A stretch of 64,000 bases of DNA, taken from the IMG/VR virus record IMGVR_UViG_3300035180_001680; one strand, written 5' to 3'. The DNA is from a virus. Its lineage: Duplodnaviria; Caudoviricetes. The translations under genes were made by a program, and so were the position numbers. Each line of letters starts with the position of its first letter. Within the stretch, counting starts at the first letter, position 1. A model generated the notes under the pieces. That model was given only the letters and a program-made list of their open reading frames with translations, did not search any database and was not told the DNA's origin. Positions 1-64,000 of this stretch are shown here, piece after piece.

Positions 1-2
1 AT

Positions 3-374
3 CCTGACAGTGGGATGGAGAGAGGAATGATAATTGATGGTTTTCAAAAAAACGATAAACCTGGACTACTAATATCACCAAGTATAACAGAAGGATTGGA
101 TTTATTTGATGACTTGTCACGTTTTGCCATATTCGCAAAGGTTCCGTTTGGGTTTTTGGGGGATGAGTGGATTAAACGGAAAATGGAACTATCCCAACAA
201 TGGTATATGAGACAAGCACTAATTGAAATCATCCAAGGGTCCGGACGAGTCGTTAGATCCAAGAATGATTGGGGTACTGTATACATTTTAGATAGTTCTT
301 TTGGTTATCTTATGAACAAAACGAGGTATATGATCCCAAAATGGTGGTTAGAGGCGTTCCAACAAGTGTATTAA
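3..374 (+). CDS. DinG/Rad3-like SF2 helicase, C-terminal part (partial; frame open to window start)
   Basis: Motifs 'AKVPF', 'IIQGSGRVVRSKNDWGTVYILDSSF' match the helicase_C_2 motif VI region. Confidence 0.75.
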   Translation, partial: PDSGMERGMIIDGFQKNDKPGLLISPSITEGLDLFDDLSRFAIFAKVPFGFLGDEWIKRKMELSQQWYMRQALIEIIQGSGRVVRSKNDWGTVYILDSSFGYLMNKTRYMIPKWWLEAFQQVY

Positions 375-601
375 TAGATTGGTGTTGGGCGCTTTGATTC
401 TTGTTCGAATCTCTTTTTTAAAAAATTATCAATGATTCGACGTTCAGGATATGTCATATACATAGCTTCAGTGTATTGTACACTCCCACGCATGAAATAA
501 ATCATATTGACAATATTTTCAATTATTGCCTCTGCTTCACGTTGAAGTTGTTTAATGTGATTTATTTTTTCTTCAGTAGAACCCCACCGAAGAATTACAT
601 A
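371..601 (-). CDS. gp51-like / tail-assembly-chaperone 'T'-like reading frame, 76 codons, probably reached by -1 frameshift from the gp26-like gene (absent from ORF track)
   Basis: Manual translation: YVILRWGSTEEKINHIKQLQREAEAIIENIVNMIYFMRGSVQYTEAMYMTYPERRIIDNFLKKRFEQESKRPTPIY*. First in-frame ATG lies about a third of the way in. Frame is -1 relative to 595..1389. Confidence 0.7.
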   Translation of the reverse strand, partial: YVILRWGSTEEKINHIKQLQREAEAIIENIVNMIYFMRGSVQYTEAMYMTYPERRIIDNFLKKRFEQESKRPTPIY

Positions 602-607
602 AAAAAA
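569..607 (-). other. Putative -1 programmed ribosomal frameshift signal
   Basis: In-frame heptamer T TTT TTT (607-601), 6-nt spacer, then stem TTCTTCGGT / loop GGGGTTCT / ACTGAAGAA (594-569). Confidence 0.65.
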
Positions 608-1389
608 GTTAGCGGGTTGAGTGTAACCGACAACTCTACCTCCTGCCCGCAGTCAACACATTCAGCCGTATAATGAAAATCTGGACCCCATTCACTACCT
701 TTTTCAATTGTTTTTGATATATCGTTGAACCATGCAACTGGAATAGATTTTAACCAATCGATTATCATATCACTATCTGTTATTTCATCAACAGCAACAA
801 TCATAAATGCTACTGACCGTATTAACTGATCTCCTAAACCATCATCTTGTTGTTGATCGTTAATAGATTGCATTATATTAATAATGTTATTAAATCTCAT
901 CGGTTGAAGCTTGACGACTTGATAATTAGGCATTGTCATTGAAAAATCAACGTTGAGTTGTGTTGGATCTATTGGTTTAGAAGCAGCTAGAATTTTTGAT
1001 AAGGAGATTGAATATGCATGACTTTTAGCATCCTTGCAATTATGTGTGTAATTTACGTCGATAACATCGCCATAAGTAACTTTTCGAATTGCCGTCATAA
1101 TATAGTCAATGTCTTTTGATAACATATTCATTGGGTTTTTAATTTGAGGAGCACATTGAGCAAACACTTCAAGAAGTGCATCTCCATTTAACATCTTATC
1201 AGGACTCCGTAACAGAATTTCACTCATCGCTGTTAAAGGATATAAGTGGATTTCTCCATTTCGAACATCATCACTCAATTCACCATTTTTGTAAAATAAC
1301 CCATTTGATGGTAACCGAACTGTTTCTCCTGGGATTTTAATTCGTTCTAAAAGTGGATTGGATTTGATTTCTTGTGATTGTACATCCAT
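595..1389 (-). CDS. T4 gp26-like baseplate hub / tail assembly protein
   Basis: N-terminal 'VRLPSNGLFY...GEIHLYPLTAMSEILL' and C-terminal CxxC ('CVDCG...LNPLTFF') are typical of gp26-like proteins. Confidence 0.72.
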   Translation of the reverse strand: MDVQSQEIKSNPLLERIKIPGETVRLPSNGLFYKNGELSDDVRNGEIHLYPLTAMSEILLRSPDKMLNGDALLEVFAQCAPQIKNPMNMLSKDIDYIMTAIRKVTYGDVIDVNYTHNCKDAKSHAYSISLSKILAASKPIDPTQLNVDFSMTMPNYQVVKLQPMRFNNIINIMQSINDQQQDDGLGDQLIRSVAFMIVAVDEITDSDMIIDWLKSIPVAWFNDISKTIEKGSEWGPDFHYTAECVDCGQEVELSVTLNPLTFFM

Positions 1390-1476
1390 GATATCTCCTT
1401 GTTTATTTTAATATATATAGTGGATTATTAGACCCTATCATATCATTGTAAATATGTATACTTATTAGGACTTTTT

Positions 1477-4380
1477 ATGGCTACTCTAAACCAATCTGAT
1501 GTTCAACAAATTGCTTCAAGTTTGTTGAGTTCTTTACAGTCGGCAGCAGGACAAAGTGCTTCTTTTTCGAGAGCTTATGGTACTACGTCGGGTACTACAG
1601 GTGGTGTAAACAGAGCAAGAAATTCTGAAACAAACGCCGATTTTCGAAATTTAACAAAAGCTGCTGATTCGTTATCAGCAAGATTTTTTGGTGTTATTAA
1701 ATCATCTGGAACTTTTGTTAAATCGATGGATTCTTTCAATAAAGTTCAAGTAGACAATATAACAAAAGCACGACTTCAAAGCAAGTACGCATCGGAAGTT
1801 GTTGCAAATTTTTACGAAACAGTTAGTGATCTTAAAAAAGCCAATAAAGAGCTCCCAGAAGCGTTTGACAAATTAAAAGATGGAATTTCTTCGGGAAATA
1901 AATTTATTGAAGCTGCTTTGAAAGGTGTTAGCGTAAAAACTGTTGAAGATTTTGATAATGTGTTTCGAGCTTTAAGGGGTGCTAGTGTTGAACTCGGACA
2001 GTCGAGAAGAGCAATTGCTTCCAATGTGGCTGAATTAGATAGATTAAAAGAAGAGATTGCTAAATCTAACCCAATGGATGTTGAAACATATAAACTTCAA
2101 AAACAATATGACCAAATTCTTGAAAAAACGGTTAGTGAAATGCAAAAGCATGGTGCATTGACTAGTGTAACTGCTGAACAACAGAAGAAAGAAGGACATC
2201 TTGTATTAGATATGATCAAGAGTGATACCACACTCAAAGATCTGAAAGCAGACGAAATTAAGGGAACGAAAGCATTAAACAAAGGAACTATTAATTTAGT
2301 TTCTGATTTTGAAAAAGCGGATAAAAGTATTAAAAGTTTTAAAGACAAACTAAAAGAAAGTTTGTTTGACAAAGCTATTGGGAAAATGGGAGGAAATGCT
2401 GCCGAGGCTGCTTTAATGAGAAACCAAGGTTCGTCTATGTTGGGTGCATTGGCGAAACAACTCCCAGCGGCAATTGTGAAGATTGGAATTGATGTTTCAA
2501 AAGAACTTGCTAGTGAAGCCATGGACCAAGCAAAAACAGCTTTTGAGACTGGTGTTGGACCTATGGCTGCATTTGCCCTTCAGTTGAGAATGACTGCCCC
2601 AGAATTACAAAAAATTATGGCATTAAACAAAAGTGCAGCATTTTTCGGTAAAGAGGGGATTGAACAAACAACTAAAAATTTAAAAGAGCTAGAAGATCAC
2701 AGTAATGCATTTTTAGAACTTACAGGTAGTGCTGGTGGTGCAGCTCAATTGATGTTGTCAACCCAACATTTCACCAAAGCGTTTTCGGATGGAACTCAAA
2801 CGATATCTCAAGGGACAACAACGTGGGGAAAACATCTTTCGCAGATGAATTTGTTGACGGGTGAAAGTGCTCAATCAATAATGGATAGCACTAATGCGAT
2901 GATGGGTGATTCGGATATTCAGTTGAAGTTACAGGGTTTGCGAGGGAAAGAGGCAGATGCGTTAATGGAGAGTATTAGGTCTCGTCAGTTAGAATTCGGT
3001 GCTGTAGGAATGTCAACAGAACAAGCAAATGCTTATACTAAAGCTCTTGCAGGATTACAAGCAGAAACTATTCCAGATTCAGCTAAGCATGCTGGAATGG
3101 TTGCAGTAGAATTGTCTCAAGCTGGGATGTCTGGAACGGGTGTTATGAAAGAAATTCAACAGATAATGTTGGGCAGAGAAATGTCCAATGAAGCTGTTGC
3201 GTTGTTAGCTAAACATCAAACAGGTTTATTGAAAACGCAAATGATGGGCTCTGATAATCAAGCTGCTTTTGTTGCGAGAGCTTTAAGAGAACAGTTTGTG
3301 CCAGGTCAAGGTTCAAATGTTGGAACTATGGTAGGATTGACGAAAGAGAAGCAACGTCTCGCTGCTACTGGAAATTTGGCTACTAAAGAACAAATTGCTG
3401 CGGCAGGTGGAGAAGGGATTGGTGGAAAAATGGGTGGTCTTGTTAAGATGGGTGAAGAATTTATCAAGACTGTTGAAGTTGCAACTGCATCAAAAGGAAA
3501 CATGTATGCGTATGTTGAGGATTTTGGAAAAAGTGTAAAAATGTTTGCCGATACAGTTGCTGGTGGGGCGGAGGCTGCAGGAGGTTTAGTGAAGAAAGTT
3601 GGAAGTACTGGGGCTGGAGCAACTATGATGGCATTATTTGGAGGTACATTAGCTGGGTCATTATTGTTAAGTCCTGGGTTGGGGTTAGGAAAAATGTTAG
3701 CCACAAAGGGGATTGGTCAATCTTTGGGTTCTATTTTTGGCGGAGGTGGTGGACCAACTCCCGTTTCAGGGGCTGGAAGTAGTAGACTTGGAAAAGTGTT
3801 ATCCAATGGAAAATATTTAAACACAAAAACTATGTTAAAAGGAATGGGAAAAGGTGGACTTGGTTGGATTGGATCTGCAGCTTTAGGTGGTTTGTCGGAT
3901 TATGCTGGGAGAGATACGAAAACAGGAGCTTTTGCAGATATAGGTAGTGATGCCTTGAATATGGCTGGAACAGGAGCAATGTTAGGAAGTTTGGTTGGAC
4001 CTGCAGGAACTGCGATAGGTGGAGCGATAGGTGGAATAGTTGGTGGTGCCTATGGATTGTATGATAACTGGGGGACTTTAACTGGAAAAAACCAAACTTC
4101 AACCCCAACAATTCCAACTGGTTCAGCACCAAAAGCATTCCAAAGTATGAACGATGTTCAACAACAAACTTCTTCACAATTGGATATGATGGTAACACAG
4201 TTGCAGATTATTTCAAATACATTGGGAGTAAATGTGAAACATTCAGAAAAAACTAGTATTGCAACTCAAAATTTGAATCAAGCATACCAAACAGTTGAAA
4301 ATGAAAAAATTATACAAGAACGCACGAAGATGGGAAAATTGGCAGCGATTTTACCAATTAACAATCCATCCGCTGTATGA
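1477..4380 (+). CDS. Tape-measure / baseplate hub (gp29-like) protein, 967 aa
   Basis: Long Ala/Gly-rich helical protein with glycine-zipper segments near the C-terminus; adjacent (divergent) to the gp26/gp51-like genes. Confidence 0.62.
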   Translation: MATLNQSDVQQIASSLLSSLQSAAGQSASFSRAYGTTSGTTGGVNRARNSETNADFRNLTKAADSLSARFFGVIKSSGTFVKSMDSFNKVQVDNITKARLQSKYASEVVANFYETVSDLKKANKELPEAFDKLKDGISSGNKFIEAALKGVSVKTVEDFDNVFRALRGASVELGQSRRAIASNVAELDRLKEEIAKSNPMDVETYKLQKQYDQILEKTVSEMQKHGALTSVTAEQQKKEGHLVLDMIKSDTTLKDLKADEIKGTKALNKGTINLVSDFEKADKSIKSFKDKLKESLFDKAIGKMGGNAAEAALMRNQGSSMLGALAKQLPAAIVKIGIDVSKELASEAMDQAKTAFETGVGPMAAFALQLRMTAPELQKIMALNKSAAFFGKEGIEQTTKNLKELEDHSNAFLELTGSAGGAAQLMLSTQHFTKAFSDGTQTISQGTTTWGKHLSQMNLLTGESAQSIMDSTNAMMGDSDIQLKLQGLRGKEADALMESIRSRQLEFGAVGMSTEQANAYTKALAGLQAETIPDSAKHAGMVAVELSQAGMSGTGVMKEIQQIMLGREMSNEAVALLAKHQTGLLKTQMMGSDNQAAFVARALREQFVPGQGSNVGTMVGLTKEKQRLAATGNLATKEQIAAAGGEGIGGKMGGLVKMGEEFIKTVEVATASKGNMYAYVEDFGKSVKMFADTVAGGAEAAGGLVKKVGSTGAGATMMALFGGTLAGSLLLSPGLGLGKMLATKGIGQSLGSIFGGGGGPTPVSGAGSSRLGKVLSNGKYLNTKTMLKGMGKGGLGWIGSAALGGLSDYAGRDTKTGAFADIGSDALNMAGTGAMLGSLVGPAGTAIGGAIGGIVGGAYGLYDNWGTLTGKNQTSTPTIPTGSAPKAFQSMNDVQQQTSSQLDMMVTQLQIISNTLGVNVKHSEKTSIATQNLNQAYQTVENEKIIQERTKMGKLAAILPINNPSAV

Positions 4381-4437
4381 TAAGAATTCCTCCGGATATT
4401 TAACAATAAATACTTATTAACAACAAAGAAGAAAATT

Positions 4438-6204
4438 ATGGGAAAATTTGTAGATTATTTCAAGTTTGTATCTCCAAACCAAGAAACATCTGTAGTTCAG
4501 GACAGCCAGGGGGTGGATGGACAATATGCTACATACGGAAATTATACATGGTATCAAAGACTCGTTCAAGGTTCAGCCACACGGTTAACACGATATCGTG
4601 AATATGATATTATGGACAACGATATTGAAATTACTCGAGCGTTGGATACCATTGCCGAAGAAATGACAACAAAAAATGCGGCAACTAATTTACCGTTAGA
4701 TGTTGAAATTGAAACAGAAGAAGGTTTATTAGTTGATGATACTTTAGTTATGACGATAAGAGCTGCTTTACGTCATTGGTCTGGAATTCATAATTGGAAA
4801 ACAAGATTGTTTAAAATTTCTCGTAATACAATCAAATATGGTGATTGTTTTTTCCGAAAACGTTCTCCTCATACTCCATGGGAATGGATACCAGCAGCAA
4901 ATGTGATAGCGGCTTATGTTGACGCAGACGATGTAACTAAAGTTAAGGGTTTTGTAATCAGAACAGATACAAAACGACCGAGAACTGCAGGTGGTGCGCC
5001 TGGAGATGGAACTCCCGGAATGAACACTGTTTCCGTTGGTGAGCCGTATGAAACAGAATATGTGATGATGCAAGATCTTGTTAGATTTTCTTTGAATGAC
5101 GATATGTCTGAATCTGCTCCTTTTGGTGATTCTGTTCTTCGTAGTGTGTATCGTTCACACAAACAAAAAGAGTTACTTGAAGATGCAATTATAATTTACC
5201 GAATCGTTAGAGCCCCGGAACGTCGTGTGTTTTATATGGATGTCGGGAAAATGCCACCCCACCGCGTTAAACAGTATCTTGAAACAGTAAAGAATGAAAT
5301 TAGACAAAAGAAAATCCCATCTCAAATGGGTGGAAAAGAATCTATTGATTCAGTATATAACCCTCAATCTATGACAGAGGATTTCTTTTTTGCTTCCCAT
5401 CCAGATGGTCGTGGGTCAAAAGTAGAAACACTTCCAGGTGGACAAGGTTTGGGAGAATTAACAGATTTGGATTATTTTGTTGATAAAGTATTACGTGGAT
5501 TGCGTGTTCCAAAATCTTGGATGAAACCAGGGGCAGAGGGTGGTATATTTAATGATGGTAAAGTTGGGGCAGCTTACATAGAGGAACTGCAATTTGCTCG
5601 TTTTGTGGAACGACTTCAATCTCCTATTGAAAATGTTATTGACAAAGAATTTAAATTATATCTCCGTAATTGTAACATCAATATTGATGAATCTACATAC
5701 AGAATTAGAATTCCAGCACCAAATAATTATGAACAACACAGAAGAGCTGACTTAGATTCTAATCTAATCAATAATATGGCATCAGCTGAAAGTATTCCTT
5801 ACTTATCCAAACGATTTGCTCTTTCACGTTATTTGCAATTGACAGATGACGAGATAGTTCAGAATGAAATGTTATTAAGACAAGAGAAGAAAGTTAAACA
5901 ATCACCAGATGGTTCTGACATTGCACTTCTTTATGGTAGCGAAGAGATTGGTCTTGACGGTGGAATGGGAGGCGGCTTCGGTGGTGGAATGGGAGGCGGC
6001 TTCGGAGGCGGAATGGGTGGTGATTTCGGTGGTGGAGTGGGTGGTGATTTCGGTGGTGGAATGGGTGGTGAAGAACAACTTCCTCCAGGAAAGGGTGGAT
6101 TAGATTTGGGGGGTGGAATTCCACCAGTCGGAGGACAACAACCTCCTAACCAAGGAGTTGGAACCCAACCACCACCAGGTGGAACTAAACAGCCGGCCAT
6201 TTAA
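4438..6204 (+). CDS. gp20: Portal protein (T4 gp20 family)
   Basis: 'LEDAIIIYRIVRAPERRVFYMDVGKMP', 'EDFFF...GRGSKVETLPGG', 'LRVPKS'; first gene of the head operon. Confidence 0.95.
   Translation: MGKFVDYFKFVSPNQETSVVQDSQGVDGQYATYGNYTWYQRLVQGSATRLTRYREYDIMDNDIEITRALDTIAEEMTTKNAATNLPLDVEIETEEGLLVDDTLVMTIRAALRHWSGIHNWKTRLFKISRNTIKYGDCFFRKRSPHTPWEWIPAANVIAAYVDADDVTKVKGFVIRTDTKRPRTAGGAPGDGTPGMNTVSVGEPYETEYVMMQDLVRFSLNDDMSESAPFGDSVLRSVYRSHKQKELLEDAIIIYRIVRAPERRVFYMDVGKMPPHRVKQYLETVKNEIRQKKIPSQMGGKESIDSVYNPQSMTEDFFFASHPDGRGSKVETLPGGQGLGELTDLDYFVDKVLRGLRVPKSWMKPGAEGGIFNDGKVGAAYIEELQFARFVERLQSPIENVIDKEFKLYLRNCNINIDESTYRIRIPAPNNYEQHRRADLDSNLINNMASAESIPYLSKRFALSRYLQLTDDEIVQNEMLLRQEKKVKQSPDGSDIALLYGSEEIGLDGGMGGGFGGGMGGGFGGGMGGDFGGGVGGDFGGGMGGEEQLPPGKGGLDLGGGIPPVGGQQPPNQGVGTQPPPGGTKQPAI
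5959..6069 (+). repeat. Coding tandem repeat, about 4.5 x 24 nt (GG[MV]GG[GD]FG) in the portal C-terminal tail
   Basis: Directly visible: GGMGGGFG GGMGGGFG GGMGGDFG GGVGGDFG GGMGG. Confidence 0.9.
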
Positions 6205-6355
6205 TTTCCAAAGTTATTTCAATAATAATCAATAAAAACAAGGGGTTACTACTTACCCTTTGTTTTTAATACGTTTTTCTGTAAATATCAGTGTAAAGCT
6301 GGGTGTTGTATTATTATCAGCTTTCCAAAAACCAATAACAACAAGGAGGAATACT

Positions 6356-6667
6356 ATGTTTAAAGAACAATTAAAGACTCTCGTCAACGCTCTTATTAAC
6401 GAAGATGAGGATACAGCTCGTGAAGTTTTTCGTAGCTATGTAGTCGAAAGAAGCAAAACCATCATTGAAGTCGGTGATGAAGATGATGAAGATGATGAAG
6501 ATGAGGGTGATTTAGAAGACAAAGAAGACTCCGATGAGGATGAAGAAAAGAAAGAAAAGAAGGACAACGACGACAAAAAGAAATATGACAAAAAAGTCGA
6601 CAAAGACATCGAAAGGTTAGCCAAGGACCAGAAAAAGGATGACGAAGAAGGTGAGGATGACGATTAA
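6356..6667 (+). CDS. Acidic prohead core protein (gp67-like)
   Basis: Small Asp/Glu/Lys-rich ORF between portal and protease; start moved to the ATG after the AGGAGG RBS. Confidence 0.6.
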   Translation: MFKEQLKTLVNALINEDEDTAREVFRSYVVERSKTIIEVGDEDDEDDEDEGDLEDKEDSDEDEEKKEKKDNDDKKKYDKKVDKDIERLAKDQKKDDEEGEDDD

Positions 6668-6685
6668 TCGTAAAGGAGAATTAAA

Positions 6686-7321
6686 ATGAGCACACAACTC
6701 TTAATAGAGGAACTCTCTCCTGCACAAAGTGGAATTATCCAGGAATCGTCTTCTGATGGGAAAAATGTTTGGTTGTCTGGTATCTTTATGCAGGCTGATA
6801 TCAAAAACCGGAATAATCGGATTTACCCATTAGATGAAATTTCTCGTGCTGTAACTGAAGCATCTTTAAAAATTCAAGAGATGAATGGTATTTTTGGAGA
6901 ACTTGATCATCCACAAACTCTGTCTATTAATTTGGATCGCATTTCACATGCTATTACGGATTTGAGAATGGAAGGTTCTAATGCATATGGTCGCGCAAAA
7001 CTTCTTCCTACTCCAATGGGAAACATCGCAAAAACTTTGGTTGAAAGTGGTGTTCGTTTGGGAGTTAGTTCAAGAGGTGCCGGCGAAGTTGGGGATAGTG
7101 GAACAGTCAAATTGTTTTCATTTGTTACTGTTGATATTGTTGCTACTCCATCTGCACCAGGAGCAATGCCTACATCAATATATGAGTCTTTGGAAATGAT
7201 GAAGAGTGGTCGGAACGTCTTAACTTTAGCAGAACAAGTACAACACGATCCAGCTGCACAAAAGTACTTAAAACAGGAAATTATGAAGTTTCTAGGTGAA
7301 AATTTATTCGCCAAGAGGTAA
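6686..7321 (+). CDS. gp21: Prohead protease (T4 gp21 family)
   Basis: 'GIFMQADIKNRNNRIYP', 'GELDHP', 'LGVSSRGAG', 'TVDIVATPSAPGA'. Confidence 0.95.
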   Translation: MSTQLLIEELSPAQSGIIQESSSDGKNVWLSGIFMQADIKNRNNRIYPLDEISRAVTEASLKIQEMNGIFGELDHPQTLSINLDRISHAITDLRMEGSNAYGRAKLLPTPMGNIAKTLVESGVRLGVSSRGAGEVGDSGTVKLFSFVTVDIVATPSAPGAMPTSIYESLEMMKSGRNVLTLAEQVQHDPAAQKYLKQEIMKFLGENLFAKR

Positions 7322-7423
7322 CAATTTTCAAATATTTTGGAAAAAAATTGGATTGTAACTCATTGTTTTTTCAGGGAAAAATAAACTACGTAACTACGTA
7401 GAATCCCTTTAAACACAGTAGGT

Positions 7424-7431
7424 TATAAATA
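7424..7431 (+). promoter_or_regulatory. T4-type late promoter TATAAATA
   Basis: Exact consensus 30 nt upstream of the scaffold gene. Confidence 0.75.
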
Positions 7432-7461
7432 TATACAACAAAGAAAACAAGGAGATACAAA

Positions 7462-8394
7462 ATGAATGAACTTCTTAAAAAGCTACTTGAAGCTGACATT
7501 CTTTCTGAAGATACCAGAAAGGAACTTGAAGAAGCAATGAGCGTACAGATTCAAGAAGCTGTAGAAGCGGCAAAATTGGAAGCAACAAACCAAGTACGTG
7601 TTGAGCTTACAGAACAGTGGATTACAGAACGTGATGCTTTAATTGAAGCAATTGATGATAAGGTTGAGGAATTTTTAAAAGAAGAATTCAAGGAACTTTA
7701 TGAGGACGTGTCGGCTTACCGTGATCTTGAAGCTGATTATGCTGAACATTTGGTTGAAGCAAAAACAGAAATGGCTGAAGAATTACAAAATGATTTGGCT
7801 GAATTAGTTGAAAAGTTAGATTCCTTCTTGGAAATTCGTTTAAATGCAGAATTTGAAGAATTAAAAGAGGAAATTAATGAAAGTAAAAAACTTCAGTTTG
7901 GTCGTAAGGTCTTTGAATCATTTGTAACTGAATATCGTAAAAACTTCGTTAATGAAGATTCTACTGAAGCTGAACTTCGTGAAGTTCGTGAACAGTATGA
8001 AGAAAAAGCACAACAAGTTAAAACTCTTGAAGAAAGTATCAATTTGGTAGAACGTAAACTTAAGATGGACAAAATTCTTGCTCCGTTGAATGGTAAAACT
8101 CGTGAAATCATGGAAACTATTTTGAAGAGTGTTCCAACTGAAGGGTTGGAAGAAGCATACAAGACCTTTATTGGTCGAGTGTTAAAGGAGTCTGGGGACA
8201 ATAGATCAGAGAAGGAAAAGTCAGTACTTGCTGAAAGTAAGTCCAAAAACGCTGAAAAGCCTAAATTGAGTGATGCCTTTTTAAGAACAGGTGATCCAAT
8301 TTACGAAAGCACCAAAGAAGAAGACGGAATGGATGTTTCTGAAAAATCCCGTAAGGTAACAGAATCATTTAAACGTTTAGCTGGTTTGGAATAA
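7462..8394 (+). CDS. gp22: Prohead scaffold/core protein (gp22-like)
   Basis: Glu-rich coiled-coil protein between protease and capsid genes. Confidence 0.85.
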   Translation: MNELLKKLLEADILSEDTRKELEEAMSVQIQEAVEAAKLEATNQVRVELTEQWITERDALIEAIDDKVEEFLKEEFKELYEDVSAYRDLEADYAEHLVEAKTEMAEELQNDLAELVEKLDSFLEIRLNAEFEELKEEINESKKLQFGRKVFESFVTEYRKNFVNEDSTEAELREVREQYEEKAQQVKTLEESINLVERKLKMDKILAPLNGKTREIMETILKSVPTEGLEEAYKTFIGRVLKESGDNRSEKEKSVLAESKSKNAEKPKLSDAFLRTGDPIYESTKEEDGMDVSEKSRKVTESFKRLAGLE

Positions 8395-8425
8395 TTTACA
8401 ACAACTTACTTACAGGGAGTTTAAA

Positions 8426-9775
8426 ATGAATGAACTTTTAGAAAACTGGGGCGAAATTAAGGAAGCCCTTTTAGAAGGTCTTGATGGTTCAAAGAAAGAG
8501 ATCACAGGAACTCTTCTTGAAAATCAGAAGACACAGGTTTTAACAGAAACCGCAGCAGCAGGATCTACAGATGCAGCATCTATTGCTGGTTTCCGTAAGA
8601 TCATCATCCCAATGATCCGTCGTATTATTCCTAGCACTATTGCTACGGAAATTGTTGGTGTTCAACCTATGCAAGGTCCAGTTGGTCTTGTGTATTCTTT
8701 ACGTTACAAATATGCTGATAGTATCACTACAAGTGTTACTCCAGAAGGTGATATTCCAAATGCTGGTGACCCAACAGACTTTGAAGCTTTTGGTAACTTG
8801 AATGCAATGCGTCGTTTCTATTCTGGCACAACAGGTGCTTCCCAAGTTGCAGGTGCTGATGGTATGGGTGCTCCAGCTCCAGGATCAATTACTGGTGTTG
8901 CACAAGGAAAATCTTGGGGTGCTAATGCAGGTTTCTCATCTTTGGATGGTTGTACTGTTGGTGGTTCGGGTGGTACTATTGAAGCTTCTGGTGGTCGTCG
9001 TATGACTGTGCAAGTTATGTCACAAGCTGTTGAAGCTGGTTCACGTAAGTTGCAAGCAGGTTGGACAATTGAAGCTATGCAAGATTTACAAGCACAGCAC
9101 GGTCTTGATCTTGAAAACGAAATGACAAAGGCTCTTTCAGCAGAAATCGTTCAAGAAATCGACAACGAAATTATTACTGACCTTTTAGGTCTTGCTGGAA
9201 CAGTTGCAACATTTGATGGTTCATTACCAGCAGCTCCAGGTTACTATCGTCCAACATTCGTTGGTGATCGTTTGGCTAACCTTGGTGTTATGATCAACTA
9301 CGTCGCTAACGAGATTGCTCGTAAGACTCGTCGTGGACAGGGTAACTTCATCGTTGTATCACCAATGATTGTTTCAGTTCTTCAATCAGCTGCAAAGAGC
9401 GTTTTTGCTCCTGCTGTTCAGGGTTCTTTCAAGGGTCCTAACAACACAATGCTTGCCGGAACTTTGAATTCAACTATCAAGGTTTACACATATTTGTGGA
9501 ACCAAGTTGATTCAACAGATTTTGGTGGAACTGGTAACGACAGTATTCTTGTTGGTTACAAGGGTGGAAATGGTGAAACTGATTCTGGTTACTTCTACTG
9601 CCCATACATCCCATTAATGTCTTCTGGTGTTGTTATTAACCCAGTTACTTTCCAACCAGTCGTTTCATTAATGACTCGTTATGGTAAGACCACATTTACC
9701 AACAAAGCAACATCTCTTGGAAATAGTGCGGATTATTATGGTAAAATTAATGTCACAGGAATGTCCTTGGCTTAA
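8426..9775 (+). CDS. gp23: Major capsid protein (T4 gp23 family)
   Basis: 'EIVGVQPMQGPVGLVYSLR', 'SRKLQAGWTIEAMQDL', 'YCPYIPL', 'MTRYG'. Confidence 0.97.
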   Translation: MNELLENWGEIKEALLEGLDGSKKEITGTLLENQKTQVLTETAAAGSTDAASIAGFRKIIIPMIRRIIPSTIATEIVGVQPMQGPVGLVYSLRYKYADSITTSVTPEGDIPNAGDPTDFEAFGNLNAMRRFYSGTTGASQVAGADGMGAPAPGSITGVAQGKSWGANAGFSSLDGCTVGGSGGTIEASGGRRMTVQVMSQAVEAGSRKLQAGWTIEAMQDLQAQHGLDLENEMTKALSAEIVQEIDNEIITDLLGLAGTVATFDGSLPAAPGYYRPTFVGDRLANLGVMINYVANEIARKTRRGQGNFIVVSPMIVSVLQSAAKSVFAPAVQGSFKGPNNTMLAGTLNSTIKVYTYLWNQVDSTDFGGTGNDSILVGYKGGNGETDSGYFYCPYIPLMSSGVVINPVTFQPVVSLMTRYGKTTFTNKATSLGNSADYYGKINVTGMSLA

Positions 9776-9794
9776 TTGTTTCCAAATAGTACAG

Positions 9795-9822
9795 AAAAAC
9801 CGGCGTTATGCGCCGGTTTTTT
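9795..9822 (+). terminator. Rho-independent terminator after the capsid gene
   Basis: AAAAACCGGCG-TTATG-CGCCGGTTTTTT. Confidence 0.9.
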
Positions 9823-9931
9823 ATTTGCTGTAGGCAACTCACCTCATCATTATGGTGTTAAGTTATCTTCAAAAATCTGGCTTTTTTTTAATATTTAAAC
9901 CCCGTTACATTCAACACTGTTTCCTCAAATG

Positions 9932-9939
9932 TATAAATA
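9932..9939 (+). promoter_or_regulatory. T4-type late promoter
   Basis: TATAAATA upstream of GAGGAGG RBS and ATG at 9971. Confidence 0.65.
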
Positions 9940-9970
9940 TATTATAATATCCCTCAAAGAGGAGGTTAGT

Positions 9971-11593
9971 ATGAATGACTATGCAAAATCATTAGAACAG
10001 AACAATAAAATCAAACTACTCGAACCGCTGAAGAATGTAAAACAACACCACAAAATGCAGTGTTTGGTGTGCAAACATGAATGGTCTGCTACACCATTAT
10101 CAAAACAACAAACATTTAAAAAATATGGAGTGGGTGGTTGTCCTGTATGTAATAAACAACGTAAACATACAACATATGATATTTCGCGGCAAAAAACACT
10201 GGAAAGATTAAAAGTTAGAGGAATTGTAGTTCTAACAGATTGGTATGATGGACGACACACATCCGAAAAGATTAAAGTAACTAATACCAGATGTGGACAC
10301 ACATTTTGGATTTCTGCTAATAATTTGATACAAGCAGAAGTTGATTGTTCTGTTTGCGGCCCTCAAAAACGGATTGCGCCTCTTACAGCTTGGTCGAAAG
10401 AGAATTCACGAAAGTGGAAAGAGACAGCTTCTGAATGGCAGTTATATAAAGCAGAGGTCACTTCTCAAACAGAACAAACGTATAAAAAATACAAGAAATA
10501 CATAAACCCAGAAAACTTACCCAGAGGCAAAGCCGGTGTTGATGGAGCATATCATTTGGATCACATCGTTCCTAAACGATTTTGTTTCGAAAATGATGTA
10601 CCAGTTAGTGCATGTTCCGATAAATCAAATTTACAAATGATTGGGTGGCGAGAGAATGTAGGATCACGAAATCACATTAAAGGAACTATACCTCCTTTAT
10701 TTTTTCAATATATTCCATCATATGATAGAATAAAGCGTTATGTGGAAACTATACAAACGTTTTTACCAAACAGTCAATCTTTTGTATCTATAGCTGATAT
10801 AATTGTAACATTATACAATCAAACAACGAATAGGGCTATCATAATAGTTCCAATTGATCAAATACACGCTAATCAGAAAAATGGTTATAACGCATATAAA
10901 ACATTGATGGCATTGGGTATCAACACAACTATTATTTTTGAAGATGAATTATTCAACACTAAATTGATACAGGCAAAATTGCGTCATTATACAAACCAAA
11001 ATCAAAACCTCGAACGCATCCATTCTCGTGCGTGTATTATACGAGAATGTTCAAAAGAGGAGAAAAAAGTTTTATTAGACGCCAACCACTTACAAGGAAA
11101 TGATATTGCTCAATTTAATTATGGAGCTTATTTTAATGGTCAATTGGTGGCTGTTATGACTTTTTCACGTCCAAGAGTCGCGTTGGGGCAAAAAGGAAAA
11201 AAAGATAGAGAGGGTCAGTGGGAACTTAGTCGATTTTGCACTGATGTTAATTTTCGTATTCCTGGCATAGCTTCTCGTTTGTTAAAATATTTTCAACGTC
11301 ATCATCCCAATTGGGTGGAGATTTACAGTTACGCTGATAAGCGGTGGAGTAAGGGGAACATGTATTATCAACTTGGATTCGAATTGGTTATCGATAACCC
11401 TCCAGATTATTTTTATGTTATTGAAGGAGTACGAAAACACAGATGGAATTACCGAAAAGACATATTAAAGAATACATTACCGAACTACGATGTTAAACTA
11501 ACAGAATATCAAAACATGACAAACCATGGATATTATAGAGTTTGGGATTGTGGAACCCTAAAATTTTCCATGAAAAACAACACCCAATTTTAA
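9971..11593 (+). CDS. Composite free-standing homing-endonuclease-like protein (Zn ribbons + HNH + degenerate Vsr-like + Hef-like C-terminal domain)
   Basis: CxxC..H.W..CPxC zinc ribbons; 'YHLDHIVP...NLQMIGWRENVGSRN' HNH; C-terminal 'NHLQG...LVAVMTF...WELSRFC...SYADKRWSKGNMYYQLGF'. Confidence 0.72.
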   Translation: MNDYAKSLEQNNKIKLLEPLKNVKQHHKMQCLVCKHEWSATPLSKQQTFKKYGVGGCPVCNKQRKHTTYDISRQKTLERLKVRGIVVLTDWYDGRHTSEKIKVTNTRCGHTFWISANNLIQAEVDCSVCGPQKRIAPLTAWSKENSRKWKETASEWQLYKAEVTSQTEQTYKKYKKYINPENLPRGKAGVDGAYHLDHIVPKRFCFENDVPVSACSDKSNLQMIGWRENVGSRNHIKGTIPPLFFQYIPSYDRIKRYVETIQTFLPNSQSFVSIADIIVTLYNQTTNRAIIIVPIDQIHANQKNGYNAYKTLMALGINTTIIFEDELFNTKLIQAKLRHYTNQNQNLERIHSRACIIRECSKEEKKVLLDANHLQGNDIAQFNYGAYFNGQLVAVMTFSRPRVALGQKGKKDREGQWELSRFCTDVNFRIPGIASRLLKYFQRHHPNWVEIYSYADKRWSKGNMYYQLGFELVIDNPPDYFYVIEGVRKHRWNYRKDILKNTLPNYDVKLTEYQNMTNHGYYRVWDCGTLKFSMKNNTQF

Positions 11594-11609
11594 TTTACAA
11601 TCAAGTACC

Positions 11610-11617
11610 TATAAATA
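11610..11617 (+). promoter_or_regulatory. T4-type late promoter
   Basis: TATAAATA upstream of ORF 11651. Confidence 0.65.
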
Positions 11618-11650
11618 CTCTACAACAAAAACATCTTTTTATTGGTGATC

Positions 11651-11986
11651 ATGAAATTAACATTTAAAGAATATTTGGATTCAAAAAATAGGCTGTTAGA
11701 AGCAATACAAAAATCGCCTGTTCAACGATCTGTTTATGATATTTCTCGATATTGTAAACTTGCTGTGTATGGAGAAGATGACAGTAAGATTACGTTGTTG
11801 TTAAAACCAAAACAACAAGTGGTTGTGGAATGGAAATATGAAGATGTGAACGATCCAACACCTGTTCATATTCGGTTTGAAGATGAAAAAAATCCAACTT
11901 TAAATGAAACTGATTATTTTACGAACTGGAAAGGTTCTAAATTAAAGAGTTGGTTATCAAAAAATACTAATGAAGTAACACCGTGA
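11651..11986 (+). CDS. Hypothetical protein
   Basis: Clean ORF behind a late promoter; 'LTFKEYL' N-terminus resembles that of ORF 60232. Confidence 0.7.
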   Translation: MKLTFKEYLDSKNRLLEAIQKSPVQRSVYDISRYCKLAVYGEDDSKITLLLKPKQQVVVEWKYEDVNDPTPVHIRFEDEKNPTLNETDYFTNWKGSKLKSWLSKNTNEVTP

Positions 11987-12007
11987 AGTAAATCAATACC
12001 TACTTTG

Positions 12008-12015
12008 TATAAATA
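12008..12015 (+). promoter_or_regulatory. T4-type late promoter
   Basis: TATAAATA upstream of GAGG RBS and ATG 12045. Confidence 0.7.
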
Positions 12016-12044
12016 AATGTTGAACTATACAAAAGAGGTTATTA

Positions 12045-15000
12045 ATGTCAACACTAGGTTTTTACACTGACGCTCCTGGAAAAATTTCCAGCGAAGGGCG
12101 TGAAATAACTCTAAAATTACAAAAAACAAGTCCATCAACGGCAAAGGTTAGTTGGACCCTTCCAAAAGGTGCACCAGGGTGTTCTGTTGATGATTTATCA
12201 TATAATGGAATTTTGGTTGTCGCAGACACAGTTCCTATAAAACAAGAACAAACTCCAACCAATCAAAAGTATTACACTGGAGATCCAACTGTGGATCGCA
12301 ATCTACATGCTGGAAGTAAAATAGGAACAGGGTTAGTAATTGGTGCTTTTTATGACGATAAAACAACCACTTCTTTAGATATTTCAGGTTTACAATTAAA
12401 CACACCATATTATATCACGGGTTTTGCTGTAGATAATGTTGGAACGTATGATTTAGAAGGAGCACATTCATATTCACAAGATTATCAGGAAACCCCTCAT
12501 GATCCTGATACGGCAGGATGTCAAACAATAAAACTTGGAGTTCTGTCATCAGATAGTACTGGACTCGTTTCAACAAACACTTATACTTTCAATGTTTCTG
12601 TAGATTACCCAGGCTTTGATAATATGGATTTGAATAGTGTGTATGATCAATTTGATGGTTTTAATGATGGATTTTTAAATACACTAAATCAGAGTACGTT
12701 ATTAAGTCAAAATTTTAAAGGTCCACTAATTTCAATTAGTGGAAGTCAGGCTCAGACATATCAACAATTAATAGATTTAATTAATTTTAATTTATCAACA
12801 TTGAATAACCCATTTCAGGGTCCTAACGCCCCTGGAACTGGAACAATTTATGTAAATCAACTAACGAACGAAGCATATATTTGGAATGGAACACACAACG
12901 TATTACAAAACACTCTAACGAGTATCAGTGATCCAACTTCACCGACTGTTAACGATTTTTGGTTAAATTCAACTACTCAAACAATGAGTAAATGGAATGG
13001 AACGTCCTGGGTTTTACAAAAATCGATTAATTTTGCTTCTGATCCTTCTGTTCCAGAGTGTGGAACATATTGGTTTAACGGAACGACATGTTTTCAGTGG
13101 GATGGAACTATTTGGAAACCACAAATAACAATAAACCAAATATCAGATCCTTCAAGTGCTCCAGTTCTTCCATGTGGGATGTTCTGGTTAAACTCAACAA
13201 CAAATCAAATGTTCCAATGGATAACTTCAAATGGTTCATGTAAAAATGGGGAATTAACAGAAGGAATCTGGACACAAGTTAATGTTTTGGATTGGAATGA
13301 AGATCCAAGAACTATTTTAGATGGAGTATATTGGTTTAATACTTCTGTGAATAAATTACAGGTAAGGAATGTTAATACTTGGAGTGTTCCATCTTACCAA
13401 GTTGTTGTTAGTGATGTTACTCCTCCTTCAAGTTATGTTATTTCAACGTTGTGGGTGAACACATCTACTGATACGTTATATGAGTGGGATGGAGTTAATT
13501 GGGTTATTTCATCAAATGAAATGATCGTATGGGCAACAGATCCTACTACCCCTTCTGCAGGAGAATTATTATGGAATGATAACTTATTTGTGTGGGACCA
13601 AGTAAGTCAACAATGGAAATTAGTTAACAATTTTGTGGAAAGTTCACTTGATCCTTCAGAAAAAGTCGTTATTGAAAAAAATGTTTGCTGGAATGATGGA
13701 ACAACCTTAAGATGTTGGGATGGAATGCAGTGGGTTGTAATTTCGGCAATATCATTTGCAAATGATCCCGCAACTATTAGTGACGGGATTTTGTGGAATA
13801 ATACACTAACAAATTCCTGGAGTATTCATCAAAGCGGAAGTTGGGTAATAATTCCTTATGCAGAATTTAACATACCTCCAACTTCTATATTACCTGGACA
13901 ATATTGGTACAATCCTCAACTTAATTCTTTGTATGTTTGGAATGGGATTGCTTGGATTTCACTTATATTTCAAACACAACCAGTTTCTTATTCTACTGGT
14001 TCGTTGTGGTATAATACAACTGAAAAATCTTTGTATAGTTGGAATGGTAGTTCGTGGGTAGTTGCGAGTGTTCCTCGTGTTTCCTTGAATGAATTAGGAA
14101 ATTTGGTATTTACAAGTGGAACGACTGGTTCCAAATCTACGATTATTGTAACAGATGGAGTATCACCAAATGGTTTATTTGCGAATTTGATTCCAAGAGG
14201 TGCGATTAACCCACCAACGAGAGGAACAGACGGACTTCTTCCAACACCTTCTTATCTTCAACAAGGCGTGGGAACAGATGGTACTTCCGAAGAACGTAGG
14301 GAAATGATTGAGACGATTTTAATTCAATTTGGATATCCCGTCGTTCAGGTTGAATTAACAAAAGAACATTTAAACTTCTGTGTCGATCAAGGTTTGCAAA
14401 CATTAAGGAGAATGGGCTCTTCAGGATATGAACGAGCATTTTTCTTTATGGATATGAAAGCTGGACAACAAACTTACAAATTAACAGATAAAACAGTTGG
14501 TTTCCATAAAATTGTTAACATCATGGGAATTTATAGAATGACTGCTGCTATTCTCGGTTCTGCTGAAGGACAGGGTGTATATGGTCAATTGGTGTTACAA
14601 CATTTGTATCAAATGGGAACGTTTGATTTAGTGAGTTATCACATTATTAATGAATATACAGAATTAATGGAGAAATTATTTGCTGCAAACATCATGTATA
14701 CGTGGAGAGAAAAACCAAGATTATTATCAATTCACCAAAATTTGTTTAGAGATGAACGAGTATTAATGGATGTAATGATAGAACGAACAGAACAAGATAT
14801 TATGGCAGATCGTTTTTTAAATAACTGGATTCAAACCTGGGCGACTGGTGAAGCTTGTTTGATATTGGCTGAAATTCGTGGCAAGTTCGGCAATTTACCA
14901 GGAGCAGGTGGTGGTGTTACATTAAATGCTGTTGATTTAAGAGCAAGAGCGGAAAAGGAATTTCAACAGTGTATTGATGAGCTTGATAACTACATCGCGA

Positions 15001-15050
15001 ATAGCAATTTTGAAGACATTGGATTAGGATCACAGATTATCATGGGTTAA
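12045..15050 (+). CDS. Neck protein gp13-like domain (C-terminal ~250 aa) fused to a long N-terminal region with about 11 Trp-rich repeats
   Basis: C-terminal 'LIQFGYPVVQVELTKEHLNFCVDQGL' and 'IRGKFGNLPGAGGGVTLNA'; repeats of type DP..P..G..W.N......W.G..W. Confidence 0.8.
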   Translation: MSTLGFYTDAPGKISSEGREITLKLQKTSPSTAKVSWTLPKGAPGCSVDDLSYNGILVVADTVPIKQEQTPTNQKYYTGDPTVDRNLHAGSKIGTGLVIGAFYDDKTTTSLDISGLQLNTPYYITGFAVDNVGTYDLEGAHSYSQDYQETPHDPDTAGCQTIKLGVLSSDSTGLVSTNTYTFNVSVDYPGFDNMDLNSVYDQFDGFNDGFLNTLNQSTLLSQNFKGPLISISGSQAQTYQQLIDLINFNLSTLNNPFQGPNAPGTGTIYVNQLTNEAYIWNGTHNVLQNTLTSISDPTSPTVNDFWLNSTTQTMSKWNGTSWVLQKSINFASDPSVPECGTYWFNGTTCFQWDGTIWKPQITINQISDPSSAPVLPCGMFWLNSTTNQMFQWITSNGSCKNGELTEGIWTQVNVLDWNEDPRTILDGVYWFNTSVNKLQVRNVNTWSVPSYQVVVSDVTPPSSYVISTLWVNTSTDTLYEWDGVNWVISSNEMIVWATDPTTPSAGELLWNDNLFVWDQVSQQWKLVNNFVESSLDPSEKVVIEKNVCWNDGTTLRCWDGMQWVVISAISFANDPATISDGILWNNTLTNSWSIHQSGSWVIIPYAEFNIPPTSILPGQYWYNPQLNSLYVWNGIAWISLIFQTQPVSYSTGSLWYNTTEKSLYSWNGSSWVVASVPRVSLNELGNLVFTSGTTGSKSTIIVTDGVSPNGLFANLIPRGAINPPTRGTDGLLPTPSYLQQGVGTDGTSEERREMIETILIQFGYPVVQVELTKEHLNFCVDQGLQTLRRMGSSGYERAFFFMDMKAGQQTYKLTDKTVGFHKIVNIMGIYRMTAAILGSAEGQGVYGQLVLQHLYQMGTFDLVSYHIINEYTELMEKLFAANIMYTWREKPRLLSIHQNLFRDERVLMDVMIERTEQDIMADRFLNNWIQTWATGEACLILAEIRGKFGNLPGAGGGVTLNAVDLRARAEKEFQQCIDELDNYIANSNFEDIGLGSQIIMG

Positions 15051-15154
15051 GCCATAAAATATTGGAACAACGAATACTTCAAAGTTTAAAAACGAATACA
15101 AATAATACAATGAAGTATTAGAATGATAAATAATTAGAATTAGTGTGAGATCTT

Positions 15155-16708
15155 ATGTCAACGTGTGGAAGTGTTAACAATTTAGCGACTGATTGCAACT
15201 CCGAATCGGTGTGCTCTCCTTATGATTTAAGTTCAGATCCAGCGAATTGTTATATTCAAGATTTGGTAGCGGAAGCGTTAAATCTTGCATCTGCTCCTGT
15301 TAATGTGTTTAAGTTATTAGGAGTACACGAACAAGGTCAATTGATCGATTTAACGGGATCCGGTACACCAATCTCGAGTGGAGAATATAAAGATTACCCA
15401 GCTTCATTTGCATTTAATAAAAATTTTGATGAATGGCGGTCAACACAAAAAGGTTCACTAGTTGTCACAGCATCATATATTGGTTACGATTTTGGGCCGA
15501 TTAGGTTGGACAACGGTCGCTTACGTTATTCAGTCGACACACAAGTTAAACACCATATAACATCGATACAGATACAACAAGGTTGTGAAAGTAATAACCG
15601 GGTCGTTAAAGCACGAATTGAACGATCAAATGATGGGGTTCAGTGGTTTGGTGTTGATGTCGTTACCTTACCAGATACCTTTAACCTTGAATTAATTTCT
15701 TTCAGACAATCGGCTGCTTCAAGGTATTGGAGAATTAGACCAATCACATTTAATGGTGGGACACAAGATTATTGGGCTGTAAAACAACTCACCTTAACTG
15801 ATTTAACTGCCACGCAGTTATCAAATATTCAAGATGAATTGGGGTTTTTGGAAAATCGTGATAGATCATATTCAGCTGATAGTATCCAAATTAAAGGATA
15901 TTATGATTTACAAGAATATTTAACAAACTTATCAAGATTCGGAATTGATATGAGTTCTACTCAAACGTATGTATTTAAAATTGCTTTTAGTACTGCTGTT
16001 AAAATGATTGGAAGACCAATTGTTATAGGTGACATATTTGAAGTTCCAAGTGAAACACAATATTCTCCCACTTTAAAACCTATAAAGAAATATCTCGAAG
16101 TAACAGATGTGGGTTGGGCAACAGAAGGATTTACTCCAGGATGGAAACCAACTTTACTTCGTGTTGCTGCTATGCCTATGTTGGCGAGCCAAGAAACAAT
16201 GGATATTATTGGAGACATAAATCCACCGTCTAACCTAAACGATTTTCTTGGTATTGAACAGTCAGCATTTAATCCTGAAGCGTTTGTTTCAAATATAAGA
16301 GCATCAGCTGCAGCAAACACTCAAGTTCCAGAAGGTGGTGAAGATACTGCCAACATACGAGTGTTTACAGATGAAGAAATTAAAAGTGCTGCATCACAAG
16401 GTGTCGATCTTGGTAAGTTCAATTTTAATCAACGTGGAGTTTATGTTGAAGACGGGCTTCCACCAAATGGAGAACCTTATACTGAAGGAACATCATTTCC
16501 TACACATCCGAAGGATGGAGATTATCATCGTTTGACGTATGAAGCAAAATTTAATATTCCAGTTAGATTGCACAAATATAGTGTGTTGAAGAATCGGTGG
16601 ATTTTCGTTGAAGAGGATCGACGTTCGTTATTGGTTAACCCTAAACCACAATTACAATCGTTACTTCAGGATCCTAACAAAGTAAACAACAATGAAATCA
16701 CGTCGTGA
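15155..16708 (+). CDS. Neck protein gp14-like with inserted F5/8-type-C (discoidin)-like domain
   Basis: 'IQD..FLENRDRSY...IKGYY...NLSRFGI' (gp14-like); insert 'EWRS...YIGYDFG...ITSIQIQQG...RIERSNDGVQW...RYWRIRP'; position between gp13 and gp15. Confidence 0.7.
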   Translation: MSTCGSVNNLATDCNSESVCSPYDLSSDPANCYIQDLVAEALNLASAPVNVFKLLGVHEQGQLIDLTGSGTPISSGEYKDYPASFAFNKNFDEWRSTQKGSLVVTASYIGYDFGPIRLDNGRLRYSVDTQVKHHITSIQIQQGCESNNRVVKARIERSNDGVQWFGVDVVTLPDTFNLELISFRQSAASRYWRIRPITFNGGTQDYWAVKQLTLTDLTATQLSNIQDELGFLENRDRSYSADSIQIKGYYDLQEYLTNLSRFGIDMSSTQTYVFKIAFSTAVKMIGRPIVIGDIFEVPSETQYSPTLKPIKKYLEVTDVGWATEGFTPGWKPTLLRVAAMPMLASQETMDIIGDINPPSNLNDFLGIEQSAFNPEAFVSNIRASAAANTQVPEGGEDTANIRVFTDEEIKSAASQGVDLGKFNFNQRGVYVEDGLPPNGEPYTEGTSFPTHPKDGDYHRLTYEAKFNIPVRLHKYSVLKNRWIFVEEDRRSLLVNPKPQLQSLLQDPNKVNNNEITS

Positions 16709-16822
16709 GAAGAAGTTAAACGTATCATATAAATGAACAAACGACAAAGAGATAGTAAATAGTGTGTACATATATGGAGATTGTAATGAGATTTAAGAAT
16801 AATTCTTTTGGAATACAAAATT

Positions 16823-17581
16823 ATGATTAATACATATTACTTTAACAGTCAATTTGCAAGATATATTGTTCAATTTATGAATATTTTTAATGGCTTAACA
16901 GTTATGACAGGAAAAGCTGCAAATGGAACTGAACAATCTTTACTTGTTCCGATTCAGTATGGTAGTAAAGACCGTGTAGCATCTTCTATATTAAATGATA
17001 ACACTCAAAACAAACCGTTAAGGTTACCTGTAATGAGTTGTTTTCTTTCTGGAATCACATACGCAGATAACAGAAAAAAAGGGGTTGGGACAATGAGAAC
17101 TACTCCATATGTTCCACGTGGTGGATTATTACCCGAAGACGCAAAAGTGGTTCATCAACTAATGCCAAATCCATATGACATAACGATGTCTTTGTCAATC
17201 TTTACGAGTAATATTAATACTCAACATCAAATCTTGGAACAAATTTTTATGTTATTTGATCCTATTTTACAAATTCAAATCTCTGATTCGGCTTTTGATT
17301 GGACAAAATTGACAACTGTGTTTCTCCGAAATATAAATTATGAAGAAAATTATCCTGCTGGTACGGATAGACGAATGATTGTCACAACTATCACATTTGA
17401 TATTCCGATTTATATTTCAGCTCCTGCTAATTTAAAAAATCAACTCATTCAACAAATATACGCCAGAATAGGAATTGTTGAAGGCCAAAATCTTTCAAAT
17501 GAAGAAATCATTGATCAACTAGATAAACAGAATATTAACTATGAGTTAATTGTTTCCACTGACGATTTGATCGTTAAGTAA
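16823..17581 (+). CDS. gp15: Tail terminator / sheath stabiliser (gp15-like)
   Basis: 'YIVQFMNIFNGL...VPIQYG...LRLPVMS...MPNPYDITMSLSI...QILEQI'. Confidence 0.85.
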   Translation: MINTYYFNSQFARYIVQFMNIFNGLTVMTGKAANGTEQSLLVPIQYGSKDRVASSILNDNTQNKPLRLPVMSCFLSGITYADNRKKGVGTMRTTPYVPRGGLLPEDAKVVHQLMPNPYDITMSLSIFTSNINTQHQILEQIFMLFDPILQIQISDSAFDWTKLTTVFLRNINYEENYPAGTDRRMIVTTITFDIPIYISAPANLKNQLIQQIYARIGIVEGQNLSNEEIIDQLDKQNINYELIVSTDDLIVK

Positions 17582-17684
17582 ACACCATATCATAGATAGA
17601 CCCTCAAACCTAGTGGTTTATAAAATTTAACGTCAAATAACATCTCTAACTTTTTCATTAACTTCGGGGATTTATGGAGTTTTT

Positions 17685-17692
17685 TATAAATA
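17685..17692 (+). promoter_or_regulatory. T4-type late promoter
   Basis: TATAAATA upstream of the sheath gene. Confidence 0.7.
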
Positions 17693-17771
17693 CTATTATA
17701 GAACACTCACATATGATCTAAAACAACGAGTATTGTGAGTTTATCATGATACACTAAAAGGAGATTTTATT

Positions 17772-19535
17772 ATGGCTATGTTAGTTTCCCCTGGAGTTTC
17801 AGTAACTGTTACTGATGAATCTTTCTTCATTCCAGCAACAGCACCAACGGTTCCATTACTGTTTATTGCAACAGCAGATCAAAAGTTTAGACCAGATGGC
17901 GTTACGCCAGCAACTGGAACGTACGAACATGACGTTATTGAAACAGTTACGTCAGTAACACAAAGCACTCAATTGTACGGTGTTCCACGCTTTATTGTAA
18001 ATTCCCAAGGGAATCCACAACACGGCGATTGCCGTAATGAGTATGGTGTGTTTGCGCTTAATCAGTTCCTTGGGATTGGAAGTAAAGCATATGTTATTCG
18101 CGCTAATGTGAATTTGGATGATGATCCAAGTAACATTATGACGATGTGGGATAGTGCTATTCAAAATGCAAGTAATGTTATGGAACAATTAATTGCTGCA
18201 CGTCTTCAAGAATATAACAGCACAAACCTATATATTCCAAGCAATCCTTTATATAAAACAACAGTGACAAAAACAGAGTTTATTTCTGATGCAACTTCTG
18301 CGTTACAAGCTGTGTATGATATGTATTCGTTCCGAAATTTGGAGCCATTGTTTCAAAACGATCATTCAACTGCTGTGTGTTCTGCCACAATTCCTGGATT
18401 TTGTGTATATGCGAATGGTTTTGCTTTACCAGCATCAGGTGGTTACATTGGTCTTGCAGGATTAGCTGCGGAATGGGTTGCAAATAATTCAGGTTCAACA
18501 ACAGGACACGAGACTGAATGGACGGCGACTGAAGCATCTGCATTATTAATAGAAGCAGCAACTTCATTCAAGTTTACAGTTGAGTTCTTGAATTCAACGA
18601 TGTTAGGTGCAAACGATGCCGCCCGCCGCGTTGCAATCGTTCAAGCGTTGCAAGCTTCAATTAACAGTAATCAAGCAATTCGTTCTGATCAGTATGAATT
18701 CAACTTGATTCTCTGCCCAGGTTATCCTGAAGTTGTAGATGAAATGATTGCTTTGTCGATCGACATCAACGAAGAAGCTTTTGTTATTGGTGAAACTCCT
18801 ATGAATGTGGATCCTGATGCTCTTGTTTCTGCTTGGGGAGATTCATTAACAAGTTCAAGACAGCATAGTAACAACGTTGCTTATTACTACCCACATGGTT
18901 TAGCTTCCAACTTGGATGGTGCTGATGTTATGGTAGCAGCATCTGGAATCGCTTTAAGGACATATGCATACAGTGATAATATTTCACAACTTTGGTTTGC
19001 ACCTGCAGGAACCAATCGTGGTTTGGTGTCTGGTGTTAGTCAAATAGGTTATGTTGTGGGAACTTTAGGTTCTGCAACTACTTTTGTCCCTACGGCTTTG
19101 AATCAAGGTCAACGTGACAATATGTACAAATATTTCACAAACATTAATCCTATTGCTAATCTCCCAGGAAGAGGAATTCTTGTGTTTGGTCAGAAGACGT
19201 CTCAAGGTACTGCAAGTGCAATGGATAGAGTTAACGTTTCCCGCTTAATCAAGTATATCAAACGTCAACTTCGTAAAAACACGGTTCCTTTCTTATTTGA
19301 ACCGAATGATACGATAACTCAAAACAATGTGAAGGCTGTTGTTGATGCGTTTTTACAAGACATTCTCGTTAAACGTGGTTTATACGACTTTGCTGTGTTG
19401 TGTGATTCAACCAACAATACTCCAGATCGTATTGATCGTAATGAGTTGTATGTTGACATCGCGTTGAAACCAACTAAAGCAATAGAATTTATTTACATTC
19501 CTATTCGTATCTTGGCAACTGGTGCATCAATGTAA
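17772..19535 (+). CDS. gp18: Tail sheath protein (gp18 family)
   Basis: 'LVSPGVSVTVTDES', 'WFAPAGTNRG', 'MDRVNVSRL', 'IALKPTKAIEFIYI'. Confidence 0.96.
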   Translation: MAMLVSPGVSVTVTDESFFIPATAPTVPLLFIATADQKFRPDGVTPATGTYEHDVIETVTSVTQSTQLYGVPRFIVNSQGNPQHGDCRNEYGVFALNQFLGIGSKAYVIRANVNLDDDPSNIMTMWDSAIQNASNVMEQLIAARLQEYNSTNLYIPSNPLYKTTVTKTEFISDATSALQAVYDMYSFRNLEPLFQNDHSTAVCSATIPGFCVYANGFALPASGGYIGLAGLAAEWVANNSGSTTGHETEWTATEASALLIEAATSFKFTVEFLNSTMLGANDAARRVAIVQALQASINSNQAIRSDQYEFNLILCPGYPEVVDEMIALSIDINEEAFVIGETPMNVDPDALVSAWGDSLTSSRQHSNNVAYYYPHGLASNLDGADVMVAASGIALRTYAYSDNISQLWFAPAGTNRGLVSGVSQIGYVVGTLGSATTFVPTALNQGQRDNMYKYFTNINPIANLPGRGILVFGQKTSQGTASAMDRVNVSRLIKYIKRQLRKNTVPFLFEPNDTITQNNVKAVVDAFLQDILVKRGLYDFAVLCDSTNNTPDRIDRNELYVDIALKPTKAIEFIYIPIRILATGASM

Positions 19536-19545
19536 TCAAAAGATC

Positions 19546-19572
19546 GCAAGGGGTATTAATACCCCTTGCTTT
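19546..19572 (+). terminator. Terminator hairpin between sheath and tube genes
   Basis: Perfect 24-nt palindrome GCAAGGGGTATTAATACCCCTTGC followed by TTT. Confidence 0.75.
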
Positions 19573-19613
19573 CACTAAAACAAACGATTTTTTTGGTATT
19601 TTCAATAGCATAT

Positions 19614-19621
19614 TATAAATA
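19614..19621 (+). promoter_or_regulatory. T4-type late promoter
   Basis: TATAAATA upstream of the tube gene. Confidence 0.7.
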
Positions 19622-19652
19622 CCTCCATATATGATTAAACAGGAGTAAGTGT

Positions 19653-20258
19653 ATGTCTACAATTTCAGATTTTGGTATTCCGGGTGTTGGTTCAGGTGGT
19701 CTTTTACAACCTAAACTCCAAGACCGTTGGCGTGTTATTTTTAATAATATAGGTGGTAGTGGAGTTGATTCCAAGAATTTATCATTTCAAGCAGTAAAAG
19801 TATCTCGCCCAAACTTGTCTTTTGAAGAAATCGAGCTTCATCGTTACAATTCAAGAGCATGGATTGCTGGAAAACACACATGGGCTGAATGTGAGATGAC
19901 TATTGAAGACGATGTTACAGGCTCTGCGACAAAAATTCTTCAAACGCAACTTCAAAGACAAAAGTGGTTAATTGGTGCTGATGGTCCATGGTTACAATCT
20001 GCACCTGAAGGTTCTGCTTATAAGTTCTCGCTTCAAATTGAAATGCTTGACGGAGCATCATTCGTGTTAGAGCGTTGGTATCTTGAAGGTGCTTGGATTA
20101 AGAATTCAAATTTCGGTGAACTTGATTATGGTGCAAACGAAAAAGTAACAATTGCACTGACAATCCGGTTTGATAATGCTCGTCAAGAAATTTATCAATA
20201 TCCAGATGGACAGGGTGTTGCAACTGGTGGTGCTGCTGGTTCTGCAGGTGGAATTTAA
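19653..20258 (+). CDS. gp19: Tail tube protein (gp19 family)
   Basis: 'QPKLQDRWRVIF...SRPNLSFEEIEL...AGKHTW...LEGAWI...LDY...LTIRFDNA'; follows the sheath gene. Confidence 0.92.
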   Translation: MSTISDFGIPGVGSGGLLQPKLQDRWRVIFNNIGGSGVDSKNLSFQAVKVSRPNLSFEEIELHRYNSRAWIAGKHTWAECEMTIEDDVTGSATKILQTQLQRQKWLIGADGPWLQSAPEGSAYKFSLQIEMLDGASFVLERWYLEGAWIKNSNFGELDYGANEKVTIALTIRFDNARQEIYQYPDGQGVATGGAAGSAGGI

Positions 20259-20278
20259 TTCAAAACATTTCAAAACAT

Positions 20279-20306
20279 AAGGGGAGATTGTTCTCCCCTT
20301 TCTTTT
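20279..20306 (+). terminator. Rho-independent terminator
   Basis: AAGGGGAGA-TTGT-TCTCCCCTT followed by TCTTTT; a late promoter TATAAATA follows at 20307-20314. Confidence 0.85.
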
Positions 20307-20335
20307 TATAAATAGTTCCATAGTAAGGAGCTATT

Positions 20336-21781
20336 ATGACTTTCGATTTTTCGGGTTTAATCACACGTGAAGTAAATTCAACCGTCAATAACGGAGTATC
20401 TAGTGTGCTTAAAACTTTTAGTACTGCTGTTAATACAAATTTAAATGGCTTCATCACCAAAGGAAGTGAACAAATTCTGTCTTCTATTGGTGCTCCACAG
20501 GCAATACGAGCTGCTGTAATGAATATTAACGCTGGAATAGTTAATGCTGGTGTAAATGCTGCAGGAAGTATGTTTAATAATATTTTAAGTGGGGCATTTA
20601 ATTCAGGGACTTTAGCTCAATTTAGTACAATGGATTCAGTTATTGCAGGTATGTCTGCTAACAATCCTCATGCTACAGATTTATTTCACTTAAACACATT
20701 ATCAGGACTTGTCAGCTCTCTGAATGGCATGGTTTCAAATGCATTGCGCCAAAATAATTTTGACCCATCATATGATTCTCCGTATGCAACAGATATTGCA
20801 AATGTGTATACACCAAAATATGGTTTCATGTTTATGGTTCAATTTGTTCCTAATGCGACAGCTTCGGGAGAATTTGTCAAATTATTTCAAAACGAAATGA
20901 ATCTTGTAGTTCATAAATTTGATCGTCCGAAAGTTGAAATAGAACACGAAGAAGTTAATTTGTATAATTTTAGAACACAAGTTCCAAAAAATGTTAAATA
21001 CGGACCAGCCTCGTTTACAGTTCATGATGATATAAAAAGTGACACTCTTTCTGTTATAGTTGGTTATTTAAGAACTATTAGCCCAATCTTTAATTTTCCT
21101 ACTAATACAGCAGAGGGAACAGGGGGTATGGAATTTGATTCAATTAATGGTGCTAATTTTGGAACAATTCAGCAAAGACAAAGCAATGCATACGGTTTGT
21201 ATGAAACAGATGGACCTGATGATAGTTTAAAAACAATTTTTAAAGAAATCATTGTTTATCATGTTTATGATTTTGGTAGTTATACTGATGTGTATCATTT
21301 CTACAATCCAAAATTTACAAGTATCACTATGGATGGATTTGATATGGAGGTTACTAAAGGTAACATTGTAAATTTTGAATTTGTATTTGATGGATATTAT
21401 ATTGAAGTTCAAAAGCAAACCAATTCTTTTGGACCGAATTTTGGTCGAGGAATTATGCCAAGCGCTCAATACAATATTGTTAGTAGAAAATATTCAGAAC
21501 CAACAGGTTTGACTAACTTAAGTATATCAACGGCTCCTAAAACAAGCTCCCAAGGAGTAAACTTTACATCATTCATTCAACAAAATTCAATTACCTCACT
21601 AGCTTCTACACCAAATGGTTCTGGATATACAAGTCTATTCCCTCCTGGATTACCAACAACGGAGTCTTTTGTTAATACTTCTTTAAACACATATATCCCC
21701 ACATCAGTTTCCACATTAAATTCACAACCTTCCTCAGTTGTTGTAACAGGTTTGAAATATTCCCTTACTCCATTTAAATAA
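20336..21781 (+). CDS. Tail-tube-fold baseplate/tube initiator (gp54/gp48-like)
   Basis: Central 'FMFMVQF...DRPKVEIEHEEVNLYNFRTQVPKNVKYGPASFTVHDD' parallels tail-tube proteins. Confidence 0.6.
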   Translation: MTFDFSGLITREVNSTVNNGVSSVLKTFSTAVNTNLNGFITKGSEQILSSIGAPQAIRAAVMNINAGIVNAGVNAAGSMFNNILSGAFNSGTLAQFSTMDSVIAGMSANNPHATDLFHLNTLSGLVSSLNGMVSNALRQNNFDPSYDSPYATDIANVYTPKYGFMFMVQFVPNATASGEFVKLFQNEMNLVVHKFDRPKVEIEHEEVNLYNFRTQVPKNVKYGPASFTVHDDIKSDTLSVIVGYLRTISPIFNFPTNTAEGTGGMEFDSINGANFGTIQQRQSNAYGLYETDGPDDSLKTIFKEIIVYHVYDFGSYTDVYHFYNPKFTSITMDGFDMEVTKGNIVNFEFVFDGYYIEVQKQTNSFGPNFGRGIMPSAQYNIVSRKYSEPTGLTNLSISTAPKTSSQGVNFTSFIQQNSITSLASTPNGSGYTSLFPPGLPTTESFVNTSLNTYIPTSVSTLNSQPSSVVVTGLKYSLTPFK

Positions 21782-22209
21782 TGGCTAAAAGTAATTTCTC
21801 TCAAGGATTTTTTAAACCAAGATATCCAGAAAAGTATGTTGGGGATGTTAATCGAATAATTTATCGGTCTTCTTGGGAACTCAATTTTAACATTTCTTTG
21901 GATGGAAATCCTAATGTTATCAAGTGGGGTTCAGAATGTGTCGCGATCCCTTATGTTAAACCGACTGATCAAAAAGTGCATAAATATTATCCAGATTACT
22001 TTGTTATGTATAAGGACGTTGATGGTTTTATCCACAAAGAGATTATTGAAATTAAACCATCAACTCAAACAGCATTATCGAAACGTGCAAATCTATATGA
22101 ACAACTAACCTATGCAGTCAACACAGCTAAATGGGAAAGCGCTAAAAAATGGTGTGAACGTTTCGGAGTAACTTTTCGCATTATTACTGAAAAGGAATTG
22201 TTTAAATGA
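21781..22209 (+). CDS. gp4: Head completion nuclease (T4 gp4, TnsA-like)
   Basis: 'IIYRSSWE...WGSE...IPY...HKYYPDY...IEIKP...NTAKWESA..WC...FRIITE'. Confidence 0.92.
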   Translation: MAKSNFSQGFFKPRYPEKYVGDVNRIIYRSSWELNFNISLDGNPNVIKWGSECVAIPYVKPTDQKVHKYYPDYFVMYKDVDGFIHKEIIEIKPSTQTALSKRANLYEQLTYAVNTAKWESAKKWCERFGVTFRIITEKELFK

Positions 22210-22625
22210 AAACCATAACCGAAATTAAAACTATAGAACATCCAATGGAAGCAATTTTTAATATTGAACCTGGAACGACTGAAGTTGTTGTGGAGGAAGT
22301 TGTGTCCGGTGAATTAGTTACATTGGATTCATACGATGAAAAAGATCGTGAAATTGAAAGCCAGTTCCAAGAAGTGTATGACACTGCGATGACTTCTTTT
22401 GCAGACCAAGCTGGTTTATTACTTCAATCTGACCCAAAATATCGTTCAAGAAATATGGAAGTTGCCAATGCTTTTTTGAATACTGCTCTTTCAGCTGCCA
22501 GAGAAAAATCTCTTTTGAAACTCGGTAAGGAAAAAATTCTCAAAGGTGTTCCATCTACAGTTAACAACAATCTGATTATGGATAGAAATGAATTATTAAA
22601 AATGTTAAAAGACGTAGATATATGA
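22206..22625 (+). CDS. Terminase small subunit (gp16-like)
   Basis: Size, position and C-terminal 'VNNNLIMDRNELLKML'. Confidence 0.7.
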   Translation: MKTITEIKTIEHPMEAIFNIEPGTTEVVVEEVVSGELVTLDSYDEKDREIESQFQEVYDTAMTSFADQAGLLLQSDPKYRSRNMEVANAFLNTALSAAREKSLLKLGKEKILKGVPSTVNNNLIMDRNELLKMLKDVDI

Positions 22626-22628
22626 TAT

Positions 22629-23519
22629 ATGATAAATGAAGTTATTAAAGATTTAGAATCATTTGGTTATACAAATTATAAAAAAAAGTCTAAAAAGACA
22701 CTAATAGTTTTTACAGATAATAAGAGATTGGATGTTATAAATGATATTACATCCAAATTGATACACTCTGTTTATGATAGAACTCCTACATCAACATCAA
22801 GTCTTGGTTTAATTAAAGACGTCCGAGGAATTTCTATTATAGTTAAACCAAATGGAAAACAAGGGGTTTGTTCGGCTGGTATAGAAAATGAACAAACTCT
22901 TGTTGATAATATCAACAAATATACAACCAATAATCCAATCAATATCCGTTTTTTTGATAATAACATTGAATATATTATCACGAACGTTATTAGTGCTTCT
23001 AGTGTTGGAACTTCTACTGCTGGTAGAAAGAAAGCTGATGTAAAAATTCACACTTTATATGGTGAATATAATATATCTCTTAAAAAGGATAATGCTGAAT
23101 ATTGGGAATCAGCTGATACGTTATTTCGAACACAAGCTGAACACCATATTAACGAATTAAAGAATTCTAACAAGATTGAAATCAAACAACACGAACTTGG
23201 ATATTTTACAATAACCCCCAATATTGCAATTAAAGCTACACCAGAGCAAGTCAAAGATGTTGTTTTTGGTTCAGATATTTTAAATTGTGGTGCTGTTATT
23301 ACTAGAACATTTAATTCAAACGATTTTCTTTTTCTCGATAATCAGTTAACAATTTCATGTTCATCGATTATAACATCACCTGATAATATTCCCGAGGATA
23401 AACAAGTGTGGTTCTTAATCCGAAATGACAAAACACGAACTTCTGGAGTTTATAGAGGATTACGAGTTCTTGCATCTTATGAGAAGCGATTGAATCCAAA
23501 TGTGTTGAGAGTATTTTAA
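22629..23519 (+). CDS. Putative PD-(D/E)XK nuclease
   Basis: 'ENE...KKADVKI...NISLKK' pattern resembles a restriction-endonuclease-like active site. Confidence 0.5.
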   Translation: MINEVIKDLESFGYTNYKKKSKKTLIVFTDNKRLDVINDITSKLIHSVYDRTPTSTSSLGLIKDVRGISIIVKPNGKQGVCSAGIENEQTLVDNINKYTTNNPINIRFFDNNIEYIITNVISASSVGTSTAGRKKADVKIHTLYGEYNISLKKDNAEYWESADTLFRTQAEHHINELKNSNKIEIKQHELGYFTITPNIAIKATPEQVKDVVFGSDILNCGAVITRTFNSNDFLFLDNQLTISCSSIITSPDNIPEDKQVWFLIRNDKTRTSGVYRGLRVLASYEKRLNPNVLRVF

Positions 23520-23570
23520 GGTAACACTTAAAATATACGAACTAAATATTTCAACTATTGGAATGTTTAA

Positions 23571-25190
23571 ATGGCAAAAAAGAATCCTTTAATAAAACGG
23601 GCCCATCAACCCGTCGAATATACACCCAATTTGGTTCAAGAACTATTAAGGTGTTCTCATGATCCAATATATTTCATTGAAAAATATGTAAAAATCCAAC
23701 ACCCAGTTAAAGGAACAATTGATTTCGTTCTCTACCCCTATCAAAAGAGATTAATTAAGAGTTTTCAAAACAATAGGTTCAATATCGTATTATCTGCGAG
23801 ACAGACAGGTAAATCTACAACATCTGCTGCATACTTACTTTGGTTTGCTACATTTCACGAAGATAAGACAGTATTGATTGTTTCTAATAAGAATGACAAT
23901 GCTATGGAAATGATCTCTCGTATTCGTTTCGCATATGAAAGTCTTCCACTTTGGTTAAAACCTGGTATTACAGACGATGGATGGAATAAACATAATGTTG
24001 GGTTTGATAACGGAAGTAGAATCGTATCACAAGCAACATCTGAAAGTTCCGGCCGTGGTTTATCTATATCGTTGTTATTTTGTGATGAATTTGCATTTGT
24101 TCAGCCTGGAATTCAAGAAGAATTTTGGGCATCTATATCTCCTACATTGGCAACTGGTGGATCGTGCATTATTGCATCTACTCCAAATGGTGATTCAAAC
24201 TTATTTGCACAACTTTGGCGTGGAGCAGAGTTGGAAATTAATGGTTTTACATCTACGTGGGTTAAATGGGATGAACCTCCTGGCAGAGACGAGGAATTTA
24301 AACAAAAAGAAATTGGTAAAATTGGTGAACTTCGTTGGCGACAAGAATACGAATGTGAGTTCTTATCGTCTGATGCTCTACTCATTAGCTCAATCGTATT
24401 AAACAATATTGTTGTTCCTGCATTACCTGAACCAGACTTTCAGGGAATTCATTGGTTTTCTGAATTACAAGAAAACCAAACATTGTTAATTGGAATTGAC
24501 CCTGCAACAGGTTCAGGTAGTGATATGAGTTCAATAGAAATTTATGACTTTCCAAGTCTAATTCAAGTTGGTGAATTTAGATCAAATACCACTTCTTCTG
24601 TGGATTTATACAAAACACTCAAGAGTGTAATTAAAAATTTAGAGAAACGAAAAATAATGTCTTATTTTTCTGTTGAGAATAATGGGGTGGGGGAAGGTAT
24701 TATTGCTCTCTATCAGAACGACGAGAATCCACCCGAATCAAACTTCATATCAGAGGCAGGAAAGGGTCGATTGGGAATGACAACGACCGGCAAATCGAAG
24801 ATTAAAGCGTGTATGAACTTGAAAGAGTTGGTGACTAAAGGAAAAATAAAAATAAAATCGAAACTATTGTTAACAGAGCTTAAGGGTTTTGTTAGGAAGT
24901 TGGGTTCGTATTCAGCTCAATATGGTTCCACAGATGATTCAATATCAGCAACATTAATTGTGATTCGATTATTGGAAGAAATATCAACATATGAAGACAA
25001 AGCTTTTGAGATGTTGTATAATTTGGGAGATGAAGAATTCATTGATGATAATGGAGAAACTTCAGAATATGACGAAAACGCACAACCTACAGGAGCGTTG
25101 TTTGGAGGAAGTCAATATGGATACAAACAAACTGGGTCATTTTCTGATCCGAACGACCCAAACAGCTTTGATCCCTTTGGTGGAACATGA
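23571..25190 (+). CDS. gp17: Terminase large subunit (gp17 family)
   Basis: 'LYPYQ', Walker A 'SARQTGKST', 'LFCDEFAF', 'STPNG', nuclease 'GIDPATG', 'DD'. Confidence 0.96.
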   Translation: MAKKNPLIKRAHQPVEYTPNLVQELLRCSHDPIYFIEKYVKIQHPVKGTIDFVLYPYQKRLIKSFQNNRFNIVLSARQTGKSTTSAAYLLWFATFHEDKTVLIVSNKNDNAMEMISRIRFAYESLPLWLKPGITDDGWNKHNVGFDNGSRIVSQATSESSGRGLSISLLFCDEFAFVQPGIQEEFWASISPTLATGGSCIIASTPNGDSNLFAQLWRGAELEINGFTSTWVKWDEPPGRDEEFKQKEIGKIGELRWRQEYECEFLSSDALLISSIVLNNIVVPALPEPDFQGIHWFSELQENQTLLIGIDPATGSGSDMSSIEIYDFPSLIQVGEFRSNTTSSVDLYKTLKSVIKNLEKRKIMSYFSVENNGVGEGIIALYQNDENPPESNFISEAGKGRLGMTTTGKSKIKACMNLKELVTKGKIKIKSKLLLTELKGFVRKLGSYSAQYGSTDDSISATLIVIRLLEEISTYEDKAFEMLYNLGDEEFIDDNGETSEYDENAQPTGALFGGSQYGYKQTGSFSDPNDPNSFDPFGGT

Positions 25191-25347
25191 CCCTAAAACG
25201 AATAGTAAAAATATAGTAAAAATATAGTATAAAATAGTAACACAACAATTAGAACCAGTTTCTATATGGCCGGGGGACAGTAATATTGTCTACTATAAAA
25301 AATGTTTTGTCAACAGGATAAATAAAATAAAAAGAAAGAGTTTAAAA

Positions 25348-25860
25348 ATGGCATCATTACTAGAGATTACCCTTCAAAAATTGCAACAATCTACACAAAG
25401 TTCATTTCCTGATACTGAAAAACGTCAACATGCGGTAGCTACAATCGGGATATCGAATATCAAATATGTTCCGTATCAAGATTCAAATTTGTTAAAAGTT
25501 AATGCAACAGCAGTCAGTGGTCCAAAGAGATACGAATGTTCTATGTTATTTGAAGATGTATATTACGAGCAAGCACCTTCTAATCAATTAGTGACGTTTG
25601 AGGGAGTTGATGGAGTTGAACATAACATTCACCCGTTAAATACAAAAGTGAATGATGTTAAAGTTAAGTGTTCGTGTATGGATTTTTATTATAGGTTTGC
25701 ACAAGCGAATTATCAAAATGATGGATTAGATGGTGAACCACCTCCACCATATGTAAAGAAAACGGATAGACCTTCTGTCAATCCAACGAATGCCCCTGGA
25801 ATGTGTAAACACTTACATAAACTTGAAGAACAACTAGAGACGGTCGGATTACTTCGCTAA
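25348..25860 (+). CDS. SWIM-type zinc-finger protein, function unknown
   Basis: 'VKCSCMDF...NAPGMCKHL' (CxC...CxH). Confidence 0.65.
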   Translation: MASLLEITLQKLQQSTQSSFPDTEKRQHAVATIGISNIKYVPYQDSNLLKVNATAVSGPKRYECSMLFEDVYYEQAPSNQLVTFEGVDGVEHNIHPLNTKVNDVKVKCSCMDFYYRFAQANYQNDGLDGEPPPPYVKKTDRPSVNPTNAPGMCKHLHKLEEQLETVGLLR

Positions 25861-26421
25861 TCTTTTACTTTCTGTTATATTTTTAAGAGAGCGTGGTTTT
25901 GTTCTAGGCTTTTTAATTGGAACAATTTGCATTTCCTCGAGGATTTCACGAACCTTTTTATCTTTTACATTTTCTGATACTTCTTCGTGTTCATCAGCAA
26001 CATCTCTATTTTGCAAATACTTTGCAAGTGCAAACGGACTTAATGACGATTTGGGTTCTCCATCAAAAGGAGGAACTTGTTTTATTTCTTCTGCTTCTTC
26101 AGATTTCTCTTTGGGTTTTTCTGTCGAAACTTCCACTTTAATATTATCCACAATCGTTGCGTTTCCCTTTAATGGTTTAAATAATTGTCCATTGACGACA
26201 ACTTCTACTGAACAATCATGAACACCTTTTTGTAAAAAAGTAATTGCTGGAATATGCGTTGTAAACGTATATTGAGATGTGTGTTTACAATCAAAACGAA
26301 TATCAAATTCGTCACAATGAATAACAAATTTTGCATCAGCTTCATCTGTTGATGCACCATCAATTCTCATATCGAATTCCACTTCTGTTGGTTTAGAGCG
26401 ATTAACTGTAATTGTATCCAT
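25849..26421 (-). CDS. Hypothetical protein
   Basis: Long ORF; start placed at the MDTITV ATG. Confidence 0.65.
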   Translation of the reverse strand: MDTITVNRSKPTEVEFDMRIDGASTDEADAKFVIHCDEFDIRFDCKHTSQYTFTTHIPAITFLQKGVHDCSVEVVVNGQLFKPLKGNATIVDNIKVEVSTEKPKEKSEEAEEIKQVPPFDGEPKSSLSPFALAKYLQNRDVADEHEEVSENVKDKKVREILEEMQIVPIKKPRTKPRSLKNITESKRLAK

Positions 26422-26443
26422 TATAATAAGCCTTTTTATGTAT

Positions 26444-26911
26444 TTATCTCTTTCGTAACTTCTCGGCGAACACACGAATTCTGTTTTCGGTTTTAGTTTT
26501 CAGGTTGGATGTAGTAACACTTACTATTCCAAATGAACTTGCTACGAATCTTGTAATATTTATTAGCACCTTTGATTTATATTTTGGAACAAAATATTCT
26601 TTTAATAATGGTTCATCTCTATCTTTTACCTTGAGCGTTATTGATATTTTTTCAATTTCTCTTGGGGCTGCAACTGGAGTAAGATAAGGTAATGGTGTTA
26701 ATTTGTTTGATGATGTTCCATCAGGATTAACAGGTGAATAAAAATTCTGAATTTGTCCAGGAGCTAATGGTAGAGAACCACCATCATATTGTGCTGGGGT
26801 TACAGTTACTGTATATTGACAACATTTAGCTAAATTGAATTGGGCAATAATCAATCCACAACAAGCCGGTCCACCTAAACCTTTTGTTAAAATACCACCC
26901 ATGTAATCCAT
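26444..26911 (-). CDS. Hypothetical protein
   Basis: ORF co-oriented within a three-gene minus-strand block. Confidence 0.65.
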   Translation of the reverse strand: MDYMGGILTKGLGGPACCGLIIAQFNLAKCCQYTVTVTPAQYDGGSLPLAPGQIQNFYSPVNPDGTSSNKLTPLPYLTPVAAPREIEKISITLKVKDRDEPLLKEYFVPKYKSKVLINITRFVASSFGIVSVTTSNLKTKTENRIRVFAEKLRKR

Positions 26912-26922
26912 TTAATAATCCT

Positions 26923-27657
26923 TTATATTGGGCGTCGTTCACAAACTTCTGTAACACTGGAAGCACCAGTGCTATCTTTTAAACTAAAAACTTTCAAGGG
27001 TGTTACTCCATCATCGTCATACACTGTGAGTGTCATTGCTATTTTATCAATTTTAGTTCTATTCGTTTCATATTTCAATAAGGTAGCAAGTAAACTCAAT
27101 GCTGTTGTAACATCTATTCGTAATTGTTGTGCGTCGGCGTGGGTTTCATTTTGAAAAACACCCACACTCCCTGGTATTAAGTGTGTAGAAGCCGGTTCAT
27201 CCCATACAGCTGATGCAATTTGTGATAGTGTGGGGTATGCACCAATGTTAACAACTTGAGCTAATCCCATAGTTCCACTAGATGTGTGAGAAGCAGTTGG
27301 TTCATTCCAAACTCCATCAACAATAGCAGTAATATCAGCTGTAGTTATTGTTGTAGTGTTACTTGTGTTTTCAGTTAAATCAATCGAAGAGGTTTGATAT
27401 CTACCATCGGTTATAGATAAGGAGGAACCACCATCTGTTCTTGTTACATATGTTTTTAATGGATCAAAACCCAGAGTTGTAGTAAATACAAAGTTATAAA
27501 AACCATCACCCACTTCACTCATTATTGGATCTGGTCCAGATGATGGAACTATTAAAGTGTTTGATGTATCTTCAACGTTCCAAATGCGAATTGTGGGGGT
27601 TAATCCTGTTGCTGGGTTCCCACTTTGTGTAAAGAATGAAGTTATGATTACGTTCAT
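26923..27657 (-). CDS. Hypothetical, probably virion-associated protein
   Basis: Thr-rich, Ig-like N-terminus, repeated 'VW(N/D)EP.A.H..GS/T.G' motifs. Confidence 0.65.
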   Translation of the reverse strand: MNVIITSFFTQSGNPATGLTPTIRIWNVEDTSNTLIVPSSGPDPIMSEVGDGFYNFVFTTTLGFDPLKTYVTRTDGGSSLSITDGRYQTSSIDLTENTSNTTTITTADITAIVDGVWNEPTASHTSSGTMGLAQVVNIGAYPTLSQIASAVWDEPASTHLIPGSVGVFQNETHADAQQLRIDVTTALSLLATLLKYETNRTKIDKIAMTLTVYDDDGVTPLKVFSLKDSTGASSVTEVCERRPI

Positions 27658-27778
27658 TGTTGTAATTACCTTTGTTATTATGTGTTTATTTATTGTTTTG
27701 TTTGATTCAAAGATTTTAATTTCATAAATACCTCTAAATATTTATAAATCTAACTTTGAGTTGACTGGAAAGGATGTC

Positions 27779-28123
27779 ATGGCCCTTGTTTTAACCAATC
27801 CGAGTATAACCAGCAGTACTGTACAAACAATTGCTAATAACATTACAATTCCTGTTACCCAAAATTTGTTTGTTGACACTGCAAAAGGTGTATCAATTAA
27901 ATGGATTATAACGATAAGTAATGCAGATTCTTCTATTGTCTCAGCTACAGAAATAATGGCAATTAAAAAAGGAACTGAAGCAATTTACTCAATTTATGGT
28001 CAAGTTGGTGATAACATTCAATTTGGTTTAGACATAAGCATTATAAATGATGAAATTGTATTGAACGTAATTAACCTTGATACTTTTGATTTTTTTGTCA
28101 CGATTGTTCACATAGGGTTATAA
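27779..28123 (+). CDS. Small tail/baseplate protein, paralogous to the C-terminal domain of 28193..29293
   Basis: 'IKWIITI...SATEIMA...YG' vs 'VKWLVYV...SAFEVFA...YG'. Confidence 0.6.
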   Translation: MALVLTNPSITSSTVQTIANNITIPVTQNLFVDTAKGVSIKWIITISNADSSIVSATEIMAIKKGTEAIYSIYGQVGDNIQFGLDISIINDEIVLNVINLDTFDFFVTIVHIGL

Positions 28124-28192
28124 ATTATAAAATTATAATAAATAATATTATGAATAGAATTTCAACTTTTAACTACATTAAAGGAACATATC

Positions 28193-29293
28193 ATGGCATT
28201 ATCAATGTTTAAAATTACAAAAGGTCTCCAATTAGACGATATTCAAATCTTAGAAGGAGCGGGAGCTCCAGGAGCTTCAGGTGATCCAAGTCTTGCACCT
28301 GTAGGTTCGTTTTATTTAGATAATACAAACGGGGATTCATATACAAAGATTTTATCTGGTGTTGGTACAAATAAATGGTCCAAATTAGCAAAATCGTCAG
28401 ATATTACTAGTTTAGGTAATGCTTTTGTTTATTATGGGACAGTTGTTGGTGGAGTAGATAATACACACGCTTTAGATGTAACAACTCTTTCAAATACACA
28501 CGCCGGTGACTATTATAAAGTCTCAACTGCTGGATGGTTTCGAGTAGGAACAGGAACACCATTCTATGCAAACGTCAATGATGGTTTAGTATTTAACACA
28601 GCAAGCGGTGTTGATATTATAGACAACACAAATTCAACAGTTACCGGTACTGCAAATGAAATTTCTGTTTCAGGTTCTACAGATACAGGTTATACAATTG
28701 GGATTGACTCTGCTTTTGTAACTCGTGTTTCTGATCTTGAAACTTCTACTGGAAATTTGCAAACAGAAGTTAATAATATTGAAGCATCAGCGGGTCCATT
28801 AGTTAAGTCTGATGGTACATTTAATGTAGCAGGGGCAACATTTCACAACGTCACAAGCCCAACTAGCATAACAAACGTATTAACTCAGTTGGATAGTGCT
28901 ATTGGTTCTGGTGTTACAACTGATTCTATTATTACTTCTACAAATTCGGTTGATGCAAATATTCAAGCAATTTCTACTTATGTTGAATCATTAACACAAA
29001 CAACTTCTGGTACAGGTGGAACATCTGCTGTAACTGACACCGTCGCCGCTGTTATGGTAAAGTGGTTAGTTTATGTACAAGATAATACAACAGCTGCTGA
29101 TGTGTCTGCTTTTGAAGTGTTTGCAGCAACAAATGGAACAGACGTTGATTTTAACCAATACGGCATTTTAAGTCTTGGTGCTGCAATTGATGGACTTACA
29201 GTTGATGTTTCGTTATCAACTGCAGATTTAGTTCTTTCTGTTAGTACAACAAACGCAACAACGATTAAAATTAAACGTTTAACAGCAATTTAA
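28193..29293 (+). CDS. Tail-fibre-associated structural protein
   Basis: Thr/Gly/Ser-rich; N-terminus 'GAGAP...APVGSFYL' paralogous to 29316. Confidence 0.6.
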   Translation: MALSMFKITKGLQLDDIQILEGAGAPGASGDPSLAPVGSFYLDNTNGDSYTKILSGVGTNKWSKLAKSSDITSLGNAFVYYGTVVGGVDNTHALDVTTLSNTHAGDYYKVSTAGWFRVGTGTPFYANVNDGLVFNTASGVDIIDNTNSTVTGTANEISVSGSTDTGYTIGIDSAFVTRVSDLETSTGNLQTEVNNIEASAGPLVKSDGTFNVAGATFHNVTSPTSITNVLTQLDSAIGSGVTTDSIITSTNSVDANIQAISTYVESLTQTTSGTGGTSAVTDTVAAVMVKWLVYVQDNTTAADVSAFEVFAATNGTDVDFNQYGILSLGAAIDGLTVDVSLSTADLVLSVSTTNATTIKIKRLTAI

Positions 29294-29315
29294 TATATAA
29301 AAGGGGAAGTTAGTC

Positions 29316-29939
29316 TTGGCTCATATAGACAAAGCATTTAGAATTAGTACATTATCACTTTCTGATGCTACTTTAATTACACAAGGCACGATTGATCCTT
29401 CTGGGGTAGGGTTTGAAGCCCCAGAAGGTTCTCTTTTTCTTCGTTCTTCAGGAACGAACAGTGGGGTATATGTAAAAACTGGCCCGTTGGATACTAATTG
29501 GATGTTATTAACAACAACATCTGTTATTTTATCAAGACATAATGGAAACGTTTCACAAACATTTTCAACAACACTAACAACATTGTTGTTTGGGACAAAT
29601 GTTCGTACTGACAGCAATTATACATATAATTCTGGTGTTGTAACTATTAACAATACAGGAAATTATTTAATCAATTTTGATGTCTCATTTGCATCAACAA
29701 CCAACAACGTAACAGCAAGTCAAACAGGGATTTACAAAAATAATGTTATTGTTCCTGGTTCTTTATCATACAGTAATCATTCAGCTTCATCTAATGGAGT
29801 TTTTACTGTTTCTTCTTCTATTATGGTTCCTGCTTCTTCTGGAGACACGATAAAGGTTGCGAGTTCTCGGTTTAGCGGGAGTGGCTCTCTTGTAACACAA
29901 GCAAATGGGTGTAGGCTAAATATTGTGATGGAAAGGTAA
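29316..29939 (+). CDS. Tail-fibre-associated protein with C1q/BclA-like C-terminal domain
   Basis: 'VTINNTGNYLINFDVS...IMVPASSGDTIKV...RLNIV' jelly-roll pattern. Confidence 0.55.
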   Translation: MAHIDKAFRISTLSLSDATLITQGTIDPSGVGFEAPEGSLFLRSSGTNSGVYVKTGPLDTNWMLLTTTSVILSRHNGNVSQTFSTTLTTLLFGTNVRTDSNYTYNSGVVTINNTGNYLINFDVSFASTTNNVTASQTGIYKNNVIVPGSLSYSNHSASSNGVFTVSSSIMVPASSGDTIKVASSRFSGSGSLVTQANGCRLNIVMER

Positions 29940-29944
29940 ATTAA

Positions 29945-30496
29945 ATGTCAACAATATATAGTCCAACATATTATACAACGTGCGTTGGGGCATTGCTTGA
30001 TGCAATCAACAATACACCAACAATTGGTATATTACTCGAACAGATTGTGGATGATGGTTCTCCACAACTTCAATTTTATTTTGAAACCACACTAGATACA
30101 GAACAACAAACAGCATTCGAAGATTTACTATCTACGTTTGTTTGCCCTGTTGTTACAGACATATCGTCAAACGAGACAGTTGTAGACGATTCATCTACTG
30201 GAACCAATATTCTGTGGTCATCTACACAGATTAATAATGCAATTTCAACTGGATCAGTTGCAGAAGCTGTAAAGCTTGCAACTCCTGTCAATATTTCACT
30301 TACTAATGATGTAATAGGTAACACATCATTTGATGGTTCTACTAATGTTAGTATAAATACAACGTTAAAGGACAATGGAGTAACTCCAGGAATATATGGA
30401 ACTGTAAGTTCTGTTGGACAGTTTACCGTAGACAGTACTGGAAGAGTAACATCAGCACAAGATTTAGAAATATCATTAGATGCAGGAACATTTTAA
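29945..30496 (+). CDS. Tail-fibre-associated protein ending in LDAGTF
   Basis: Fibre-type segments 'LKDNGVTPGIYG...FTVDSTGRVTSA'. Confidence 0.6.
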   Translation: MSTIYSPTYYTTCVGALLDAINNTPTIGILLEQIVDDGSPQLQFYFETTLDTEQQTAFEDLLSTFVCPVVTDISSNETVVDDSSTGTNILWSSTQINNAISTGSVAEAVKLATPVNISLTNDVIGNTSFDGSTNVSINTTLKDNGVTPGIYGTVSSVGQFTVDSTGRVTSAQDLEISLDAGTF

Positions 30497-30517
30497 ATAT
30501 AACAACAGGAAAAATAT

Positions 30518-33500
30518 ATGTCAAATCAAATTCTCTTAAAAAGAACAGCAACACAAGGTAAAGTTCCAACAACATCCGATATCGCGATTGGTGAAGTTGG
30601 ATTAAATACGTATGACGGTAAAATGTATATGCACATCAACAACGGTGTTGATAGTATTATTCAGGTTGGAGCATATACTTACTCTGGTGACGTATCCGGT
30701 TCAGTAAGTGGTGACGCTGTTACTCTTACGTTAGCAACAGTTAATTCAAATACAGGTTCTTTTGGAGATAGTACTCATGTTGGAGCATTTACAGTAAATG
30801 GAAAAGGTTTAGTTACAACAGCCTCTTCAGTTGCAATTGCATTCCCAGTCACTTCAGTATTTGGGAGAACAGGTGCCATAACATTATTATCGTCTGATAT
30901 TAGTACAGCTCTTGGGTACACTCCTCTTTCTGGAAACGAAACAATTACATTATCTGGAGACGTCTCTGGTTCGGGTACAACAGCAATTACAACAACACTT
31001 GCAACTATTGTTGACAGTGGTTCGGGAACATTCTTAAAATTTACAAGAAGTTCCAAAGGTTTAGTTACTGGAACCACAGCAGTTGGTTCTAGTGATATTA
31101 CAACAGCGTTAGGATATACACCAGTCAACAAGGCTGGAGACACAATGACTGGTTTATTGGTTCTTTCTGGAGATCCAACAGTTGCTCTTGGTGCTGCAAC
31201 AAAACAATATGTTGATAATGCTATTGCTGGTTTGTCTTGGAAAGAAGCCGTTACGTGTGCAACTACAGCAAATATTACCCTTTCGGGTCTCCAATCTATT
31301 GATGGCCACACAACAGTTGCTGGTGAACGTGTTCTTGTTAAAAATCAAACAAATGCAACTCAAAATGGTATTTATGTTGCTGGGACAGGTACTTGGACAC
31401 GTTCAATAGATGCAGATGCAAATGCTGAATTCCAAGGGTTGACAGTATACGTTGACCAAGGAACAACTCAAGCAAATACGGGTTGGACACAAACAACGTC
31501 AGGTGCAATTGTAGTTGGAACTACAAATATCGTGTTTTCACAATTTACAGGTGCTGGAACATATACTGCCGGAACAGGTTTAACATTAACTGGAAATGCT
31601 TTTAGTATTACAAACACTGCAGTAACAGCCGGTTCCGGTTACAATACTTTCAGTGTTAATGCCCAGGGTCAGGTCACACTAGCTTCTACGACAGCATATT
31701 TAACTGGAAATCAAACGATTACGTGTTCAGGGGATGTCACAGGTTCAGGTACAACTGCTATTACGTTAACTCTTGCAAACTCTGGAGTTACAGCAGGCAC
31801 GTATAATAATAGTGCAACAGCAGTTACACCATTTACGGTTGATGCAAAAGGACGTGTAACAGCAACTGGTGCTGCAGTCACAATTACTCCATCCTTTAGT
31901 TCAATTACAATGAAACCAACAACGGTTGCGGGATATGGTATTACAGACATAAACTCTGTATATGCTCCTACATTAACTGGTACAGGAGCTTCTGGAACTT
32001 GGGGAATTAGCATTACTGGGACTGCTGCAAACGCAACAAGTTTAGGTGGAACACCAGCAGCGTCTTATGCGTTACTTGCTTCTCCGTCTTTTACGGGAAC
32101 TCCTACTGCCCCCACTGCGCCTTCAAATACTAATACAACACAAATTGCCACAACAGCATTTGTCCTTGGTCAAGCAGGCACATCAAATCCAATTATGGAT
32201 GGGACAGTTGCAGTTGGAACTTCTTATTTATATTCACGTCAAGACCACATTCACCCAACAGACACTTCTCGTGCCCCAGTTGCAGGTAGTAGTTCAATCG
32301 TAACAGTTGGAACAATCACTTCTGGTACCTGGAATGGTTCAACAGTTGCTACTGGTTATGGTGGAACTGGTTTATCCTCAATTGGTTCTGCTTACCAAAT
32401 TCTTGGAGTTAACTCTGGAGCTACTGGACTTGAATATAAAACAGTTTCAGTAGGTTCCGGTGTTAGTGTAACAAACGGAACAGGGACATTAACAATAACA
32501 AATACTGGTGTAACATCAAACGTTGCAGGTTCCGGTATTGGAGTGTCTAGTACAACTGGAACAGTAACAATTTCAAACACTGGTGTGTTGTCAGCTGTTG
32601 CAGGTTCGGGAATTAGTGTTTCAAGTGCAACAGGAAACATAACATTTGGTAACACTGGTGTACTTTCATTTAATACAAGAACTGGTGTAGTAACATTGAC
32701 TTCAACAGACGTAACAACAGCTTTGGGTTTCTCCCCAGTCAACAAGGCTGGAGACACAATGACTGGTTTATTGGTTCTTTCTGGAGATCCAACAGTTGCT
32801 CTTGGAGCTGCTACAAAACAATACGTTGATAATGCAGTTGCCGGCTTATCTTGGAAAGAATCTGTTAAGGTTGCAACTACAGCAAATATTACCCTTTCTG
32901 GAACACAAACAATTGATGGTGTTGCAGTTATAGCTGGAGACCGCGTTCTCGTTAAGAATCAAACAACAGCCTCCCAAAATGGTATCTACGTTGTTGCTGC
33001 TGGTGCTTGGGGTCGTGCTACAGATGCAACAACTTCTGCTCAAGTTGCTGGTATGGCAGTTTATGTCGATCAAGGAACAACTTTAAATAGTACTGGTTGG
33101 ACAGAGTCAGTTTCTGGCCCAATTACAGTAGGAACAACAAACCTTACGTTCTCACAGTTTACTGGAGCTAATACATATACTGCTGGAACAGGTTTAACGT
33201 TAACTGGAAACACATTTAGTATTACAAACACTGCAGTTACTGCAGGTTCTGGGTATAATACATTTAGTGTGAACGCCCAAGGTCAGGTAACTGCTGCATC
33301 CACAACTGCATATTTAACTGGAAATCAAACAATTACTTGTACAGGTGATGCGACTGGTTCTGGAACAACAAGCATTCCGTTAACACTTGCAAATAGTGGT
33401 GTTGTTGCTGGAACGTATAACACAGGTGGCTCAAACCACTATCCAATTACAGTTAATGCTAAAGGTTTAATAACTTCAGTTGGAACTGCAGTGAATATTA

Positions 33501-33604
33501 CAGTTCCATTCTCACAAGTTACCACAACTCCAACAACTACTGTTGGTTATGGAATTACAGATGCAATGATCGTTGGACAGGTTATTGACGGAGGAACTTT
33601 TTAG
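30518..33604 (+). CDS. Long tail fibre, 1028 aa, Mtd-N-like N-terminus, internal duplication
   Basis: 'ILLKRTATQGKVP...GEVGLNTYDGKMY'; Thr/Gly-rich fibre repeats; ends IDGGTF. Confidence 0.85.
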   Translation: MSNQILLKRTATQGKVPTTSDIAIGEVGLNTYDGKMYMHINNGVDSIIQVGAYTYSGDVSGSVSGDAVTLTLATVNSNTGSFGDSTHVGAFTVNGKGLVTTASSVAIAFPVTSVFGRTGAITLLSSDISTALGYTPLSGNETITLSGDVSGSGTTAITTTLATIVDSGSGTFLKFTRSSKGLVTGTTAVGSSDITTALGYTPVNKAGDTMTGLLVLSGDPTVALGAATKQYVDNAIAGLSWKEAVTCATTANITLSGLQSIDGHTTVAGERVLVKNQTNATQNGIYVAGTGTWTRSIDADANAEFQGLTVYVDQGTTQANTGWTQTTSGAIVVGTTNIVFSQFTGAGTYTAGTGLTLTGNAFSITNTAVTAGSGYNTFSVNAQGQVTLASTTAYLTGNQTITCSGDVTGSGTTAITLTLANSGVTAGTYNNSATAVTPFTVDAKGRVTATGAAVTITPSFSSITMKPTTVAGYGITDINSVYAPTLTGTGASGTWGISITGTAANATSLGGTPAASYALLASPSFTGTPTAPTAPSNTNTTQIATTAFVLGQAGTSNPIMDGTVAVGTSYLYSRQDHIHPTDTSRAPVAGSSSIVTVGTITSGTWNGSTVATGYGGTGLSSIGSAYQILGVNSGATGLEYKTVSVGSGVSVTNGTGTLTITNTGVTSNVAGSGIGVSSTTGTVTISNTGVLSAVAGSGISVSSATGNITFGNTGVLSFNTRTGVVTLTSTDVTTALGFSPVNKAGDTMTGLLVLSGDPTVALGAATKQYVDNAVAGLSWKESVKVATTANITLSGTQTIDGVAVIAGDRVLVKNQTTASQNGIYVVAAGAWGRATDATTSAQVAGMAVYVDQGTTLNSTGWTESVSGPITVGTTNLTFSQFTGANTYTAGTGLTLTGNTFSITNTAVTAGSGYNTFSVNAQGQVTAASTTAYLTGNQTITCTGDATGSGTTSIPLTLANSGVVAGTYNTGGSNHYPITVNAKGLITSVGTAVNITVPFSQVTTTPTTTVGYGITDAMIVGQVIDGGTF
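31121..33420 (+). repeat. Internal direct duplication of about 685 nt (about 31121-31806 and 32735-33420)
   Basis: About the first 70 nt are identical (CCAGTCAACAAGGCTGGAGACACAATGACTGG...); the protein block NKAGDTMTG...TLANSGV.AGTYN occurs twice. Confidence 0.9.
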
Positions 33605-33615
33605 ACATTTTAATA

Positions 33616-33740
33616 CTATGAATACTTCTTTTATGGAGAAGTATTCATAGAAGACATAAACCGTATGATCATAAAAGGTATATTAAGTAATAAAACCTTG
33701 TATATACAAGGTATTTTCCTATATAGGAGGGCCATATGGC
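33616..33740. promoter_or_regulatory. Cluster of five inverted repeats in the intergenic leader of 33736
   Basis: 14-bp stem 33616-33650; perfect palindromes at 33664-33673, 33695-33712, 33717-33728 (covers RBS) and 33731-33740 (covers ATG). Confidence 0.6.
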
Positions 33741-34824
33741 TACAAATACAATTTTAATTAAAAGATCAGCAGTTGCAGCGAAGGTTCCATCTACTACTGA
33801 TTTGCAGTTGGGTGAAATTGCCATTAATACGTATGATGGTAAGATGTATATTAAAAAGAACAATGGAACCGATTCTGTTGTTCAAGTTGGACCACCAGAA
33901 GCATTATCTGGATTAACAGATGTTAATCTAACATCACCCACAACTGGACAGGTCTTGTATTACAATGGAAGCGTGTGGGTTAATAATGCCACTACTCCAA
34001 GCTCTTATTCTACTGTAATTTCATCATGGACACTCGTTTCGGGAAACATATATTATGCAGATGTAACTCATAATCTTGGAACACAAAACGTTGTTGTTTC
34101 TTTGTTCGATAATTCCACAAACGCTTTAATTCAGGCGGATAGTGTTGTGTTGACTTCTACAAATACAGTAACTGTTAAAGTTGCAGGAAATACAAGACAG
34201 ATCAGAATCGTTATCGTTGCAAATGGTTTAACTGTCGTTGGCTCTGGAGCCGTAACATCTGTTGCGGGGAAAACGGGTGCAGTTACTCTTGTTCCTTCAG
34301 ATATTACTGGATTAACTTCAATTATTCCACCTCTCAGAACATTTACGTATTTCCCAGCTAGTTTAGATTCACCAAATAATGCAGATTGGGCTGTTAATGC
34401 TCTTGCTCCTACTGTAACCGATCCGAATAATATTGGTTTAAATGTTCGCCAATTTTCAAATACTGTTGAACAGGGAGTTGGGTGTTATGTATCAATTCCA
34501 TTAGGCGCAACAAATTTAACGTTTTATTATAAGGGGAGGGCACAAACTGCTCCAGGAACAACGGCATCCATACAACCCAAACTTTATGTTAGAAGTCTTC
34601 CAAATAATGGACCTATTAGTTCCTGGAATTTAATCTCTACGCTTGGAGTGTTATCTGTTCCAACAAACAACTATTTTCAGTATTATTCGCAAACAGTAAC
34701 ACTAGCGTCTTTATCGCTTACACCTGGAACTCTTTATCAATTTGAGTTTACAAGAAACAATAGTGTTTCAGGAAATCTTGCAAGTAATTGGTTATTATCT
34801 GAAATTAGTTTAGCGTTTACTTAA
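33736..34824 (+). CDS. Tail-fibre protein with Mtd-N-like N-terminus
   Basis: 'ILIKRSAVAAKVP...GEIAINTYDGKMY', paralogous to the start of 30518. Confidence 0.75.
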   Translation: MATNTILIKRSAVAAKVPSTTDLQLGEIAINTYDGKMYIKKNNGTDSVVQVGPPEALSGLTDVNLTSPTTGQVLYYNGSVWVNNATTPSSYSTVISSWTLVSGNIYYADVTHNLGTQNVVVSLFDNSTNALIQADSVVLTSTNTVTVKVAGNTRQIRIVIVANGLTVVGSGAVTSVAGKTGAVTLVPSDITGLTSIIPPLRTFTYFPASLDSPNNADWAVNALAPTVTDPNNIGLNVRQFSNTVEQGVGCYVSIPLGATNLTFYYKGRAQTAPGTTASIQPKLYVRSLPNNGPISSWNLISTLGVLSVPTNNYFQYYSQTVTLASLSLTPGTLYQFEFTRNNSVSGNLASNWLLSEISLAFT

Positions 34825-34835
34825 TAGGATAAAAT

Positions 34836-35903
34836 ATGGCACTTCAAAATTATATAGCAACCTCCTCAGGAAACGCTTCATTTTTGTCTGCATATCCTTT
34901 AAAAACCACCGGAGTTCCTAATATTCCTGTTGATACAACGGGAGCATATACCATGATGTTTTGGATGAATACGGCTTCTATTGCCGCAACAAGTGGAGGT
35001 GGTGGTACAGCATCAAGTATGGTTGGAGTATATAATGGTTCCCATCAACAACAAAATGGAACAACTACAACTGGTATGCAGATGGGCATGAATCAAGGTG
35101 GCACAGGTTCGACTGCCCCAGGAACGTTAACATGTTGGACATGGGGAGGAGCAAACTTAGTAACTTCAAATGGTGTTGGATTGACAGGGACAATTTCTCC
35201 TACTTTTGTTGTTACTGGTTCCATTTCTGGTAATACTTTAACAGTGACTGGTGTAACAGCTGGAACAGTTGTTGTGGGGAAGGGGATATCCGGAACTAAT
35301 ATTCAAAATGGAACCCAGATTGTTGCACAATTGACTGGTTCAGGAGGAACAGGAACATATGTAGTTCAACCTGCCCAAACTGCAGCTTCTGGTACAATAA
35401 ACGGAAGATATATTTCTCCCATCGATACATGGGTTCATTGTGCATACAGTTGCACAGTTTCATCAAATGGAGTAGGAACAGCCGGGACTCAAATTCATAG
35501 TATTTATATCAATGGACTTCTCAACAACACTGCTTCAAATGCAATTCAGATAGCAGGATTGCCTACGATGATTTATGTAAATGGATACCCTGTAATACCT
35601 GGTTATACAGGTGCTGAATCAAATAATACTAAAGTTGATGATGTTTATTATTTTAATCGTTTGTTGTCTTCTGAAGAAATTCAAACAATTTATACTACTA
35701 AAGGAATGAGTGATGGAATAACATACGGATTAGTGGGAAGATACGATTTTAATGAAAGTCCAGTTGACACAATTGTAACTTCATGTGTTGATTATAGTGG
35801 AAATGGGAACGTTATGTCACTTACAACTACAGGAACAGGATATGTGTCTCCAACGTATGTTCAAGATTATGCTCAGTGTGATACAAGATTTTTACTTGGA
35901 TAA
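34836..35903 (+). CDS. LamG/concanavalin-A-like virion protein with an internal insert
   Basis: 'YTMMFWMN...WVHCAYS...IYING...DDVYYFNRLLSSEEIQTIY'. Confidence 0.75.
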   Translation: MALQNYIATSSGNASFLSAYPLKTTGVPNIPVDTTGAYTMMFWMNTASIAATSGGGGTASSMVGVYNGSHQQQNGTTTTGMQMGMNQGGTGSTAPGTLTCWTWGGANLVTSNGVGLTGTISPTFVVTGSISGNTLTVTGVTAGTVVVGKGISGTNIQNGTQIVAQLTGSGGTGTYVVQPAQTAASGTINGRYISPIDTWVHCAYSCTVSSNGVGTAGTQIHSIYINGLLNNTASNAIQIAGLPTMIYVNGYPVIPGYTGAESNNTKVDDVYYFNRLLSSEEIQTIYTTKGMSDGITYGLVGRYDFNESPVDTIVTSCVDYSGNGNVMSLTTTGTGYVSPTYVQDYAQCDTRFLLG

Positions 35904-35935
35904 AATATAAATACATTTGTTAAAAGGAATTTTAA

Positions 35936-36739
35936 ATGTCAACTCCAGTTTTAGGTTCATATAGTTTTTCAAATACGCCAGACGTTAACGGAAAACTTGT
36001 ATTATTAAATGGTGGTGGGAATCCTCAAATGTCTTCTGGACTTTTATCAGCTCGTCCTTCATTTGGCAATACAGGGAATATTTACATTGCAACAGATGCA
36101 GCAGCAATGTATCAAGATACAGGCACAAGTTGGATATTAATTGGTGGTGTTGATCCAAATCAAGTGTTTTCAGGAACAGGTTCAATTACTGTTCCTGTGG
36201 GAACAACTGCACAACGTCCAGCATCTCCTACATTCGGAATGATTAGAGGAAATACAGATTTAGGAAATTATGAACGATATACAACACAATGGATTCCTTT
36301 CGGTCAGGTTGTTCAGTTAATTACAGGAAATATTCCTAATCAAACAGGAACAGCACAAATTCCTTATGATAATACAACTCCAAGTTCTTCTGGAGGTTTT
36401 CAAATTTGGAGTCAACCATTTACGCCACTTCTCCCTGATTCTACCGTGATGATATTGTTTAGTTTAATGTTGGATAATTCAACGTCCGGTAGAACAATAA
36501 CAACTGCTGTATTTCGTAATACCACGTTAATTGGAGCTACCTCTGCTAACGTTGGAACTGCAGGAAGACCAATTAATACAACAATATCAAGAACAGACAA
36601 ACCTGGTTCAGTTTCAACGGTTACTTATTCCGCAAGACTGGGAGCCAATGGTTCAGGGACATCTTACGTTAATAGAGGTTCAACTGCAAGTCTAGGAGGA
36701 AGTGGAGACAGCAATTATATAATTATTGAATTTAAGTAA
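35936..36739 (+). CDS. Tail-fibre tip-like protein
   Basis: 'ITVPVGTTAQRPASPTFGMIRGN' and C-terminal 'SGDSNYIIIEF'; late promoter at 35906-35913. Confidence 0.65.
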   Translation: MSTPVLGSYSFSNTPDVNGKLVLLNGGGNPQMSSGLLSARPSFGNTGNIYIATDAAAMYQDTGTSWILIGGVDPNQVFSGTGSITVPVGTTAQRPASPTFGMIRGNTDLGNYERYTTQWIPFGQVVQLITGNIPNQTGTAQIPYDNTTPSSSGGFQIWSQPFTPLLPDSTVMILFSLMLDNSTSGRTITTAVFRNTTLIGATSANVGTAGRPINTTISRTDKPGSVSTVTYSARLGANGSGTSYVNRGSTASLGGSGDSNYIIIEFK

Positions 36740-36795
36740 AATTTAAACAATAAGTTAACATTTACCCATAAATACATAAAATTAGGAGATAAAAA

Positions 36796-37257
36796 ATGGC
36801 AATGACGTATATACAAGCAATTGGAATCGGTTTCCCAGCAGTTCAGTGTCACGCACTTGGTGATGGTTCTGTGTATTCTGATCTCGTTTGGGATGCAGGT
36901 TCTCCAATTCCCGATCAAGCAACACTAGATGCATGGATTGGTGCTAACCCAGATGTTACAGTAAATAACACAATAATCACAAAGCTAGCATTTAGAAATC
37001 GTTTCACACAAACAGAAAAAGTTACAATTGATTTAGCGTCAATAGACAACCCCACAGCACCAGCAGCAACAAGACAATTATCTGCAGCCCTTCGGGTAAT
37101 GGCTGCAGATATGTCAAATGCGTCAAATGTAAATCTTGCACGTCCAGACACGATTGCTGGAGTTCAGGCTCTTGAAACGTATGGATTAATTGGACCGGGT
37201 AGAGCAAATACTATTTTAACTGCTCCAATTCAACCAGAAGAAGTTCCGGCGGCATAA
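36796..37257 (+). CDS. Tail-fibre assembly/chaperone-like protein
   Basis: 'ITKLAFRNRFTQTEK...VNL...T.AGVQALETYGLI..GRA..IL' pattern seen in fibre accessory proteins. Confidence 0.55.
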   Translation: MAMTYIQAIGIGFPAVQCHALGDGSVYSDLVWDAGSPIPDQATLDAWIGANPDVTVNNTIITKLAFRNRFTQTEKVTIDLASIDNPTAPAATRQLSAALRVMAADMSNASNVNLARPDTIAGVQALETYGLIGPGRANTILTAPIQPEEVPAA

Positions 37258-37272
37258 TATAAGGAGAACGTA

Positions 37273-37923
37273 ATGTGGGCAAAAGCAAAATGTGTGTTAA
37301 CAACAACGTGGAATAATATAAAAAATTTCATTTCGACTACAATTGGAAAAATTAATTGGGTTACTAAAAAAACGTTAACTCCAGAAGAATTTGACGAAAT
37401 TCGAAAATTGTTAGTAGATAACTATTACATAATTGCTTCAAGACACGATGGACACTTGTCCACTTACGCCATAGAAATTGCTCATTGTGTGTTAACTGGA
37501 AAAAGAGGGTATTACGGTCATGTATTCATGAACCTTGAAGATACAGTAGAATCGGATGATAGTTATAGGTTTATCGAAGCTACGGGAACTGGTGTTCATT
37601 ATTCAGGATTTAGTACTGTATTTGATAATCAAACTAGTTCAGTTGCATTATTAAAACCCAAATATATGCCTTTATCAGATTGGACAGCAGTTTTAGACGC
37701 ATCGAAAACATATCTGGGACGTCCTTATGATACTTTATTCAATCTTGCAGATGACAACGCTCTTTCTTGTGTGGAGTTGATTCGTGATGCTTTGAAAGGC
37801 GACCCAGATTATTTAACAAACTTTGCAAACTTTGAAGCAATGATTTCAGCAGACGGAAATTTGGACCCACAAATGTTTTTAGAATGTCCAGACTTTGAAG
37901 TGGTTTGGGAAAAAAGACATTAA
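37273..37923 (+). CDS. Permuted papain-like NlpC/P60 (YiiX/YebB family) amidase
   Basis: His before Cys: 'YGHV...EATGTGV...LGRPYDTLF...LSCVELI'. Confidence 0.75.
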   Translation: MWAKAKCVLTTTWNNIKNFISTTIGKINWVTKKTLTPEEFDEIRKLLVDNYYIIASRHDGHLSTYAIEIAHCVLTGKRGYYGHVFMNLEDTVESDDSYRFIEATGTGVHYSGFSTVFDNQTSSVALLKPKYMPLSDWTAVLDASKTYLGRPYDTLFNLADDNALSCVELIRDALKGDPDYLTNFANFEAMISADGNLDPQMFLECPDFEVVWEKRH

Positions 37924-38103
37924 TTTATTGGTGTCTGTTGAGGGGAACATCATAAATACTCATGTGATAAGATATTGAAATATATTTTATCATAACCCTT
38001 GATGTGAATTAAAATAATTTGTATTATATTAGAAGTGAAAACTAAAAAGAAGAAAAACTACTTAAATGTAGATATAACGAGAAAAGCGAAAAGGAGAACA
38101 ACA

Positions 38104-39048
38104 ATGGCTCAACTCTCAATGGAGGCCCTACGGGCACAATTCAAAAAAGCAGATACAAACGAAGGTGGTAGTGGTCAAAATAATTATTACCCATTCTGGA
38201 ATATGGAAATTGGTGAACAATCAATAGTTCGTATTCTCCCAGACAAGAATGAAGACAATCCAAGAGGATTTTTAGTTGAAAAAATGATGCATTCATTAGA
38301 AATTAATGGAGAAAAGAAATCCGTCCCATGCTTAAAAATGTATGGAGAAGATTGTCCGATTTGTAAGGTTTCTACAGCATTTTATAAGAAAGACGATAAA
38401 GATAATGGAAAGAAATACTATCGCAAGAAACAGTATCTCGCTCAGGCTCTCATAATTAGTGATCCACTTCCGGTCGATAAAGATACCGGAGAAACACACG
38501 AAGGGAAGGTTCGTTATCTGGCTCTTGGTAACAAACTTTATGAATCTATTAAGGATGCGTTTGAAAGTGGTGATCTTGAATATCCTCCTTATCTATACGA
38601 AAATGGAACAAACTTTATAATTAAGAAACGCCAGTCTGGTGATTATGCTGATTATTCGCGCAGCTCGTTTGCAAAAAATCCAAGCGATTTGGATGAAGAC
38701 ACAGTTGAACATGTGTCGTCGTCTATCATCGATCTTTCAACTCTTCTTCCAAAACACCCAGGTGTTGATAAAGTTGAGGCTATGTTAAAGGCTGCAATGA
38801 CAGGCGAGGAATATAACATTGGTGATAGTTCGGATAGCGATAGATACGACTCTAGTGACGAAGATGACGTTCTTACTGAAAAAGTTGGCTCTGTAAAAGA
38901 AGCTGCGTCAAAGTCAACGAAAGCAAAGACTCCAGAACCAGTTCAAACAAAAGAAGAACCAGTAAGCAGTTCTGATGGTGATTCTGAAGAAGATCCAGAA
39001 GCTATTCTAGCACGTTTGCGCGCTCGTCGTAAAACAAAAGCAGAATAA
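38104..39048 (+). CDS. gp32: ssDNA-binding protein (T4 gp32-like)
   Basis: 'VRILP...CLKMYGEDCPIC', 'GTNFIIK...DYADYSRSSF', acidic tail; start after the AGGAG RBS. Confidence 0.85.
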   Translation: MAQLSMEALRAQFKKADTNEGGSGQNNYYPFWNMEIGEQSIVRILPDKNEDNPRGFLVEKMMHSLEINGEKKSVPCLKMYGEDCPICKVSTAFYKKDDKDNGKKYYRKKQYLAQALIISDPLPVDKDTGETHEGKVRYLALGNKLYESIKDAFESGDLEYPPYLYENGTNFIIKKRQSGDYADYSRSSFAKNPSDLDEDTVEHVSSSIIDLSTLLPKHPGVDKVEAMLKAAMTGEEYNIGDSSDSDRYDSSDEDDVLTEKVGSVKEAASKSTKAKTPEPVQTKEEPVSSSDGDSEEDPEAILARLRARRKTKAE

Positions 39049-39060
39049 TTTTTGAGTTAC

Positions 39061-39081
39061 GGGGTGCTTTTTAGGCACCCC
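39061..39081 (+). terminator. Hairpin between the ssb and uvsX genes
   Basis: GGGGTGC-TTTTTAG-GCACCCC; no U-tract, so attenuator or processing site rather than a strong terminator. Confidence 0.4.
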
Positions 39082-39102
39082 AATTCACTACTGGAGATTT
39101 TT

Positions 39103-40188
39103 ATGTTAAAATTTAGAAAAGAATTTGAAAAAGATATGGAGAAGGCTGGAATAGATTTAGGAGATTCCGATCCTCCCCGCTATTGGTTTTCAACAGGAAA
39201 TTATGCTTTAAACAAAACAATATCAGGAAGTTTTTTTAGAGGAATTCCACAAGGAAGAGTTGTGTGTTTTGCTGGTCCTTCTGGTTCTGGAAAAACATTT
39301 ACTTTGTGTAATTGTATGAGAGAAGCACAGAAAGAAGATATTTTTGTAGTTGTTGGGGACAGTGAACACGCATTGGATAACAGTTTTGTTTCAAAAATTG
39401 GAGTTGATGTAAGCGAAGACTCATATTTGTATGGTGAATTAGATACAATCCCACAAATGCAGAAATATATCTCATCTTTCCTTAAATCGTACGAAAAAGA
39501 ATATGGTATTGGTAATCCAGATGCACCCAAAGTTCTCATAGTTGTTGACAGTTTGGATATGTTAATGACAGAAACAGAAGAAGAAAACTTTGATAGAGGT
39601 GTATTAAAAGGTGACCAAGGTCAACGTAGCAAACAGATAAAATCTGTGTTAAGGCAATTTGTACACGCCATTAAACACCAAAATGTAAGCATTATAGTGA
39701 CTCACCAAGTGTACAGAAATCAGGATATAACGAACGGTGAAGGGGTGTGGATTGTGAATGAAGCTGTTAAGTATTCATTATCACAAATTACGCTGTTGAC
39801 CAAATTGAAACTTAAAGGTGATGTTGCTGGTGAGGTCCGTGGAATTAGGATGAAGTGTGAAGGTTATAAAACTCGTTTTACACAACCATTTCAGACAGTA
39901 ACAATTGAAGTTCCTTATGAAACTGGAATGGACCCATTCAATGGTTTAATGGATGCCGCAGAAGCATTGGGGGTTCTCACGAAAAAAGGTGCTTGGTATT
40001 ACTTTGGAGAGAAAAATTTTCAATCAAAAGATTTTGGTAGTGTAGCCGTTGATGTATTAATGGCTTGTGAAGCAAAGTCTGATGCGTTCCTTCAGGTAGA
40101 ACTCAAGGAAGGTGAAAAGGAAGATCTGAGTGGTAAATCATCAAAGAGTAAAAGAGTCGCAAAAGCACTAGGAGAACAAAATGAATAA
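39103..40188 (+). CDS. uvsX: RecA/UvsX recombinase
   Basis: 'STGNYALN', Walker A 'GPSGSGKT', 'IVVDSL', 'GAWY'. Confidence 0.93.
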   Translation: MLKFRKEFEKDMEKAGIDLGDSDPPRYWFSTGNYALNKTISGSFFRGIPQGRVVCFAGPSGSGKTFTLCNCMREAQKEDIFVVVGDSEHALDNSFVSKIGVDVSEDSYLYGELDTIPQMQKYISSFLKSYEKEYGIGNPDAPKVLIVVDSLDMLMTETEEENFDRGVLKGDQGQRSKQIKSVLRQFVHAIKHQNVSIIVTHQVYRNQDITNGEGVWIVNEAVKYSLSQITLLTKLKLKGDVAGEVRGIRMKCEGYKTRFTQPFQTVTIEVPYETGMDPFNGLMDAAEALGVLTKKGAWYYFGEKNFQSKDFGSVAVDVLMACEAKSDAFLQVELKEGEKEDLSGKSSKSKRVAKALGEQNE

Positions 40189-40555
40189 ATCGAATAAATC
40201 AAGTAGAGGTGATATATTTTATAGGATTCTCAGTTTGGGATGATAAAAATAATTGTTTAAGTTGGAACGATACAATTGAATGGTTCAACATACTTGAAAT
40301 TCAACACGTTCCAGCGATATACGATGGAATATACAACGAAAAAGTGTTCGTTCTGTTGTAGCTGATAATGACTGGTCTAGTCATGAAGGTTATGTTATTA
40401 GAATAGCAGATAGTTTCTCTTATGGAAACTTTCGCAACAATGTTGGGAAAGTTGTCCGGAAGGGACACGTGCAAACAGCAGCACACCACTGGGACTATCA
40501 AAGAATAACACCAAATCTTTTAAAGGTAAAACAATGGACCAAAGAAAAGTTTTAG
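40181..40555 (+). pseudogene. Decayed ATP-dependent RNA ligase (C-terminal half, two frame breaks)
   Basis: Frame A 40209-40361 'YFIGFSVWDDKNNCLSWNDTIEWF...VPAIYDGIYNEK'; frame B to 40555 'EGYVIRIADSF...KVVRKGHVQT...HHW'; motif I (KxDG) absent. Confidence 0.65.
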
Positions 40556-41079
40556 AACGAAATAAAATTGTTGAAATGTATGCAGGCTCACGAGCATACG
40601 GAACAAGTCTTCCTACGTCTGATATTGACATTCGAGGAATTTTTGTTGGGGATCCTGTGAGTATTCGAACACCTTTCTTTCATGTAGATGAAGTGGAACT
40701 TCCAGAAAATGATATTAAATTTTTTGAGTTAAATAAATTTATAAAGTTAGTTGTAGACCAAAATCCAAATGTTGTTGAATTGTTGTGGACAAGTGGACCT
40801 GACATCATCATGTCATCTCCTGCGTACGAATTGCTCCGGCAAGCTAGAGGCAACCTGCTAACATCCAAGGTTGCATTCGCAACTTCTGGATATGCATTTT
40901 CTCAACTTTCCAGAATGAAAAATTCCAAAAAAAATGTAAACAGTTTAGAACCATTAAATGACCTTTGTTCTCTGTTAAAACGAGCTGTCGAAGATGGTAA
41001 TATTGATAAAAACTTTATCGAAGAACACTGTGGAAATAACGTTTTAAATTATATGTTAGAAAATAAATACTTAGTATAA
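40534..41079 (+). CDS. RlaP/NrdC.11-like Pol-beta nucleotidyltransferase, N-terminal fragment
   Basis: 'GSRAYGTSLPTSDIDIRG' signature, 'NPNVVELLW', 'GYAFSQL'. Confidence 0.85.
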   Translation: MDQRKVLERNKIVEMYAGSRAYGTSLPTSDIDIRGIFVGDPVSIRTPFFHVDEVELPENDIKFFELNKFIKLVVDQNPNVVELLWTSGPDIIMSSPAYELLRQARGNLLTSKVAFATSGYAFSQLSRMKNSKKNVNSLEPLNDLCSLLKRAVEDGNIDKNFIEEHCGNNVLNYMLENKYLV

Positions 41080-41115
41080 ATGCTCTTATGCAACTTAAAG
41101 GCATGGACGGTCATA

Positions 41116-42150
41116 ATGGAAGATATTAACAATAATTTTATTGAGCGAATTAAAAATAGCTCCCTGATACGGAAAGATGGAAAAATTAATTCTCCAGCTA
41201 TAAAAAGTGTGCGTAATACACAATTAATTCAAGAAATAATACAAAGTACTAACTACCTTAACAACGATATTTCTTTTTCTCAGAGATGGTGGCATATACA
41301 AAACGGAAAAAATGTTCCTACATGCACAGAATGTAATAAAGAATTGATGTGGAATACCCGCTTATGTAAGTATCTTCGCTTTTGTAGTCAAAAATGTGCT
41401 GTAACTTCTGAGGAGGCATCGGACCGAACCAGTAAACATTTTATGGGACAAAAATTGACAAAAGAACAAGTACAAAAAAGAAAACAAAAAAGAAAACAAA
41501 ACGGATATTATGTGAACAGAGAAAAAACGATTGAATTATTAAGTCAACAAAAACAAGGAGAAAAAAATCCTCAATATGGAAAAACACCATGGAATTTTGG
41601 ATTGTGTGGGGAATTAAATCCTAACTTCGGAAAAAGGCGACCTGGAACTGGTTTAAAGGGAGAAAAAAATCCTCAATATGGGAAATCCCCATCCAAACAA
41701 GCAGGGAGGGGGATTAATGGAAAATTTAACAATTTACACTTTCGTAGTAGTTTAGAAATGTTATATTTAATGTATTGGTATGAAAACAATGTTAATGTTG
41801 TCAGTGCTGAAAACATTAAGTTTCGGGTCAAGTATATTAATTCCAGTGGAGTTAAACGAACATATTCACCTGATTTTTTTATAAATGAAACTAACACGTT
41901 GGTGGAAATTAAACCAGAAAATCTTCACACAAACGTAGAAGTATTGCAAAAATTTAATACCCTAAAAGAAACTCATACACAATTGGTTTGTGAGTTGGTG
42001 GGGTTTAAACAAATTAGTAATTTTATTCAAACAATTATTAAACAAAACAAGATTGATTATTATATAAAATCTGGTATATTAGAAATTTCTTTATTTCAAC
42101 TTGAAAGGCTAAAACACAATTATGGTGACATCATTAGAGCAACTCTTTAA
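41116..42150 (+). mobile_element. Free-standing homing endonuclease (Zn finger + NUMOD3-like repeats + TnsA-like PD-(D/E)XK)
   Basis: 'CTECNK...FCSQKC'; repeated 'GEKNPQYGK'; 'FRSSLE...YSPDFFI...LVEIKP'; near-consensus late promoter TATAAATG at 41075-41082. Confidence 0.8.
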
Positions 42151-42799
42151 AACATATCAAGTTGAAGCGACAAAAGCGGAACAAATGAAACGCGTATGTA
42201 AGCCAAGCCAAGCAACACACACCAACATTTATTTAACTCAGTCTCTAAACCCATTTCGTGTTAACTTTGATGTAAACTTGGAGGGATACATACTTCAACA
42301 CAGATTTTCAACTTCTTTTGATATAGTAAAAAGTACCAACAAACGAAGTACTATATTTACACGAAGTGGTGATTTAAATGTTGGTGATGGAAAATCCAAT
42401 GGGACAATAATCGGTATATTGTTCTTTGATGAACCATCTTACCAACACGCTAAATCAAATTATGATAAATTTTGGGAATGGAAACTTAATCGAAATTCAT
42501 CTCGATCAGCATTAGAGGAACAATTTGGATACGATACTAAACATGCAATGCATCTTGTGCGTTTGTTGCGGATGGGTCACGAAGCATTAACAGAAGGTGT
42601 GATTAGAGTTCGACGCCCTGATGCTCAAGAATTACTATCAATTCGAGCTGGCGCTTGGACATATGAGCAAGTCGTGGAATATGCAGAACACATGAACGCA
42701 GAAGTGGATAAAGCGCTGAAAACATCGCAACTTCGAAAAGATGTAGATTTAATTCAAGTTACAAAGCTGATTATGGATGTGCAAAATTCGGTCTGGTAA
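42122..42799 (+). CDS. RlaP/NrdC.11-like nucleotidyltransferase, C-terminal fragment
   Basis: 'FWEWKLNRN...FGYDTKHAMHLVRLLRMG...RRPDAQELLSIRAG'. Confidence 0.85.
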   Translation: MVTSLEQLFKTYQVEATKAEQMKRVCKPSQATHTNIYLTQSLNPFRVNFDVNLEGYILQHRFSTSFDIVKSTNKRSTIFTRSGDLNVGDGKSNGTIIGILFFDEPSYQHAKSNYDKFWEWKLNRNSSRSALEEQFGYDTKHAMHLVRLLRMGHEALTEGVIRVRRPDAQELLSIRAGAWTYEQVVEYAEHMNAEVDKALKTSQLRKDVDLIQVTKLIMDVQNSVW

Positions 42800-42857
42800 A
42801 ATGTGTAGCTTCCTTGTTCTTTTTATAAATAACTTTGAAGAACAAGGAATTACTTTT

Positions 42858-43343
42858 ATGGTCGAAACATCTAAAGATTTTTTAATTGAAATCATAGATA
42901 CGTTAAACAAGCGTAATTTTGTATATCAACGTGTTACAAACGGTATCGCTAAAAAAATAGATTTTGTTTTTGAAGCAATCATTGAACATTTAAATCAGAA
43001 CGCCCATGAGATGGAATGGGAAAGCATTGAAGTGTCTGATGATTTACTTGTCGTCGTCGCAAAAATTCCAGGTGAAACAGCCAAACAACAAAACGTGTTG
43101 TCTGTTGGAGTTCCTCTTGAAGTTATAAAAACACAATCAAAGGAAAAAGTTTTAGAGTTTTTTGTACAAGCTGAAGCTTTAAGAGTGACAAGAGAAAAAG
43201 AATTAATGGAACTTATTAAGAATTATACAGAAGACATTTCAATGGTTTATGATTCTTTTGATGATGTTGACAATTTAGAAGAAGACGGTGATAATGATAT
43301 GGAAATAGAGAAAAAATCTGTTCCCAAACGAACATTACACTGA
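42858..43343 (+). CDS. Hypothetical protein
   Basis: ORF with AGGA RBS before the MVETSK start. Confidence 0.65.
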   Translation: MVETSKDFLIEIIDTLNKRNFVYQRVTNGIAKKIDFVFEAIIEHLNQNAHEMEWESIEVSDDLLVVVAKIPGETAKQQNVLSVGVPLEVIKTQSKEKVLEFFVQAEALRVTREKELMELIKNYTEDISMVYDSFDDVDNLEEDGDNDMEIEKKSVPKRTLH

Positions 43344-43344
43344 A

Positions 43345-43809
43345 ATGCAACGACCATTAGAATTATTACACGAAAACGTTACAAACATTGTCCGCATACT
43401 CGATGTGTATGAACAATACCTAGACAATTACAAAGACCACCTTCGACTTCAAGGTAAAAATTTAGTTGTAGCAAATAATGAACAACCTGGGTGGTTAGTT
43501 TATTATGATTCCAGACGTTCAGAATTAAAATCTGCTTTAGAATATATGGAAGTTCAAGTTCAGAAAGTTCGAGGGAAATTATGGAAAGATTACACAGAAA
43601 ATTACTCTAGAGAACTTCAAGCAAAAGACAAAGAACAATACATAAACCATGAACCAACATACCTTGATACGTATGAATTATATCTCGAACTAAAAGACTT
43701 ATACGAACAATACGTTTCTGTAGTCGATGCATTTAAGGCTCGGGGATATGCATTAAATAACATTACAAGAATAGTCAGTTCAGACATGGCTGATTATATG
43801 ATAGATTGA
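43345..43809 (+). CDS. uvsY: UvsY-like recombination mediator
   Basis: Helical ~150 aa protein 'YINHEP...FKARGYALNNI' immediately before uvsW. Confidence 0.7.
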   Translation: MQRPLELLHENVTNIVRILDVYEQYLDNYKDHLRLQGKNLVVANNEQPGWLVYYDSRRSELKSALEYMEVQVQKVRGKLWKDYTENYSRELQAKDKEQYINHEPTYLDTYELYLELKDLYEQYVSVVDAFKARGYALNNITRIVSSDMADYMID

Positions 43810-45317
43810 TGGACATAAAACACTTTGTTGAGCAAACATACGCCAAGTCAGTCACGATAACACTAAAAAACGAAGTTCAGTGTATTGTGTCTGGTCTTCA
43901 TCCTGACGATTCAAAATATTTTGAGGATCAATTCGCCTATTTGTCTGAAGGGTATTTTTTTAAACCAAAATATAAGCTAGGTGTGTGGGATGGCAAAGTT
44001 CGTTTCTTTACATCAGCTGGTAACACCTATAATCATTTATTAGATCAAATAATTCCAACAATAAAATCATTTGGATATAAAATCAAATTAAATGATAAAC
44101 GTGTTGGTGTATTTGAGGAAGTCGATCCTATAGACAAAGACTATTTTCAACACATTACAAATCCAAAGACCAATGAACCATATCAGATTAGACCATATCA
44201 GATAGAAGCTGTTAATAAATTAACAGCTGATGGTGGAGGGATCGTTGTTGCAGCAACTTCGGCAGGAAAAACTACAATAAATGCAGCCCTTGTTGACTTG
44301 TACGGTAAAAAGGGTTTACGCTCAATTACGGTAGTTCCCAATATTTCTCTTGTATCTCAAACAACCAAAGCGTTCCGAGCTTTTGAGTTAGACGTGGGAG
44401 AATATAGTGGTGATTTAAAAGACACCAATCACCTCCACGTTGTGTCAACGTGGCAAGCGTTACAATATAATCCAAAAATGGTAAGTGAGTTTGATGTCCT
44501 TGTAATAGATGAATGTCAAGGTGCTAAAGCAAATGTTATTGGAACTTTAATTAAAGAATATGGCAAAAATATTGCTCATCGGTTCGGTTTAACAGGAACA
44601 TTTCCAAAAAATAAAGCTGATGCAATGACCATTAACACAAGTCTTGGATTTATAAAGTATACTATTCCAGCAGAAGTGTTAATAAAAGATGGATGGTTGG
44701 CGACCCCTAATATTACTATAATTCAGCTCGATGACCAAGATCGTTTTAATCAATTATTACGAGAAACAAGCAAACCTAACAATGATACGGAAAAATTTAC
44801 TTACGATAACGAAACTGCGTTTCTCCAACAAGATAAAGTTCGATTGCAGTGGATTGCAGATTTTGTTATCGAAAAAGGTTCTGCTTATAAAGGAAATGTC
44901 TTGTGTTTGGTTAATTCCATTAAGATAGGAAAAAAATTATCGAAGATTATTCCAAGTTCGAAGTTTTTGTATGGTAAAGATAAACAAAAAGTTAGACAAG
45001 CAGTTTATGATTTATTTGAGACGTTTAATGACCTTATAGTAATTGCTACAGTGCAAATTGCAGGGGTAGGGTTAAGTATTGATAGAATCTTTAATTTAAT
45101 ATTCATTGATGGTGGAAAATCTTTCGTTCGTGTTATCCAAGCAATAGGAAGGGGGCTTCGTATAGGAAAAGATAAGGACAGTGTTGACATAATTGATATA
45201 TGTGGAAACCTCGAATATTCTCGACGGCATTTATCAGCTCGAATAAAATATTACAAAGAAGCTAAATATAAACACAAAAAAATTGTTGTAAATTACAATG
45301 AACTTGTTGATGTTTGA
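43806..45317 (+). CDS. uvsW: UvsW-like SF2 DNA helicase
   Basis: 'KYKLGVWDGKVR', 'RPYQ', 'ATSAGKT', 'IDECQ', 'QAIGRGLR'. Confidence 0.9.
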   Translation: MMDIKHFVEQTYAKSVTITLKNEVQCIVSGLHPDDSKYFEDQFAYLSEGYFFKPKYKLGVWDGKVRFFTSAGNTYNHLLDQIIPTIKSFGYKIKLNDKRVGVFEEVDPIDKDYFQHITNPKTNEPYQIRPYQIEAVNKLTADGGGIVVAATSAGKTTINAALVDLYGKKGLRSITVVPNISLVSQTTKAFRAFELDVGEYSGDLKDTNHLHVVSTWQALQYNPKMVSEFDVLVIDECQGAKANVIGTLIKEYGKNIAHRFGLTGTFPKNKADAMTINTSLGFIKYTIPAEVLIKDGWLATPNITIIQLDDQDRFNQLLRETSKPNNDTEKFTYDNETAFLQQDKVRLQWIADFVIEKGSAYKGNVLCLVNSIKIGKKLSKIIPSSKFLYGKDKQKVRQAVYDLFETFNDLIVIATVQIAGVGLSIDRIFNLIFIDGGKSFVRVIQAIGRGLRIGKDKDSVDIIDICGNLEYSRRHLSARIKYYKEAKYKHKKIVVNYNELVDV

Positions 45318-45335
45318 CCATTATTGAGTTATAAT
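45307..45335 (+). promoter_or_regulatory. sigma70-type promoter
   Basis: TTGATG-17 nt-TATAAT. Confidence 0.55.
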
Positions 45336-45364
45336 GTGTATTAACGATTATAATAAGGAAAATT

Positions 45365-45850
45365 ATGTTAATATATAATGACCAAACAGAACCAATGTTT
45401 ATTGAAAGTATTCACACTCCTCTCGATTCAACACACATGTGGGTTTTAGATGTAGAGTTGTATGATTATACATTAGCACCAATTTTAATGCTTGAGGAAA
45501 TTTATTCACCAGCAATAACTCTTGATGTGTTGGGTTTTCAATTTACTCTCCCATCAAACTGGTTTGTAGTAGTTTATGATTTAGAAACAACACAATTAGA
45601 CGTTGTACAGATTTCAGAGTTAACAGGACAAGTTCACACAATTTTAGGTGGTGGACCAAACATAACAAGAGCTGTCCCGATTTATGCCACTCCCGTTGAT
45701 TATAAACCATTATTTAAACACGTTGGTCCATCTCTCAATAAACACCAACTGTTGTGTCATCCAGTTGCCCCTGGGTATTGGATTAATGTATCCCCCATTG
45801 ATACATATAGTAAATATCTAAAAGAATCTATTGTGGGTGATTTGTGTTAA
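45365..45850 (+). CDS. Hypothetical protein
   Basis: Clean ORF with AAGGA RBS. Confidence 0.7.
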   Translation: MLIYNDQTEPMFIESIHTPLDSTHMWVLDVELYDYTLAPILMLEEIYSPAITLDVLGFQFTLPSNWFVVVYDLETTQLDVVQISELTGQVHTILGGGPNITRAVPIYATPVDYKPLFKHVGPSLNKHQLLCHPVAPGYWINVSPIDTYSKYLKESIVGDLC

Positions 45851-45862
45851 GGAGACAAACAA

Positions 45863-46372
45863 ATGCTAATTTATGATCCAAATTCTAATATTTCTGAACA
45901 TTTTAAAATGTATGAGGTAATGCAATCGAGCGTTGCTTCTAGGAATAATATCGACAACATTCCAACTTCACCAATTTTGGAAGCTGCTACTTTAACTGCA
46001 AAAAAAGTACTTGAACCAATTCGGAATTACTTCGGAATCCCATTTTCACCAAATTCTTGGTATAGAGGTGAATTGTTGGAAAAGTTTATTAATGAGATTC
46101 CATACAAACAGTGGTGTAATAGAAAAGGGTTAAGTGTTAACAAAGACTCGTGGCAACAATATTTTGTTTTAAAAAGTCATCCAAGGGGTGAAGCTGTAGA
46201 CATAAAAATTCCAGGAATAAAAAATGATGATTTGTTAAAATGGATTGCAGATAATATTGAATATGACCAATTAATTCGTGAATTTCCAAAACCGAATGAT
46301 CCTCATTCTGGTTGGGTTCATGTTAGTTTCTCCTCAACCCACAACAGACACGAACTTTTCACAATAGTTTAA
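45863..46372 (+). CDS. Peptidase M15A-family (endolysin-like) metallopeptidase
   Basis: 'SWYR...SHPRGEAVDI...YDQLIREF...WVHVSF'. Confidence 0.85.
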   Translation: MLIYDPNSNISEHFKMYEVMQSSVASRNNIDNIPTSPILEAATLTAKKVLEPIRNYFGIPFSPNSWYRGELLEKFINEIPYKQWCNRKGLSVNKDSWQQYFVLKSHPRGEAVDIKIPGIKNDDLLKWIADNIEYDQLIREFPKPNDPHSGWVHVSFSSTHNRHELFTIV

Positions 46373-46382
46373 GGAACACATT

Positions 46383-46748
46383 ATGTCGGAACAAAAAGAA
46401 GATACCATTTCATTAAAGGATTTTAAGTCTTGGCTCCAGGGAGTTGAGGATATGCAAGAGGATGATTGGATTCCTAATGCAGTACAGTGGAAAAAAATAA
46501 GATCGAAAATTAATTTACTTGATGATGCGCAACAAGCACCATATAGACAAAACAACTCACCTGTTGTGAATACCCCTCAATATATGAGTCCTATGCCTAT
46601 GCCTATGCCTATGCCATCCCCCTCACAGGGATTCAGTAGTGCTTTTGATACGTATATTCCACCACCTGCAGGTCCTTCGATTTTAGCATCACCCAAAACT
46701 CCAGATATTGATACTTCAGATGGCAGTTATCAAACAAGCTACCTGTAA
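46383..46748 (+). CDS. Hypothetical protein with Pro/Met-rich tail
   Basis: 'LKDFKSWLQGVEDMQ..DW.P...QW.KIR' domain plus an MPMPMPMP microrepeat. Confidence 0.7.
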   Translation: MSEQKEDTISLKDFKSWLQGVEDMQEDDWIPNAVQWKKIRSKINLLDDAQQAPYRQNNSPVVNTPQYMSPMPMPMPMPSPSQGFSSAFDTYIPPPAGPSILASPKTPDIDTSDGSYQTSYL

Positions 46749-47277
46749 AACAAGATTAAAAGATAGAGATTTGTGGTTTGATGGAGACATTTCCGTGTCT
46801 CCCGAATTGCTTGTATCTATGTTAATGAAAGGAATCGATATAAATTCTCTGTTTACAACAGAGATTACACCAGATATTCGTCAATATAACAATCTTGCAA
46901 CTAGACAAATATCAGTTAAGGAAGGAATTAATTCGTTAAACTTTGAGTGGAATTTCGGTAAATCATATCAACAAATCGATATAGAAGACTTTGTTTTAGA
47001 GTGTTTAGAACAAGAGATTCAACATTTTTCAAAAAGTGAACAAAGTGTTCGTATTAAACGAACGATAAAAGAGTTAGAACTGTTTAAACAACACTCGTTT
47101 ATGACTGTTTTGAAATTGATGGTTTTTATAATCGATGTATTTGAACAACAAAATGTTGTGTGGGGAGTTGGACGAGGAAGTAGTGTATCATCATATGTTT
47201 TATATTTAATTGGTGTTCATGATATAGACAGTGTAGAATATAATCTTCCAATTGAAGATTTTTTCCATTATCACTAA
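46708..47277 (+). CDS. DnaE/PolIII-alpha-like fragment 1 (palm N-part)
   Basis: 'RIKRTIKELELF...WGVGRGSSVSSYVLYLIGVHDIDSVEYNLPIEDFF' parallels DnaE '[34 protein letters not shown]'. Start codon uncertain (TTG 46708 or ATG 46720). Confidence 0.85.
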   Translation: MILQMAVIKQATCKTRLKDRDLWFDGDISVSPELLVSMLMKGIDINSLFTTEITPDIRQYNNLATRQISVKEGINSLNFEWNFGKSYQQIDIEDFVLECLEQEIQHFSKSEQSVRIKRTIKELELFKQHSFMTVLKLMVFIIDVFEQQNVVWGVGRGSSVSSYVLYLIGVHDIDSVEYNLPIEDFFHYH

Positions 47278-47310
47278 TTATAAATAAACTGTTAACAGAG
47301 GAGATAAGTT

Positions 47311-47532
47311 ATGGCAAAGCGTATTAGAAGTGCAAAAGGAGAAATGGTTGATTTTGATATTTTAACAATTAAACAACAGATTGCTGCTGGGAAAAGTAAA
47401 GCTGTCGTTGAACCAATTGTTGAAGTAAAGAGACAAGAGAATTTTATTGATAAGAGAAACAAACGTCGCATTGCGAAGGTTGTTAATAAACAACCCGATG
47501 ATGTTACAGAAACCGAACCAACAACTGAATAG
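47311..47532 (+). CDS. Small hypothetical late protein
   Basis: TATAAATA at 47279-47286; GAGGAG RBS. Confidence 0.7.
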   Translation: MAKRIRSAKGEMVDFDILTIKQQIAAGKSKAVVEPIVEVKRQENFIDKRNKRRIAKVVNKQPDDVTETEPTTE

Positions 47533-47542
47533 TGGAGAAAAT

Positions 47543-47830
47543 ATGTTACGACCAATTGGAGATTCAATTATTTTTATATTTGAAGATGATGTAGATGAAA
47601 AAGGTTTTACCAATAAGACATCTGGTGGACTCATTTATAAGTCGTTTGATGTGGATGTTAAATCACCTCGTTGGGGGAAAGTAATTTCAGTTGGAGATAA
47701 AGTTGAAGAAATTCAACCAGGGATGACTGTTTTGATTGAACCACTACGTTGGACTGACGGGTTTAAACATGAAGATGTTAAATATTGGAAGACAGTAGAA
47801 AAAGAGATTATGGCTATAAGAGAAGAGTAA
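47543..47830 (+). CDS. groES: GroES-like co-chaperonin
   Basis: 'LRPIGDSII...KTSGGLI...GKVISVGDKVEEIQPGMTVLI'. Confidence 0.8.
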   Translation: MLRPIGDSIIFIFEDDVDEKGFTNKTSGGLIYKSFDVDVKSPRWGKVISVGDKVEEIQPGMTVLIEPLRWTDGFKHEDVKYWKTVEKEIMAIREE

Positions 47831-47831
47831 C

Positions 47832-48095
47832 ATGGAAAATTTGAATATGATTAACCAACGAACTTGGGAAGAATTCAGAGAAACCAAACTATTGTGGTGG
47901 ATAAATCGTTTGTTACATACTTTCGGTTGGGCTATTGTATATGATTTTGATTCGGACGGTCAACTTTTTTCAGTGTTTCCTGCTCGAGTCGACCCCCGTG
48001 GGTTTACTGAAAAGAGTGAAACAGAAGGTTTTATTGGATTGACTCAGTATATCAAAGACAATATATATACTTTAAATACTAAATGTATGGAATAA
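47832..48095 (+). CDS. Hypothetical protein
   Basis: 'WEEFRETKLLWWINRLLHTFGWAI' conserved-looking small ORF. Confidence 0.65.
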   Translation: MENLNMINQRTWEEFRETKLLWWINRLLHTFGWAIVYDFDSDGQLFSVFPARVDPRGFTEKSETEGFIGLTQYIKDNIYTLNTKCME

Positions 48096-48096
48096 T

Positions 48097-48984
48097 ATGT
48101 TTTTTATCGCAATTTTGTTTATTACTACGTTATCTATAGCTGGGACCGCAGCGTTTTTCAGTGTATATGGATTAGCACAGTTATTCCAGGGTATGATGAT
48201 CCCAGTTATGATTATGGGGGCATCACTAGAAGCAGGTAAACTTGTAACTGCTTCTTTTTTATATAGGTATTGGAATAAACTAAAGATTGGATTTCGGATA
48301 TATCTTGTAACAGCTGTTATAGTGTTAATGGCTGTTACTTCGATGGGTATATTTGGGATGTTGTCGTTGGGATATCAAGCTGATACTCTTCCGTTAAAAC
48401 AAGTCAATTCACAAATTAAATTATTGAATGAAGAGCAAATTCAACTAGCAACTCGTAAACAAGAGATTGATAAACAAATTGAATCACTTCCGGCAGATTA
48501 TGTAAAAGGTCGCCAGAAATTGATGAAAACGTTTGCCCCTGAATTAACTAGAATTAACAATCGGTTACCAGAAATTACAACCGAAACACAAAAATTAAAC
48601 ACACAATTGTTAACAACACAAGCACACGTTGGTCCCATCATATACATTGCTGAGGCGTTTGGTCAAGACGTTGATGATGCTACTAAGTATGTAATTTTAT
48701 TAATTATTGGTGTGTTCGATCCACTTGCAGTTGCATTAACAATCGGTGTTAACGTGGCAATTAGAATTCGAAAAGAAGAAAAACTTGAAGAAAAAATCGA
48801 AGACCAGATTATTGAAACTACAACTGAATCATCACCAACTTATAATGGGTTAACTTCTGATGAAATTAGGTTGTTGGTTGAAGATGAAATTAAAAAATCC
48901 CACCAAGAACAACCTACCAATCATCACCTTGACTCTCTTGCCAAAAAACAACAAATAGTTTCTGATTTAAGGTCATTTTCTTAA
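48097..48984 (+). CDS. Membrane protein (3 N-terminal TM helices, coiled coil, 1 C-terminal TM)
   Basis: Hydrophobic stretches plus 'EAGKLV' and 'FDPLAV' motifs. Confidence 0.7.
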   Translation: MFFIAILFITTLSIAGTAAFFSVYGLAQLFQGMMIPVMIMGASLEAGKLVTASFLYRYWNKLKIGFRIYLVTAVIVLMAVTSMGIFGMLSLGYQADTLPLKQVNSQIKLLNEEQIQLATRKQEIDKQIESLPADYVKGRQKLMKTFAPELTRINNRLPEITTETQKLNTQLLTTQAHVGPIIYIAEAFGQDVDDATKYVILLIIGVFDPLAVALTIGVNVAIRIRKEEKLEEKIEDQIIETTTESSPTYNGLTSDEIRLLVEDEIKKSHQEQPTNHHLDSLAKKQQIVSDLRSFS

Positions 48985-48988
48985 TTTC

Positions 48989-49017
48989 TTGTCATTATTT
49001 AATTCTATGAGTATAAT
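48989..49017 (+). promoter_or_regulatory. sigma70-type promoter
   Basis: TTGTCA-17 nt-TATAAT upstream of the clamp loader. Confidence 0.7.
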
Positions 49018-49038
49018 TATAGAATAATTACAGGAATA

Positions 49039-49971
49039 ATGTTTATGGCACTGGAAAAATTGTGGGTTGAAAAATACAGACCTCAAGTTCTCAAAGAATA
49101 TGTTTTTCATGACGAAAAACAACAACAAGCCTTTTCAAAGATGGTGGAACAAAAATCAATCCCACATCTGCTTTTGTCTGGAGTTCAAGGAACAGGTAAA
49201 ACTACTATTGCCCGAATTTTAATAAACGAATGTGATGTAGAAGAAACAGATATTCTTATTATTAATGCATCTGATGAAAACAGTGTAGATGTTATTCGAG
49301 ACAAGATTAAAGGATTTATTACAACTTACGCTTTGGGGGATTTTAAAGTTATTCTTCTTGAAGAAGCGGACTATATTACTCCAAACGGACAAGCTGTTCT
49401 TCGTGTTTTAATGGAAGAATATTCAAATGAAGCTAGATTTATTTTAACATGCAATTATGAAAACAAAATTATTCCAGCTATTCGTTCCAGGTGTCAACAT
49501 TTTAGATTTAAAGCCGGAGATAGAGATGACATTTCTGAATATGTAGCAACAATTTTAATACACGAAAAAGTAAAATTTGACCTACAAACCCTTGATAAAT
49601 TCATTTCAATTGGATATCCAGACATTCGAAAAATTGTTAACACAATGCAGCAACACACTCATAGTGGTGTTTTAACAATCCCCAGTTCCCAGGGAGAAGT
49701 TGGTGATTACAAATATGAGTTGTTGGATTTGATACAATTAGATAAATGGGTCAAAATGAGAGAAATTGTGTGTGGAAATGTTTCAGGAGAAGAATGGGAA
49801 GACTTATATAGATTTTTATATGAGAATCTTCACAGAGCACCAAAATTTGAAAACACACAAAGGTGGGAAGAAGGGATTATTATTGTAGCTGACCATCTAT
49901 ACAAACACACATTATCTGCAGACCCGGAAATAAATGCAGCTGCAATGTTTATAAAACTTGGACAATTATAA
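49039..49971 (+). CDS. gp44: Clamp-loader AAA+ subunit (gp44/RFC-like)
   Basis: 'WVEKYRP', 'GVQGTGKT', 'INASDE', 'LEEAD', 'IRSRC'. Confidence 0.93.
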   Translation: MFMALEKLWVEKYRPQVLKEYVFHDEKQQQAFSKMVEQKSIPHLLLSGVQGTGKTTIARILINECDVEETDILIINASDENSVDVIRDKIKGFITTYALGDFKVILLEEADYITPNGQAVLRVLMEEYSNEARFILTCNYENKIIPAIRSRCQHFRFKAGDRDDISEYVATILIHEKVKFDLQTLDKFISIGYPDIRKIVNTMQQHTHSGVLTIPSSQGEVGDYKYELLDLIQLDKWVKMREIVCGNVSGEEWEDLYRFLYENLHRAPKFENTQRWEEGIIIVADHLYKHTLSADPEINAAAMFIKLGQL

Positions 49972-49982
49972 GGAGAGTAAAA

Positions 49983-50618
49983 ATGAATAAACCATTAACA
50001 ATAAAAGATATTAAAAGTCTAATGTCTACGTCTAGTATTGACGAGATAACTGCCAATATTGAAAATCGTGAATTTAACGATTTTTATAATAAGTGGTCTG
50101 ATATTACATTTGATAAAAAACAAGAAATGTATGAACAAACAAGCAAACAATCTTTTAGAGATTGTATTGCATCAAGACCTAAAACTGCTGCTAGACCGAT
50201 AACAAGACAAAATACTACATCATCTCATCCGGTGGTGACCAGTGGAACAAGTACAACAGGTAGTTTTTCGTATGAAGATTTTCAACTAGATTTTCAACAA
50301 AGTGTTAAGTATATTGATAACTTTAATCCTTTTGAAGTATCGTATGTTCCACCATCAACAACAAAAGACTTTTTCATTACTTCTCATTCCAATAGTTGGG
50401 GTTCACAAGTAGAAACTCTTCTAAAGGGTCAAACTAAAGATGATAACATTATTCATATTAAAAGTGAAGCAGCACAAGAATTGGATGAATTGCGAACTAT
50501 GCTAAACATCCCACAGGGTGAGTCTGTAGTTTCTTTTATAAAAGAAAAATTTTGTCCAGATTACGAAAAACTACGTTCTGATCCTGAAATTATTTCTTCA
50601 ATAATGAAAACTTTTTAA
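49983..50618 (+). CDS. Hypothetical protein
   Basis: Long ORF with AGGAG RBS. Confidence 0.65.
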   Translation: MNKPLTIKDIKSLMSTSSIDEITANIENREFNDFYNKWSDITFDKKQEMYEQTSKQSFRDCIASRPKTAARPITRQNTTSSHPVVTSGTSTTGSFSYEDFQLDFQQSVKYIDNFNPFEVSYVPPSTTKDFFITSHSNSWGSQVETLLKGQTKDDNIIHIKSEAAQELDELRTMLNIPQGESVVSFIKEKFCPDYEKLRSDPEIISSIMKTF

Positions 50619-50629
50619 TAGGAAATATA

Positions 50630-51019
50630 ATGTCAAGAATGAAAAAGCCCGAAAATGAGACAGAAGAACAAGTTAAGATTCGACATATTTTTGAATCTGT
50701 TTCCAATCATGCGACTCGTAGCGAGAAAACCGCTTGGGAGCGCAAACGGACCAACATGGATAAGTTAATTAAACAATTGAGTCCACTGGAAGACAAGATT
50801 ATGGAGATACGGGCAAAAATGGAACCCATCTATGATGAAATTGCTGAACTTCGAACGTTAATGGTTGAAGAGTGTATTCATCCGTTTGATATGTTGCTGT
50901 ATAATGATGACCAAACTATTCGTTGTAAATTTTGTGAGAAATTGTTAAAACCAACAGAAACAACCGAACGAATAACCGAAACAGCATTGGATATTCCAAA
51001 TGGAACCAAAAAAGTATAA
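50630..51019 (+). CDS. Hypothetical coiled-coil protein with possible Zn ribbon
   Basis: 'ECIHP...RCKFCEK'. Confidence 0.65.
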   Translation: MSRMKKPENETEEQVKIRHIFESVSNHATRSEKTAWERKRTNMDKLIKQLSPLEDKIMEIRAKMEPIYDEIAELRTLMVEECIHPFDMLLYNDDQTIRCKFCEKLLKPTETTERITETALDIPNGTKKV

Positions 51020-51467
51020 ACTTGATATCTTTACTACGTTACAACAGATAAATCTCAAACGAGTATTCTTTTATAATGATTTAACTGATGAAGAACGAAA
51101 AGGATTTCAACCATTAGTAACAATGAGGTGGATGTCTGGAACGAAGTCTTCGTTCCAGATTATTCTGTTGAATGAATTGGTTAATCCTTTCGTGTTTTCA
51201 TTATCTAATCATAAAGAGTTGTTGTATAAATTAATGACCATCTGTGCAACCAAACCACAACATTACAGTTGGTTAAAGATGCAAGATAAACAACACAAAT
51301 ATAAACAGAGCTTGAGTCTTATAAGTAAACAATATGGCTACAGTTCTACACAGGCTAAAGAGGTGTTTCCATTGTTTTCAACGGAAGATATCCTCGATAT
51401 GGCCGAAACTCAAGGATTACAAAAAGAAGAATTAGTTAAACTAAAAGCAGAACTAAAGACGCGATGA
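51000..51467 (+). CDS. Clamp-loader small subunit (gp62-like)
   Basis: 'DIFTTLQQIN...F.PLVTMRWMS...NELVN...LLYKL...YS..QAKE'. Confidence 0.65.
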   Translation: MEPKKYKLDIFTTLQQINLKRVFFYNDLTDEERKGFQPLVTMRWMSGTKSSFQIILLNELVNPFVFSLSNHKELLYKLMTICATKPQHYSWLKMQDKQHKYKQSLSLISKQYGYSSTQAKEVFPLFSTEDILDMAETQGLQKEELVKLKAELKTR

Positions 51468-52141
51468 AAGAAAAACCCTTTGAATGTTCGTTTTGTGGAG
51501 CTTCATTCGTTCACGAGACAAGGTATCTGAAACATAAGTGTGAGAAGATGCAACGTCATGAAGATATTAAAAGTACAATCGGGCAAAGTGCATACATGCT
51601 TTATCAAATGTGGTTTACAACAAAAAAGAAAACTGCCCCATCTATTGAGTCTTTCATAAATTCAAGGTATTACAAACCATTTGTGAGATTTGCAGAGTTC
51701 GTAAAACGTGTTCGTTTACCTGAACCCGAATTATACATTAAATTAATGAATGAAAACGGTGTATCACCTTCCATGTGGACTATGAATGAGATGTATGGAC
51801 AGTTCCTTGAATTTCTTGACCGGAAATTATCTCCCAAAAAACAAGCTGGTATTACTATCCGAACTATGGAAAAAGTTGCGGATGCTGCAGAATGTGAAAT
51901 ATATCAAATATTTGACGTATTAACTGGTTCGGATATTATCCAATTAATCAGAGAACGGAAATTATCTCCTTGGGTTTTATTGAGAAGTAGGAAGTTTATG
52001 GTTAAGGTTGAATTGATGTCTAAGGAAGAACAACAAATTGTTGAAAGCCTAATTCGTGTAGATTATTGGAAACAAAAGTTTCAAAACAGACAACCCGAAA
52101 AAGCTTATATGGATAAATTAGTTAAAGAGTTGGACTTATAA
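51464..52141 (+). CDS. N-terminal zinc-finger protein, function unknown
   Basis: 'FECSFCGASF...YLKHKC'. Confidence 0.65.
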   Translation: MKEKPFECSFCGASFVHETRYLKHKCEKMQRHEDIKSTIGQSAYMLYQMWFTTKKKTAPSIESFINSRYYKPFVRFAEFVKRVRLPEPELYIKLMNENGVSPSMWTMNEMYGQFLEFLDRKLSPKKQAGITIRTMEKVADAAECEIYQIFDVLTGSDIIQLIRERKLSPWVLLRSRKFMVKVELMSKEEQQIVESLIRVDYWKQKFQNRQPEKAYMDKLVKELDL

Positions 52142-52182
52142 ATAGTAAATATGATATGCAGCAATTAATGTGAGGAATTCAA

Positions 52183-53709
52183 ATGGCTGGAACTATTTAC
52201 ACAATCGATTTTACTAATTCATCTGTAGACCCAACAAAAGCACCGTTTCAAATAAACCCTGGTGGCTTTGATGGACCAGCAGGTACAAATACTCACACAT
52301 CTCTTAATTTGTTTGGCGAAGGCTTCCTTCAATATGGGCAACGAGCAAATGAGAATTTTTTGTGGCTTTTGGAAAATTTTGCAAGTCCAGGTTGGCCACC
52401 AAATCCCACTATCGGACAACTTTGGTTTGACACAAGTGTAAATTTATTAAAAGTTTTTGACATGAGTCATAGTTGGAGTGTTGTCGCCGGTGGTGTTCCT
52501 CCTCCTAAAACATTCCTTATTGTTAGTGCAAACACTGGAACGTCTACATTCTACGTAAGCGGTGACGCAACACCGTATTTAACAGCTGGAGGACAGTTTA
52601 TAGTTCAAGGCGGAGCAAATGCTGGAACGTACACTATTTCATCTGCTGTGGGGTCGGTAACATATATCTCGGGGACAGATCAAACAGCGATTGTTGTAAC
52701 CTCAACAGTTCCTTCTTCTGCTGGTGGTGGAACGATCGTTTCTGCACCCTCTCCAACATCTCCAGTTACAGGTGAACTTTGGTTCAACGTGATTGAAGGT
52801 TCGTTGTATGTATATACAGGAGCTGCCTGGTCTAAGATTTTTTCAGGAAATGCAACTGGTGATATTGATATGTTAAACACACATAAAGTTATCAACCTTC
52901 CAGATCCAACAAATACCGATGATGCTGCTAACAAGAATTATGTTGATACACAAATATCAACATTATCATCTTCACTTTCATCTAGCAATCTGGGACTTCA
53001 GTCTCAAATAGATCAAAAGGTTACCAAAACAGGTGACACTATGACGGGGACTTTGGTGTTTTCTTCTGGTGGAATTAGTTTAAACAACGCAACGAATATT
53101 AATTTGATTGGTGGTAGTTTGGCTGTTAGTAATAATGGCAGCGTTTCCTTGTCAGTTGGTTCTATATTGACACTCGGCCAAGATCCTTCTTCACCATTGG
53201 AAGCTGCAACAAAACAATATGTCGATAGTCGACTTTATTCTTTACCCCAAGCAACGACTTCTGCGATAGGTGGAGTTGTATTAGCGACAGGAAGTGAAGC
53301 CATAGCCGGAACAAACACACAAAAAGCTATAACCCCTGTAGCTTTACAATCAGTTACAAATTTAATAACAACAGAGATTACATCTCGGGTGCCTTACGAT
53401 TTGTTAGTAGTTCCTTATTCTTCTTCGATTTCTTTCGACTTTGCAACTTCAAGAAACTTTTCTATAACTTTAACAGGACAAGTATCTATTCTCAGTCCAA
53501 CAAACCTAATAACAGGACAATCTGGGGTCATTTATATTATTCAAGATGGAACTGGAAGTAGAATGGCTTCTTTTTCAACAAGCACATGGAAGTTTGAAAA
53601 CGGAACAGTTCCAGCACTTTCAACAGCGGCTGGATCAATTGATGTGTTAGTGTATGAAGTCTACAACACTAACACAATTGTAGCTTCATTACTTAAAAAG
53701 GTTAGTTAA
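52183..53709 (+). CDS. Tail-fibre protein, cassette A
   Basis: Attachment domain 'G.G..QYG...NENF..LLENFA...P.NPTIGQLW', 'ATKQYVD' repeats; late promoter at 52137-52144. Confidence 0.8.
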   Translation: MAGTIYTIDFTNSSVDPTKAPFQINPGGFDGPAGTNTHTSLNLFGEGFLQYGQRANENFLWLLENFASPGWPPNPTIGQLWFDTSVNLLKVFDMSHSWSVVAGGVPPPKTFLIVSANTGTSTFYVSGDATPYLTAGGQFIVQGGANAGTYTISSAVGSVTYISGTDQTAIVVTSTVPSSAGGGTIVSAPSPTSPVTGELWFNVIEGSLYVYTGAAWSKIFSGNATGDIDMLNTHKVINLPDPTNTDDAANKNYVDTQISTLSSSLSSSNLGLQSQIDQKVTKTGDTMTGTLVFSSGGISLNNATNINLIGGSLAVSNNGSVSLSVGSILTLGQDPSSPLEAATKQYVDSRLYSLPQATTSAIGGVVLATGSEAIAGTNTQKAITPVALQSVTNLITTEITSRVPYDLLVVPYSSSISFDFATSRNFSITLTGQVSILSPTNLITGQSGVIYIIQDGTGSRMASFSTSTWKFENGTVPALSTAAGSIDVLVYEVYNTNTIVASLLKKVS

Positions 53710-53710
53710 T

Positions 53711-54199
53711 ATGAGATATGCTTTTATTGAAAACAACAAAATTGCCCAGGTATTTGAGACTGGTCAGGCATTCACGTTAAATGGTTTTGGCTATCCACCC
53801 AATTGGTTAGATTTATCTACGTATTCGGAAAAAACAGAAATTGGTTTAGTTGAACTTACAGAATCAGTTCGTCCTAATCCAACATACCATTCTTGTTCAG
53901 AGAGTTTTGACATAGTAAATGGAGTTCCTTCTTCGGTTTGGGTGTGTACTGATTTGGATGTTACCACATTAAAAACAGAATTAACGAATATTGTAGATAA
54001 AGTGATGTTTAATTTACTATCACCAACAGATTGGTATGTAACTAGATTTACTGAAGTTGGAACCGCGATCCCACCAGAGATAACTGCAAATCGAGCTGCT
54101 ATTCGTTCTGAGTATGCTTCACTTAAACAGCAAATCGCTTCTTCAGTAACTATATCTGACCTTGAAACCGTTTGTGTAAATTTACCTACAATATTATGA
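53711..54199 (+). CDS. Tail-fibre assembly protein, cassette A
   Basis: 'YPPNWLDL...LLSPTDWYVTRFTEVGTAIP...RAAIR'; paralog of 56701. Confidence 0.65.
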   Translation: MRYAFIENNKIAQVFETGQAFTLNGFGYPPNWLDLSTYSEKTEIGLVELTESVRPNPTYHSCSESFDIVNGVPSSVWVCTDLDVTTLKTELTNIVDKVMFNLLSPTDWYVTRFTEVGTAIPPEITANRAAIRSEYASLKQQIASSVTISDLETVCVNLPTIL

Positions 54200-54597
54200 A
54201 AAAATTATTACTTCGTCGTCATTCCACGTTAATTGCTGGAGGACCATTGATTTATACATATACAATCCCCAATAACGCTGGGGGAACAGGTGAGGGGTTT
54301 TATAGAACCATTGCTTCTTGGACGAATTCGACTGGTTTATCGGGGCACGTGAATGTAAATGGAACTTTTGCTCCAGCTACATGCGAAAAGGTTGTTGATT
54401 GGCAGATATTAGTTGATGGTGTATCTCAAGGTGCTCATCAAGTATATAACAGCGGGAGCTGTACTGCCGCTGCTTGGTCATTCAACCAAGATGTTCCTGT
54501 ATTGGACACGAGTGTTGTTGTTCTTCAGGTATACATATGGGGAGCTTATAATTCAGATCGTATCGGTTCTGGAATATTTAACATAAACGCTCACTAA
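54196..54597 (+). CDS. Putative fibre-tip adhesin, cassette A
   Basis: Starts MKKLLLRRH (cf. 57171 MRKLLLHS); beta-rich body. Confidence 0.5.
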   Translation: MKKLLLRRHSTLIAGGPLIYTYTIPNNAGGTGEGFYRTIASWTNSTGLSGHVNVNGTFAPATCEKVVDWQILVDGVSQGAHQVYNSGSCTAAAWSFNQDVPVLDTSVVVLQVYIWGAYNSDRIGSGIFNINAH

Positions 54598-54649
54598 TTA
54601 AAATAGTTCCCATAAATACTTTAAATTAATACAAAAAAGGAACGATTTT

Positions 54650-56287
54650 ATGGCACATTTAATTAATTTCACGGATTCGTCTATTGCTCCGGAAAAATCA
54701 GCCTTCGCCATACCAGAATATAAAACGGAAGGTCCTACCTCTCCACTTAACTCAACGCCAAATTCAGGAACACCTCCGTTTAATTCTGCAAAGGCATCTA
54801 CGACACTATTGTTAGTCGGTAAAGGTGTTCCTAACTACGGTGAAATCATTCAAAATAATTTAGTTCATCTTCTTGAGAATTTTGCAAGTAATGGAGTACC
54901 TCCTGTGTATCCCACAATTGGACAATTGTGGTATAATTATCAAACAAAAGAACTTTCTCTTTATAAAAATACGAATGTTTGGGATGGAATATTGAGTTTG
55001 TCGGGTGGAATTATGACAGGGCCCTTACATTTATCAGGTTCTCCTGTTACTGACGACCAAGCAGTTAATAAAAAATATGTGGACAATCTCGCCTCTTTAT
55101 ATGTTTTGTTGGATGGAACAAATTCAATGACAGGTCTTTTAACGTTAAGTGGTGATCCAACAACAAACTTACAGGCAGCTACGAAACAATATGTTGATAA
55201 TAGTTTGATATCTCACGAGAGCGATCTTGCGTTACATTTAACACCAACCGAGAACGTGTGGATCGATTCGATTACTGCAACATCAGCAGAAGTAAATTAC
55301 TTATCGGGGTCAACAAGCAACATTCAATTTCAGTTAAATCAAAAAGTTGCAAAAACAGGAGACACAATGACGGGATTATTAGTCTTGTCGGGTAATCCTG
55401 TTGACAATTTAGGTGCGGCGCCTAAACAATATGTTGATACTTCTTTAACAACTGCTTTATCTCAATATTTGCCGTTATCTGGTGGAATCCAAATGACAGG
55501 ATTTTTTGATTTAGTTGGGAATCCCGTAAGTGCACTACAGCCTGCTACAAAGCAATATGTAGACGCTGTTGCAGGAGGGGGAGGAGGGGGAGATGGTGTT
55601 GTTACAGGAGGTTCAATGGATCCACCAACGGGTATTCTTACTCTATCACGTAGTGTTGGTGGAAATGTTTTAATAAATAACATTGCTGCCTTTACTCATA
55701 CACACACTGCATCCGATGTTTCATATGTTATTTTATCAAATACGGGAATTTTAAACTATTCTTACAGTGTTTCACCGAATTATCCAAACATAACGGTTTT
55801 GGATGCTTTGTCGAGTTTTGATCGATATGCAGCAAGCACAATATCACCTACATTCTCAGGTACAGTTACTCTTGGTCAAGATCCAGTTTTACCTCTTGAA
55901 GCAGCTACGAAACAATATGTTGATACTTCTTTAACAACTACTTTATCTCAATATTTGCCGTTATCTGGTGGAATCCAAATGACAGGATTTTTTGATTTAG
56001 TTGGGAATCCCGTAAGTGCACTACAGCCTGCTACAAAGCAATATACCGACAACAAAACGACGATTCAACGAACTCTTATAACTTCAACTGGACAAACGGT
56101 ATTTGATTTTACTACATCATCACCTAACATATCATATGTTGTTGGTTCAAACAATTTGTGGGTCTTTGTTAATGGAATTAAAGCATACATAACCGATTCA
56201 TATTTAGAAACATCAACGACTTCAGTAACGTTTACTTATACTGTTCCTGTGGGAGTAAATGTTGAGTTCCTGGTTTTTGGAATATAA
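54650..56287 (+). CDS. Tail-fibre protein, cassette B
   Basis: N-terminus paralogous to 52183; seven 'A(T/P/V)N/K.YVD'-type repeats; CATAAATA at 54611-54618. Confidence 0.8.
   Translation: MAHLINFTDSSIAPEKSAFAIPEYKTEGPTSPLNSTPNSGTPPFNSAKASTTLLLVGKGVPNYGEIIQNNLVHLLENFASNGVPPVYPTIGQLWYNYQTKELSLYKNTNVWDGILSLSGGIMTGPLHLSGSPVTDDQAVNKKYVDNLASLYVLLDGTNSMTGLLTLSGDPTTNLQAATKQYVDNSLISHESDLALHLTPTENVWIDSITATSAEVNYLSGSTSNIQFQLNQKVAKTGDTMTGLLVLSGNPVDNLGAAPKQYVDTSLTTALSQYLPLSGGIQMTGFFDLVGNPVSALQPATKQYVDAVAGGGGGGDGVVTGGSMDPPTGILTLSRSVGGNVLINNIAAFTHTHTASDVSYVILSNTGILNYSYSVSPNYPNITVLDALSSFDRYAASTISPTFSGTVTLGQDPVLPLEAATKQYVDTSLTTTLSQYLPLSGGIQMTGFFDLVGNPVSALQPATKQYTDNKTTIQRTLITSTGQTVFDFTTSSPNISYVVGSNNLWVFVNGIKAYITDSYLETSTTSVTFTYTVPVGVNVEFLVFGI
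55424..56044 (+). repeat. 135-nt direct repeat (55424-55558 and 55910-56044), one mismatch
   Basis: Identical except GCT vs ACT (Ala/Thr). Confidence 0.92.
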
Positions 56288-56303
56288 CAAGGAGTTTTAA
56301 TAA

Positions 56304-56699
56304 ATGACTATTGCAACAATAAAAGCATTTCAAGTAGACACAAATGAAATAGTTGATGTTCCAACGTTTAACTCTCGAGTTCCTTGGAATATGTTAACAT
56401 TACCGTATTCAACTTTATTGGTTCCTGATTTTACATTGTCACGCAACTTTATCGTAACATTGACAGGAAATACAACATTTGATAATCCATTAAATGTTAC
56501 CCCTGGACAGTCGGGAGTAATTTATATTGTTCAAGATGAAGTTGGAAGTCGTTCTGCGGCATTTAATAGTTTTTGGAGTTTTGAGGAGGGGGTTGCACCC
56601 ACGTTGTCAACACTTCCTGGTGTAGTCGACGTATTAGTATATGAAGTTTACACTACTACCAGAGTAGTAGCAACGCTGTTAAGAAGGGTTGGAGGTTAA
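56304..56699 (+). CDS. Stand-alone paralog of the C-terminal domain of 52183
   Basis: 'SRVP...SRNF..TLTG...GQSGVIYI.QD..GSR...DVLVYEVY'. Confidence 0.8.
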   Translation: MTIATIKAFQVDTNEIVDVPTFNSRVPWNMLTLPYSTLLVPDFTLSRNFIVTLTGNTTFDNPLNVTPGQSGVIYIVQDEVGSRSAAFNSFWSFEEGVAPTLSTLPGVVDVLVYEVYTTTRVVATLLRRVGG

Positions 56700-56700
56700 T

Positions 56701-57174
56701 ATGAATTATGTCGTAATTGAAAATGGTGTTATTGTAATGGAACTTATTAGTGGTGTTCCGTTTACACTTCACGGTATTCAGTACCCAAACAATTGGCTTG
56801 AACTTTCAACTGATCTTGAAAAAACAGATCGGGGAATTGTTCTTGTCAATGAAGTTGCTCAACCTAACACCTTTTTCTATGATGTATCAGGATCAGTTCA
56901 ATTAATTGGAGGAGTTCCAACGCGTGTGTGGCAAACAACAGATAAAGATCTGGTAACGTTACAACAACAGTTAACTGAAATTGTAAAAAATAAAGCAAAC
57001 ACTGATTTGCGTTCTACTGATTGGTATGTTACTAGATTTGTTGAAATGGGAACATCCATTCCAAGTGATATATCTAATCAACGAAACAATATTCGAACAA
57101 CCTTAAATAACAATGAAACTAATATTACAAATGCAACATCGGTTAGCATTCTTGAAAGCTTGAATTTAGTATGA
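56701..57174 (+). CDS. Tail-fibre assembly protein, cassette B
   Basis: 'YPNNWLEL...LRSTDWYVTRFVEMGTSIP'. Confidence 0.65.
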   Translation: MNYVVIENGVIVMELISGVPFTLHGIQYPNNWLELSTDLEKTDRGIVLVNEVAQPNTFFYDVSGSVQLIGGVPTRVWQTTDKDLVTLQQQLTEIVKNKANTDLRSTDWYVTRFVEMGTSIPSDISNQRNNIRTTLNNNETNITNATSVSILESLNLV

Positions 57175-57809
57175 GAAAATTATTACTTCATTCCCCGAGA
57201 AGATTAATTTATATTGGAACGGATTCAACAACAAGTGATTTATCTACATATTCATTTACATTTGTGATTCCGTATGGTGGATTGGTAATAGCCACAATGG
57301 CAATTGGGATATTGACAGGAGATGGTTCACAAGAGTTTACACAAACGACTATCGGTGGTGTTCCAGTTACCCCCTTGGTGAATTTTTCAAGTACAGAACC
57401 AACAACAATATTTACTAGAAGAATAATATCTGGTGGTTCAGTTACTGTTACAGGAACTGTTCCTGTAACAGGTGTTAGGTCTTCCGTAGGAATATTTTTA
57501 TTGTCTAATAACAACAGTGATGTTCCAGTGTTTACAGGTTCTAATATAACACCAGGAACTTCTGTTTCTTTAACAACTTCTGCGTCTGGTGTTGGAGTAT
57601 TTTTCTCCACCTCGGATAATCTAGCAGAAACCATTAATTGGACACCAAACGTAACAGAACAATATGAACATCTTTTAACAGATGGGACGGGATTCAGTTC
57701 TCATGCAGCGGCTACAACAAACGGAATCATGCCAACAGGTAATGTTGTAACAGCAAGTGGAACTGGATCTACTCATACTAGAAATTTGGTTGGAGCTATT
57801 TGGATCTAA
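57171..57809 (+). CDS. Putative fibre-tip adhesin, cassette B
   Basis: MRKLLL start; Thr/Gly-rich beta-sandwich-like body. Confidence 0.55.
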   Translation: MRKLLLHSPRRLIYIGTDSTTSDLSTYSFTFVIPYGGLVIATMAIGILTGDGSQEFTQTTIGGVPVTPLVNFSSTEPTTIFTRRIISGGSVTVTGTVPVTGVRSSVGIFLLSNNNSDVPVFTGSNITPGTSVSLTTSASGVGVFFSTSDNLAETINWTPNVTEQYEHLLTDGTGFSSHAAATTNGIMPTGNVVTASGTGSTHTRNLVGAIWI

Positions 57810-57824
57810 TAACCTGGAGAAAAG

Positions 57825-58187
57825 TTGGTGTTTGTTGAAAACGAAATTCAAAATTTGAAATTCTATGATATGTTTGGTGGTTCCACTAGAATTAACTCAA
57901 ATGATATTATATTCAAATTTGTGTGTGTTCGAAAATTTTCTTTGTTGAATAATGTGGATGGTTCAATGGCTATTATTGATGAATTAACCACGTCCCCTTT
58001 TGTTGTTAGCCTTCAGAAGAATGGTTATCAATTTGCAACAATTACCTTTAATTCCAATTCACAAGCGGGGGTGTTTGAAGGTATACCCGTGAGTTTTGAA
58101 ATTGGTGACATTTTATCTGTTGTTGCTCCTGTATTATACGAATCAACAAATTCAGGAATTTGGTTTACTATTTCTGGAGTATTATAA
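57825..58187 (+). CDS. Hypothetical tail-associated protein
   Basis: GTG start after a GGAG RBS. Confidence 0.55.
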   Translation: MVFVENEIQNLKFYDMFGGSTRINSNDIIFKFVCVRKFSLLNNVDGSMAIIDELTTSPFVVSLQKNGYQFATITFNSNSQAGVFEGIPVSFEIGDILSVVAPVLYESTNSGIWFTISGVL

Positions 58188-58726
58188 TGCGATATATAAT
58201 AACAAAAAATAATACTATCCTACAAATCCTTCAAAAAGAACCTTTGTTTATTCCATCCACCACAACTTGTTTAGTTTATAATGGAAGCGAACTTGATGAA
58301 AGTTTATTCGTTGAAGACAATCAAATTAAAATAAAAGAATTTAAAATACAGCAGTATCAACATGAACAATTTGAACTTATACAAACCAGAATAGATGAGT
58401 TGCGTTCTTTATTTGCCTCTGTTATTTCGAGTCAAAATGATGTTTATTGGGAAAAAACACAGGAAGCAATAGATTATGCATCGTTAGGGTTCCCCGAAGA
58501 TATCTCAAATTATCCATTTATTGCCGTTGATATCGAATTAACAGGTAAAACAGGAAAAGAGGTAACACAGAATATTTTAACTAAACGAAAACAGTGGTTA
58601 AGTATAGCTGCACAAACAGAAAAAATTAGAAAACAAGCGTATAGCAAAATTTTTGTTTGTGAAACTAAAGAATGTGTCGATAATGTTATACAAAATATAT
58701 TTTTACAATTAGATAGTCTTTCTTGA
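58187..58726 (+). CDS. Tail-fibre accessory-like protein
   Basis: 'Y.EK..EA..Y...YPF...ILTKRKQW...E.IR' pattern. Confidence 0.55.
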   Translation: MRYIITKNNTILQILQKEPLFIPSTTTCLVYNGSELDESLFVEDNQIKIKEFKIQQYQHEQFELIQTRIDELRSLFASVISSQNDVYWEKTQEAIDYASLGFPEDISNYPFIAVDIELTGKTGKEVTQNILTKRKQWLSIAAQTEKIRKQAYSKIFVCETKECVDNVIQNIFLQLDSLS

Positions 58727-58751
58727 CAATTTTTTCAATATCAGGTATAAT
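58723..58751 (+). promoter_or_regulatory. Perfect sigma70 consensus promoter
   Basis: TTGACA-17 nt-TATAAT, 6 nt before the ATG at 58758. Confidence 0.85.
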
Positions 58752-58757
58752 TAAAAT

Positions 58758-59342
58758 ATGCCTGATATTGATATTGATACTCAAACCTCATTCGACGCAC
58801 AGAGTGTTTTTAAAACTTCTGTTGCTGCTTCTATGGTAAAAAATGAAGAACTTGTACGACATCCAGTTGGAACGTATTTTCAAGAAATTCCGAAAGATAA
58901 AGTAACAGGTTTATCAGCTATACCATATAAAGATGCTGAAGACTTGGGATATTTTAAAGTTGATTTCTTGCACCTGTCATTACTTGATTATTTTGAAAAC
59001 AAGAATGAAATTAGAGTGTTATTGAAAAAAGAACCAAATTGGGATTTATTGAAGATTCCATCTGTTGTTAGTAAACTGTTTCACTTATCGAACCACTATG
59101 ATGTTGTTTCTAGAATTGCCCCAAGGTCCATCCAAGAGTTGGCTGACGTTCTCGCTTTAATTCGTCCTGGGAAAAAATACTTGTTAGAAGCTTATATTAA
59201 AGACAGAGATATTGTTCGCGATGAGTTGTATAAAACACCAACTAAAAAGAATGCCATTTGGTTTAAAAGAAGTCATTCTGTTGCTTACGCCCACAATATT
59301 GTACTCCAACTCCATTTAATAAACGTAGGAATTGAAATTTAG
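58758..59342 (+). CDS. DnaE/PolIII-alpha-like fragment 2 (catalytic palm + partial fingers)
   Basis: Begins 'MPDIDID'; then 'RHPVG', 'FKVDFL', 'PRSIQELADVLALIRPG', 'FKRSHSVAY'. Confidence 0.88.
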   Translation: MPDIDIDTQTSFDAQSVFKTSVAASMVKNEELVRHPVGTYFQEIPKDKVTGLSAIPYKDAEDLGYFKVDFLHLSLLDYFENKNEIRVLLKKEPNWDLLKIPSVVSKLFHLSNHYDVVSRIAPRSIQELADVLALIRPGKKYLLEAYIKDRDIVRDELYKTPTKKNAIWFKRSHSVAYAHNIVLQLHLINVGIEI

Positions 59343-59371
59343 TATAAATATATTAAATCTTGGAGAATATA

Positions 59372-59761
59372 ATGCGTGTCATGCCAACGGTTAACTTAAC
59401 CAATCACCAAAAAATGCTACTTGCTAAAATAGCAAATGCACCAGAATCCCCTAATGGTGGAAAAAAAATTCATATTGATAGTGATAAATTGAGTAGTGCA
59501 AAAGAATTTTTGTTGAAACTTAATTTAATTACATTTGATACAGAAACCGAATTAATGAATCTTACAGATACAGCAATAGTTCTAATGCAAGAGGAAGGCA
59601 TTTTGGATGAAACAGGACAACTTACAGATATAGGTAAACAATATGCAAAAGGAGAAACTCCTTCCACCACTGAAGAATCTGCTTCTCCTCAAAATCAACA
59701 ATTGTCAAACGAAACTTTTCACATTTCGTTTAAAAATTATCTTATGTTGCTCGAAAGGTAA
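59372..59761 (+). CDS. Hypothetical late protein
   Basis: TATAAATA at 59343-59350; GGAG RBS. Confidence 0.65.
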   Translation: MRVMPTVNLTNHQKMLLAKIANAPESPNGGKKIHIDSDKLSSAKEFLLKLNLITFDTETELMNLTDTAIVLMQEEGILDETGQLTDIGKQYAKGETPSTTEESASPQNQQLSNETFHISFKNYLMLLER

Positions 59762-60143
59762 TAATGTTACTCGGGGAAACTCTTCGTTTCCTACGAATCT
59801 TTTGAATGTTATCCATATCAAAGGAAGGAATTGGGCCAATAACTCGGGACACGGAATCCACAGCATACGAACGATATATTTTGGATGCTTCGGATGTTAA
59901 TCCTTTTTTTGCAAACTCTATTGATACAGGATATGGAGGATTTTTACTATTCCACCACTCATTTGCAACATTAATAATTTCAATTTCATCTACGTTTGCT
60001 ACTTCACAAAAGTCCAATACATATGCTTTTATTGTTTTTTTGTCACAATTGTCGATTATTGTTAATAAATGTTTTTCGTTAAACTGAATCAGTGTGATGA
60101 ATGAATAACCGTTATACTCTTCTGGATGTGTTTCTACTATCAT
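59742..60143 (-). CDS. Hypothetical protein
   Basis: Minus-strand late promoter (TATTTATA on + strand, 60173-60180) upstream. Confidence 0.7.
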   Translation of the reverse strand: MIVETHPEEYNGYSFITLIQFNEKHLLTIIDNCDKKTIKAYVLDFCEVANVDEIEIINVANEWWNSKNPPYPVSIEFAKKGLTSEASKIYRSYAVDSVSRVIGPIPSFDMDNIQKIRRKRRVSPSNIITFRAT

Positions 60144-60231
60144 GTTGTTCTCTGTAATTGTTCTTCACGGGTTATTTATAGTGTAGGAACGAATAGTGAT
60201 AAATAAATATAATAAATTGAAAAGAAAAAAT

Positions 60232-60762
60232 ATGCCTCTAACCTTTAAAGACTATTTGAGCAAAAACTCTATTACTAATCCTATTAATCGAAATCAAGCA
60301 AACGCTGGTTCTGGTTATTATGCTGGTTATAATAATCCACACAATAAACAACAGATTGGTGATGTTGTGGGTGGTTCTATATCTTCAACATTACCAGACG
60401 AAGACAATGAAGAAAATGATGATTTATTACAGTTAGATGTAGAAAATACTGAAGATCAAGATCAGATGGACCCACAACAAACGACAGTAGATGAACAAGA
60501 TCCTAATAGACAGGGAGCCATCCGTGTTGTTAAAGGTGCTCACCTGGTGTATAAACGTGAGTCAGAAGATGGAACTTTTTCAGAATTGTGGGTATATAAG
60601 ATTGGTGACCAACGAACAGATGAATTTAAAATTCGAAAAAATATACTGGCTGGAACAGATATTCCAATTGATAATACAGCATCAGAAGATGGAACACAAA
60701 CATATTCTTTGTGGACTTCCGGAAACGTTCAGATGATAAAAATTGAAGGATTACCAAATTAA
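60232..60762 (+). CDS. Hypothetical protein with acidic linker
   Basis: 'NRQGAIRVVKGAHLVYKRESEDGTFSELWVY...ILAGTDI' conserved-looking C-domain. Confidence 0.7.
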   Translation: MPLTFKDYLSKNSITNPINRNQANAGSGYYAGYNNPHNKQQIGDVVGGSISSTLPDEDNEENDDLLQLDVENTEDQDQMDPQQTTVDEQDPNRQGAIRVVKGAHLVYKRESEDGTFSELWVYKIGDQRTDEFKIRKNILAGTDIPIDNTASEDGTQTYSLWTSGNVQMIKIEGLPN

Positions 60763-60821
60763 TCGTAGATTTGTTTTTGTCTTTATTGTATAATATATGT
60801 TATATTTTGAAGAGGCAAAAC

Positions 60822-61160
60822 ATGAATGATAAACCTTCTATCATTGAAAATGATGAGTTTTCCTATGAATTAATAAGCGACTCCATTCAAGAATCTGTGG
60901 AAACAACAGATAAGTTAACAGTTGAAGAACAAGTTGAAACTGAAATAATGTCAATGCTTAAACAAGTTGTCGAATATAGATCAAAGTTCAGTGAAGCGAA
61001 GACGTCAGCTAAACGAAAGTATTTTTCAAAGAAAATTCAACACATTACACCAATAATCGAACAAGCATTATCATTCTATGAACGATTCAAAGTTCAAAAA
61101 CAAGCTGCTGTTGAAAAAAAGTTAGCTGAAATAAAAGAAGAATTAGTAGAGGTGGAATAA
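60822..61160 (+). CDS. Hypothetical protein
   Basis: Helical ORF, GAGG RBS. Confidence 0.65.
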   Translation: MNDKPSIIENDEFSYELISDSIQESVETTDKLTVEEQVETEIMSMLKQVVEYRSKFSEAKTSAKRKYFSKKIQHITPIIEQALSFYERFKVQKQAAVEKKLAEIKEELVEVE

Positions 61161-61771
61161 TGCTAATTGCTATTTCCGGGAGTCAAGGTAGTGGCAAATC
61201 TACCATTATTAATGAGTTAGTGAAACGAGAGTTCCATGATGGACAAGAATATGTTCACGCAAAAACGATTGATAGAAAAACTTCGCGGTCTATTCTCTCT
61301 GAATGGAATGTCACTCTAGAAGAAGTTAATAACAACCCTGATCTTACGCTTAAATTTCAAGACGAGATTATTCTTCGTAAATATAACGATGAATGTGATG
61401 CAGTTAATTCTTCCCAGTTGTATTATGGAGAACGGACGTATGCGGATTTATTTACATATGCGCTTATTTCTTTGGGAAAAGACAACAAATATTCAGACTG
61501 GTTAAATGAGTATTACAAAAGATGTATGTTGTTTCAACAACATTACGAGCATGTTTATTACTTACGTGCAGGATATTTTAATGTTGTAAGCGATGGGGTT
61601 CGTGGGGCAGGTAAACATTACAGTCGAATGGTTGATTTGGTTATGTTAGATTATACTCAACAGATGACGATGAGTAGTAAGATCAACACCATTCAAACAC
61701 CAGATTTGGAAGAACGTATTAATATAATTGCAACACAAAGTGAATATAATTGGAAAAATAAGACAAAATAA
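61160..61771 (+). CDS. P-loop nucleotide kinase (AAA_28 / dNMP-kinase-like)
   Basis: 'IAISGSQGSGKST', 'ERTYADLFTY', 'DGVR'. Confidence 0.75.
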   Translation: MLIAISGSQGSGKSTIINELVKREFHDGQEYVHAKTIDRKTSRSILSEWNVTLEEVNNNPDLTLKFQDEIILRKYNDECDAVNSSQLYYGERTYADLFTYALISLGKDNKYSDWLNEYYKRCMLFQQHYEHVYYLRAGYFNVVSDGVRGAGKHYSRMVDLVMLDYTQQMTMSSKINTIQTPDLEERINIIATQSEYNWKNKTK

Positions 61772-61784
61772 TAAGGAGAAATAT

Positions 61785-62777
61785 ATGTCATGTAGCGAAG
61801 GAACAGGATGCTGTGGTAATTGTGTGGATTCATCAACTGAAACCAATCTTTCAGATATTCAACATCAAAAGTCGCAACTTAAATCGTTTGATTGGGATTT
61901 AAAAGTTACAAAAGATGATATTCCAGATCCACAAAATTTACATTTTAATGAACACGCCCAAGTTAGGATTCCAAAAGTTGGAATTAAGAGTTTGGTGCTT
62001 CCACTAAACGTTAAGCGTCGTGCTGGAGATGTTATTACTGTTAAGGGTGATATAAGTGCTTACGTATCATTAGACGATGTTCATGCTCGGGGTATTAATA
62101 TGTCACGGTTAGCACGTTGTTTTTATGACCATGTAGACGGGAAAGGAAGTATTGAATTACTTGATTTGATTAAAGTCGTCGAAGATTATAAGGAAAAGTT
62201 ACCAGCAGTGGAAGGATATTTGAAAGTTCGCTTTGATTATCCATATAAACAGAAACACTGGCGTGAAGAACATTCCGGTTGGTTATACTATCCAACTGAA
62301 TTCGAAATTCAAGACGTTGACGGTGTACTGAAAACATACATAACTATCGTTTACACATATAACAGTGCCTGTCCATGTTCATATGAATTGGCACGTTATT
62401 CTCGTGAACAACTGGATACACCAGCAATTTCTCATTCACAACGAAGTGAAGCAACTATTAAGATTGAATTTGATCCATATTGTAATGATTTATTGTGGAT
62501 TGAGGATATTGTTGATCTTTGTCGTAAAATTCAACCATCAGAAGTATTATCGGGTATTGTAACTCGTGTTGGTGAATTTAGTATGGCTCAAATGGTTGGT
62601 AGTAATGACGCAATCGGGTTTATTGAAGATTTGTTGAGAAAGTTCTGGAAAGGTCTCAATGATGAACCAAGAATCACGGATTTTTCAGTAGGATTATGTC
62701 ACTTTGAAGCACTGAATGCTAACTTCGCGGTAGGATTTATTAATAAATCTCTGAAGTCAGGTGTTGGGTTGAGTTAA
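61785..62777 (+). CDS. folE2: GTP cyclohydrolase I type B (FolE2)
   Basis: 'IPKVGIK', 'RGINMSRL', 'YNSACPCS', 'HSQRS', 'FIEDLLR'. Confidence 0.88.
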   Translation: MSCSEGTGCCGNCVDSSTETNLSDIQHQKSQLKSFDWDLKVTKDDIPDPQNLHFNEHAQVRIPKVGIKSLVLPLNVKRRAGDVITVKGDISAYVSLDDVHARGINMSRLARCFYDHVDGKGSIELLDLIKVVEDYKEKLPAVEGYLKVRFDYPYKQKHWREEHSGWLYYPTEFEIQDVDGVLKTYITIVYTYNSACPCSYELARYSREQLDTPAISHSQRSEATIKIEFDPYCNDLLWIEDIVDLCRKIQPSEVLSGIVTRVGEFSMAQMVGSNDAIGFIEDLLRKFWKGLNDEPRITDFSVGLCHFEALNANFAVGFINKSLKSGVGLS

Positions 62778-62778
62778 T

Positions 62779-62802
62779 AAAAAGGGGCCTAGGCCCCTTT
62801 TT
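62779..62802. terminator. Bidirectional terminator
   Basis: Perfect palindrome AAAAAGGGGCCTAGGCCCCTTTTT between convergent genes. Confidence 0.9.
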
Positions 62803-63376
62803 AACTATGCAGTCTACTGGTTTCTGGAACATTCTGCATTAAATATTCCATCTGGTCAGCCAGAATCTTTCTGTTTGCAAGAATCAAAAATTCACTCTTT
62901 ACGGGGACATATGGAACATACAACAATTCCATGTTTGCACCTTGAGGAGTTCTGTCAGCCTTCCTATGGTTACAACTTTTGCAAGCGGATACCAAATTCA
63001 TCCACGTGTCTTTTCCATGCATCCGTTGGGGGATGATATGGTCACGAGTTAAACTATCTTCCGAGAAAGGACGTCCACAGTACGCACAGATGTGGCGATC
63101 TCGACGAAAAATTAATTTACTTGACAATGGTGGTTCCTTTGCAACTCTTTTCCATGTTTTCCCAACGTCCATACCATCAACAGCAATGATGCTTTGTGTT
63201 GAAATTTTGGAACGTTCTCCTGTCATACGTGAAGTTCCACCCATAAAGGTATAGTCACTCTGGCCATGTTGCCAAGCAACAAGACCTTTTGCATGATAAA
63301 CAATTGCATCTTGCCACGTAACCCACTGTCGCGGCATTCCTGATGTGTCCAAAGTTAAGATCAACGGTGCGCTCAA
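62801..63376 (-). CDS. HNH endonuclease (McrA/HNH_5 type)
   Basis: 'CAYCG...LTRDHIIP...TWMNLVSACKSCNHRKADRTP'. Confidence 0.9.
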   Translation of the reverse strand: MSAPLILTLDTSGMPRQWVTWQDAIVYHAKGLVAWQHGQSDYTFMGGTSRMTGERSKISTQSIIAVDGMDVGKTWKRVAKEPPLSSKLIFRRDRHICAYCGRPFSEDSLTRDHIIPQRMHGKDTWMNLVSACKSCNHRKADRTPQGANMELLYVPYVPVKSEFLILANRKILADQMEYLMQNVPETSRLHS

Positions 63377-63414
63377 TTTACTTCTCCAATATTAAATAAA
63401 GTTGTTCCGGAGGG

Positions 63415-63502
63415 CGGTGAATAGAGGAATTGAACCCCAACCTGTTTTTCAAGATCGATCTGTTTTCGAAACAGCCCCCAAGACCACAAGGGATTATTCA
63501 CC
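63415..63502 (-). tRNA. tRNA-Ser(CGA), 88 nt, long variable arm, probable 8/4 acceptor/T-stem
   Basis: GGTGAATA...TATTCACC-G; anticodon loop TTCGAAA; T-loop TTCAATT; G discriminator; followed by CCC, so CCA is not encoded. Confidence 0.82.
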
Positions 63503-63510
63503 ATAATATC

Positions 63511-63518
63511 TATTTATA
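63511..63518 (-). promoter_or_regulatory. Late promoter upstream of the tRNA
   Basis: TATTTATA on + strand, 8 nt from the tRNA 5' end. Confidence 0.6.
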
Positions 63519-63547
63519 GTAGCCCTTTTTGGGGGAAAGATCAACAG

Positions 63548-63883
63548 TTAATTTTGAGGAATTGGAAGAGTTTGCATTTCACGTTTATATCTATCCAACA
63601 ATGCTTTGTCAAGTGGAGTAGCTTGTTTAGTTTGAACTTTATATTCATACGTGAAAATGTAGTCGTCAAGTTGTTTCCGTCTCATCTCAATTCCTACGGA
63701 CCTTACTTGTTTTTGTATTTCGATCTGCTTTTGATCTTCTTGTTGGAATTGTTTGCTGACGTCAGTTGCATGAGCATATCTATCATCCACTGTATTAACA
63801 GCTACAAAAACACCCACCACTGAAACTAACATGCTTCCAGTAAGTTTCAATAAGTTCATCTTTTTTATGCTTTCTGTTATCAT
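63548..63883 (-). CDS. Small membrane-anchored coiled-coil protein
   Basis: One N-terminal hydrophobic helix followed by a coiled coil. Confidence 0.6.
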   Translation of the reverse strand: MITESIKKMNLLKLTGSMLVSVVGVFVAVNTVDDRYAHATDVSKQFQQEDQKQIEIQKQVRSVGIEMRRKQLDDYIFTYEYKVQTKQATPLDKALLDRYKREMQTLPIPQN

Positions 63884-63891
63884 AATATTTC

Positions 63892-64000
63892 CTATAGAAC
63901 TGCGATAATAACAACTTTTCCTGTATAAGTTTTAGTGAAATCAATTTGAATGTTGTTAGCGTCTATTACAGTAATTGATAAGGGGGAAATTATTACTTGA
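63892..64000 (-). CDS. 3' end of a virion-type protein (partial)
   Basis: Manual translation ...QVIISPLSITVIDANNIQIDFTKTYTGKVVIIAVL*. Confidence 0.5.
   Translation of the reverse strand, partial: QVIISPLSITVIDANNIQIDFTKTYTGKVVIIAVL

Follow-up and report, generated by a model that had tools for sequence, protein, structure and literature searches.

The question raised by the locus described here is whether an enzyme gene that has been broken in two by a selfish endonuclease can continue to supply a working enzyme. The locus lies in a stretch of 64,000 nucleotides of phage DNA (IMG/VR record IMGVR_UViG_3300035180_001680), analysed as a whole and further called the window, for which an initial annotation had proposed a nucleotidyltransferase gene in two pieces with a homing endonuclease between them. 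To our knowledge, only a handful of genes have been documented to be in pieces through free-standing endonucleases (Aeh1 nrdA, T4 39/60 and phage 25 gene 43). In Aeromonas phage Aeh1, nrdA is split by the free-standing endonuclease mobE and its pieces reassemble after translation, and T4 39/60 (mobA) and gene 43 of Aeromonas phages 25 and 44RR are present as two cistrons at an endonuclease insertion (PMC2988022). In T4, the free-standing endonuclease mobD, the target of which is unknown, is inserted next to nrdC.11 (PMC2988022), the product of which is a member of the RlaP family; RlaP enzymes add one or two NMPs to the 3'-OH of damaged RNA and require three catalytic Asp residues (preprint 10.64898/2025.12.29.696909).

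From the analysis presented below we put at about 75% the probability that a free-standing endonuclease split a long-form RlaP gene, that the halves reassemble so that the enzyme is kept, and that the cassette is recent in this lineage, by homing; the two resulting genes most likely still work together. The host gene would be a long-form RNA 3'-nucleotidyltransferase of the RlaP/NrdC.11 type from an uncultivated giant T4-like phage. The point of insertion would be a loop within a phage-specific insertion sub-domain, with the catalytic nucleotidyltransferase (NTase) domain on one side and the middle and helical domains on the other, and the gene would therefore be expressed as two polypeptides. 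The reading of the initial annotation, that this is a new case of an endonuclease-split enzyme gene, is supported by intact single-gene homologues, by selection on the halves and by the lack of an intron or intein at the locus, and from these we infer that function persists. The features on which the argument depends are as follows.

40534..41079, plus strand: N-half of the RlaP/NrdC.11-type nucleotidyltransferase, 181 aa (ORF calling)
40957..41076, plus strand: N-half tail (residues ~142-181), without counterpart in short-form homologues
41075..41082, plus strand: motif resembling a T4-type late promoter, TATAAATG, overlapping the TAA of the N-half (41077-41079)
41116..42150, plus strand: predicted homing endonuclease ORF, 344 aa (ORF calling; 356 aa if started at the in-frame ATG at 41080)
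42122..42150, plus strand: dual-coding overlap of 29 nt in two frames (endonuclease end ..NYGDIIRATL*, C-half start MVTSLEQLF..)
42122..42799, plus strand: C-half, 225 aa (ORF calling)
40790..42500, plus strand: imported (co-converted) tract, differing from the otherwise near-identical sister contig L025

ORF calling bears out what had been claimed for the N-half (181 aa, stop at 41079), the C-half (225 aa), their sum of 406 aa and the overlap of the C-half start with the end of the endonuclease, which measures 29 nt; the endonuclease ORF is likewise present, with a length, counted from the ATG at 41116, of 344 aa and not the 345 aa given earlier. The N-half and the endonuclease share one reading frame, separated by the TAA, the C-half lies in a different frame, its first 29 nt being part of the endonuclease ORF as well, and only 36 nt of non-coding DNA are left at the locus. 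Intact long-form homologues measure 410-428 aa, and their middle region of 169-171 aa compares with 167 aa in the split gene. As the earlier suggestion to align the halves to intact RlaP homologues brought out, the intact genes are single and the two ORFs are colinear with this one contiguous gene of the relatives, which they jointly cover. Cultured phages carry intact single-gene homologues of 349-418 aa and a syntenic relative an intact gene of 353 aa; megablast of the locus against cultured phages returned no close DNA relatives, and none of the three proteins has an NCBIfam match.

The N-half passes the Pfam RlaP model PF10127 (44.1 bits, cut-off 23) and covers positions 30-186 of the 351 positions of phrog_388, while the C-half covers positions 191-334 of the same family (E 1.6e-28), finds no match in Pfam and is covered in full by at least 13 stand-alone homologues. 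The domain content of both halves can be given as follows.

N-half: Pol-beta NTase domain with the GS motif, Asp30, Asp32 and Asp60
C-half, residues 1-27: head
C-half, residues 28-111: beta-rich middle domain
C-half, residues 112-225: conserved helical domain, including the GYDTKHAMHLVRLLR motif and the terminal helix

Residues G18, S19, D30, D32 and D60 are invariant in all eight aligned N-halves (alignment A3), and the tail is conserved across nine split loci. The middle domain of the C-half is unusually diverged in the window and in L013, with a mean identity of 19-22% to the other split alleles, as compared to 34-41% among the remaining split alleles themselves. A sequence search of the PDB returned no match for intact RlaP. 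Like the RlaP proteins (PF10127) of Pseudomonas fluorescens and P. aeruginosa, the phage enzyme combines an NTase domain that holds three catalytic Asp residues with a helical C-domain of which the last helix packs back on the NTase domain; unlike them, single chains encoded in RtcB operons, it is encoded as two chains, and the phage form has an extra middle domain and the insertion sub-domain. Family membership suggests a role in RNA repair, by RNA 3'-nucleotidyl transfer. It is on this membership of the RlaP family that the earlier description as an RNA-repair enzyme is based. Of the adjoining upstream RNA ligase gene, this phage keeps only a truncated remnant, and the RNA-repair context may thus be decaying.

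The ORF between the halves encodes a protein of the following architecture.

Endonuclease, N-terminal part: helical region, followed by a CxxC...CxxxC zinc finger (residues ~68-94)
Endonuclease, residues ~148-195: three NUMOD3 repeats (Pfam NUMOD3, E 1.2e-7)
Endonuclease, residues ~200-344: C-terminal TnsA-like PD-(D/E)XK nuclease with E232, D253, E264 and K266

NUMOD3 modules are typical of homing endonucleases. The protein also weakly matches the Pfam models TnsA-like_N and DUF7487, and the four Cys residues together with E232, D253, E264 and K266 are invariant in 23 homologues (alignment A2). Its AlphaFold model (pLDDT 87) has TnsA as top structural match (Foldseek probability 1.0; by VIA, Z 8.9 and rmsd 3.4 over 136 aligned residues), I-Bth0305I and Vsr as weak matches (Z 4.8-5.0), and I-Ssp6803I is absent from the structural match lists. 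The nuclease fold is thus restriction-endonuclease-like, as in TnsA of Tn7, I-Ssp6803I and I-Bth0305I, but, unlike TnsA, the protein has no transposase partner and carries zinc-finger and NUMOD3 modules ahead of the nuclease, and its gene is free-standing rather than intron-encoded. The endonuclease falls outside the classic Seg and Mob types of T4 and is predicted, from sequence and model, to be a nuclease with an intact catalytic site and sequence-tolerant DNA-binding modules; it would cleave the empty allele. We found no published description of the combination of zinc finger, NUMOD3 and TnsA-like PD-(D/E)XK nuclease. In cultured phages, tblastn yielded a single weak partial match (Vibrio phage pv27), a scan of IMG/VR yielded no homologues and the PDB sequence search only chance coiled-coil matches, and the phage's own 179-kb record holds no second copy. 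The homologues occur almost exclusively with RlaP genes; across loci their length is 334-347 aa and their mean identity 50%, a divergence similar to that of the halves.

At the upstream junction, TATAAATG is placed 34 nt ahead of the endonuclease ATG, which agrees with the near-consensus late promoter claimed earlier and makes it a candidate promoter, such that the N-half would terminate at a stop codon embedded in the promoter motif of the endonuclease. A (T)ATAAATA(C)-like motif stands at the equivalent place in all eight loci compared, including L018, and TATAAATA occurs 18 times in the window versus 6.3 expected. The endonuclease thus appears to have its own late-type promoter. At the downstream junction, the C-half would restart at the ATG 29 nt inside the 3' end of the endonuclease, whose ORF contains both the start codon and the ribosome-binding region of the C-half; the overlap has the same length and a near-invariant sequence in seven diverged loci. 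The C-half of the window has a poor Shine-Dalgarno sequence (AAAGG, ~17 nt upstream), unlike those of L013, L020 and L027. A T4-style hairpin sequestering the ribosome-binding site ahead of the endonuclease was considered and rejected as inconsistent across loci: L019 has a clear one (z -3.2) and four loci a modest one, and the window (z +0.9), L014 and L022 have none. A scan for sigma-70 promoters and terminators gave matches no more frequent than in shuffled sequence.

The layout of N-half, ORF of about 340 aa and C-half recurs in at least nine diverged uncultivated giant phages. Seven of these (L013, L014, L019, L020, L021, L022 and L026) have the same layout and the same 29-nt overlap, with a UvsX identity to the window of only 51-76%, and the gaps between N-half and endonuclease in relatives measure 35-43 nt and do not preserve the reading frame. 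Other loci show other states: L018 carries a GIY-YIG endonuclease at the split site of the window, the endonuclease is frameshifted in L016, and in L027 its body is deleted with the gene still present as two ORFs and with the last 33 nt of the endonuclease, AAGGA included, kept before the C-half ATG. L024 has an endonuclease homologue next to, and not within, an intact RlaP gene; the two are on opposite strands. This resembles T4 nrdC.11 with mobD, which differ from the window in that nrdC.11 is unsplit and mobD belongs to the HNH enzymes. In a tree built on the conserved core, split alleles are interspersed with intact short forms (8 changes needed for 8 rows, at least 6 of them forced by starred branches), and the core of the window is 90% identical to the intact P0002. 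Judging from these alleles, the split form is not a one-off but widespread in a clade of uncultivated giant phages.

For the window itself, the empty state is found in the sister contig L025, which has flanks 97.5-98.8% identical to the window and an intact gene of 354 aa. Imported DNA of ~1.7 kb (~40790-42500) in the window, comprising N-half codons ~86-181, the endonuclease and C-half codons 1 to ~112-126, stands for ~0.5 kb in L025. By blastn and sliding identity, the agreement with L025 is 98.8% at 38943-40222, ~100% at 40510-40779 and 58-71% at 40780-40915, is not detected at 40915-42455 and returns at 97.5% at 42456-43607, so that the tract is sharply bounded, near 40790 and 42460-42500, with the 58-71% zone on the left and the right edge located between 42456 and 42501. 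Contigs from four metagenomes (four runs, four studies) carry both alleles on the same backbone; the public runs listed as holding the locus include no RNA run. In two of the runs, X2 and X4, a single contig joins 40791 to 42501 via 508 other letters, which is the intact allele. These bridging contigs have depths of 218 (X2) and 10.5 (X4) and separate insert-covering contigs in the same runs of about 11 and about 2, while in X1, which may be the source sample, the insert allele reaches 49 and an intact-type loose end 3.6; as depths per contig, which are only indicative of allele frequency, these values make the split allele the major one in X1 and the intact allele the major one in X2. The site is therefore polymorphic for presence and absence among near-identical genomes, with co-converted flanks, and endonuclease-bearing and intact alleles co-circulate on one phage backbone. 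The mosaic suggests that the cassette is recent in this phage lineage, acquired through recombination from a split donor allele, which would fit homing with co-conversion.

Because the cassette is recent in the window lineage, the open frames of the window say little about selection there, and the dN/dS check proposed earlier for each half was made between the relatives L026 and L027, outside the window's own lineage, where both halves proved to be under purifying selection (Nei-Gojobori; 0.18 for the N-half and 0.23 for the C-half, as compared to 0.16 for UvsX and 0.40-0.46 for neighbouring genes). In the same pair, dS drops towards the junction, from about 1 in the cores to 0.1-0.3. Interaction, which the initial annotation had wanted modelled, is supported by an ESMFold2 complex of the halves that scores 0.82, against 0.04 for the best of three controls, a value to be read knowing that a high score is to be expected when two halves of one fold are paired. 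Among solved complexes 58 of 80 attain the mark used, among mismatched pairs 2 of 110, counts that are only rough since our own alignments were used. Runs agree in at least 63% of contacts, with a partner pLDDT of at least 73; C-half residues 213-225 are placed on N-half residues 66-70 and 97-104, and the modelled contacts agree with the domain packing in the PfRlaP crystal structure (preprint 10.64898/2025.12.29.696909). We infer from these models that the halves form a heterodimer. The two polypeptides would come together again non-covalently in the normal RlaP fold, with the C-half's terminal helix packing on the NTase domain and the tail contacting the head, and the enzyme would thereby be kept. 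Within the sequence data, then, no sign of an intron or intein appears, the halves are constrained and modelled as interacting, and the intact homologues are not naturally two genes, three points named at the outset as decisive that have all come out in favour of the split enzyme.

The insertion might instead have inactivated the gene in this phage, with the ORFs open only because the event is recent and with the locus decaying. The recent cassette with flanks 97.5-100% identical to the intact allele, a C-half middle domain with about twice the divergence seen in other split alleles, the weak ribosome-binding site of the C-half, the remnant RNA ligase gene upstream and the dominance of the intact allele in X2 would all suit such a decay, but we regard it as unlikely: in the donor lineage the split is old and conserved, with at least nine diverged loci keeping intact halves, tail and head and the invariant GS/D/D/D residues, omega is 0.18-0.23 for the halves even in the endonuclease-less allele, the split allele is the major one in X1, and the halves are confidently modelled as one complex. 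A stable three-gene NTase module, in which the middle ORF is a domesticated partner that is not, or no longer, mobile, would explain why this ORF occurs almost only with RlaP genes, has a fixed length and 29-nt overlap, diverges like the halves and supplies the translation start of the C-half. The polymorphism on one phage backbone, the polyphyletic placement on the core tree, the frameshift in L016 and the deletion in L027 (halves intact in both), the GIY-YIG endonuclease in its place in L018, the location in L024 on the other strand next to an intact gene and the NUMOD3 modules shared with homing endonucleases make it quite improbable.

That a cryptic intron, an intein or recoding (read-through with frameshift, or bypass) yields a single polypeptide is scarcely credible, even though T4-like phages carry group I introns with endonuclease ORFs and the gene 60 bypass (PMC2988022) and the N-half and endonuclease of the window happen to be in one frame. 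The initial annotation had seen neither a group I core nor intein termini nor spare non-coding DNA, rightly so in view of the 36 nt left and the C-half overlapping the endonuclease. An intron was rejected because an Rfam scan of 40000-43500 with E up to 10 gave no group I or II match, only chance matches (E >5). A Pfam search of the locus proteins showed no Hint domain, and the genuine inteins of related RlaP genes sit elsewhere, within the GYD/TKHAMH motif; the stop codon and the frame change exclude an intein and, with the differing, frame-breaking gaps of the relatives, led us to reject intein and read-through alike. Tail and head are moreover conserved as protein, with a conserved stop and ATG, and L027 still has two ORFs after loss of the endonuclease. 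Unlike T4 39/60 and gene 43 of phages 25 and 44RR, the locus has no bypass element and no long untranslated spacer, and its downstream half restarts inside the endonuclease ORF; the split without endonuclease in 44RR gene 43 has its parallel in L027.

The split of an RlaP gene by a free-standing endonuclease thus comes closest to Aeh1 nrdA and mobE, where a free-standing endonuclease with late-type expression signals also lies inside a phage enzyme gene and two ORFs equal the intact protein of relatives. It differs in the host gene (an RlaP NTase here, ribonucleotide reductase there), in the endonuclease (TnsA-like PD-(D/E)XK with NUMOD3 here, HNH in mobE), in that function of the pieces is deduced here, and in that the sampling here takes in empty, occupied, endonuclease-deleted and unsplit long-form alleles alike. 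The locus would add a case in another enzyme class, the RlaP RNA 3'-nucleotidyltransferases, and offers a defined polypeptide pair for the study of RlaP, the biochemistry of which is a very recent addition to the literature. Unusually, almost all stages of the cycle are sampled in nature: an empty allele on a 98%-identical backbone and occupied alleles, both coexisting within samples, a site taken by a second endonuclease family, an endonuclease with a frameshift, a split that has lost its endonuclease and unsplit long forms. These stages make two questions directly testable, namely how a protein copes with a cut at a domain boundary and how a selfish element furnishes the stop, promoter and restart signals that let its host gene survive.

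It is conceivable, although we hold it rather doubtful, that the locus shows a full homing cycle of gene fission followed by re-fusion. Invasion by the endonuclease would have split the gene, the 3' end of the endonuclease being overprinted to become the ribosome-binding site, start codon and first residues of the C-half; the endonuclease would then have decayed (as in L016) and been deleted (as in L027), and the halves would have re-fused to give the unsplit long forms P0151, P0152 and P0168 with endonuclease remnants as linker. If so, a selfish element would have permanently enlarged the coding sequence of its host enzyme. These three long forms, of type A, share the window-type tail and head. 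Homology of tail and head to the 121Q-type insert is not claimed (tail and head alone, P 0.15; reversed control, 0.065); the two are equal in position and length, and their global hhalign alignment is colinear.

The window comes from an IMG/VR virus record of 179 kb, of which it represents the minus strand and which covers about half of a ~340-kb phage; it contains T4-like gp32, UvsX and UvsW genes. The initial annotation had placed here a nucleotidyltransferase gene in two pieces around an endonuclease. The ORF listing confirmed the three ORFs, and both halves align to one profile, phrog_388.

ORFs of the split locus
40534-41079: N-half, 181 aa; Pfam RlaP 44.1 bits (cut-off 23), phrog_388 positions 30-186
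41116-42150: endonuclease, 344 aa (356 aa if the ATG at 41080 is used); NUMOD3 E 1.2e-7, weak TnsA-like matches
42122-42799: C-half, 225 aa; phrog_388 positions 191-334

The N-half and the endonuclease share one frame and are separated by a TAA, and the C-half, in a different frame, starts 29 nt upstream of the endonuclease stop, in agreement with the overlap proposed before. The endonuclease ORF likewise stood, its length being corrected from 345 aa to the 344 aa counted from the ATG at 41116. An intron or intein had been considered absent, and indeed an Rfam scan found no intron at E up to 10 and no Hint domain was detected at the split locus.

The RlaP family includes T4 NrdC.11 (10.64898/2025.12.29.696909), and single RlaP-type genes of 349-418 aa are present in the cultured phages ChuuTotoro, ABPH49, KLEP7 (where it is annotated nrdC.11), W70, 121Q, K64-1 and Kae01. 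Alignment to intact homologues maps the cut to an insertion sub-domain that separates the NTase domain from the middle (C-half residues 28-111) and helical domains. The conserved N core is separated from the C core by 104-121 aa in short forms, which lack the tail (N-half residues ~142-181), by 169-171 aa in the unsplit long forms of the 121Q type and by 156-172 aa in split alleles; the window has 167 aa, so that no part of the enzyme is missing. Three metagenomic proteins (P0151, P0152 and P0168) are unsplit long forms in which this tail is connected to the same head (C-half residues 1-27) by a linker of 6-9 residues. They fall within the split clade, sister to the contigs L026 and L027, and may be either the original target or re-fused descendants.

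The split event is recent in the window lineage. A sister contig, L025, which encodes protein P0002, carries an intact 354-aa gene.

Identity of the window to L025
38943-40222: 98.8%
40510-40779: ~100%
40780-40915: 58-71%
40915-42455: no similarity
42456-43607: 97.5%

About 0.5 kb of L025 thus corresponds to ~1.7 kb in the window, with a diverged yet homologous stretch on the left side, a pattern that co-conversion from a diverged split donor, by homing or recombination, would be expected to give. Logan contigs from four metagenome runs (X1-X4; four studies, all from 2020, sediment or microbial mat; X1 possibly being the source sample) clearly place intact and split alleles together on one phage backbone. 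In X2 and X4, contigs with depths of 218 and 10.5 join 40791 to 42501 via 508 other letters, being the intact allele, and separate contigs cover the insert at depths of about 11 and 2. The major allele in X1 is the one with the insert (depth 49), next to an intact-type loose end at depth 3.6; all depths are per-contig values and indicative only. A second polymorphic segment lies directly beside the first, between uvsX and the NTase gene: a 3' RNA ligase gene remnant at 40189-40533 (PF09414; phrog_24030 positions 237-280 of 342 followed by a stop, with the C-terminal EGYVIR...KVVRKGHV in another frame). L025 has different DNA at this place, with a 102-aa ORF and a 190-aa ORF matching the start of the ligase profile only, and an X4 contig connects 40222 to 40490.

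Comparison with relatives indicates a split that is both widespread and mobile. A search with the C-half protein yielded at least 13 clusters of stand-alone homologues of 225-238 aa at full query coverage, starting M.TSL(E/D)QL. A common layout, with an N-half of 176-199 aa, an ORF of 334-344 aa and a C-half starting 29 nt inside that ORF, recurs in contigs L013, L014/15/17, L019, L020, L021, L022/23 and L026, from phages whose UvsX is only 51-76% identical to that of the window. Variants were found as well: L018 has the same split with a GIY-YIG endonuclease of 223 aa and another type of head, L016 equals L014 apart from a 1-nt indel within the endonuclease, and in L027 the 33 nt between the halves are the last bases of the endonuclease ORF, AAGGA included. 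In an IQ-TREE phylogeny built from the conserved cores, 8 state changes were required for the eight split alleles, at least 6 of them forced by branches with SH-aLRT >= 95, and each split allele has an intact short form as its nearest neighbour (the window core and P0002 share 90% identity). The endonuclease belongs to a small family of about 25 clusters, and in every context checked (split loci, P0140, P0144) the RlaP gene contains or adjoins the family member. In L024 an intact 360-aa RlaP gene is adjoined by a 45%-identical endonuclease on the opposite strand; in this part of L024 (1-892 and 5001-7117) the convergent pair lies a few kb from a Ro60/TROVE-vWA gene, an RNA quality-control context.

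Both halves appear to be maintained. Comparing L026 (with endonuclease) and L027 (without) by the Nei-Gojobori method, omega was 0.18 for the N-half and 0.23 for the C-half, next to 0.16 for UvsX and 0.46 and 0.40 for two downstream genes. In the same pair dS was 1.12 for the N core and 0.98 for the C core, compared to 0.18 for the N tail, 0.11 for the C head and 0.33 for the C middle, which shows the junction region to be younger than the backbones. Across N-halves the catalytic residues G18, S19, D30, D32 and D60 are invariant, and in 18 C-halves the region of the helical GYDTKHAMH... motif shows little or no variation. Modelling of the two-chain complex scored 0.82, compared to 0.04 for the best of three controls; among solved complexes 58 of 80 reach this mark, and among mismatched pairs 2 of 110, counts that apply only roughly because the present model used alignments built for this analysis. 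Runs agreed in at least 63% of contacts, with a partner pLDDT of at least 73. Since the two chains together make up a single fold, such a pass is expected and does not prove binding. In the model the last helix of the C-half contacts residues 66-70 and 97-104 of the N-half, the NTase domain is packed against by the helical domain, and the tail (139-166) touches the head (18-32). This interface agrees with the packing reported from the crystal structure of PfRlaP (10.64898/2025.12.29.696909). In the window and L013, the middle domain (window 42203-42454) shares only 19-22% identity with other split alleles, compared to 34-41% within that set. It is about twice as diverged, lacks the usual LV(Q/H)NF and RLVPYG motifs and may be under relaxed constraint. 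The Shine-Dalgarno sequence upstream of 42122 is poor in the window.

In 23 endonuclease homologues four Cys (CxxC...CxxxC), three NUMOD3 repeats, FRSSLE and E232/D253/E264/K266 are invariant. The best match of the C-terminal domain in the AlphaFold model (pLDDT 87) is TnsA (Foldseek probability 1.0, E 7e-3; VIA Z 8.9, rmsd 3.4 A over 136 residues, next match 6.7), and it weakly resembles I-Bth0305I and Vsr. The near-consensus late-promoter-like motif reported ahead of the endonuclease recurs, as an ATAAATA-type motif overlapping or directly 3' of the N-half stop in all loci compared; a T4-style RBS hairpin was inconsistent across loci and was rejected as a common feature. TATAAATA, the T4-type motif, is enriched in the window (18 observed, 6.3 expected). 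An exact copy at 42824-42831, just 3' of the C-half stop, lies inside a listed 188-aa ORF (42777-43343), immediately 5' of an ATG within it (MVETSKDF), so the true start of this ORF is probably downstream of the listed one.

Endonuclease-split phage genes on record are Aeh1 nrdA/mobE, T4 39/60 with mobA and phage 25 gene 43, and T4 mobD is inserted beside nrdC.11 (PMC2988022). A full-text search of limited coverage, which does not prove absence, found no published split RlaP gene or such endonuclease architecture, the endonuclease type being without description in the literature found. The split RlaP locus is a further instance of a known phenomenon, with an unusually complete natural allele series; the original reading of an endonuclease-split enzyme gene is supported, and extended by diverged split loci and an intact sister allele, activity being predicted.

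Among relatives, ~700-aa giant-phage RlaP proteins (P0157, P0161-P0163, P0166, P0169, P0181, P0189) carry inteins of ~330-340 aa, with LAGLIDADG_3 matches in P0162 and P0189, at the most conserved motif, GYD / C...HN / TKHAMH (judged from P0163 and BLAST coordinates of three others); hence the RlaP gene is targeted by three kinds of selfish elements. The 859-aa UvsW helicase of L026 (4555-7134) has a LAGLIDADG_3 match and probably contains an intein. Mobile endonucleases have a hotspot in the gp32-uvsX-uvsW region: large DUF723 / T5orf172-type endonuclease-like ORFs, absent from the window, sit after uvsX and before uvsW in relatives (L012:3997-5694 and 8077-9546, L013:1716-3410, L014:59-823).

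Follow-up and report, generated by a model that had tools for sequence, protein, structure and literature searches.

A minimal, two-chain relative of DNA polymerase III alpha encoded by distant genes of an uncultivated giant phage

A "minimal split DNA polymerase III alpha" of group 2.2 jumbo phages was described by Iyer, Anantharaman, Krishnan, Burroughs and Aravind (2021, Viruses 13:63, PMC7824862). In the passages of that paper that deal with it, the enzyme consists of an NTP-binding N-half and a Mg- and template-binding C-half specified by distant genes, and occurs alongside a family B polymerase and without other Pol III domains, in a background that includes a gp32-type SSB, a UvsW-type helicase and an RFC-type clamp loader. 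Its authors propose that the split form models the ancestor of the bacterial replicase, so that such a mini Pol III would bear on the origin of that enzyme.

This study focused on two genes of an uncultivated phage from sediment and microbial-mat samples, located in a window of 64,000 nucleotides (the whole stretch of DNA analysed). As far as the same passages describe it, the pair is the split minimal Pol III alpha known from giant phages of group 2.2, which are related to T4: the two stand-alone, distantly encoded halves are the same, and the T4-like replication background is shared, with SSB, helicase and clamp loader in the window. The proteins belong to the same PHROG families (phrog_11127 and phrog_11778) as those of phages RaK2, PBECO4, Atu_ph07 and XacN1, and were also matched to them by tblastn. 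The original prediction had guessed that the genes might be known, and this was right, since the passages describe exactly this arrangement. The main finding has therefore been published before, and the window adds detail but no new kind of system. The passages of the 2021 paper matched by term search do not mention a promoter in leaderless register, the N-terminal domain of the first fragment, or single-chain forms. What appears to be new, within that scope, is a perfect promoter in leaderless register that about a third of relatives keep, two rare single-chain forms, one of them beside a primase-type replicase, and a family member in a 141-kb phage.

Compared with bacterial DnaE (E. coli, 2HNH and 5FKV; Thermus aquaticus, 3E0D; M. 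tuberculosis, 5LEW), the phage pair shares the Pol-beta-like palm, the Gly-Ser motif, and equivalents of D401, D403, D555, K553, RPG and K758-S759-H760...Y764, but is without the PHP, thumb, clamp-binding/HhH and OB domains and the tau-binding tail. Its fingers comprise about 120 residues, against about 350 in DnaE, and fragment 1 carries about 72 additional N-terminal residues. The C-family palm and fingers are also shared with PolC of Firmicutes (Geobacillus kaustophilus, 3F2B; Z 7.5-8.2), but PolC is a single polypeptide of about 1,400 aa that has an inserted exonuclease as well as OB and PHP domains, and the phage halves are closer to DnaE. The other C-family polymerases known are large replicases of bacteria, above 1,000 aa in length; a two-chain version of about 380 aa would be the smallest known core of the family, and would show how little C-family catalysis needs. 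A functional parallel may be the DnaE of Bacillus subtilis, a second C-family polymerase beside PolC that extends primers and hands over to the main replicase. The analogy would fit both a mini Pol III beside a family B replicase and the replicase-coupled single-chain relative, although B. subtilis DnaE, unlike the phage enzyme, is full-length and clamp-binding.

Coordinates of the two polymerase fragments and the associated promoter within the window
Feature	Position	Strand	Length	Basis
Fragment 1	46720..47277	+	185 aa	PF07733, phrog_11127, structural match to DnaE
Fragment 2	58758..59342	+	194 aa	phrog_11778, profile alignment, structural match to DnaE
Sigma-70-type promoter	58723..58751	+		TTGACA 58723-58728, 17 nt, TATAAT 58746-58751; perfect consensus

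Two fragments of a C-family palm

Fragment 1 matched the Pfam family PF07733 (DNA_pol3_alpha) above the cut-off (E 5.9e-12, profile positions 12-95) and phrog_11127 at E 1.7e-38, and was at most 61% identical to other database proteins. Its open reading frame is real, as first proposed, but not from the TTG at 46708, which is only a mechanical ORF start; the ATG at 46720 is preferred because of the 185-aa homologues and the family profile. Residues 1-72 form a family-specific alpha/beta domain, while residues 73-185 correspond to the opening portion of the DnaE palm (E. coli residues 273-396), to which the predicted fold was aligned over 109 residues with a VIA Z of 11.4 and an rmsd of 3.3. 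In an exhaustive structural search of 48,161 chains, only C-family polymerases reached a Z of at least 5. The nucleotide-binding motif G151-R152-G153-S154-S155 was invariant in a 50-sequence alignment, its R152-G153-S154 being equivalent to R362-G363-S364 of E. coli K-12 DnaE, and the C-terminal end of the protein lies at about residue 395 of the same enzyme. One position counts against the explanation favoured below: that of E. coli R390, which is an Asp in this family.

Fragment 2 takes up the fold almost where fragment 1 leaves it. It begins exactly at the catalytic Asp motif, M1-P2-D3-x-D5-x-D7 corresponding to M399-P400-D401-x-D403-x-D405 of E. coli K-12 DnaE, so that the break in the chain falls between E. 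coli residues 395 and 399, inside a loop. The match to phrog_11778 was strong (E 1.9e-63), that to the Pfam fingers family PF17657 was sub-threshold (E 1.3e-3), and the protein could be aligned by profile to Pol III alpha of both Taq and E. coli; identity to other database proteins was at most 82%. Its predicted fold gave Z scores of 8-9.5 against DnaE and PolC (VIA Z 9.5 to DnaE), and the top 13 structural matches were all C-family, followed by an unrelated chain at Z 3.8. K67 and D69 are equivalent to E. coli K553 and D555, D69 being the third catalytic Asp, and the shortened fingers retain R136-P137-G138 and the motif R171-S172-H173...Y177 (E. coli K758-S759-H760...Y764). Only 26 residues separate D7 from R34-H35-P36-V37-G38, where E. 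coli DnaE has about 110, and the thumb is therefore absent. The residue map thus bears out what was originally claimed of this fragment, namely its start at the Asp motif, its shortened fingers, its missing thumb, and the presence of all three catalytic Asp equivalents (D3, D5 and D69, for E. coli D401, D403 and D555). In RaK2-type phages, fragment 2 has 4-15 additional N-terminal residues in place of the promoter-to-ATG register described below.

Co-occurrence, predicted complex and single-chain relatives

The two genes are 11.5 kb apart, a gap widened by a fibre-gene cassette. Both halves were found in all five complete phage genomes and all five large IMG/VR contigs searched, and in these 10 further phage genomes they were always separate genes, never adjacent, at distances of 1.25 to 182 kb; every genome tested had the same clean break point inside the loop. 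By tblastn the halves were recovered from 93 and 96 phage records, respectively, with the same spread of genera. Stand-alone family members of about 190 aa numbered 2,927 and 857 proteins (536 clusters at 50% identity), and the family was also seen in a 141-kb phage. Alignments of 50 sequences of each half showed the catalytic Asp, Lys, Gly-Ser and finger residues to be invariant, and dN/dS, at 0.03-0.075 in fragment 2 and about 0.16-0.19 in fragment 1, indicates purifying selection.

The halves were also predicted to bind each other. Their modelled complex had an ipSAE of 0.91, a mark reached by 58 of 80 solved complexes and by 2 of 110 mismatched pairs; the best control had 0.13. Because the two proteins make up a single fold, the score may owe something to solved single-chain DnaE structures known to the model. 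Runs shared at least 93% of their contacts, and partner pLDDT was at least 92. The tightest predicted contacts joined residues 147-149 of fragment 1, the strand before the Gly-Ser motif, to residues 6-9 of fragment 2, the Asp strand, while in fragment 2 modelled alone residues 55-69, around the third Asp, were disordered. On these models, physical association of the two proteins is very likely. The original interpretation of the split pair as selected rather than decaying is supported: each of the refuting tests proposed with it, on co-occurrence (10 of 10 further genomes), co-folding, conservation of the catalytic Asp residues and a fuller DnaE elsewhere in the contig or in five complete relatives, came out in its favour, and the dN/dS values and single-chain forms agree with it.

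Two metagenomic proteins join both modules, in the same order, in one polypeptide instead of two. In P0302 (375 aa), residues 8-183 align to fragment 1 (hhalign 99.5%) and residues 191-374 to fragment 2, while P0368 (336 aa) has both modules without the N-terminal domain; the catalytic residues are intact in each. The gene for P0368, on a small contig, shares 4 nt with the 3' part of a gene for a PF03090 primase-type replicase, at its very end. Each form is known from one contig, and in a quick tree with an arbitrary root both nested among the split forms (SH-aLRT 92-93).

Genome context, proposed role and alternatives

Besides the halves, the window holds genes for an SSB, a UvsX-like recombinase, a helicase, and both subunits of the clamp loader, large and small. 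A search for a family-B replicase had been suggested in the original prediction. One that carries an exonuclease domain and an intein is encoded on the same contig, and all five complete relatives have a family B polymerase. The PHP domain (PF02811) had no match in the contig, which represents about 52% of a genome, or in the five complete relatives; 14 of 14 control genomes scored in this search. The HhH domain (PF14579, HHH_6) had no match in the five complete relatives, and no HhH piece was found in the contig. No further DnaE fragments of these two kinds were thus recovered, and fragment 2 ends about 20 residues past the Ser-His...Tyr finger motif, in agreement with the claim that PHP, clamp-binding and OB domains are absent.

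In the mechanism proposed here, the halves would complete a single beta-sheet across two chains, giving one Pol-beta-like nucleotidyltransferase palm. Chain 1 would contribute helices and a strand with the Gly-Ser motif at its end, where the incoming nucleotide is held by its triphosphate. Chain 2 would add the catalytic Lys, the three carboxylates that bind metal, and short fingers in which the nucleotide-contacting Lys/Arg-Ser-His...Tyr motif of DnaE is retained. Because the chains would supply different parts, the active site would be composite, and found only in the heterodimer. Since PHP, thumb, clamp-binding/HhH and OB domains are missing, the most likely role would be that of a distributive, template-directed accessory DNA polymerase beside the family B replicase, with primer extension, gap filling or repair as likely tasks, and the heterodimer is probably not the processive replicase. 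It is likely to be catalytically active; that it is a DNA polymerase rather than another transferase is slightly favoured, the absence of the primer-template-holding thumb and HhH of DnaE counting against this and allowing for other transferase chemistry. A literature search found no report of biochemical activity for any family member. Taken as a whole, a split minimal Pol III alpha with a composite active site, serving as a distributive accessory polymerase, is the best explanation, and is held with somewhat more confidence than doubt.

The pair could instead be an active nucleotidyltransferase that does not copy a template, used for end-tailing, de novo priming or signalling-nucleotide synthesis. 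It is, after all, little more than a transferase core, with the duplex-gripping thumb, HhH and OB missing, and it is common for enzymes of similar size with a Pol-beta fold to work without a template. Such a role appears unlikely, however, given that the finger motifs contacting dNTP and template (RPG, Lys/Arg-Ser-His...Tyr, the H760 equivalent) are invariant, that the structural neighbours of the halves are C-family polymerases only, that both genes are within the replication module, and that one of the single-chain forms is coupled to a replicase of primase type. Specialisation for modified DNA of the phage, such as 7-deazaguanine nucleotides poorly handled by the family B enzyme, is decidedly improbable: at least 93 cultured phages, from many genera, have kept the pair, and DpdA-type systems modify DNA after replication, so that no special polymerase would be needed.

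The combined length of 379 aa, in two pieces, against the 1,160 aa of E. coli DnaE, might also suggest a dnaE that was captured from a host and is decaying, or proteins that have lost catalysis and have a structural or regulatory function. This is contradicted by the invariance of all catalytic residues, dN/dS values of 0.03-0.19, thousands of intact homologues of equal length and the identical break point in every genome tested, which leave it only a minute probability and effectively refute it.

The promoter of fragment 2

A perfect sigma70 promoter 6 nt before the fragment 2 ATG had been claimed, and the sequence is exactly that. It is the only perfect sigma-70 consensus in the window, where 0.10 would be expected by chance. 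With the promoter ending 6 nt 5' of the ATG at 58758, transcription is expected to start on the A of the ATG (leaderless register), and no Shine-Dalgarno sequence is present before this ATG. Across the 178.8-kb contig, fragment 2 was the sole ORF start with a promoter of at most two mismatches in this register. Allowing up to three mismatches, the layout was found in 19 of 55 distinct relatives (35%), XacN1 among them, but at 1.9% of 1,418 control ORF starts, and all 19 relatives were without a Shine-Dalgarno sequence. Its limitation to about a third of relatives counts against the leaderless reading, but on balance the transcript of fragment 2 is fairly likely to be leaderless. The C-half would then have a strong early promoter to itself and a leaderless mRNA, and the N-half would be cotranscribed with the helicase/recombination genes upstream. 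With its conserved promoter-on-ATG layout, this phage replication gene would be a further clear example of leaderless expression.

A more speculative scheme, put forward only tentatively, is that in T4-related giant phages the two-chain polymerase is dedicated to primer extension (Pol-alpha-like) or gap filling and hands over to the family B replicase, with the catalytic half made from a leaderless early mRNA in an XacN1-like sub-clade, and the single-chain core serving small replicons with a primase-type replicase. Beside a family B polymerase, the pair is kept in many jumbo phages of Klebsiella, E. coli, Pseudomonas, Erwinia and Xanthomonas that are therapeutic candidates.

A DnaE-like polymerase divided between two genes

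Both ORFs named in the original prediction were present as described: fragment 1 (185 aa) is the N-terminal half of a split DnaE-like palm, with the Gly-Ser motif, and fragment 2 (194 aa) is the C-terminal half, with catalytic Asp residues and shortened fingers. The split polymerase is a member of a family already described, as the prediction had thought possible, namely the split minimal Pol III alpha of group 2.2 jumbo phages, as set out by Iyer et al. (2021; PMC7824862). The ORF placed at 46708 was real but its start was not upheld, as TTG 46708 is a mechanical start that overlaps the gene upstream, while 185-aa homologues and the family profile support the ATG at 46720. Fragment 1 matched PF07733 (Pol III alpha "NTPase" palm; E 5.9e-12, above the curated Pfam cut-off), which Weinheimer and Aylward (2022, PMC9123017) note as marking one cluster of marine jumbo phages, and fragment 2 gave a sub-threshold Pfam match to PF17657 (Pol III finger domain; E 1.3e-3). 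They also matched two small phage families annotated "DNA polymerase", phrog_11127 (fragment 1, E 1.7e-38) and phrog_11778 (fragment 2, E 1.9e-63). A single sequence was insufficient to match fragment 2 to solved structures (phmmer against PDB sequences gave no match), and a profile was required; likewise, a scan of IMG/VR returned no relatives from a single protein and 128 from an alignment.

Profiles of 50 sequences per family were aligned to E. coli K-12 dnaE and to solved structures. Fragment 1 residues 88-185 corresponded to DnaE 286-393, with R152-G153-S154 at R362-G363-S364, and the M-P-D-I-D-I-D that begins fragment 2 fell on M399-P400-D401-F-D403-V-D405. Fragment 2 K67/D69 corresponded to E. 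coli K553/D555 (Taq K616/D618), so that all the expected catalytic Asp equivalents are accounted for (D3, D5 and D69, at DnaE D401, D403 and D555). Two finger motifs were also recognized, R-P-G (136-138) at DnaE FRPG and R171-S172-H173...Y177 at K758-S759-H760...Y764, and the mapped motif residues of both halves are invariant or nearly so in the two alignments. Where DnaE has a thumb of about 80 aa, only 26 residues lie between the Asp motif and RHPVG in fragment 2, close to the 27 or so first estimated. Between the fragments only about 3 residues of the DnaE numbering are missing, and the map places the chain break in the loop joining a palm helix to the strand on which the catalytic Asp residues lie. 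An intein or trans-splicing arrangement was rejected, as neither ORF matches an intein and the two ends abut within those few residues.

AlphaFold2 models had mean pLDDT values of 87 (fragment 1) and 81 (fragment 2), the latter, modelled alone, being disordered at 55-69, around the third Asp. Foldseek ranked DnaE and PolC top in the PDB for both halves, with weak E values (0.01-0.5). VIA-align separated these from other folds clearly: fragment 1 73-185 superposed on E. coli DnaE 273-396 (Z 11.4, rmsd 3.3, 109 residues) and fragment 2 66-194 on the DnaE palm/fingers, where Z reached 9.5, against 2.8 and 3.8 for the next unrelated chains. An exhaustive comparison of fragment 1 with 48,161 chains gave just seven with Z≥5, every one a C-family polymerase, and the AlphaFold DB clusters held family members and DnaE pieces, nothing else. 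Residues 1-72 of fragment 1 form a small alpha/beta unit with no convincing fold or family match (Atlas feature scores ≤0.84, TM ≤0.52); VIA-align matches over them reached only Z 2.1-2.2, and no match listed from the 48,161-chain comparison covers them.

The halves co-folded, as had been proposed for checking, with an ipSAE of 0.91 against 0.13 for the best control. In the calibration, 58 of 80 solved complexes and 2 of 110 mismatched pairs attained that mark, counts that are only a rough guide to this pair because its own alignments were used. Across three runs the contacts agreed to at least 93%, and partner pLDDT was at least 92. The tightest predicted contacts join fragment 1 147-149 (the strand before the Gly-Ser motif) to fragment 2 6-9 (the Asp strand), and a conserved L18-W19-x-D21-G22 in the N-terminal domain of fragment 1 also packs tightly against A54-I55-P56 of fragment 2. 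Since the fold that the two halves make up has been solved as a single chain, the high score may reflect likeness to DnaE structures, and the prediction shows compatibility of the halves, short of binding.

Distribution, selection and single-chain forms

In a set of 5.8 billion proteins both families were large and even in length (about 180-200 aa), with 2,927 and 857 members, and there were 536 clusters at 50% identity. The proposed co-occurrence of the halves was found in RaK2, PBECO4, Atu_ph07, Slicko01 (a 141-kb phage) and Vibrio phage 2.275.O, each with one copy of fragment 1 in profile searches and all with fragment 2, and in five large IMG/VR contigs where fragment 1 was not within 10 kb of fragment 2 and was present elsewhere on the contig (5/5). 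By tblastn, fragment 2 was detected in 96 phage records and a RaK2-type fragment 1 in 93, which span the same range of genera. The start-to-start spacing varied from 1,250 bp (L058) to 182 kb (Atu_ph07), with a median of 6.7 kb, and RaK2-type phages differ in gene order. Occurrence in a 141-kb phage appears to be absent from the searchable literature. The view that the genes are selected was borne out, dN/dS being 0.16-0.19 in fragment 1 and lower, 0.03-0.075, in fragment 2, and decay to pseudogenes was rejected on these values and on the near invariance of the catalytic residues.

Two metagenomic single-chain forms, both retaining the catalytic residues, were recovered. In P0302 (375 aa), residues 8-183 aligned with the fragment 1 family (hhalign 99.5%, E 4e-22) and residues 191-374 with the fragment 2 family, and P0368 (336 aa) is without the N-terminal domain; a further search with P0368 found only relatives of split length. 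In a quick, arbitrarily rooted tree, they nested separately (SH-aLRT 92-93) among fragment 2-family forms of about 190 aa, counted as split by their length, which hints at secondary fusions. On a 7,992-bp JGI metagenome contig (L103:1516-4181), the P0368 gene shares 4 nt with the end of a gene for a 552-aa PF03090 'Replicase' (primase-polymerase type), an arrangement seen once, and the pair may serve a small replicon as a two-gene replication module. Such rare single-chain forms, one coupled to a primase-type replicase, also appear to be absent from the searchable literature.

Other polymerases and the putative role of a predicted heterodimer

The 178.8-kb contig containing the window represents about 52% of a genome, and searches of it turned up neither a PHP domain nor any further piece matching PF07733 or PF17657; PHP and HHH_6 domains were absent from the whole of five complete relatives. 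The searches originally advised thus gave no fuller DnaE on the contig or in those relatives, and a family B polymerase in all of them. That of the contig is interrupted within its polymerase domain by an intein with a LAGLIDADG homing-endonuclease domain (about residues 658-995).

The observation of a split minimal C-family enzyme was correct, and its interpretation stands. On balance, we lean towards a putative heterodimer of fragments 1 and 2 with a composite active site, an accessory DNA polymerase that would act distributively alongside the family B replicase. The main rival, a non-templated transferase, seems rather unlikely. Iyer et al. suggest that it serves to make one of the strands or takes part in repair (PMC7824862), and literature searches found no report of a demonstrated activity.

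Promoter and genomic setting

The perfect sigma70 promoter predicted upstream of fragment 2 was found (TTGACA, 17 nt, TATAAT, ending 6 nt before the ATG), with no Shine-Dalgarno sequence before the gene. It is the sole perfect consensus in the window, and among ORF starts of the contig fragment 2 alone has a promoter with ≤2 mismatches in this register. Allowing ≤3 mismatches, with the -10 end 5-8 nt (mostly 6) before the ATG, 19 of 55 distinct relatives (35%) carried it, compared with 1.9% of 1,418 control ORF starts. Absence of a Shine-Dalgarno sequence was not significantly linked to the promoter (Shine-Dalgarno in 0/19 register-bearing relatives versus 7/36; Fisher p = 0.08). XacN1 shares the register, and RaK2, PBECO4, Slicko01, Atu_ph07 and the Vibrio phage have instead 4-15 extra N-terminal residues on fragment 2. 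No comparable promoter precedes fragment 1. At the usual promoter spacing, the A of the ATG would be the first base transcribed, and the fragment 2 mRNA would then be leaderless; a conserved promoter in this register appears not to feature in the searchable literature.

Both halves are set among the replication and recombination genes of a T4-like module, with the same gene order in XacN1.

Features of the split polymerase region and the family B polymerase
Feature	Position	Remarks
SSB	38035	
UvsX-like recombinase	39052	
phrog_388, first part	40534-41079	profile residues 30-186
phrog_388, second part	42122-42799	profile residues 191-334
Helicase	43806	
Fragment 1	46720-47277 (+)	between helicase and GroES-like gene
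GroES/gp31-like co-chaperonin	47447-47830	just downstream of fragment 1; PF00166 E 4.8e-4, phrog_931/phrog_3188
Large clamp-loader subunit	49039	
Small clamp-loader subunit	51000	
Fibre-gene cassette	52183-58187	followed by fragment 2
Fragment 2	58758-59342 (+)	
133-aa ORF	59360-59761	directly downstream of fragment 2
133-aa gene, phrog_11637	59742-60143 (-)	just after fragment 2
Family B polymerase, 1,264 aa	L104:1190-4984 (same contig, G000:C1:172689-176483)	outside the window; exonuclease domain and intein

The GroES/gp31-like gene is kept downstream of fragment 1 in 37 of 80 related loci. The fibre cassette contains two large paralogous-looking ORFs (508 and 545 aa), both with smaller ORFs after them; it is absent at this position in most relatives, where clamp-loader genes lie 1-4 kb upstream of fragment 2, so that it has the look of a block inserted among the replication genes. 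A mobile insertion as the cause of the gap between the halves was rejected, since the intervening DNA carries the conserved clamp-loader genes and, set against the relatives, only the cassette looks added.

Downstream of fragment 2, the phrog_11637 gene had an opposite-strand tblastn match at 62 of 80 IMG/VR loci, at a median offset of about 1.2 kb, and the annotations of RaK2, PBECO4, Atu_ph07, Slicko01 and the Vibrio phage show a comparable small gene on the opposite strand at that place; the adjoining 133-aa ORF was conserved at 29 of 80 loci. A second nucleotidyltransferase of the window, phrog_388, is likewise encoded in two ORFs, which are separated by an ORF of 356 aa.
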